A stretch of DNA of 32,194 nucleotides, from assembly GCA_002245135.1 (NCBI GenBank), contig NGBS01001246.1, positions 1 through 32,194 of the forward strand. The letters are read 5' to 3'. Shown here one piece after another: positions 1-32,194 of the stretch; within the stretch, counting starts at the first letter, position 1, and every line of letters starts with the position of its first letter. This DNA comes from Proteromonas lacertae. Lineage: Eukaryota. The notes below the pieces were generated by a model. The model ran no database searches, had not been told where the DNA came from, and worked only from the letters and a program-made list of their open reading frames with translations. Position numbers and translations under genes: made by a program.

Positions 1-919
1 TTTATTCTTTACAATAGCGAAATAATTCAATATATTAACTCATGTATTAATTAAATCATATCTAATTATAATTCACCTGTATCTTCTGGTAATTCAAATA
101 TTAGGATAGACAAAACTCCACCATAAAAACGATAAACTTAAAGCATACTTATAATCTTTAATTGAATAATTCTTTTCATCTATTTGGTATACTGATTTTA
201 GAATAACATCAAAATTATATTCATTTCTTTCAATCTTATTAATGTTTTTTCATCAACTGGTAGAGGAGAGTAAATTCCTTTATATTGTCTAAGCACATTT
301 ACTGTTTCATCATATCTCTTTTCAAAAACTAATTTTGCATAATAGCAAAATTCAAGGGCTTAGGAAACAAAGAAACTAGGAAGAGTAACATCATCGTAAC
401 TAGATATATTTCCTTTATCTTTTAAACACTTTTCATTCATTCTTCAATTTCTATTATTTCACATTCAGGAATTTCTTTTCTTCATATAACAACTCTATAA
501 ACATTACATCTTCATTTTCCATCTCTAAATCTAATTAAACTAAATGACATTTCAAATTACTACAAAATATTGAACATTTTTGTTCTATCTCTAATAGCTT
601 ATTGTCATTACAATTACCTTTCCTCATAGTAATATTCTTATTCGATTTAATTAAATAAAATCTAATTGATATTTGTTAACCTGTAAATCTTGAATTTGAT
701 AATTCTATACATCACAATTACAAATACACTGGTCGAATAATATTCATATAAACTTTAAAATACCTTTGAATTGCTTTTATTATCAAAAATTAAAAATTAA
801 AATGACAATTATGGTTAACGAAAGTTTTCTCTTAACCCAAAATTTTGAAAATACATATAAATTCATTCCACATTGATATTATAACAATATTAATACAAAA
901 ATGTAAGAATAGAGTATAA

Positions 920-2858
920 TTAATAAAATAAATTTACTAAAGCATCTTGGGTCTGTTCTACAGGAATTGAGTTGTTTATTGTACCTTCAAGGAAATAGAA
1001 TCTATAAATTATAATGTTATACATACAATGTTGAAAATAGATAATAATCAAAGGAATAATTAAAATAATCAACCAAGACATATGTCTGTTGTGAGTATAT
1101 AAACCTCTATTATTTATATCATTTATATCAATATATACTCTAAAGATGATTCAACCATTGTTCTTAATCGAAATGCTTCACTCGCTCCTAGAAAATTGGT
1201 TATTGATCTCATCTATTTTATAATATAATATCATTTTAAAATGTATAATATACAATATTAACTGTTCTCATTACACAAGCAAAATCAGGAGGCATATCTG
1301 TTGCCATTTGAAATAACTAAATTGTATTATTAATTATTATAAAAACATTCATATATAAATATATATAAATAATATATATATATATATATATATATACTGT
1401 GTCTAACATTGTTCCATATTTCGTTCCAAATGTTTTCTTTAGAGTTTTCTTTAGTAAATGAATATCATTTTCGGTTAATTTACCACCCAATGTTGTTGTT
1501 CCATCTTTGGGTCTCATTGTTATCATAAATGATAACATTTCTTCGAATTTTTCTAATCCCAATTTTGTCGCAGCTTTGTTGATTTCTATTTTCATTATTA
1601 TAAAACATTATTATTATATTTATATTATATATATATATACTTCTTCATCTCGTAATAACAAACCTTTCCATAATTCACATATTGCTAATCGAGAATTTTC
1701 AGTCATCGTTGTGTACATTCCATGATCTATCAATACCATTTGAGGAATATTTTTATCAACCGGATTTTGACGAACAAAAATATTACCAGCATGAGGATCC
1801 ATATGAACAAATCCATGAACAAATATCATGTCACTTAAATGTTTCACGATTATTCGAGCTACTTCGATTCGATCAAATCCAAATTCTTTTAGTTTTTCTT
1901 TGTCATTTACTTTTATTCCATCAATATATTCCATTGTTAATACTCTTCTAGAAGATAATTCAGGATACATTTGAGGAATATAGAAATATTTACTATCATA
2001 AATATATAATTATATCATATACTCGCCTTTAAATAGTTCTTTTGTTTTTATTGCATTTTTATATTCTTTTGAAAAATCTGTCTCGTTTAAAGCAATTTGG
2101 AAAAAATTCTTGAGATACTCCCATAAAATCAAATCGTGGAAATAATACTTGAATAAATGTCAACACTAATCTCATCACATTGAAATCCATTGTCATTTCA
2201 TCTTGTAGTAATGGATATTGTACTTTTATTGCCAACTTTTTACCAGTTACAGATGTAGCTCGATGAACTTGAGCTAATGAAGCACTTGCTACTGGACTCT
2301 ATTTATATATTATTAAATAAATTATTAACATTTTATATATACTTTATCAAATGATCCAAATAATTCTTCAGGAGATTTGCCTAAATCATTTATTATCATT
2401 CTTCTTATATCTTCATAATCAAAACATTGACCATTATCTGTTAATGTTAACATCGTATCAGTCCATGCACGAGGTATCATACCTCTCAATGTTGAGATAT
2501 ATTGACCCACTTTTATGTATATTCCTCCAAGAATTCTAGTTTATAGATTTATTATAAAAACTAAAATTGTAATACTTAAACGCCTCTTTAACTCGCTTCG
2601 CTTCTCTCTCATCTACTTCTCGTTGTTTAGCTCGATATTTCTCTATTCCAAGTGCTTTCTTTTCTCGATATGATGGATAATTCACTTTATAATCATATGC
2701 TACTATCGCTATTGTACTGATAGGTACATAACGTCTTAAAATAGATTTTCTAATCCTCTAAATAAAGATTTAGTTAAATACCTTATTTTCGGTGATACTA
2801 ATACACCTCCTACTGCACATCCTGCAGCAGTTACCAATGCCTTTCTAAAGAAATGCAT
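920..2858 (-). CDS. ABC1/UbiB-family atypical protein kinase (ADCK1/ADCK5-like), multi-exon
   Basis: Minus-strand exons give the ABC1 motifs GGIYIKVGQY, ASASLAQVHRA, AIKVQYP, LTMEYIDG, GFVHMDPHAGNIFVR and LIDHGMY, separated by short AT-rich introns. ATG at 2858; the last exon and stop (920) are tentative. Confidence 0.85.
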
Positions 2859-2911
2859 TAAAATTTAAGAATAGAAGAAAAATTCTTTCAGAATTTTGTT
2901 TCAAAAATATT

Positions 2912-2922
2912 CACTATAAGAA
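2912..2922 (+). repeat. Left TIR of CACTA element (CACTATAAGAA)
   Basis: Exact reverse complement of 10218-10228; one mismatch to the maize En/Spm terminus CACTACAAGAA. Confidence 0.7.
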
Positions 2923-3486
2923 ATTTTCTAAGTTTTTTTTTATTTTTTTTTGTGACTTTGAAGTTGTTTTCTCAACAACTATAAAGAATTAGACTAAAAA
3001 AATTACATCACAGTATGAGTCATAGATTGAACTTTATGCTGACGTAGTTAGATTAAAATTACCTAATCAGGTAATTAATCAAAAATTTGATGTATTTCTC
3101 GATATTATGGCAACTAATGATTAAATTATGTTACAACATTGCTTATTTTCATAATATTAAACAATAACTTTCTTTTCAGAGCTAGTAAAATTAGTTTTAA
3201 AAATCATTTCAAAATGGGTGAAAAGAGCCAAAAAATTGAAAATGGGGACCTGGAATTCTTAGAAATTATTTTTCTCACGAACTAGATCATAATTGAAAGT
3301 AATATAATGAGCCAAGTTTAGCCTAATAAAATACATATGCATGGTGGGACTAGTTTTTGATTTGACGATCAATTATTTCGAACGATTTTGCTCTTATTTG
3401 CGCAGTATTGTTCTTTTCTCTTATTTCCCCTTATTTTAAAACAGAAATTAGTATTACAATATAAAAATTAGAAAATTATTGCACTT

Positions 3487-4319
3487 ACTATAACAATATT
3501 ATATACTATATTTGTTCATCATTTAAACATACTCATATTTCAGCACCTATATATACTATAACTATATTATATACTATATTTGCTCATCATTTAAATATGC
3601 TCATATTTCATCACCTATATATACTATAACTATATTATATACTATATTTGTTCATCATTTAAACATGCTCATATTTCATCACCTATATATACTATAACTA
3701 TATTATATACTATATTTGCTCATCATTTAAATATGCTCATATTTCATCACCTATATATACTATAACTATATTATATACTATATTTGTTCATCATTTAAAT
3801 ATGCTCATATTTCATCACCTATATATACTATAACTATATTATATACTATATTTGTTCATCATTTAAACATGCTCATATTTCATCACCTATATATACTATA
3901 ACTATATTATATACTATATTTGTTCATCATTTAAACATGCTCATATTTCATCACCTATATATACTATAACTATATTATATACTATATTTGCTCATCATTT
4001 AAATATGCTCATATTTCATCACCTATATATACTATAACTATATTATATACTATATTTGTTCATCATTTAAACATGCTCATATTTCATCACCTATATATAC
4101 TATAACTATATTATATACTATATTTGTTCATCATTTAAATCATGCTCATATTTCATCACCTATATATACTATAACTATATTATATACTATATTTGTTCAT
4201 CATTTAAATATGCTCATATTTCATATATATACTATAACTATATTATATACTATATTTGTTCATCATTTAAATATGCTCATATTTCATCACCTATATATAC
4301 TATAACTATATTATATACT
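3487..4319. repeat. 68-bp tandem repeat, ~12 copies
   Basis: Unit ACTATATTTGTTCATCATTTAAACATGCTCATATTTCATCACCTATATATACTATAACTATATTATAT recurs at 3505, 3573, 3641, 3709 and onward with few variants and no spacers. Confidence 0.97.
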
Positions 4320-4321
4320 TT

Positions 4322-4450
4322 AATAGAATTATACCAATCACAGCTCCATTATTGAAATCTCATATTGCTGATATTGATTATAAGTTAAAACCTGGTATGG
4401 TAACATTGACATGGACATCAATGAATATAGATGCATATAAACATCATGTG
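4322..4450 (+). pseudogene. Fragment of axonemal outer-arm dynein heavy chain (DNAH5/8-like, N-terminal stem region)
   Basis: Translates NRIIPITAPLLKSHIADIDYKLKPGMVTLTWTSMNIDAYKHH; PG..TLTWTSMNIDAY is a conserved dynein heavy-chain stem motif. Confidence 0.75.
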
Positions 4451-4485
4451 ATCAAATCCAGAGTTTTTTTCTCCTCGTTAATCTT

Positions 4486-4603
4486 CTTTTCATATTCTTT
4501 CAATGTATAAATTAAATCAGTGTAATAACTCTTAAACTTCTCTTCTTGTAATAAAACAATCTTGGCACTTTCTGGTATTTCTATTCCCATTCTATCTAAA
4601 CGA
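4486..4603 (-). pseudogene. Second dynein heavy-chain fragment, opposite strand
   Basis: LDRMGIEIPESAKIVLLQEEKFKSYYTDLIYTLKEYE; from recall, this segment directly precedes the 4322-4450 segment in gamma-type dynein heavy chains. Confidence 0.7.
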
Positions 4604-4639
4604 TTTGAAAATGAGTTAACATCTCTGTTCATCATTCAT

Positions 4640-5000
4640 TTTGATCTTGTTCACCTCTGGATCATATTTTCTATCCATATGTGACAATTCTAATACATCT
4701 ACTACATCTTTTAAGGCTTCTTTCATATCAGCTGTGAATTTATCCATGTCTTGAAGAACTTAAATAAGAGAGTTTCTAAATTTCTCAAGGGGTTTTCACT
4801 AATCATACCGAATAAAAGTGTATTGTCACAACTCTTCGTTTAACGAACATCTTCTCCTGATGTGAGTAACAACTCATTCTCTTCACCATATCCTCTTATC
4901 TCACCTTCGCTATACATGACTTTTTTAAGGAATTTTCTGTATCTCTCATACTAGCACCAAATGCTTCAGTGACATGACTAATCATCCATCATGAAAAATA
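4640..5000 (-). pseudogene. Further degraded coding fragments, possibly the dynein heavy-chain extreme N-terminus
   Basis: Interrupted frames read WMISHVTEAFG, ELLLTSGEDVR, LLFGMISENP and MDKFTADMKEALK; similarity judged by eye only. Confidence 0.35.
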
Positions 5001-5292
5001 AAAGTAGAAAGAATCGCATTTAATGAAAGCCAAGGGGATATAGTTTAATATATACATCATATCTTTATATCTGCAGCCTTTAATTCTTCTTAATATACCT
5101 CAGTAAATTTGCAAGCCTGTTATTCTACATAATCTTATTAGAATTACATCAACTTCTCTATAAACCGTAAAATTCATTTCAGATATTTATACCTTCCACT
5201 ACTTATAGGATTAGGATTAAAATTATTTTTAAAATGAAACGATTTCATTGGTTATTTTCTCTAATACATTAATCATTCGTAAATAGTATTAA

Positions 5293-8200
5293 ATGTATTT
5301 TAGTCTTTTATTAGACTGTCTAGATATAAAACCAACAACAATTATTAGTAATAAAATTTTATCATTAGATGTAAATAGTTTAGTTATACAAGTAATTAAA
5401 TATGTGAAGCAAAAGAAAAATATACCGTTGGTTGTTATACAAGAATCTACAAATATTATTGACATTGTAAATATACTATTCACAGGATGTTTTATTAAAT
5501 ACAAAAAAGAGATCTACTCAAGCAAAGATGTTATAAGAAGAATTGAGGAGTTATTTGGTGTAGATAATGAAATTTTAATACTTTTTGCAGTTAAATATGG
5601 AAATTCTTCAAAATTTGAAGAAATGAAACATTTACAGTATGTTAATATTAATAATGTACTAAAAATATACAAGGATGTGTTTAACATTACAGATTATTTA
5701 CAATTCAAACAAAAAATAATAAAGAGAAAATCAAGTAGTAAGAATACAGAAAAACGGAAAAAAAGAAAATTGGTAAATAACATTAATGATAATACTGCAA
5801 ATAATATGAATGAAAATAATGGAAGTAGTAATCCAGTTGAAGATGAAATGGATGAAGGTAGTGAATTGAATGGAAATAGTAATCCAGTTGAAGATGAAAT
5901 GGATGAAGGTAGTGAATTGAATGGAAATAGTAATCCAGTTGAAGATGAAATGGATGAAGGTAGTGAATTGAATGGAAATAGTAATCCAGTTGAAGATGAA
6001 ATGGATGAAGGTAGTGAATTGAATGGAAATAGTAATCCAGTTGAAGATGAAATGGATGAAGGTAGTGAATTGAATGGAAATAGTAATCCAGTTGAAGATG
6101 AAATGGATGAAGGTAGTGAATTGAATGGAAATAGTAATCCAGTTGAAGATGAAATGGATGAAGGTAGTGAATTGAATGGAAATAGTAATCCAGTTGAAGA
6201 TGAAATGGATGAAGGTAGTGAATTGAATGGAAATAGTAATCCAGTTGAAGATGAAATGGATGAAGGTAGTGAAAGTGCAATAAATGACGATAAATGTGAA
6301 GGTGAAGAAGATATCGAAGATGATTCAATAAATAATGATAATAGTGAAGGTGAAGAAGATATCGAAGATGATTCAATAAATAATGATAACAGTGAAGGTG
6401 AAGAAGATAACGAAGATGATTCAATAAATAACGATAATAGCGAAGATGAATATGGTAGCTATGGTAATGGTGAAGAAAATGATATTAATCGAGATAGAGA
6501 TGATTTAATGATATATTTACTGCAGTTTTTTCTCGAGAATGGCATATCAGAATTCAAAGTTAGTAAATTCTTAAAAAAGATTAATACTATAAATACAATT
6601 AAAAATTTAAAGATCAAAACATCACTCAAATCAATAAAAGAATTTGTAAAAATAAAAATCAAATTTAAAGAAAGAAAAAAGAAATATTATATTGGTATTG
6701 AAGAATCTTTAAAAAATATATTATGTAATACTAACATAAAATTAATTAACAATAATTGTAAAGATAAATATAAGTCGATTGAAAGTTCTGAAAATTATAT
6801 TAAATTAAAGGATAATGATCAAAACACAGATTTTATCCATGTACCAATCCAAATCAGCTACGATGGCATACAATTATCTCCTTTTTCTTCCTCAAAAAAG
6901 TCAATTAATTTACTCAGTTATAAACTACTCAACTTAAAAAATAATATAAAACTTGTTGAAGTAATTGCAGCTGATGAAACTGAAGATGGTTTAAATGAAA
7001 ATAGAACAAATTTAATCCAAGAACTAAATAACTTATATTATAATGGATTCAAAATTGGTGATAGAAATTATAATGTCTATCCACTAAGCTATTGCTCAGA
7101 TAGTGTAGCTACAGTTAAATTTTTTAATCTTCACAATTTTATTAGCGCAAATCACTTTTGTCGTACTTGTGACGCTAAATGCACAACTAAATATGTAACT
7201 GTTAATAACAAGAAAAAGAAAGTAAGAGCACGTGAAGCAATGCGTGGTTACAATCAAAATAATTTCAATAAATACAAGAATAAATACGGATATTCAGTTA
7301 AAAAATTAATAAAGATATTTGATGATGGTAAATATAAAGATTTCTTATTAAAGACATATAAAAAAGAAAGTGATTTCTTAGATGTTAAAATATTCAGTAT
7401 TAGGTTTATAACATACGATACTATGCATAATCTTTTCAATGGATTATCCATTTTTTATGATGATATTATAAAGAAAGTTAATCAAATAGATGTTGTTAAT
7501 GAGATCAAATTTGTATATTGCAATAGCTCATCATTTTACAACAATATAGATTTATCTAATATAAATAAGTATAACATTATTCAAAAAATATATATATTAT
7601 TAAATATATTTCCATTAATTTTAATGAAATATATAAATTATGTGAAAAGAAATAGAAATATTATTACTGATTATAGTTATTACAATATCTGTAAATCACT
7701 TTTTAGTATAATTAATGTTATTAACAATTGTTTATATTACCAGTATAGCGACATGTCTACTACAGAAATGGAAAATGAATTAATTAACAAATTGATGATA
7801 TTAGAATTATTTTATTTATTTAAACCCTCCACTCATGACATTGTCCATCTTGTTTTATATTTAAAATGTTTAGGGCCTTTATCCCACAATGGAACTACAA
7901 TCTTCGAAAGATCTTACAAACAGTTAAGAAAAATAACATTATCTAACAAGAAAAAGCTTATTAGTGTAATAAACAGTATGGAATTAATAAACAGCTTAAA
8001 CATATATCTATATAAACAAACTGATAATAAATACAAATATCATATCAAAATAAATAATTCAAAAACAGTAGAGCAGTTATTTCACTCTTATACTAATATT
8101 AAAATATATAGTGTAGTATCATATTTTGATGAGGACGTAATGCGATTCGGAATAATAAGAAAAAAGAATAATAATATTTTATCAATAAACGAAATAATAG

Positions 8201-8361
8201 TTAATAGAATATCTACAAAAATTTATAAAATTTTAAATTTTAATAATAGTATCAATATAAACATAGATATAAACAAAACAATTATATTTAATAATTTATA
8301 CATACAAGATAATGAGTACTATATATTTACATCCGATTTAGTTGAATATGAAAAACTATAA
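5293..8361 (+). CDS. CACTA/EnSpm-type DDE transposase (1022 aa, intronless) with acidic repeat insert
   Basis: Ordered CMC signatures: ISYDG (D1), YCSDS (D2), FCRTC (CxxC), YDTMHNLFNG ([M/L]H), KPSTHDIVHL (H-x3-H), GPL...FERSYKQLR (E). Uninterrupted ORF. Confidence 0.88.
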   Translation: MYFSLLLDCLDIKPTTIISNKILSLDVNSLVIQVIKYVKQKKNIPLVVIQESTNIIDIVNILFTGCFIKYKKEIYSSKDVIRRIEELFGVDNEILILFAVKYGNSSKFEEMKHLQYVNINNVLKIYKDVFNITDYLQFKQKIIKRKSSSKNTEKRKKRKLVNNINDNTANNMNENNGSSNPVEDEMDEGSELNGNSNPVEDEMDEGSELNGNSNPVEDEMDEGSELNGNSNPVEDEMDEGSELNGNSNPVEDEMDEGSELNGNSNPVEDEMDEGSELNGNSNPVEDEMDEGSELNGNSNPVEDEMDEGSELNGNSNPVEDEMDEGSESAINDDKCEGEEDIEDDSINNDNSEGEEDIEDDSINNDNSEGEEDNEDDSINNDNSEDEYGSYGNGEENDINRDRDDLMIYLLQFFLENGISEFKVSKFLKKINTINTIKNLKIKTSLKSIKEFVKIKIKFKERKKKYYIGIEESLKNILCNTNIKLINNNCKDKYKSIESSENYIKLKDNDQNTDFIHVPIQISYDGIQLSPFSSSKKSINLLSYKLLNLKNNIKLVEVIAADETEDGLNENRTNLIQELNNLYYNGFKIGDRNYNVYPLSYCSDSVATVKFFNLHNFISANHFCRTCDAKCTTKYVTVNNKKKKVRAREAMRGYNQNNFNKYKNKYGYSVKKLIKIFDDGKYKDFLLKTYKKESDFLDVKIFSIRFITYDTMHNLFNGLSIFYDDIIKKVNQIDVVNEIKFVYCNSSSFYNNIDLSNINKYNIIQKIYILLNIFPLILMKYINYVKRNRNIITDYSYYNICKSLFSIINVINNCLYYQYSDMSTTEMENELINKLMILELFYLFKPSTHDIVHLVLYLKCLGPLSHNGTTIFERSYKQLRKITLSNKKKLISVINSMELINSLNIYLYKQTDNKYKYHIKINNSKTVEQLFHSYTNIKIYSVVSYFDEDVMRFGIIRKKNNNILSINEIIVNRISTKIYKILNFNNSININIDINKTIIFNNLYIQDNEYYIFTSDLVEYEKL
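5827..6273 (+). repeat. 51-bp coding tandem repeat (SNPVEDEMDEGSELNGN), ~9 copies
   Basis: Identical units from 5827 to 6235 at 51-bp spacing, in frame within the transposase. Confidence 0.97.
6298..6447 (+). repeat. 48-bp coding repeat (EGEEDIEDDSINNDNS), 3 copies
   Basis: Three near-identical 16-aa units directly after the 51-bp array. Confidence 0.9.
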
Positions 8362-8717
8362 TTAATTAATTTATGCATTATTATTGTTGTTGTTGTTGTT
8401 ATTAATACTAATTGATTAAAATACATTTTAAAATATAATCCATTTTAAAAAAATTATAAAAGTATAATACACAAAGTTAAAATCATTGTATATTCATTAT
8501 TCACATTTAAACATTTTAAATATCATTTATTTCTTCATTTTATCACATTTCATATCTAAAGATATTAATATCTAACAATGGAAATGCTCTACTTCCGTTA
8601 AGACCATGATTATTTTGAGATTCTAATGTGGATATATATATATACCATTTCTAAATGATGATTTCTTCTAAACGCCTCCATTTCGAAATACACAACTCTG
8701 CATAAATTTACGAGATA

Positions 8718-9177
8718 TTCCATTCAATTCACTACCTTCATCCATTTCATCTTCAACTGGATTACTATTTCCATTCAATTCACTACCTTCATCCATTTCA
8801 TCTTCAACTGGATTACTATTTCCATTCAATTCACTACCTTCATCCATTTCATCTTCAACTGGATTACTATTTCCATTCAATTCACTACCTTCATCCATTT
8901 CATCTTCAACTGGATTACTATTTCCATTCAATTCACTACCTTCATCCATTTCATCTTCAACTGGATTACTATTTCCATTCAATTCACTACCTTCATCCAT
9001 TTCATCTTCAACTGGATTACTATTTCCATTCAATTCACTACCTTCATCCATTTCATCTTCAACTGGATTACTATTTCCATTCAATTCACTACCTTCATCC
9101 ATTTCATCTTCAACTGGATTACTATTTCCATTCAATTCACTACCTTCATCCATTTCATCTTCAACTGGATTACTATT
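8718..9177 (-). repeat. Inverted copy of the 51-bp array, 9 copies
   Basis: Exact reverse complement of the 5827-6273 unit; it makes up most of ORF 8668..9186. Confidence 0.97.
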
Positions 9178-10217
9178 TATATTCATTTTATCTTATCATA
9201 TTAGGAACATCGTTAGTAGGATATACTAATTTTACTGCATTTGTGATATTTATTGATGATGCAACATTCTTTGGAATTGAAGTTCCCATTCTATACACAC
9301 ATTATTATAATCAGTTAAACATCTCTTTCTGAAGGTAATACTAACTACTCTTTATAGTTATTGTCTCATTGTAGCTCAAACTGAACGAATTGTTATATTT
9401 GATGCAAACAAAACACATGACTAATTCTGGAGCAACTGACAATATTATTTATCACAATTGAAAAAAAAATATACTATATAATATAAATTACATATTTCAT
9501 AAAATAATTGAAAGCATGACATTTACCATGTAAAGTTGCAAATTTTGACATTTTTTCATTTCTTTTTTCTTGATTTTCTATTAATTTTCTCCATTTCAAT
9601 AATTGCATTGGACTAATTATAATATAACTGTAAATGTACAGATGATACATACCTGTAAAATAAGATAATTTGTAGATTTAAAAATTAGCATTGTGAAATG
9701 TATTATTTATTATGAACTATAAATCAAAAAAGTATTATACTACTTATAATAGTTATTAATTATTCATATATTTATATGTTTCATATACTTAGAGTGAGAT
9801 GTTTCTATTGTAGATATTTGTGTTAGATATTCCATAGTTGTATATAACTTGGTGTATTAGTTATGCACGTATATTATTGATAAACAGAAACAAAAATTGC
9901 ATATAATTGGAAATGTTTCTTCATATTGTCAATATTTTTTATATTTTATGCATTAATGCAATTTATTATGCCTTAATCTCTATTTTAATATGATTATTAG
10001 TTATTTTTGAAGTAAATTTAAAAATCACAAATATTAGTTTTTCTTTTTTTTAAGCCTGTTCAAAAGTAGAATAGTTTCTTAATACACTGTGAAAATTTTT
10101 CATTCCAATTCATTCTTTAACATAATGAAAAATTGAAAAGAAAAAGTGTTAAAAAGAGAAAATCGCAAACAAGATCTGATCCTTGAATACTATCCCTATT
10201 TGCAAAATAGATTTTAG

Positions 10218-10228
10218 TTCTTATAGTG
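10218..10228 (-). repeat. Right TIR of CACTA element
   Basis: TTCTTATAGTG is the reverse complement of 2912-2922 and is followed by TT. Confidence 0.7.
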
Positions 10229-10377
10229 TTATCGTTTTCAATAATTAACAAAATTATAACTATTGCTAAATATTTTAGTAATTATTATAAAATCTTCAAT
10301 CAATGAAAAACACTGAATATTAGAATTAGCCATTAAACATTACAAATAATTAATTAATCATTCACAGTTTTACTATT

Positions 10378-10692
10378 TTAACCATATACTTCTTTTTGTC
10401 GATTCATTTCATCAATATACTTTTGCATTGCTTCTTCACTTGACATACCTTTATAAGAATTCCAAGAATCCCACTTTCTTTTACCCTATATATACCAAAT
10501 AAATTTACAAATAAGTATATAAAATACAGTAAAATCTAAAAACCCTGGACGATCAGTAGAACAATCACCTACTGTTGCTTGTTTGTATAATCCATATATT
10601 TTAAGCTTATCTTCATCTGGCACTGGCTTAGAAGGTTTAAAGGAATTAACTTCAGCAGCTGATGCTTCAAATTGTTCTTTTAATGATGACAT
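10378..10692 (-). CDS. ACBP: Acyl-CoA-binding protein (90 aa, 2 exons)
   Basis: Exon 1, 10692-10528: MSSLKEQF...[16 protein letters not shown]...RPGFLDFT. 42-nt GT-AG intron, 10527-10486. Exon 2: [24 protein letters not shown]...YG*. Confidence 0.95.
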
Positions 10693-10772
10693 AATAGCAA
10701 AAAAGATTGTGTCAATAGTCAAAATAGATTTGATTTTAGCTTGATTCAACTTGACATTTCTTTTTTGAAATT
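10693..10772. promoter_or_regulatory. 80-bp divergent intergenic region (probable bidirectional promoter)
   Basis: The ACBP ATG (10692, -) and PPIL4 ATG (10773, +) are head-to-head. Confidence 0.55.
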
Positions 10773-12048
10773 ATGAGTGTTATACTTGAGACTAGTCTTG
10801 GTACTTTGACAGTGGACCTTTATTACAAGGAATGTCCAATGGCAGCAGAAAATTTTCTAAAATTATGTAAAATTAAATATTATAATGGTCATTTATTCTA
10901 TAATGTTCAAGCTAATTATATAGCTCAGACAGGTGATCCAACAGGAAGTGGAAATGGCGGATCTTCAATCTATGGATTATTGGATGGAGGTGAATCAAAG
11001 TATTTTAATGACGAAATAGTAAAATTTCTTACTCATTCAAGAATGGGAACAGTAGGTATGGCATCAGCAGGTCCAAATTGTAATGGAAGTCAATTCTATA
11101 TAACATTAAGAAATAAAATCGATTATTTAGATGGTAATCACACAATATTTGGCCAAATAATAGATGAAAATATAGATATACTAGATAAATTCAACCATCT
11201 CCATATAGATGAAGATGGAAGACCACTTATTGATATAAGGATATTACACACAATTGTTATTGAAGATCCATTTAAAGATGATGATAAATTGAAAGAATTA
11301 ATTCCTCCATCATCACCAACTTATTTAAAACCAAAAACAGAGATTGTTCCATCAAGATTGACATTAGAAGAAGCAAATAATAACGATGAGTATATAAATA
11401 ATTTATAATTTTATATTTTTATAATTTAAATCTTATAGTAATATATCACAAGAAGAACTGCAAAAACGAATAAAAAAACAAGAAAGTAAAACAGCAGCAG
11501 TAATATTAGAAGTAGTTGGTGATATCCCAGATGCAGAAATGAAACCTCCAGATAATGTACTATTCGTATGTAAATTAAATCCAGTTACTGAAGATAAAGA
11601 TCTAGAGTTGATATTTAGTAGATTTGGTGATATTAAAAGTTGTGAAATTATTCGTGATCACAAAACAGGAGATAGTTTGCAATATGCATTTATAGAGTTT
11701 GAGAATGCCAAACAGTGTCAAGATGCATATTTTAAGATGGATAACACACTAATCGATGATAGAAGAATACATGTCGATTTTAGTCAGTCAGTTGGTAAAT
11801 TGTGGAATAAATATAAGAAAAATCCTAACAATCTTACTAAAGGAGATGCTACTTTAGATGCAAGGAGTAATATTGGTAAAGTTAATAACAATAAACAGAA
11901 GGATAAAGAATCTGATGTGAAGAGGAAGAAGAATGAAAGTAGAAGTAGAAGCAGAAGCAGTCATAAACGTAAGAGAAGTGAAAGTAGATCTAAATCAAGT
12001 CATCATCATCATAAACACAGCCATCATCATCATAAACATTCTAATTGA
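10773..12048 (+). CDS. PPIL4: Cyclophilin-RRM protein (PPIL4/CYP59), 2 exons
   Basis: Cyclophilin domain ([28 protein letters not shown]). GT-AG intron 11390-11438 joins in frame to [24 protein letters not shown]...[11 protein letters not shown] (RRM) and an RS/His-rich tail. Confidence 0.95.
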
Positions 12049-12160
12049 TTATATTTATTTATTTAATTATCGTTATTACTGATTTATTTAAACTACATTC
12101 ACAAGTCATAGTATTTTTATATAAATATATGATTAACATACACTCATCTGATATCAACAT

Positions 12161-13025
12161 TATAATTCTATATGTATTACTAAGAAATGCTTACATAAAA
12201 CATAAATTAAAATAATAACTAAACAACTCAAATTACTTTTGAATATTATAATTCATCTTATCAACTATACGCTTTTCTTCTATTTTCTTCTTTTTCTTCT
12301 ATCATTAAGTATTCTGTTTGGTTTTTTATAATTATAGGTATATGGATGCTCAAGATTTAATTGAAATAATTAACGAAGAAGCTACTATTAAAACTAATAG
12401 AACAGGTATAGAATATGTAGAAGATCCTTATTTTATTCAAAGACGGAGTTATTTAAATATTTACAACGAAATGATGAAATATATAGCAATAGAAAATGGA
12501 ATCCAAAAGAATTTTGTTGTATATGGAAACTATGGTATAGGTAAAACAAATTTTTGTGCATTTTTATGCAAGCAATTTAAATCTTCCAAATTCCAAGTTA
12601 TATTTATACCCTCTTCAGATTTATATCTTTGTAAAGGAGTAGAAGAAAACAAATATAATCCTATTTCATACTTACCTCCACGAGATGTTAAAAATCCTTC
12701 TCAAAAATCTATAATCATCTGCGATAATATACCAATTTCAGAAGATGAATACAGTGAGGATGATGTGGTTATATTAGTGAGTGATATGAAGCTGAAAAAA
12801 TATAAAGTAATGCGTAGCAAGAGAGCTCCAATTCAGTTCTGTTTATTGCCTTTTAATAAGAATGAAATTGATTTTTATAAGAAAGTAAGAAGAAGAGAGA
12901 TTGAAAAATATGGAGGAATTCCTGGATTAGTTCTTGTGAATGTTGAGAAAGAAATTAATGAGTGTCAAAAGATAGATATTTATAGTGGTATTCCTGCTGA
13001 ATATAATGAATATGTAAATATTTAT
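12161..13025 (+). repeat. ~860-bp inverted duplication, left copy
   Basis: Highly similar to the reverse complement of ~29869-30728, including upstream non-coding DNA. Confidence 0.9.
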
Positions 13026-13061
13026 TACATAGATGTAAATATAAACATAATAAAGAAATAG
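12342..13061 (+). CDS. P-loop NTPase domain of a Crinkler/RHS-like protein, 3'-truncated copy
   Basis: YFIQRRSY, Walker A VYGNYGIGKT, IIICD and KYGGIPG. The paralogue near 30540 continues towards an REase-like domain; this copy does not. Confidence 0.6.
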   Translation: MDAQDLIEIINEEATIKTNRTGIEYVEDPYFIQRRSYLNIYNEMMKYIAIENGIQKNFVVYGNYGIGKTNFCAFLCKQFKSSKFQVIFIPSSDLYLCKGVEENKYNPISYLPPRDVKNPSQKSIIICDNIPISEDEYSEDDVVILVSDMKLKKYKVMRSKRAPIQFCLLPFNKNEIDFYKKVRRREIEKYGGIPGLVLVNVEKEINECQKIDIYSGIPAEYNEYVNIYYIDVNINIIKK

Positions 13062-13112
13062 ATTTAGAAATTATATCATTTATCATCTTGTATTTTATAA
13101 TAACTTATATGT

Positions 13113-13830
13113 TTATATTTCTTTTTTATTCCTTTTATTCCTTTTATTCCTTCTAATAAAACTACAAATATCATTCTGTTTTATTTTTTCTATATCTTCA
13201 AATGTAAATAATTTAATTCTTAAACCAGATTGTATATCTTTCGAATATTGTATAAAATATTGTTTATATTTATTACGCTTTTCTGTTACAAAATCATTTT
13301 TGTTAACATCTTCTATTTTCTTTACATAATATAATGGAAATACAACAACATTATTAATAACATAACATATATCATAACCTATTGATGTTGTAGTGTTTTT
13401 GAAATATTTATTAAATATATTTATCTGAATATTATTAAACTTAATCACATCACTATTCCATTTTGCATTATACATAATTGAATAACACACTATTTCATTG
13501 AATAATAGTTTATATAGAGGATGATTTTTATCTGATTGTATTTTATTCTTGAAAAAATCCTTTATAATTTCAAATTCTCTTTTACTACATCTGTGACTTG
13601 TACAGAAATATAGATATTTAAATACTTCATCAGATATATATTCTAATTGAACTTTATCAATTGAATCATAATCTAATACTTTGTATTTTACAATATAATG
13701 TGACATATCTGTATCTAATCTATCAACATTTAATTCAACATCATTTTCCAAATTCGATTCTTTACCTCTTTCACATGGAAAGAGATATTTCTTTATAAAA
13801 TTAAAATATCCAAGAGTATTCACAGTTGTT
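13113..13830 (-). pseudogene. 5'-truncated paralogue of the 25840-26550 segment
   Basis: Near-identical peptide and DNA to part of ORF 26095..27033 (NTLGYF..IKKYL...YFCTSHRCSKREFE). Starts abruptly and carries small deletions. Confidence 0.75.
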
Positions 13831-14244
13831 TCTTCATCTAATAAAAAGAAAGAAATAATGTTATATATATCTAATAAAAATGATGTATATGAAGTATTAT
13901 TGAAATATGTTAAAGTAGATGAATAAGTATTAATTCCAGATAGTGAAAATAAAAATAATAATAGTTATTTAGAAGTTTATTATAAATTAGAAGAACTATT
14001 TAGAAAACATATTAATAGTTGATTAAGTAAAGCAATATTACGTAAAATGAAGTTGAATGAGAATGATAGTTATAGCAATATGTATATAAAGAAAGGAATA
14101 GTTTATAATAAAGATTCTGATTTCGAAATGAATTCTGAGTTATATATTCAGTTTATCATCCTCCAAAAGCCAAAAATTTTGTTTGTTATATTTTGGATGA
14201 AAATAATTTCTTTGATTTGATAATAGATGGTGTATTTATAAAAG

Positions 14245-14936
14245 TACTTCTCCGAAATGCTGAACTAGCAAGGAGATCAACTAAGACTCTCAAGTCAACA
14301 TCTTCTCGTTTAGACAAAGCAATCATCGATCTGGCTAATAAGTATAAGGAGGTGATGAGCTTACCAAAGGAAACTTCCGAGGAGACTAGAAGTATTCTAC
14401 GTCAACTATTACGGGATGTTGCTAATATCGCTGAGAAGGACAACCCATCCTTTCAATTGATCCGAGAGCATGCTGCTAAAGCCGGTGTTGAGATTCCTGA
14501 CTTCAAAAGGAGTTCCGAATCTGATGGTAAGTCAGCTCCATCAAATCTTCATCAGGCAGTGGATTATATAAAGGGAAAGCTTCCAGTTGGAGAGAATGTC
14601 AAGGATATAATGAGGAGTCCACAAGTATGGGCAGCAGTAGTTAACTATCTTGGGCGAGGTAAAGGTGATTCCAAAGAGAAGGAAGAGGATGATGTTGGTT
14701 ATTATGCTAGACTATATGATCAATACCGTAAGGTGACTTTCAAAAGCCGTGAACGCAAGTCCTCCTCCGATGATGATGATGAGATTCCAATCCTTGAGGT
14801 TGATCCAGACTATGTGTCGGAGGACGATGCTGACGATGTTGAAGCTGATGATGAGTTTCCCTTTAATCATTCTCACGGTAAGATCAAGATGGTAAAGCCT
14901 TCTCCTTCTGAGTGGTACAAGTGCTTACAGTTGTAA
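14245..14936 (+). CDS. Viral hypothetical protein lacking its native 5' end
   Basis: The GC-rich frame begins mid-ORF; the predicted TTG start at 14193 lies in AT-rich host-like DNA. Acidic C-terminal part. Confidence 0.55.
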
Positions 14937-14971
14937 TCCTTAACTTCTTCAGTCTATCTATCTCTCCTAGT

Positions 14972-15499
14972 ATGTTTGGGACTTTTAAGCAACAGCACCT
15001 CCATCAACAAGAACTCTTTGAAGCCTTATCAGCGATCCGTGATCACTTCAAGAGAAGTCCTGGCAATCAGCATGTCATTGATAATCACTACCTCCGAGAC
15101 TTTAAGAAGAGAAGATATCTCCGACACTCCATCACGAACTACAACAGTGCCGATCAAGGAGATGTCTACGATTCCATGAATAACCTAGTTAATGAGATCA
15201 AGGAACTGCTCCAAGAGAATCCACCGTCAGTACGTACAATCGACATCCCCGAGTATGATGAACTGATGAAACGATCCTCCGATGATGACTTAACCTACTT
15301 GCTCCTGGATCAACTGATAAGGCTCCTTGTCTTGAGTGGTGGATCTAACTCCTCAGGCATCTTCAAGATAAATAAGCTAAAGCAACACCACCTAAGGAAC
15401 ATACAATGTATAATTAAGATAATCAAGGTAAGGAAGTTCTACGTGTCGAAGGAGTTACAGTCTCTTTATAAAGTAGTTCTTCGATCTCACGCTTACTAA
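14972..15499 (+). CDS. Viral hypothetical protein (175 aa from ATG 14972)
   Basis: Open frame with the island's codon style; converges on the ATPase gene. Confidence 0.55.
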   Translation: MFGTFKQQHLHQQELFEALSAIRDHFKRSPGNQHVIDNHYLRDFKKRRYLRHSITNYNSADQGDVYDSMNNLVNEIKELLQENPPSVRTIDIPEYDELMKRSSDDDLTYLLLDQLIRLLVLSGGSNSSGIFKINKLKQHHLRNIQCIIKIIKVRKFYVSKELQSLYKVVLRSHAY

Positions 15500-15553
15500 C
15501 ATTCTACTTAGTATTATAATCTTAAGTTCATTGTTGTTGATGGGGTTAATCAT

Positions 15554-16468
15554 CTAGTCCACAAAGAGTTGCTTATCGAAGTTGATCCTATACTGAGCCT
15601 TGTGCATATCATTGTATAGGAAGCTATAAGGAGTATGCTCCGTGGCCATATGATAGAACTCCTTGAAGAGTCTAAAGGGAGTTGCCAAGGCAAGGGACTT
15701 ATGTAGTTATTGAAGGTTGCTGCATGATATGTTCTTGAAGGCTAAGCAATAGTCCAGCTGAAGTCTTTGACCAGGAGTAAGGTCTGTAATGTACTGACTA
15801 CTGATAATCACCTTTGCCTTGTAATGCCTGTTCTGCTTAAGGAAGGTGATTAGCTGGGGATCTTTCAGGTCATTGCTAACATCATCGAATCCAAAGATGT
15901 TCTCAGCGCAGGTGCTATTCTCTTTATCGGGAGGTGGTAGATCGTGAAGTACTTCCTCCAGGTTGTTGGTCTTGTCTTCCTCGTTCACGATAGAGTCAAA
16001 CGTGTAGTAGTCGATCTTGTTGTACTCCAACATCTCCATGATCTTATCGTAGAGCACATCCTTATAGATCGTACCAACAAAGAAGTAGACCCTTTGATTC
16101 TTACCCTTGATCAGTATATGTTGAAGGACATTGTAGATGACTGTTGTCTTACCAGAGTTCTTCTTTGCTAGGAGGAAGATGTTACAGAAGGGTTCATCGA
16201 AGTAGTCATAGCCGACAACATCCTTCCCGTGACTGGAGGTCTTGATTTTCAAAGGCTTTACTTCTGCCTGGTTGATCTTCTCATACTCTATCTTTAAATG
16301 GCCCTTGGATGATCTCGGTAACTTCTCTGGTAAGTAAGCATCACCATGTACTTCATCATCCCCATCCTCATCCTTGAACTGATCATCTCCTGATCCTTTC
16401 AGTCTTCGCATCTTACTGAGATGAAGATCTCCAAAGGGTTGCTTTCTCTTGTTAACCATAAGCATCAT
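15554..16468 (-). pseudogene. A32/FtsK-HerA-type genome packaging ATPase with one in-frame stop
   Basis: Walker A AKKNSGKT, Walker B-like IFGFDD, and NRHYKAKVIISSQY...LTPGQRLQLDY. After TAA at 15707 the frame continues LHKSL...FKEFYHMATEHTPYSFLYND...RINFD to TAG at 15554. Confidence 0.92.
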
Positions 16469-16513
16469 AAGAACTAAGTACACAATCAAGAACTTATCGA
16501 TAAGGAACTTTAC

Positions 16514-17863
16514 TTATGCTATACTACGAATGACCGAGGTAGTAATCTCAGCTCTTCGTCCAGTGATCAAGTAGAATCGGTGATTCACAGACTTGTGTTC
16601 TAGCTCTGAGTTGTAGATCTCAACGGTGATCTTTAAATCTCCATATAGTCTTCTCCAAGCAATGGTCTTGACATTACTAAGGTTGTCACTACCGAAGTTG
16701 AGCACCTCAAAGAACTTCTCGGTAAAGGGCTTCTTGTTGAGTTGATCATACCAGCTTCCTCCAATGTACTTCTTAAGCAACTCGTAGCTATCGTAAGTCT
16801 CCATGTTCTGATAGTTGGGATTGTAGTTGAAGTCGTTGATCATCCACTTGAATCTTGCTTTGGAGTCTAAGAGAAGGATATGGTTCTTCATTGTATATGC
16901 CTGATAGACGATGGCTTTAATATAAGGACCAATAGAGCTGTTGATTGTAAAGGAGTAGTTGAAAACGCCGGTGCTGGTGATGGTGATGCTCTTATCGTGA
17001 TAGCCATTAAAGGGAATGGGCTTCTCAATGCAGGAGATGATAGACTTCTTGTTGCTGTTGAAGTCCTTATTGTATAAGGTTCTGATGCAAATGTCCTTGA
17101 TGTCACACTTTGCCTGAAGAGTAACATCCTCCTTGCTATATTCATACTTATCATCGTCGGTATCGAACTTCGCATCAGTAGCTGTACTCAATCTTCCGAA
17201 GTTGGTGATCTCTCCTCATTGGATGCTGAGAAGTAACTTCTCTCCCAAGAATAGATCAGTGGGATTTGCTAGGACAGTGTTATACATCTCATTGAAAGGA
17301 ATCTTTACAAGGAATTCCAAGTAGCCGTCTTTCACTTGAGTATCCCAGAAGGTGTTGTTTACCTTGGAGGTGCATCCATCATTTCCATTATCTACCGAGG
17401 TGAACTCCATACCAGGCTGGAGGATATCTCCATTCTTCTTTTGCCAGATACCATCGAAGTAAGTGTGTTGTCTATCGACGTGAGTTGTCTTCCTTTGAAC
17501 TTGTTGCATAAGCCCTCTGTATTGTTCATAAGTGTCAGTTACATAAAGCAAGTTGATTCCCGCAGCAGTGTGTACTCTAAAGGAGGAGATGTTGAAGGTG
17601 TTGTATAGGAGGATCTTCTCAGCCTTCTTGTTATTGTCAGAATCCTTATATCCGATGATTAGACGATACTCTAAGTAACTCTTGCTAAGGTTAATGCAAT
17701 TGTCGGTAGCTATCTCGAACATGACCTCTGCGGTTGATCCAGAAGTACCAGCATTGACCGAGGTGTTGCTCTGGGTAGGGTTGACTTTCACGTGTACGTA
17801 AAGTGAATCATAACTCTCGGAGTAAGCTCCTTGTTGAACACTTGCTGGGATGAATGTTGTCAT
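16514..17863 (-). pseudogene. Probable double jelly-roll major capsid protein (449 codons) with one in-frame TGA
   Basis: ORFs 17216..17863 and 16514..17191 are in the same frame (LSIQ*GEITNFGR). Beta-rich sequence; N-terminal VMFEI...INLSKSYLEY pattern typical of Polinton/PLV capsids. Located between protease and ATPase. Confidence 0.7.
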
Positions 17864-17914
17864 TGCCTTTGGGTAATTTCCTAAGTAAAATTGAACTAGG
17901 AAAAGACTTATTAC

Positions 17915-19804
17915 CTAGATTAAGTTAAAGGTTCTCTTGAGTAGTGCCATTTGCTTCTCGCCCTAGATAGAGTTGAAGTTAGTTGCCTCCTTGAAGGACA
18001 GGTTCCTTCCGAGGATATTGAATAGGAAGTAGATTGCAAAGTAACCACAAGTATCGGTGTTGACCTTCTGGTTCTTGATTCGATTGATCTTGAGTTGGTA
18101 CTTATCCTCAAGATTACCTTTAAGGTGTTGTATCTGCTAGATGAACCACGAGTAGTTCTTAGGGTTCTCTCCGAAGCTATCATAGTAGTAGATTTGCCTT
18201 CGATTATCATCCACGACTAAGGCAACCCAATGCCCGATCGTATTCTCAGCACTTGTTGTTGTAAGGGTACTGAGAATATATCCCCATCTATTTGTTCCTA
18301 AGACTCGAAGGTCTTGCTTAAGTTGATCCCATAAGAAGACTCCAGCGAATTGTCCATTGAAGTCACTGTACTCTTCCTTGATCAGCCTCTCGATATCGAA
18401 GTTGCTTAAGGCATCATCATGGCTAGCAACTTTACCTTCAGCAAAGTACTCATACTTATCCTCATGCTCCTTATCATCATCATCATCGATGATATCCGAG
18501 AGTGGCATCTCCAACATCGAGTTGATTTTCAGCTGTCTAAATAAAGGGTCTGTATCTGCATACACTACAGGTTGTTGTACTTGCTCTTGTCTACTAGGTA
18601 ATAGGGTTGGACTTTGAACTGCTGGCTGGGCAATTGGTATTGAAGGAACATAGGAGTTCACCTGGTCCTCCATTATCGAATAGCTGCCTCCTTGAACTTT
18701 ACCTAGACCTTTGAAGCCATTGAAGAGATTACCGATGATTCCTCCCATACCATTACCTAGTCCTCCTCCTCCATTGAGTTGATTGATCGCGTTAACCATT
18801 GCATCGTTAAGTGTTGTATCGGGACCTTTGTACTGAGTCTCTAACCATCGGAAGAAGTCATCGTTAGGAGTGTTGTTGTACTCAGCATTAAGTTTATCAG
18901 CTGCCTTATCAATCAACTGAACTACTGGGTGGTTCTCATCATATCCAGCGGCCTTAGCAAAAGACTTAAACTGTTCCTTGTTGCCTTGAACGAACTTAAG
19001 AAACTCTCCAGCTAGTGTCTGATGATCTGATTGAAACAACCTTCCTATACCTGGGATGGAACGTAGGAGACTTCCTACGATTGGGATCTGTCCTATTCTA
19101 CTTCCGAAGGTTGAGATTAATCCAACCATTCCAAGGATGGCTCCGATGGCACCTCCTATCTTCATTCCACGGTCTGTTATTCCTGACTGATTCTGGGTAA
19201 GTGAGTTACTAGTATTCCCAAAGGTGTTGATCATCCTGGAGACATCTTGTTGTTGCTTCAATAAGGAGTAAATATCATTATTACTAGTTGTGTTATCATA
19301 TAAGGGAAGAGTTCCACGGCTAATTGTTGTCCTTGAGTTGTTGACATTGTAAGGGGTCATGATGGAGCTCTGATAGTCCACATACTTCTGGTAATCATCA
19401 GCAAAGTAAGTTGCTGAAGGATGCACATTGAGCTTCTTACGTTCCTCCTCGGCAAGCAGCTTTCTAAGGTCAGGGTTTTTCACGAGGAAATGATCGTTGT
19501 AGGACTTGCTAGCAAGGTACTTCTCCTGGAGTTCACCGCTCTCCTCGATGTTGTTCTCCAAGGGATTGCTCTTAACGATTGATAAGGAATTACCTTCTCT
19601 GTCTTGAGTATCATCAGTGTTGTTGTTAGGAGCTATCTCTGATAGCAAGGTAGTTAAGTAGTGTAAGTCATCAGTGTTGTTTATCTTGACCTGGAACTCC
19701 TTCTTAAGCTTCTGCTGTAGTGCCTTCACAACTCTTGAAGTAAGCTTCTTCTTCCTTGAGTTGATTCCTTTGTCTTTATCGTTTACCATCGATATCTTTA
19801 CCAT
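17915..19804 (-). pseudogene. Adenain/Ulp1-clan (CE) maturation protease with a long N-terminal extension; two in-frame TAGs
   Basis: GHWVAL (His) and YYYDSFG (Asp); past TAG 18137 come NQKVNTDTCGYF (oxyanion Gln, catalytic Cys). Second TAG at 17963, final stop at 17915. Confidence 0.88.
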
Positions 19805-19841
19805 GGACGATTGACTATTGGAAAAGAACTTCTATTGCTTA

Positions 19842-20105
19842 TCAGTCCTCCTCGGGATTGTCAGGATAGTTGTACCAAGGCTTTACAATAACCGAGGACT
19901 TCAAAGCTTCTGATTGTTGATGAAGTTTATTTAGAGTCGATAGATTGAACCTCCTGGGATCTATCTTGTACTGCTTAAGTTGATTGTCCATCTCCTGAGT
20001 CTTTATCTCCAGGTGTTTTCTCTTGGACTTCCTTCTAGGATAGTTGTCAGGAGGATCTTCAAGGCACTTGTTCTTTCGATCGTAAGTTGCTTCTTCAATC
20101 TCCAT
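19842..20105 (-). CDS. Viral hypothetical protein (87 aa)
   Basis: Tightly packed, co-oriented ORF with a basic patch and the shared upstream motif. Confidence 0.55.
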   Translation of the reverse strand: MEIEEATYDRKNKCLEDPPDNYPRRKSKRKHLEIKTQEMDNQLKQYKIDPRRFNLSTLNKLHQQSEALKSSVIVKPWYNYPDNPEED

Positions 20106-20126
20106 TGAATGGAACTTAGAATTGAC

Positions 20127-20561
20127 TCAATACCGGAGGTTGTTGTTCTTTAGGAACTGCTCTATCTTCTTTTGATTCTCAAGAGCCTTCTTCTTACTAA
20201 TACGTTTCTTCCTTGCTTGTTGTGTATTGATCTTCTCGGGAGTGTTCATCAACTTGGCCTTTAAGTTCTTCAACCCATCGGAGATAAGCTTCTTGATGTT
20301 ACTGAGTACTAGTTCCATAGAGTAAGTTCTTGGAAGGGCATTGGAGATATCGTCCAGTTCATAGTCGTCAATAGCAACGATGTCAGGGATGGGAATGGGT
20401 ATTGCTGGGCCTTTAGATGTTCTTCTTATTCTTCTAGTCTTTATCAGCCTAGGTATATCAGTCTTGTTAAGTTGCCTTACAATGATCTTCTCTTTGCGTT
20501 TGTCTTTAAGCTTCTTGAGTATCTCAGGATGCTGCTTAAGCATTGCTTTGGTTCTAGCCAT
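20127..20561 (-). CDS. Basic viral protein starting MARTK (putative DNA-binding or core protein)
   Basis: 144 aa, K/R-rich ends; the first five residues are identical to histone H3. Confidence 0.65.
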   Translation of the reverse strand: MARTKAMLKQHPEILKKLKDKRKEKIIVRQLNKTDIPRLIKTRRIRRTSKGPAIPIPIPDIVAIDDYELDDISNALPRTYSMELVLSNIKKLISDGLKNLKAKLMNTPEKINTQQARKKRISKKKALENQKKIEQFLKNNNLRY

Positions 20562-20628
20562 TGTAATTGCCTTTAAGAAAATGACTTATATCATCTTCTA
20601 GTATTTACTTTCCCGAGTGATTCTTACG

Positions 20629-21261
20629 ATGGAATATCTCTTGTCCGATAACATCAGTAGCCGATCCTTGTTGATCTCCAACCTCACTTGTCTAGTCGAT
20701 AGTTACCAAGAGTGTACTGGAGCTTCATGGAACTTTACTTCCTTTGACTTTGTCACCATCCTTTCATCCGTACTACAAAACATCACTGTGAAGACTGATG
20801 GAAGCAGCAACAATAGTATGATCGATATGATTATCAACTACGGGATGACCGTCTTGTTAGCAATTGTCCTTACAGGTGTTGGCTATATCCTTAAGAAGCT
20901 AGGAGTGATCAAGAACATGTCCGACATCACTGAGATCAAGAACATGGTATTAACTCAACGAAGGCAAAGTACTGTCCTTGAGAGTGACTTAGAGGATATC
21001 AAGAAGACTTTACTGGGTAATTCTGCAAGAAGTAGTGGTAACTCTCCTAGCAATGGAGCTCCGATGATGTTGCTAGGCTCTTCAACTTCAACCATTGACA
21101 GTACTACTTCTCCTATCATTCCAGAGACAATCCCTGAGGGATCTGATGTTGAGTCCCTTGAAGTAAGCATCAGTGATAATGAGTCCGGCAAAGTACTTCC
21201 CAAGAAGATTGATATCTCCGATGGAAACTTACTTGACCCCAGCAATAGCATTGAATTCTAA
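20629..21261 (+). CDS. Viral single-pass membrane protein with Ser-rich tail
   Basis: Hydrophobic MTVLLAIVLTGVGYIL followed by KK, a heptad-like segment and a low-complexity Ser/acidic C-terminus. Confidence 0.65.
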   Translation: MEYLLSDNISSRSLLISNLTCLVDSYQECTGASWNFTSFDFVTILSSVLQNITVKTDGSSNNSMIDMIINYGMTVLLAIVLTGVGYILKKLGVIKNMSDITEIKNMVLTQRRQSTVLESDLEDIKKTLLGNSARSSGNSPSNGAPMMLLGSSTSTIDSTTSPIIPETIPEGSDVESLEVSISDNESGKVLPKKIDISDGNLLDPSNSIEF

Positions 21262-21277
21262 CTTAAGTCCTTTAACT

Positions 21278-22344
21278 TTATCGTATATTGTATCTCTTGA
21301 TGAGCTTGCGGTTCCTTGTTATACCAGCATCTTCATTTACCTTGAGGAGTTCATTTGACTTATAGCACTTATCGGAGATGTCCTTGACCGAATTCATGTT
21401 AGCATCTCCGAGGATGAAGGAGTAGGTGTTCTTTGCGATGATCCGATAGATGACGTCGGAGTAGAATAAGGCCTTCTCTATCTTGCTTACTCGACGTTCC
21501 TTAACTCTTACGAAGTCCCCAATATTGAACTGTTCCATGGCAGTGTTCCTTTGGTTACACATCTCGGCGTGATTGTAGAAGTACTGCTGGACATCTTCGT
21601 CGTAGAAAACTTCATTGGGAGTGAACCAGGATAAGGATGCCTTCGGTTTATTGTTGTACTGATCAACGACTTCATCAATAACTAGATTGAATTGTCTTAC
21701 GCTCAGAGCTCCTCGGGAGTGGAAGTCAACATCAGCTATTCTCTTGTAAAGCAATCTCTTGACCTCAGAGACTGAATGATCAAGGATGCTCATTACATGA
21801 TGCTCATCTACGTCCTTAACGATGTACAGGATCTGGTGTTGTATAAGATCGTTGATACATTGCGGCTATGCTCATCCCTTAAAGGTTCCTTCTCATGTCC
21901 TTGATAGAAGAACCTTTGCCATGCCTCAATCACTGAGTTATAAGTCTTATCAGGCATCCAGTAACAAAACACCTTCCTGCTAGGTACGTGAACTAGATAA
22001 AGCCATCCGTACTTGTGACTATTCTTTGGTTAGAAGATGACTATGTCCATTTGATAGCTGTCAGGAACTGGAATGATTTTTAAGGGCTTTATCCTGGTGT
22101 TGACGTAGACTACCTGATTGCCCGGTTGTCTGTAGTAGAACTCCTTTACCTATTCTGCCGAGATTGATTTATCGTAGTGATGTACTTGCCTTATGAACTG
22201 ATTAAGAGATAGGAATGGTAAGGTGTTGTAAGTCCTTTGAAGTAGATCCTCAGGAGATGAGAAGGTCGGAGGTTGATAGAACGTAGACTTCACGTATGGC
22301 TTTATCGGGATCTCCTTACTTGTGTTATTGATGGTTGCTTCCAT
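21278..22344 (-). pseudogene. Polinton-type retroviral-like (rve) integrase, disrupted
   Basis: Reading through TAG 22150 and TAA 22030 gives SYQMDIV and LVHVPSRKVFCY..PDKT. After a frameshift near 21850: HHVMSILD..., YNNKPKASL..TPNEV and FNIGDFVRV...YSDVIYRI, typical of Polinton integrase C-termini. Confidence 0.85.
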
Positions 22345-22400
22345 GGGATCATTGACAATCAGGTTACCTTCTTCTTCATCATTGGGAAAGACTTTACTAC

Positions 22401-22874
22401 TTAGAGACGATAGACAATGACTTTGTTGGTGCTTCTACTGGTCCTTGATTTACCACCTTTACTTCTCTTGGCCTTATGAAGTTTTACTTTACCTAGTCCA
22501 TTGGTTTTGAGAACATCACTTATCATCGGTCCAGCTACAGGAATGTACTTGCTTACCGTGGATAGCACCTTGCTTTTCTTAAAGAAGTTACCTATGTCCT
22601 GGAAGAATCCCTTGCCTTTGACTTTTGACTTCTTCGATTGTTGGTTCTCAAGGAAGCTGCTATAAAGGGTTGGAGTATAATAACAATAAGCAGGAGCCGG
22701 GTTGTACTTTCTCTTGGTTGCTTTATCGGAGCTAGCAAAGGGTAATGGCTCCAATGGATCCTCGTAATAACATTGATCGGTAAGATCATCCACGGAGGTC
22801 AATCTGGATCTACTATCAAGACTATCCTCGTTGGAGTATTGATGAGTGTTGGGATTGTAGGTATGGATAGGCAT
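22401..22874 (-). CDS. Putative virion core or membrane-lytic precursor (157 aa)
   Basis: VKGK/G protease-type site followed by amphipathic GFFQDIGNFFKKSKVLSTVSKYIPVAGPMISDVL and a basic tail. Confidence 0.6.
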   Translation of the reverse strand: MPIHTYNPNTHQYSNEDSLDSRSRLTSVDDLTDQCYYEDPLEPLPFASSDKATKRKYNPAPAYCYYTPTLYSSFLENQQSKKSKVKGKGFFQDIGNFFKKSKVLSTVSKYIPVAGPMISDVLKTNGLGKVKLHKAKRSKGGKSRTSRSTNKVIVYRL

Positions 22875-23116
22875 CTTACTTTGACCTTGGAATTAACAAA
22901 CTGGAATGCCATTCTTGGGAGCTTCTTAAACGTAGAAACCCCGTAGTTTCTACGGTCTATCAGTCTCATTTTTCCCTGACAATTGTTGAGCATTGGAACA
23001 CTTTACCTAGGTGAATTATAAGGCCATTGTAACTTACCTCTAGGAAGCTCCCGAGAATGCTTATCATTATCTTCAAGGGCCCTTGAGAAATCCACAACTA
23101 GCTAGAACCTCCCGGA

Positions 23117-23169
23117 GTTACCATTTGGTAACTTGTTACCATTTGGTAACTTGTTAACAATTGTAAACT
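23117..23169. repeat. Three tandem ~18-bp palindromic units (GTTACCA-TT-TGGTAAC)
   Basis: Two exact copies (23117, 23135) and one degenerate copy (23153), flanked by CTCCCGG on both sides. Confidence 0.85.
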
Positions 23170-23287
23170 CCCGGTTCCACGATTGGTTTCCAAGGTTCAA
23201 TTAAAAGCCCTTACAAGGTCATCAGCGTAGCAAGGAGACTCTAGATCATAATTAGATTCATCACCTCGAGGTAACCAACGCTTCTAG

Positions 23288-23462
23288 ATAGCTTCCAGGA
23301 GTCCCGGTAGGGAAGAAGACTACGTAGGCAATAGACCCCGTTAGGAGGAATCACGTAGTTAGTTTACGTAAGTGGGAATATGGTACAAGTGTCATAGTTC
23401 AAACGAGTGTTCTAGGAGTCCGTCCCCTTCTAGATTCAAAGTCTCATTTATATACTATATAC
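23288..23462 (+). repeat. Degenerate direct copy of the terminal region 24029-24165
   Basis: Shared blocks ATAGCTT.CAGGAGTCCCG, TAGACCCCGTTAGGAGGA, TATGGTACA and GTCCGTCCC.TTCTAGATTCAAAGT. Confidence 0.85.
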
Positions 23463-23676
23463 TTATCTAAGTGATAACTACGAGATCAATATGTACTAAC
23501 CAGTTACAGACAATCTACTAAGCATCATTACTAGATATGAAGAAAAACTCACTCATAGGAAAGAAGATATATTAACTATGAGGAAGGCAACATCATAATG
23601 TTCATACTCAGTCTATTATTACAGTCACTCAAGGTATTAAGATATTTCATGTTATTTTAATACTTAATTGGTAATC

Positions 23677-24006
23677 ATGCAATCCATTGTCATATGTAGT
23701 CGATGTAAGAAGGAGTTCCAATCTGAAGCTGATGGATGAACCTAACTCTATTGTAGTTCATTTAGAGCTCTCTTACGAACGGCAAAGCAGAAGACAATAA
23801 CCCGATGCCATGAGGAATGTAAAGCCTTGGAAGAGAACGCTGAACTCATAATCAAGACTATGTACTGCAGTAGATGCCATAACTACTATCGATGTTGTCC
23901 AAGATGTAGATCTAGGAAACCTACTGAGAATCAACAACCAGGCATGTTAACACAACACAGTATACATGAGATTCTCTTAGGAAGTATTCTGAAGATCGTC
24001 TCATAG
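23677..24006 (+). pseudogene. Small Cys-rich (Zn-ribbon-like) viral ORF with two in-frame stops
   Basis: MQSIVICSRCKKEF...G*T*LYCSS...YCSRCHNYYRCCPRCR...; stops at 23737 and 23743, no frameshift. Confidence 0.6.
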
Positions 24007-24091
24007 ATTGGTATAGGTATGTATAGAAATAGCTTACAGGAGTCCCGTAGGAAGTAGACCCCGTTAGGAGGATTCCCGTAAGCACCTTACT

Positions 24092-24292
24092 TAAATGGGA
24101 CTATGGTACATTGTCACAGAGTTCTAACGAGTTTTCTAGGGTCCGTCCCTTTCTAGATTCAAAGTTGACCTTTACGAGGCCTTCATCAATGCAATCGATG
24201 AAGGCCTCGTAAAGGTCAACTCTGAATCTAGAAAGGGACGGACCCTAGAAAACTCGCTAGGACTCTGTGACATTGTACCAGAGTCCCATTTA
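24092..24292. repeat. 201-nt terminal palindrome (96-bp arms, 9-nt loop, 5 mismatches)
   Basis: 24092-24187 pairs with 24197-24292; loop AATGCAATC. Coincides with the right GC boundary. Confidence 0.97.
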
Positions 24293-24426
24293 TATACTAT
24301 ATATATTGAGAATGATAACAAAACAAATGAAAAGATGAAAGAATCAATAAAAGTATTAAAATATATTTTATATTTATATGTAATTAAATAGAAATAGAGC
24401 AAAGAGAAAAGTGATGAGTTTATGTA

Positions 24427-25300
24427 TTGTATGATACAAAACAGGATATAAATACAATAGTTTTATCATCAATGAAAGCGTATATGCAAGATAATAAAGT
24501 GTATTTGGTGAGAGATTGTTATTATAAGATGTTGAATGTAATTTTCCTTCAAGATATAGATTTTGAAAAAGTTAGTCAAAGAAATTATTTGATATTTGAT
24601 CATAGTAAAATGGGAAAATCAACGTTTGCTATTCATAATATCTATCCTGATGTTAGTATATTGCATGAAATTAAACAAGACAATAAAACAATCGAAAAAT
24701 AGATTATTACAATAAGAGGAAAAAATGATATTATGAAGATGTAAAAATGATAATGTTATTAGCTAATCCATCTAAAGAAGAGTATAATACTTTTCAAAGT
24801 AAAAGATGTCCTTCAATACTGTATATACCTCAATTTACAAAAGAAGAAGTTATGAAGAGCGGAAGAAATTATATGAAGAAAAATATCCATTATATAAAGG
24901 TATTATAGGATATTATGATAATGAGAAAATGACTGAAAGTGATATAAATGCTTCAATAATTAATGAAAATAATAAGGCGATGATAGAAGAAATATTAAAA
25001 GGAATAGATAAATCTTAATTTTCAAAAGTTGAATATGATAATATATTTATTTATGATACATATGAAGATGAAAATGGTATTTTTAAATCCAATCGTATTA
25101 TATTTATATCTGAAGAAATGAAAAAAATGGTATGTGATACACTATTTGAAATAGATCGTTATTAATTTCAAACATCAGCATCAATTAATAAGGATTCTCT
25201 ATATGGCTTATTTTATATAGCTCCAAATAAAGAAGTAAGTATAAGATTAAAAGGCAAAGATAATTACAAAATGTTTTAAATATGAAGAGTTAAATTACTA
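24427..25300 (+). pseudogene. Degenerate Crinkler/RHS-like P-loop NTPase gene
   Basis: YLVRDCYY..., decayed Walker A YLIFDHSKMGKSTF, then LYKGIIG; multiple stops and frameshifts. Confidence 0.5.
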
Positions 25301-25839
25301 TTTTAACTTTCTACATGAATTATTGTTTTTTATTAAATACTAAATCGAATATTTCTGTATAACAGTAATTACTATAAAACAGAATTAGCAGCTTAACAAA
25401 TACAAAAACAACATTAAGTAAAGGTTTGAATCAGAAAGTGATAAAAACTTTAGATGGTACAGTTTGTGAGGGTTTTGAAAATGAAGTTAAATTGTGAGTT
25501 AAATATGAAAAAGTAGTAATACAGATAGGTAAAACAGTACAGTATTACAGCAGCAGATATAAGAAACAGTTCTAGGTGTTATTAAATTGGACAAAACAGG
25601 ATATTACTTTGCCCTAACTGTAAAAAGTGGAACTAAAATTCCAACTATCCAACTAATTAAAGAGAAAGGAATAAAAGTATTTATTGCTATAAATGAGAAA
25701 TCAGCTATATTTATATTAAATTTAGAAACAATGCATGGTGATGGTAAGTTGTATTGCCTATAATAATATTTATTATACAGTTTACTGGTTAATTACTAAA
25801 TTGTATAAGTAATTATCATATCATAGGTTAATATATCTT

Positions 25840-27454
25840 AACATTATTTATGCAAATCATTAACTACATTCTTATCAAGTTTATGTAAATCTTCAATTGT
25901 AAATATTTTAGGATATAAACTACATTGAATATCTTTTGAATAATCTTCTAAATATTGTTTAAATTTTTCATTTTTCATTATTTTATCTACATCATAATAA
26001 AATGGAAATACAATAACATTATTAATAACATAACATATATCATAATCTATATCAATATCAAATTGACCAATATAATAATTACCTTCTCCACATCCTATTG
26101 ATGTTGTAGTATTTTGAAATTATCCTTTAATATATTCATCTGAATATTATTAAACTTTATCACATTATTTTTCCATTTTGCATTATACATAATTGAATAC
26201 CACACTAATTCATTGAATAATAGTTTATATAGAGGATGGTTGTTTTTAGATATCATTTCATTTAAGAAAAACTGTTTTATATTTTCAAATTCTCTTTTAC
26301 TACATCTGTGACTTGTACAGAAATAAACATACTTAAATACTTCTTTAGAGATAAATTCTAATTGAACTTTATCAATTGATTCATAATCTAATACTTTGTA
26401 TTTTACAATATAATGTGATAAATGTGAATCTAATCTATCAACATTTAATCCAATATCATTTTCCAAATTTGATATTCTATATTCTGCATCACATGGATAT
26501 AGATATTTCTTTATAAAACCAAAATAACCAAGAGTATTCACAGTTGTTTTAATACAGTTTGTATAAATTTCATCCCAATAACTTGTTCTATTCGGGTTTA
26601 TTGTTGCTATATAATATGTTTTATATATTGCTGCAAAATATAAATGTCTTGGTACTCGATTGTATAAAGAAATAAGATTATCATCAATTGCATTTCCTAA
26701 ATCTTCAGGTAAACAATTTTCTTTCCATATATTTATCTCTTTTTCATTACAAATATCCAAATAGAAATATACTTTATTACCACCCTTAAAATCTTTTATA
26801 TTTTTATAGTTTTTATTATCTGGAGAACTGATATTTACAATTATACTACTTCTTCTATATATATTCTCATGAATATCATATGAATCACATATAATTATAT
26901 CTTCATCCATTATATTTTCTTCTAAATATTTTCCAATCAAATTATAGATAACAGGATTATCTGGACTTCCATCTTCTTTCTTTGAACTTTTGTAATATGT
27001 TAAACCTAAATTAATACCTAATTTTTCTTTCAATTGAATAAATTTTAAGATAAAATAGACAATAAATGTGGATTTTCCACATCCTGGTTGACCTCTCAGT
27101 AAATAGTAACTATTAATTTCATCTTCATCAGTTTCATATTTGATTAGTTTTTTTTAATCTTTCTTTCTCTCTTTCAACGATTTTATGTAAATCATCTTCA
27201 TTAATTGAAGGATCAACATTTACATTTATATATTTAAATAACTTCTTTAAAACAAATTCATTTTTTCTATAACGATAAAAACAATTATAAATTATATTAT
27301 ATTCTATTCTTTTCCAAAATAGTGGATAATAATCTCTCACCAATATTTTATGACTTGGATATTGAAATAATTTTATACTTTCATCAATTTTTATCAATAA
27401 TTCATTAAATGTAAAACTGGGAGATTTTTTACCTATATCAAATATACGTTTCAC
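25840..27454 (-). pseudogene. Crinkler/RHS-like P-loop NTPase gene, frameshifted
   Basis: ILVRDYYP in ORF 27134..27454. Walker A YLLRGQPGCGKSTF at ~27060-27105 lies between ORFs. Then IIICD, VNISSPD..NYK and YNRVPR, typical of CR-NTPases. Confidence 0.65.
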
Positions 27455-27465
27455 ATAATCAAAAC

Positions 27466-29296
27466 CTATTTCATTATATATATATATATATATATACTGT
27501 TTCTAGAGGGTGGTGATATTAACTGAAGAGGAGAAACACTTTCTGATACTTTAACACTCTTAGATTTATGTTCTGAATCTATCACCTTACTCTTCTTTTT
27601 TCCCCCTGAATTTTCATTACCAGTAAATGGAGGAAGATCAGTAGTAGTAGAAGAAGAAGAAGGAGGAGGAGGAGGATAATTATCTTCTTTAGTTTCAATT
27701 TCCATATCAGAAGGATCAAGATCTCCAAATTCATATCTATTTTTCAGCTCATTATTGTAATATATATCTATACCACATTTCTTTATTTTCAATTGTGTGT
27801 TATATCCTTCTGCATCAAATTTTGGTTGACATGATATATTCATTTTACATTTACCACAATAGAATGTTTTCTTGTTGATAAAATCATTTACATATTCACA
27901 TTCTCTTAGAATTGATGTTATTTCATTACAATATGGACAAATTAAAATTTCTGTTATAGTATAAACTTCATTTTCATTACCTATACCTTTTGCTTCTAAT
28001 AATAAGGAATAAAAGTGATCATATGTAAAATTAATAGCATCTAATTTATCTCTATTGGTAAACTTTACTTTTTCTTCTCCTCCTTCTTTTATTAATTCAA
28101 TTAATAGCAATGGATTTAGAATTGGTTTTGTATTATTTACCTCACAATCATAATAGTTTCTTCTTTGTCCATCTGCAGTATCAAATGATGTTGGAGAAAT
28201 ATAATTGCTTAAAATCATATCTAACTTATCCAATCCTTCTTTATATGAGCTACATGACATATTTGATTCATCTAAATATATAAAATTTGAATCTAAAAAC
28301 CTTTTCATTATAATATTACTTCTTAATGCGTTTATCAAAGTATTCATAATATCTGACTCTTGTTTATTAAATTCTTTTTTTTTCTTTTTGTCATCTTTAT
28401 AATATAACAAATCAACATTAATCTCTGGATCATTTATTCTTTTTCTATCTAATTCAATATATGATATAATTTCATTTGTTTTTTCTACTCTATTGAATTT
28501 GTTTTTCATTATTCTCTCTTTTTTATCATTGTCAAATGTATCATATGATGGATAAATATGTTTTATATACTTTGACATTTTTGGTCCTAATATGTCAGTA
28601 TATTTACTGAAGTCAAAACTTTCTTCTATATCCATTCTCACATCATATTTATGACTTATCATTGTAATTACAAATCTGGGATTATAATCTCTATCAAGGT
28701 AAGTTTTAATGAAATTCACCTTTTCTACGATACTATTAATTTCATCATCTATTTTCTTCACAATCTCATCCTTATTTTCTTTCATTATTTCTACTCTTTT
28801 TTTACACATATCTTCTATTGTTATCTTTTTTCCTTGTCGTCCTTCGTTTTCTATTTTTCCCTTTATTTCTTTCTCTATAGAATAGTCATAAACATAATCA
28901 TTTGAATCATAAACTAATTTATTTACTTTCTTTTCAATTATATCTTTAATCTTATCACTCTTATATACTTTAGATAATATTACAATCTTTTTTAGCTTCA
29001 TGTTGTTGCTTTATTGTATTATTCTTCTCTAATTCTTCTAATTCTTCTTTACTATAATTATGATAGATAAATTTTAACTCATCATTTACCAATCCAATAT
29101 CTTTCTTTAATTCATCTTCATCAAAGATTTTCTTCATATTTTCTATTGTTATTTCTTTAATAATACTTTTCACATAATTATTAATATCTTTATCAGGAAT
29201 TATTATAGTTGATTTTAATCCAAATCTTAATTCCAACTCGGTTTGTTGATATTCATTTACTTTATCCTTATTGTCATTTAATGCTTTATCTATCAT
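27466..29296 (-). CDS. Hypothetical protein(s) with CxxC...CxxC Zn ribbon and Pro/Ser linker, probably part of the Crinkler-like cluster
   Basis: ORFs 28970..29296 and 27466..29001 overlap with a frameshift; motifs CPYC and CGKC. Confidence 0.4.
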
Positions 29297-29343
29297 TGAA
29301 GATGGTGTTATACTATATATATATATATAAATATTATAGATAA

Positions 29344-30545
29344 TTAATATACTCCTAAATAATAAAGAGTTTCAGCAAGTTCATCTATTCTTTTCTCCTC
29401 AAACATTCCTAATACGATTTCTCTTCTCTTTTCATATGTTTCTTGAAAGATCACATTGAATAAAATAGCTACAGATTCTTTAATAGGATGATGGTCAGAT
29501 ACTGTTACTTGTATTCCATTTATACACTTTTCATTAATCTCTATTGCATCAACACTTTCAAAATTAGATTGAAATGAACAATCAATCAACAATGGTAAAG
29601 CTTTTTCATTTAATTTGTCTAATTCTAATTTGTTATTAATTGTGTTTTCTTTATATTTAGATCCTTTATAATACAATACCAAATGTTCATAATAATAACC
29701 TCCTTCGCCTCCTATTCTGTCATTATCTCCTTCGATTTTCTTTGTTAATAAAAAATAATATTTTTTGAAATTATTATCATCTATAATAACTTCTTTAATG
29801 CCAAATCTTCAATATACTTTGAAATAAATTTCAAATTCTGAGGAATTTCATACTCATTTTTAACATCATAAATATATACATATTCATTATATTCAGCAGG
29901 AATACCATTATAAATATCTATCTTTTGACACTCATTAATTCTTTCTCAACATTCACAAGAACTAATCCAGGAATTCCTCCATATTTTTCAATCTCTCTTC
30001 TTCTTACTTTCTTATAAAAATCAATTTCATTCTTATTAAAAGGCAATAAACAGAACTGAATTGGAGCTCTCTTGCTACGCATTACTTTATATTTTTCAAG
30101 TTCATATCACTCACTAATATAACCACATCATCCTCACTGTATTCATCTTCTGAAATTGGCATATTATTGCAGATGATTATAGATTTTCAGAAGGATTTTT
30201 AACATCTCGTGGAAGGTAAGTATGAAATACGATTATATTTGTTTTCTTCTACTCCTTTACAAAGATATAAATCTGAAGAGGGTATAAATATAACTTGGAA
30301 TCGGAAGATTTAAATTGCTTTGCATAAAAATGCACAAAATTTGTTTTACCTATACCATAGTTTCCATATACAACAAAATTCTTTTGGATTCCATTTTCTA
30401 TTGCTATATATTTCATCATTTCGTTGTAAATATTTAAATAACTCTGTCTTTGAATAAAAAAGGCTCTTCTACATATTTATCCCTGTTTATCAGTTTTAAT
30501 AGTATTCACAGTTAATTATTTCAATTAAATTTGATCATCCATTTA
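29344..30545 (-). pseudogene. Crinkler/RHS-like NTPase + restriction-endonuclease-fold gene, frameshifted
   Basis: The 5' part is an inverted copy of the 12342 NTPase with indels. The 3' part reads SNFESVDAI...GIQVTVSDHHPIK, the D...QxT motif of CR-REase domains. Confidence 0.7.
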
Positions 30546-30728
30546 CCTATAATTATAAAAACCAAATAGAATATTTAATGATAGAAGAAAAGAAGAAAAT
30601 AGAAGAAAAAGCGTATAGTTGATAAGATGAATTATAATATTTAAAAGTAATTTAGTTGTTTAGTTATTATTTTAATTTATGTTTATATACGCATTTAAAA
30701 GTAATACATATATTAGAAGAATAATTAT
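29869..30728 (-). repeat. ~860-bp inverted duplication, right copy
   Basis: Reverse-complement match to ~12161-13025. Confidence 0.9.
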
Positions 30729-31049
30729 ATTCTATTAGTTTTTGTTAATCAAATTTTATGAGACAAAATCGTTCCTGGCGAAATCATTTTCTATAACCAT
30801 CTGCATAGCTCTAATGAATAGTGGTTTAATTATGTGATATATTAAATATGTTAATTAGGTTAATTATAAATGCTGTACAAGGTGTAAATAAAGAAAAAAA
30901 CCAGTTATGCTGAAAAAGGCTAGTGTAATTTCCTTTCTATAAATTAGGTTTTGGATTAATGAAAACACAATAAGAATGAGAAAGAAATATTAATTACTTT
31001 TAATTAACATAATTCTTTACTATACAATAATAATAAATACATCTATAAA

Positions 31050-32170
31050 TCATACTTTAAAACATAAACAGTAATTTCACCATTATCAAATCCAGTAAAT
31101 AACATAGCACTGTAACTTGAAGATACAAATCGACTTACATCCATGGCACATATATGATTACTATTCTCTTCATGAATATATTTTGGTTTCTATTCATTTA
31201 TATATATATTTTATATATATCATACTAATTGAGAATAACTCAAATCAAATATTAAAATTTTACCAACATTATCTAATACAAAAACATTTTCATTACTATG
31301 ACACCAACAAATTTTCTTTATTGAAATATTTTTACTCTTCTTCATCGTTTTACCATTATTAAATGAGCAAATATCCCAAGTATTAAGTGGATTATTATCG
31401 TGTATATTATATAAACAAACCCATCCACAACTCCATCCAACTAATACTAAATGTTTATTATTTGGATTAAATGAAATATATTCACCTTCACTTAGACTAT
31501 CATAAGGTGGATTAAATACACAACTTTTCCCACTATCACTTAATAAGTTTAGATTCTTCTTTATTATTGAACCTAATTCTCCCACAGCAGTATAATCGAT
31601 TATCAAATTCTTCATTTGTACACATATATTTTGATATTCCTACATTACTGTTATTCATTATTATATTTAAAGCACTTAATCGAATTGTTGAACCATATCT
31701 TAAACCAGTTGAACTTCGTCTATTTTAATATATTATTATTATATTATACATATCAACTGGTGTTTTAATTGCTTTAAATATTCCTATATTACCACTAATA
31801 TCAAGTATTGCTAATTTAAATAATAAATTATCTTCGCTACTTCCTATCTCATCACTTCCTACATTACTTTTATCAACAGGAATATGACAAATACTTACGA
31901 TTTCTTCTAAATTCTGTTGCATATTATCACTTGTGAAAGAAGGATCTCGAGCATATATGATAAAATATTGTAATTGGTATTTCGCTTGTAAACTTTATGA
32001 GTTCCACTTTTATTGTTATCATATTTATACTCAAATCATTACTTGAATGTAATCCATCTTCTTCATGGAGATCAAATAGTTCTAAAGTTCCTTCTTTTGT
32101 CCCAATTATGATTATTCGATTCTCGAAATATAAACAACTTGCATCATTTGGACAACGACATAAACTATTA
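31050..32170 (-). CDS. WD40-repeat protein, WDR60/dynein-2 intermediate chain-like; 3' exons, gene continues beyond the window
   Basis: GTKEGTLELFDL, PSFTSD, FKLAILDISGNIGIF, ISFNPNNKHLVLVGWSCGWVCLY and ICWCHSNENVFVLDNVGKILIFDL, with short introns. Boundaries approximate. Confidence 0.6.
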
Positions 32171-32194
32171 AAAAATTAATAAATGAATTATTAT

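Follow-up and report, generated by a model that had tools for sequence, protein, structure and literature searches.

A decayed Polinton-like provirus with a long palindromic end, probably truncated on the left, from a multi-copy family of Proteromonas lacertae

The window, that is, the whole stretch of DNA analysed here, comprises 32,194 nucleotides of the lizard-gut protist Proteromonas lacertae (GCA_002245135.1, contig NGBS01001246.1, positions 1 to 32,194, forward strand). It contains an island with a GC content of 0.414, compared with 0.245 outside (host 24%), and a Markov change-point analysis placed its edges at 14244 and 24287. The published GC content of the P. lacertae genome is 27%, close to the 24% of the flanks. 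Eleven ORFs take up 85% of the island, with no more than 802 bp between neighbours. The features are as follows.

14244..24292, no strand: endogenous Polinton-like virus (PLV) remnant as a whole, ~10 kb, GC 41% in a 24% host
14245..14936, plus strand: ORF A, acidic tail; open from the junction, first ATG at 14355
14972..15499, plus strand: ORF B, 175 aa (from the ORF list)
15554..16468, minus strand: A32-type genome-packaging ATPase, one premature stop; 59 relatives
16514..17863, minus strand: capsid, predicted double jelly-roll, 449 codons with one in-frame stop; called from a near-identical published copy and a relative's fold
17963..19804, minus strand: Ulp1/C48-type maturation protease, long N-terminal extension, one premature stop in the protease domain
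19842..20105, minus strand: charged ORF, 87 aa (from the ORF list)
20127..20561, minus strand: basic ORF, 144 aa, 26% K+R (by composition)
20629..21261, plus strand: ORF, 210 aa, one hydrophobic segment
21278..22344, minus strand: likely rve (DDE-type) integrase, two stops and one frameshift (motif match, shuffle test)
22401..22874, minus strand: basic protein, 157 aa, of a family conserved in environmental relatives
23288..23461, no strand: diverged internal copy of the terminal sequence, about 82% identity, palindrome centre missing
23677..24006, plus strand: Cys-rich frame, 109 codons, two stops
24092..24292, no strand: terminal palindrome, 201 bp, 99-nt arms with 6 mismatches, at the virus-host junction

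The minus strand carries seven genes (basic core-like protein, integrase, 144-aa basic ORF, 87-aa ORF, protease, capsid, and ATPase). A sequence-only reading of this DNA had described a GC-rich island with a co-oriented cassette of integrase, basic proteins, protease, capsid-like gene, and ATPase. This gene set holds, with the integrase as its weakest call, and the co-orientation applies to 7 of the 11 genes; the other four are plus-strand genes, of which 20629-21261 lies within the minus-strand cassette. About half of the ORFs had been called unrecognisable, and 6 of 11 are still without a family after our searches: for ORF A, ORF B, the 87-, 144-, and 210-aa ORFs, and the Cys-rich frame, nothing usable came from Pfam and PHROGs (or, for ORF A only, the Atlas). 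Rfam gave no match in 14000-24500. The idea that the flanks are two collinear halves of one host gene was rejected, as they are not collinear. For a host cyclophilin, a search limited to 113-363 aa gave close matches at 87-88% and named sequences at 54-58%.

Many of the 59 relatives of the ATPase carry PF04665, and the closest one matches Pox_A32 at 8e-7. The protease passed the curated cut-off for PF02902 (E 4e-6) and scored 88.5 bits against a protease profile built from the relatives; its best PDB match was ASFV S273R (E 0.02). The 157-aa basic protein scored 42.4 bits against the relatives' profile, which was reached by none of 991 scored shuffles, and it may resemble the adenovirus pVI/pX core proteins. 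The 144-aa basic ORF is possibly a DNA-binding core protein.

The capsid gene product is ~95% identical to P. lacertae gene_49653 (19 differences in ~400 visible columns, counted by eye). Through this match it falls within the P. lacertae cluster (25% identity clustering) in the supplementary tables of Bellas et al. (2023; PMC10120064). The fold was predicted for an intact relative, P0003, which is 32% identical to the window capsid over its full length. The P0003 model (pLDDT 78.6) matched the PBCV-1 capsid with E 2e-12 and a TM score of 0.58. Its top PDB matches were the PBCV-1, iridovirus, PRD1, and mavirus capsids, and PBCV-1 ranked above the mavirus and Sputnik capsids. The first capsid model was weak (4 sequences, pLDDT 52), yet its top six matches consisted entirely of double jelly-roll virus proteins. 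The supplement of Bellas et al. likewise reports a PBCV-1-like fold for a P. lacertae capsid (Foldseek E 4.9e-9). The structure prediction on the intact relative and the near-identical published copy bear out the suspicion, raised from the letters alone, that this gene encodes a jelly-roll protein. We conclude that the island is an endogenous PLV with a predicted jelly-roll capsid. Among the Atlas neighbours of the capsid, Capsid_N was found in 15-17% of members. In the capsid tree, the window capsid and nine sequences formed a separate long-branch clade (support 1.0).

The integrase frame gave no Pfam rve match, and its pieces had no meaningful match in the PDB and phage searches; PHROGs returned a weak transposase match (E 0.014). 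Its motifs are collinear with those of the rve integrases of the relatives. In a comparison with an rve profile of three sequences, the C-terminal piece reached 12.0 bits, a score that none of 905 scored shuffles attained (maximum 10.9). The N-terminal core alone was at chance level, with 224 of 704 shuffles reaching its score. Judged by these motifs, the gene is likely an rve integrase, the least secure call among the identified genes.

The right end of the island is a 201-bp palindrome with a predicted folding energy of -112 kcal/mol (z -22.9). Neither the palindrome nor its internal copy had been mentioned in the sequence-only reading. The palindrome is unlikely to be an assembly fold-back, given the 6 mismatches between its arms and the presence of the diverged internal copy. 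This older copy, at ~82% identity, suggests that the end sequence is a feature of the lineage, and the right end fits the palindrome-at-tip feature of Halocafeteria-type rve elements. At the left edge there was no inverted partner of the right-end palindrome and no target-site duplication; the right end alone is present. With no terminal repeat on the left, some length of the element is missing on this side. The left break probably runs through ORF A; in a codon-usage test the 36 codons before its first ATG did not favour its frame.

The island carries seven premature stops and one frameshift in total. As assembled, this copy has interruptions in the reading frames of the ATPase, the capsid, the protease, and the integrase, so it is not self-sufficient for a virus cycle. 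An alternative genetic code as the cause of the stops was rejected: the standard code fits a host gene, the published sister capsid is open at the stopped codon, and the integrase has a frameshift besides.

Searches with Pfam and with 48 profiles from relatives in all six frames detected no pPolB, helicase, or primase in the island, confirming the earlier statement that protein-primed PolB (pPolB) and helicase are absent; with a largest inter-ORF gap of 802 bp, there is no space for a replicase. A penton profile from the relatives (leave-one-out controls, 115-341 bits) matched no ORF of the island, which is probably truncated on the left; a 48-residue stretch of the capsid gene scored 10.8 bits against it, and we do not take this for a penton. 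The relatives are 81 loci found with the ATPase, and they are distant, with 28-42% identity in the ATPase and about 13-21% in the capsid. A replicase was present in 6 of 6 relative loci of at least 15.9 kb, and it was pPolB in one of the six. All 21 relative loci holding both capsid and protease had a penton-like gene, the family of which matches PBCV-1 P1v1 at 5e-5. Many relatives have the penton gene between those for the protease and the capsid, a gap that measures only 99 bp here; truncation would therefore account for the absent penton only under a different gene order. The longest contigs with the closest relatives measure 9,235 and 9,425 bp, near the size of the island. Scans of viral_contigs returned nothing with the ATPase alone, capsid alignment A1, one relative's integrase, the integrase alignment, or the end motif. 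A look-up of sequencing runs returned none for the island, which counts neither way.

The family itself is on record. Tables S3 and S4 of Bellas et al. (2023, PNAS; PMC10120064) count 285 P. lacertae capsid genes in one 'new' cluster, and the supplement gives a rough estimate of 5.7 Mb for the family in a genome of 52 Mb. The earlier suggestion of a probably undescribed lineage thus fails, since that supplement already holds the ~95% identical, structurally confirmed capsid. The main text never names Proteromonas, and Tables S3 and S4 give capsids for it, without gene content, integrase, protease, or ends. Our literature search found no description of the gene content or ends of the P. lacertae family, only capsid records. 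Earlier publications describe PLVs that lack pPolB, fragmentary copies in which core genes are missing, and PLV groups with no replicase. In Halocafeteria, another bigyran, fragmented copies without core genes occur, and terminal palindromes are linked to non-pPolB replicases and rve integrases (bioRxiv 10.64898/2026.07.28.741278).

The best explanation, to which we give a probability of about 0.8, is that the island is an integrated, decayed, probably left-truncated copy of a multi-copy P. lacertae PLV family whose intact members are likely 15-20 kb long and likely have a replicase and a penton in the portion absent here. At the left end an open frame is cut and the right-end repeat has no counterpart, and the environmental relatives of 16-20 kb have both a replicase and a penton-like gene; this copy is therefore most likely truncated on the left. 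The missing replicase was most likely lost with the left part, rather than replaced by a new mode of replication. Of the two options in the sequence-only reading, loss with the left end and supply in trans, the former is the better. Intact copies would use the rve integrase for integration and be copied by an element-encoded replicase; the ATPase would pump the DNA into the jelly-roll capsid, which the protease would mature.

The replicase of intact copies may be of the primase/helicase type, starting at the fold-back end, a guess we hold at slightly better than even odds. Protein-primed PolB is the less likely candidate. In that case intact copies would be configured as Polintons (pPolB, rve, and Ulp1), as in the Blastocystis MELD virus, and the palindrome would be a by-product of end repair or integration; this reading is a variant of the best explanation and departs from it only in the lost replicase. 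The likely rve integrase and the protease are present, the rve-bearing relative L053 has pPolB, and the related host Blastocystis has the PolB-integrase MELD virus (PMC8502044). Further, a broad survey finds a strong correlation between DDE integrase and pPolB, which weakens the guess of a non-pPolB replicase. However, pPolB occurs in just one of the six near-complete relatives, the Halocafeteria terminal palindromes prefer non-pPolB replicases (bioRxiv 10.64898/2026.07.28.741278), the older internal copy of the end sequence (~82%) points to a lineage feature, and the published table sets the P. lacertae capsids outside its Maverick-Polinton columns. We consider this configuration unlikely.

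A family that is natively 10-12 kb and replicase-free, perhaps with no conventional penton, would explain why the island has neither a replicase nor the space for one, and why the penton is absent from its usual place beside protease and capsid. Such elements would be copied from the ~200-bp hairpin ends by enzymes of the host, a helper, or a sister element, and only the left terminus would have been lost here. The closest relatives, on contigs of at most 9.2-9.4 kb, are in line with this, and a replicase-free PLV group of 15-20 kb, VC40, has been described (bioRxiv 10.64898/2026.06.19.733378). On the other hand, the left end without a terminal repeat marks the element as incomplete, all six near-complete relatives have a replicase and all 21 loci a penton-like gene, and contigs of multi-copy elements often end at assembly breaks. 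We judge it improbable. Still less probable is that the cell holds an intact copy and that the collapse of many near-identical copies during assembly produced the stops, the frameshift, or the left junction: the family counts 285 copies in the published tables and read correction removes premature stops in some protist EVEs (Bellas et al., 2023; PMC10120064), but the ~5% residue difference from the published sister capsid, spread across its length, and the 6 of 99 differing arm positions are as in ageing copies, and 9 of 15 distinct capsids in the supplement are shorter than 400 aa, so that interruption is common, possibly itself an artefact.

This remnant, a single broken copy, shows no new mechanism. 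It gives the first view that we found of the gene set and the long palindromic end of a family that, by the rough estimate in the supplement, may occupy about one-tenth of the P. lacertae genome. With ~285 copies in one genome, hairpin versus protein priming in non-pPolB PLVs can be checked by comparison. The copy also links a virus clade of a gut commensal to a free-living environmental PLV group. If the family were replicase-free after all, the gut protist would host a minimal satellite that integrates and has a jelly-roll capsid.

As for mavirus-type virophages among known systems, the published table lists the P. lacertae capsids outside its virophage columns. Polintons/Mavericks and the Blastocystis MELD virus (PMC8502044) share the Ulp1-type protease, ATPase, and double jelly-roll capsid and, if the likely call holds, the rve integrase. 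By strict Polinton/Maverick criteria, this copy has the Ulp1-family protease but no protein-primed PolB; it also differs in its palindromic end, and in the published table its capsid is not placed with the Maverick-Polinton clusters. Gosseviruses (GKS1) and VC35 (PMC7805220; bioRxiv 10.64898/2026.06.19.733378) are protist PLVs with a cysteine protease and a variable replicase and integrase. Gosseviruses have stramenopile hosts, like the Proteromonas element, whereas in the published table the P. lacertae capsid cluster stands outside the Gossevirus columns. The endogenous virophages and PLV subtype 4 of Halocafeteria seosinensis share with our element a bigyran host, an rve integrase (a likely call here), a palindrome at the tip, and fragmentary copies; the Halocafeteria PLVs differ in having no protease, in capsids that cluster apart from those of Proteromonas, and in an illustrated palindrome of 52 nt versus 201 nt here. 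The environmental PLV group (L001, L002, L053, L063, L073, L080) is 16-20 kb long with a penton-like gene and a replicase, and the window capsid lies in a separate long-branch clade; it shares with our element homologous ATPase and capsid, the protease with a long N-terminus, the small basic protein, and, in some members, the likely rve integrase.

The GC content is 0.414 in the island and 0.245 in the surrounding DNA of the window. An order-2 Markov change-point placed the island edges at 14244 and 24287, matching the borders of the sequence-only reading. Eleven ORFs (seven minus-strand, four plus-strand) cover 8,560 of the 10,048 island bases, with a widest inter-ORF gap of 802 bp. Premature stops, in one case together with a frameshift, break five of these 11 ORFs. 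Such stops may be assembly errors, as is sometimes the case in endogenous viral elements of protists according to Bellas et al. 2023 (PMC10120064).

Interrupted frames and end sequences of the island
ATPase frame: one stop
16514–17863, minus strand, capsid frame: one stop
Protease frame: one stop
Integrase frame: two stops and one frameshift
Cys-rich frame: two stops
24092–24292: terminal palindrome at the right end, 201 bp, with 99-nt arms and 6 mismatches
23288–23461: internal copy of the end sequence, ~82% identical to the right end

Of 205 candidates, 59 proved to be related to the ATPase; many of these have PF04665, and the best are 44–60% identical. The protease domain matches Peptidase_C48 in Pfam (4e-6). 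The capsid candidate has no match in Pfam and four full-length relatives at 32–33% identity. One capsid relative, P0003, was modelled, so the fold was checked on a relative instead of the window's own capsid. The predicted fold of P0003 (pLDDT 78.6, from a 33-sequence alignment) matches the capsids of PBCV-1, iridovirus, PRD1, mavirus, and Sputnik (best E 2e-12), and comparison with BFVD was in agreement; through this relative, the capsid call of the sequence-only reading is supported as a jelly-roll protein. The 157-aa basic protein, which may resemble adenovirus pVI/pX, belongs to a family with 34 ORFs in related loci and scores 42.4 bits on the relatives' family profile, a score reached by none of 991 shuffles. 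The weakest gene identification is the rve integrase, likely but broken: its C-terminal piece aligns collinearly to three rve integrases (Pfam-confirmed or clustered) and outscores 905 of 905 shuffles by a narrow margin, and its N-terminal core alone did not score above chance in the shuffle test. The endogenous Polinton-like virus (PLV) first recognized from the sequence alone is a real remnant, with a virion module in the GC island.

The ATPase alignment yielded 81 loci (one viral plus the best 80 of at least 206 confirmed metagenome matches). The relatives' capsid profile spans the window capsid end to end (E 8e-14), and 144 of the 153 retrieved capsid-like proteins score on it. A FastTree phylogeny without named references was built from 441 alignment columns for 64 capsids and rooted at the midpoint, with partial sequences, three duplicates, and P0140–P0238 excluded. 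In this tree, the window capsid formed a long-branch group with nine sequences (P0001–P0003, P0090–P0092, P0094, P0095, P0097; 24–33% identity to it) with a support of 1.0. The members looked up were from Logan only. This clade hints at related viruses in hosts yet to be sequenced, perhaps further opalinatans.

Among these 81 loci, a replicase is encoded in all six of at least 15.9 kb: four have an SF3 or primase-helicase enzyme, one of them together with pPolB, and two have an SF1 enzyme. The retrieved loci are only distantly related to the island, so this gene inventory gives a prior, not proof. Of the 15 loci of at least 9 kb, 10 have a replicase, and three of those 10 represent a single virus. 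The five without one are shorter loci, probably incomplete. A penton-like gene of ~270 aa, whose family profile matches PBCV-1 P1v1, occurs in all 21 of the 81 loci having capsid and protease. As in the sequence-only reading, the island has no replicase; the relatives' profile found no member of the ~270-aa penton-like family in the window. Locus L001 has a terminal direct repeat of 127 bp and was assembled as a circle. Three genes adjoin at 10614–15949 in the environmental relative L053: those for pPolB, for a chromodomain-bearing rve integrase, and for an SF3 helicase. The PLV contig L080 harbors a GMC oxidoreductase gene (1324 aa, 10387–14358) between the penton-like and capsid genes.

Folding of the right-end palindrome gave -112 kcal/mol (z -22.9, 0 of 200 shuffles). 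The internal copy is without the palindrome centre, and its junction is a six-base near-repeat, from which we infer the form expected from slippage. At the left edge, neither an inverted partner of the right end nor a target-site duplication was found, and the frame of ORF A (14245–14936, plus strand) stays open up to the edge; therefore, the element is incomplete on the left. The island flanks do not form two halves of one host gene.

A 68-bp AT-rich tandem array at 3486–4319 (12.3 copies, 96% matches) contains a TATATACTATA run that is also found after both viral end-sequence copies. An intronless 1022-aa ORF (5293–8361, plus strand), presumably transposase-like and with no real match in Pfam, includes a 51-bp tandem array (5818–6273); shortly downstream (8718–9185), this array recurs in inverted orientation at 99% identity. 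A host cyclophilin-RRM gene of the CYP59/PPIL4 type (10773–12048, plus strand) uses the standard genetic code and is split near 11390–11440 by an apparent single short AT-rich intron. Host gene fragments flanking the island form an inverted repeat (12121–13025 and 29868–30759, 93%) and a direct repeat (13172–13831 and 25867–26549, 77%); one has a P-loop and weak STAND/KAP matches and may be Crinkler-like. The virus is located in a rearranged, repeat-rich zone.

The copy has a virion module without penton, a likely integrase that is broken, a hairpin-capable end, and no replicase. An intact copy would be 15–20 kb, integrate through rve, be replicated by the element's own enzyme, and be packaged in a jelly-roll capsid; the present copy would have lost its left part and then decayed. 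As the lost enzyme, we favor by analogy a primase/helicase type, which would use hairpin priming, because Halocafeteria palindromes accompany non-pPolB replicases and only one of the six relatives of at least 15.9 kb (same 81-locus set) has pPolB. According to the Halocafeteria preprint (bioRxiv 10.64898/2026.07.28.741278), terminal palindromes preferentially accompany rve integrases and replicases other than pPolB, and the authors' model is a proposal. The same two points count against pPolB as the lost replicase, although DDE integrases accompany pPolB across polisuviruses in a broad survey. Loss of the left part may not be the whole story: as a full account it is weakened because the penton is gone from an often-filled slot, here a 99-bp gap, and because the closest relatives are on contigs of at most 9.2–9.4 kb. 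Replicase-free PLV groups are already known, according to bioRxiv 10.64898/2026.06.19.733378; that this family is natively a replicase-free satellite we consider improbable.

In PMC10120064, Table S3 gives a P. lacertae capsid, gene_49653 (450 aa), with a PBCV-1-like fold confirmed by the authors, and Table S4 gives 285 capsid genes in this genome, all in one cluster. By eye, the window capsid differs from gene_49653 at 19 of ~400 visible columns. The cluster is among the 'new' ones and falls in none of the columns for virophages, Gosseviruses, or Maverick-Polintons. From this capsid match, the host of the island is very likely P. lacertae or a near relative, for which the genome GC in print is 27%. 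'Proteromonas' does not occur in the main text of PMC10120064, whose supplement may hold more, and is not named in the main text of two 2026 surveys, whose supplements may bear on the point; the Halocafeteria preprint was the sole relevant match in literature searches joining Proteromonas with polintons, endogenous viral elements, or capsids. The remnant belongs to a PLV family already counted in print, and the 'probably undescribed lineage' of the sequence-only reading is not supported. For the P. lacertae family, the present copy adds a gene set and a long palindrome at the terminus. PLV fragments are already known, according to bioRxiv 10.64898/2026.07.28.741278, and the absence of pPolB is normal among PLVs.

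Follow-up and report, generated by a model that had tools for sequence, protein, structure and literature searches.

The window considered here is a stretch of 32,194 nucleotides of Proteromonas lacertae contig NGBS01001246.1, and it contains an island of approximately 10 kb with a GC content of 41% inside host DNA of 22% GC. The left compositional change point lies at 14243 (range 14237-14267), and the right one at 24287 (95% range 24245-24294). Judged by its genes, the island is a decayed Polinton-like virus (PLV) encoding a capsid and an integrase, as the first-pass annotation had proposed, a call supported by matches for the capsid, an A32 ATPase, a protease, and, weakly, an rve-type integrase. 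The virus is flanked by host P-loop NTPase genes and pseudogenes (12121-13964, 24306-27150, and 29868-30759), present in direct and inverted copies that are 93% and 77% alike; the right flank is a degenerate member of this cluster, putatively of the CRN/RHS type.

Relatives of the element were collected via ATPase alignment and comprise 69 metagenomic loci and 4 genome loci. All are distant, with 28-46% identity over the best full-length segments, and one (L073) is probably unrelated. A scan of 20 proteins from 8 of these loci identified pPolB (L030), a D5 primase-helicase (L035), PIF1 and HNH proteins (L002), a tyrosine recombinase (L066), and rve integrases (L016, L030, and L035). The relative contigs are mostly fragments, and none has a defined genome end.

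At the left edge of the element (14243-15499, + strand) are two unassigned ORFs, the first of which is open from the junction; it has no usable Atlas match, and the 37 codons ahead of its first ATG have a codon-usage score of just +3.2. The genes that follow lie on the minus strand. The A32-type packaging ATPase (15554-16468) carries one in-frame stop and has 59 homologues, the best at 60% identity and many with PF04665; in viral_contigs, none of 9 and none of 70 candidate stretches was confirmed as an ATPase. The gene for the major capsid protein (MCP; 16514-17863), which is broken by one or more in-frame stops, matches Preplasmiviricota and Capsid_N clusters of the Atlas at 0.94-0.96, with recognition under the threshold of the tool, and a profile of 12 relatives at an E-value of 1e-9. 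The capsid model of the relative L035 resembles the capsids of PBCV-1, iridovirus, and Sputnik, the fold thus being that of L035 and not of the broken gene in the window. A comparison of the N-terminal half of the MCP with 972 longer proteins gave no match.

Next is a long protein (17963-19804) with one in-frame stop and a C-terminal Ulp1/adenain-type protease (Peptidase_C48, E-value 8e-7). The rve-type integrase (21278-22368) is broken by two in-frame stops and a frame change, and its matches are weak, both to Pfam rve (E-value 0.002, under the gathering score) and to a profile of three relatives (E-value 0.0014). A small basic ORF (22401-22874), a candidate core-protein gene, weakly matches the gene beside the ATPase in the relative L024 (E-value 1e-4). 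On the plus strand, a small Cys-rich reading frame with two in-frame stops and no family match of weight (23677-24006) lies between the two copies of the end described below. In-frame stops thus affect the ATPase, MCP, protease, and integrase alike, with seven in the element overall. They mix TAA, TAG, and TGA, so they point to gene decay and an alternative genetic code can be ruled out.

In its double jelly-roll (DJR) capsid, A32 ATPase, Ulp1-type protease, rve-type integrase, and GC contrast with the host, the element resembles PLVs and Polintons/Mavericks as described in the accessible text of three papers (PMC11161782, PMC12220804, and PMC3014272). It differs from them in size, and in that a terminal inverted repeat (TIR) pair, a 5-6-bp target duplication, a replicase, and a minor capsid gene were not found. 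PLVs span 14-40 kb, and their TIRs reach hundreds of bases, according to the portion of PMC12220804 available; with only ~10 kb present, we infer that the left portion of the element has been lost. The left edge has neither an inverted copy of the right end nor a non-coding end. Across five candidate right ends, direct or inverted matches that might mark a target duplication or a TIR did not exceed 4 bp. A terminus convention of 5'-AG...CT-3' may apply to such elements; a candidate terminus of this form at 14243/24298 was rejected, being a mere 4-bp inverted match with no duplication.

A profile of the presumed minor capsid genes of 11 relatives gave a best E-value of 0.096 in the search for this gene, which may have been in the lost part; some PLVs have no obvious minor capsid gene, as reported in the accessible part of a preprint (bioRxiv 10.64898/2026.07.28.741278). 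Six replication and recombinase proteins of the relatives, pPolB included, had no match in the window. It therefore holds for the window that no pPolB is visible, as was noted at first, yet this absence is uninformative because the element is incomplete. The deduction of hairpin replication from it fails, given that only part of the virus survives with no replicase of any kind, and that the relative L030 does bear pPolB. In addition, most PLVs have no pPolB, and Tlr1-type helicases retain a terminal-protein domain (PMC11161782, in the text available), so that lack of the canonical enzyme does not imply hairpin priming.

The right-hand 1.4 kb of the element is mostly non-coding and contains a palindrome of 201 nt (24092-24292). 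Recomputation exactly reproduced the geometry given in the first-pass annotation: two ungapped arms of 96 bp (24092-24187 and 24197-24292), a loop of 9 nt (24188-24196), and five mismatched pairs (24103/24281, 24111/24273, 24123/24261, 24127/24257, and 24162/24222). The symmetry breaks off directly beyond both arm ends. When folded as DNA, the region 24030-24330 reaches -112 kcal/mol (z = -23.5), a value equalled by none of 100 shuffles, and the longest perfect stem is 25 bp, where 20 shuffled versions of the element gave 7-10 bp. An ungapped scan of the window detected no second palindrome with arms of at least 18 bp. The palindrome starts and finishes with TA and adjoins a TA-rich tract.

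A smaller hairpin with an 8-bp stem and an 11-nt loop is nested in the outer part of each arm (24260-24286 in the right arm). All 8 stem pairs form in the right arm, whereas the left arm and the internal copy described below each form 6 of the 8; a comparable nested stem is present in 4 of 202 96-nt pieces of the element. Four Rfam matches, all to microRNA models and all under the gathering score, were read as generic hairpin matches, and a structured RNA was rejected. A sigma-70 promoter scan remained at chance level, the model not being apt for a eukaryotic virus.

Elsewhere in the end region, a second, smaller hairpin (23106-23174) is built of 18-nt palindromic tandem units and folds better than all of 200 shuffles (z = -3.7). 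There is also a 25-nt inverted repeat with 84% identity between 22910-22934 and 23035-23059. The end region has no match among phage records and short matches only among the loci of the relatives, and a search of viral_contigs for an exact 21-nt pattern returned 0 matches.

The palindrome had been placed exactly at the virus-host boundary. It does lie near the right edge, but the 11 bases past the right arm (24293-24303) recur unchanged after the matching point in an internal copy of the end, and the hairpin is thus subterminal, 11-27 nt inside the end. The chance of such an identity is ~1e-5 under Markov models of the host, and the 11 bases have two exact occurrences in 32,220 host bases. A weaker match continues to 24319; an equal score is reached by 816 of 20,000 host 22-mers (p ~0.04). 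The element-derived tail (24293-24319, + strand) is therefore firm up to 24303 and weak thereafter, and on these matches the true right end of the element is within 24293-24319.

Both this tail and the internal copy itself had been passed over in the first-pass annotation. The copy (23285-23461, + strand), which sequence alignment identifies as an older and diverged version of the terminal unit, contains in collinear order the 66 bases that precede the palindrome, then 74 left-arm bases, the outermost bases of the right arm, and the 11-base tail. The upstream part of the terminal unit (24026-24091, + strand) differs from it by 13 substitutions in 66 columns and one 18-nt indel. Deleting 24166-24284, that is, 119 nt between two AGT triplets, converts the terminal unit into the layout of the internal copy, which looks like the same hairpin collapsed through such a deletion. 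All that is left at its edges is a short and imperfect inverted repeat, and it folds no better than shuffled sequences (z = 0.14).

The terminal unit and the internal copy differ at 22 of 139 aligned bases, whereas decay after insertion would give ~4-6 differences per 139 (scaled from 2-3 per 74 bases). The duplication of the end therefore predates insertion, and the inverted repeat, for its outer 11 bp at least, arose in the viral lineage.

The five mismatches between the arms can be set against the decay of the genes. Seven stops in 8,235 coding bases, in segments picked after the stops were seen, correspond to a decay of 1.4-2.1% and to 2.7-3.9 expected arm mismatches, with a probability of 0.13-0.36 for five or more; the observed number thus fits nearly perfect arms at the death of the element. 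A narrower count of three stops in 6,846 bases predicts 1.4-2.1 mismatches and fits more poorly (P 0.015-0.06).

At four of the five sites the internal copy carries the left-arm base, and the four bases peculiar to the right arm are all G/C where the left arm and the internal copy have A/T. This direction of change has a probability of 0.004-0.009, calculated post hoc and on an assumption of equilibrium, and the few changes in host tandem arrays show no such bias. Two of the four bases complete the nested 8-bp stem, an outcome that random decay would not favour. The numbers are small, but they hint at something other than plain host decay behind the mismatches. The arms differ at 5 of 96 positions, vs 9 of 73 between the left arm and the internal copy; on this comparison, the idea that the similarity of the arms was maintained during drift of the internal copy does not reach significance (Fisher p = 0.16).

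Our best explanation, which we hold with about as much doubt as belief, is that the palindrome is the virus's own hairpin end structure, located 11-27 bases inside its right end. We infer a cycle of snap-back, tail trimming, and leftward extension by a replicase since lost. The element would be released from the chromosome and then unwound, whereupon the 3' end of the plus strand would snap back so that 24292 pairs with 24092. The short tail left unpaired would be trimmed, or used as the integrase end, and a polymerase would extend the primed 3' end towards the left of the genome. The present copy would have lost its replicase gene and the matching left end, and the internal copy would go back to an earlier duplication of the end, its hairpin core having been deleted between short repeats. 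Of the self-priming or rolling hairpin suggested in the first-pass annotation, a virus-borne hairpin is thus retained as the best reading, whereas the support drawn from the missing pPolB falls away. Several points count against it. There is a single copy, with its left end missing, so that symmetry of the two ends is presumed. The conserved tail, being unpaired, would have to come off before a hairpin could prime. The narrower decay count and the non-significant arm comparison above, and the intergenic palindromes of two relatives below, also weigh on this side.

Parvoviruses and poxviruses have long fold-back ends with mismatches, which could prime or resolve replication, and the long mismatched fold-back described here is like them. 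Unlike these viruses, the element integrates, and Pfam searches of the 15 ORFs in its surviving part found no match to Rep/HUH, resolvase, or protelomerase families. By analogy with parvoviruses, one could envisage a PLV lineage with imperfect, nested hairpin ends of ~200 nt kept in flip/flop forms, with the short tail as the integrase end and the collapsed internal copy as the fossil of an earlier end; we regard this fuller picture as speculative and rather unlikely.

The closest parallel comes from elements endogenous in Halocafeteria seosinensis. The accessible text of a preprint describes palindromes within TIRs, beside the target duplication, in every complete member of virophage subtypes 1, 2, 5, and 6 and of PLV subtype 4, and links them to non-pPolB replicases and rve integrases (bioRxiv 10.64898/2026.07.28.741278). 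It proposes hairpin priming as a model, with accidental annealing as the alternative. The life cycle is therefore not undescribed, as had been claimed, since both terminal palindromes and hairpin priming are already to be found there. As in those virophages and PLVs, the palindrome described here is found at the end of an element that is integrated and encodes a capsid and an rve-type integrase. It differs in being 201 nt long vs the 52 nt figured in the preprint, in its imperfect arms and nested hairpin, in its position 11-27 nt inside the end with an older collapsed copy 0.7 kb further in, and in being known from a single decayed copy in which the second end and the replicase are missing. 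In the open-access literature we found no other papers on palindromic PLV ends or on a collapsed internal copy.

Alternatively, a MITE-like fold-back insert with no role in replication may have landed in the non-coding end of the virus and later been duplicated with its flanks, after which one copy collapsed. We consider this unlikely, though relatives provide a precedent. An ungapped palindrome scan flagged 3 of 69 relative loci, two of them for simple AT runs, and gapped self-comparison of the 21 loci of at least 5 kb (of 73) detected dispersed large palindromes in two, L030 and L035, all intergenic. Those of L030 (5387-5796 and 10279-10688) are 410 bp each and 97% identical, and those of L035 (3969-4074, 4096-4302, 7078-7222, and 14353-14598) are 100-200 bp long and 69-85% alike. 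One palindrome of each locus occupies the same site behind the protease gene, the two sequences being unrelated. These repeats look like MITE-type parasites of PLVs, and since they are intergenic and L030 encodes pPolB, a large PLV palindrome need neither be an end nor exclude this polymerase. MULE insertions in PLVs, including those of Halocafeteria, have also been reported (bioRxiv 10.64898/2026.07.28.741278, in the part available).

Like such inserts, the window palindrome is non-coding, falls within 100-400 bp, is present in more than one copy per viral genome, and has TA at both tips beside a TA-rich tract. Unlike them, its copies are confined to the end and have their flanks in common, with no sign of independent insertion. 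It has no sequence in common with the repeats of L030 and L035, no copy in the window's host DNA, and no target duplication past the trivial TA. Furthermore, the 12-20% divergence between the copies predicts a similar divergence between the arms, which differ by 5%, a contrast that is not significant alone (p = 0.16).

Two observations on the relatives may be recorded here. The L035 palindrome behind the protease gene has, by eye, an apparent 7-bp duplication. In L045, a 46-nt imperfect palindrome (13680-13725) is found at the extreme end of the 13.7-kb contig and may represent either a palindromic tip or an effect of the assembly ending there.

A one-off template switch, in which fold-back synthesis expanded a short terminal inverted repeat into a long palindrome while this copy was being integrated, broken, or repaired, seems to us somewhat less probable again. 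It would explain why the internal copy has just a short edge inverted repeat, with no better folding than shuffles, and why this copy agrees with the left arm at four of the five sites, as if the right arm were the later copy; the element is also rearranged and sits amid a cluster of rearranged host pseudogenes. However, the 31 central bases, comprising the inner arm and the loop, are without a source in the rest of the element, and a template switch consequently takes more steps than a single deletion. The four changes of the right arm, all from A/T to G/C, also run counter to the host composition.

Lower still we rank a junction of two genome ends, from a circle or tandem, in which two 96-bp TIRs would meet head to head over a 9-nt spacer and the junction would have been integrated without the integrase. 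Each arm finishes towards the centre in CA plus two bases, which we take to resemble an unprocessed retroviral-type end; a CA in this place is expected by chance about once in 16. The lack of a target duplication and of a left TIR is consistent with non-canonical integration. On the other hand, two junctions 0.7 kb apart would be required, one of them collapsed, and the symmetry stops at 96 bp with just 11-27 viral bases beyond, where PLV TIRs measure hundreds of bases (PMC12220804, in its accessible text). The head-to-head junction raised in the first-pass annotation is accordingly possible but weaker than a hairpin end. An assembly or read artefact, such as a fold-back chimera, is very improbable given that the arms differ by five substitutions and no indel, matching the decay of the element, that unique sequence lies beyond both arms, and that the internal copy shows the right-arm end and the tail a second time.

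For the copying of the ends in PLVs that lack a protein-primed polymerase, the 2026 preprint, in the part accessible, puts forward hairpin priming and asks for a broader survey. If the palindrome is indeed a viral hairpin end, it extends such hairpins to a greater length and to another lineage, and its relic copy would suggest, from a single, decayed, one-ended element, that ends of this type are old and unstable. The researcher should also bear in mind that large palindromes in PLVs may be dispersed inserts, even in genomes that encode pPolB.

The host portions of the window have several further features. A gapped search reported a weak AT-rich palindrome at 25741-25844 (74% over 108 columns). 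To the left of the virus, a cyclophilin-RRM gene of the PPIL4/CYP59 type is present in two pieces (10773-12048); its best match is 57%, and plants and a Blastocystis species (56%) are matched alike. An ORF of 1022 amino acids with a 17-aa repeat, encoded by 51-bp units (5293-9191), has no Pfam match of weight, and its C-terminal motifs are suggestive of a cut-and-paste transposase. Its repeat array has an inverted 464-bp copy with 99% identity at 8728-9191, and a tandem array of ~12 units of 68 bp occupies 3480-4322.
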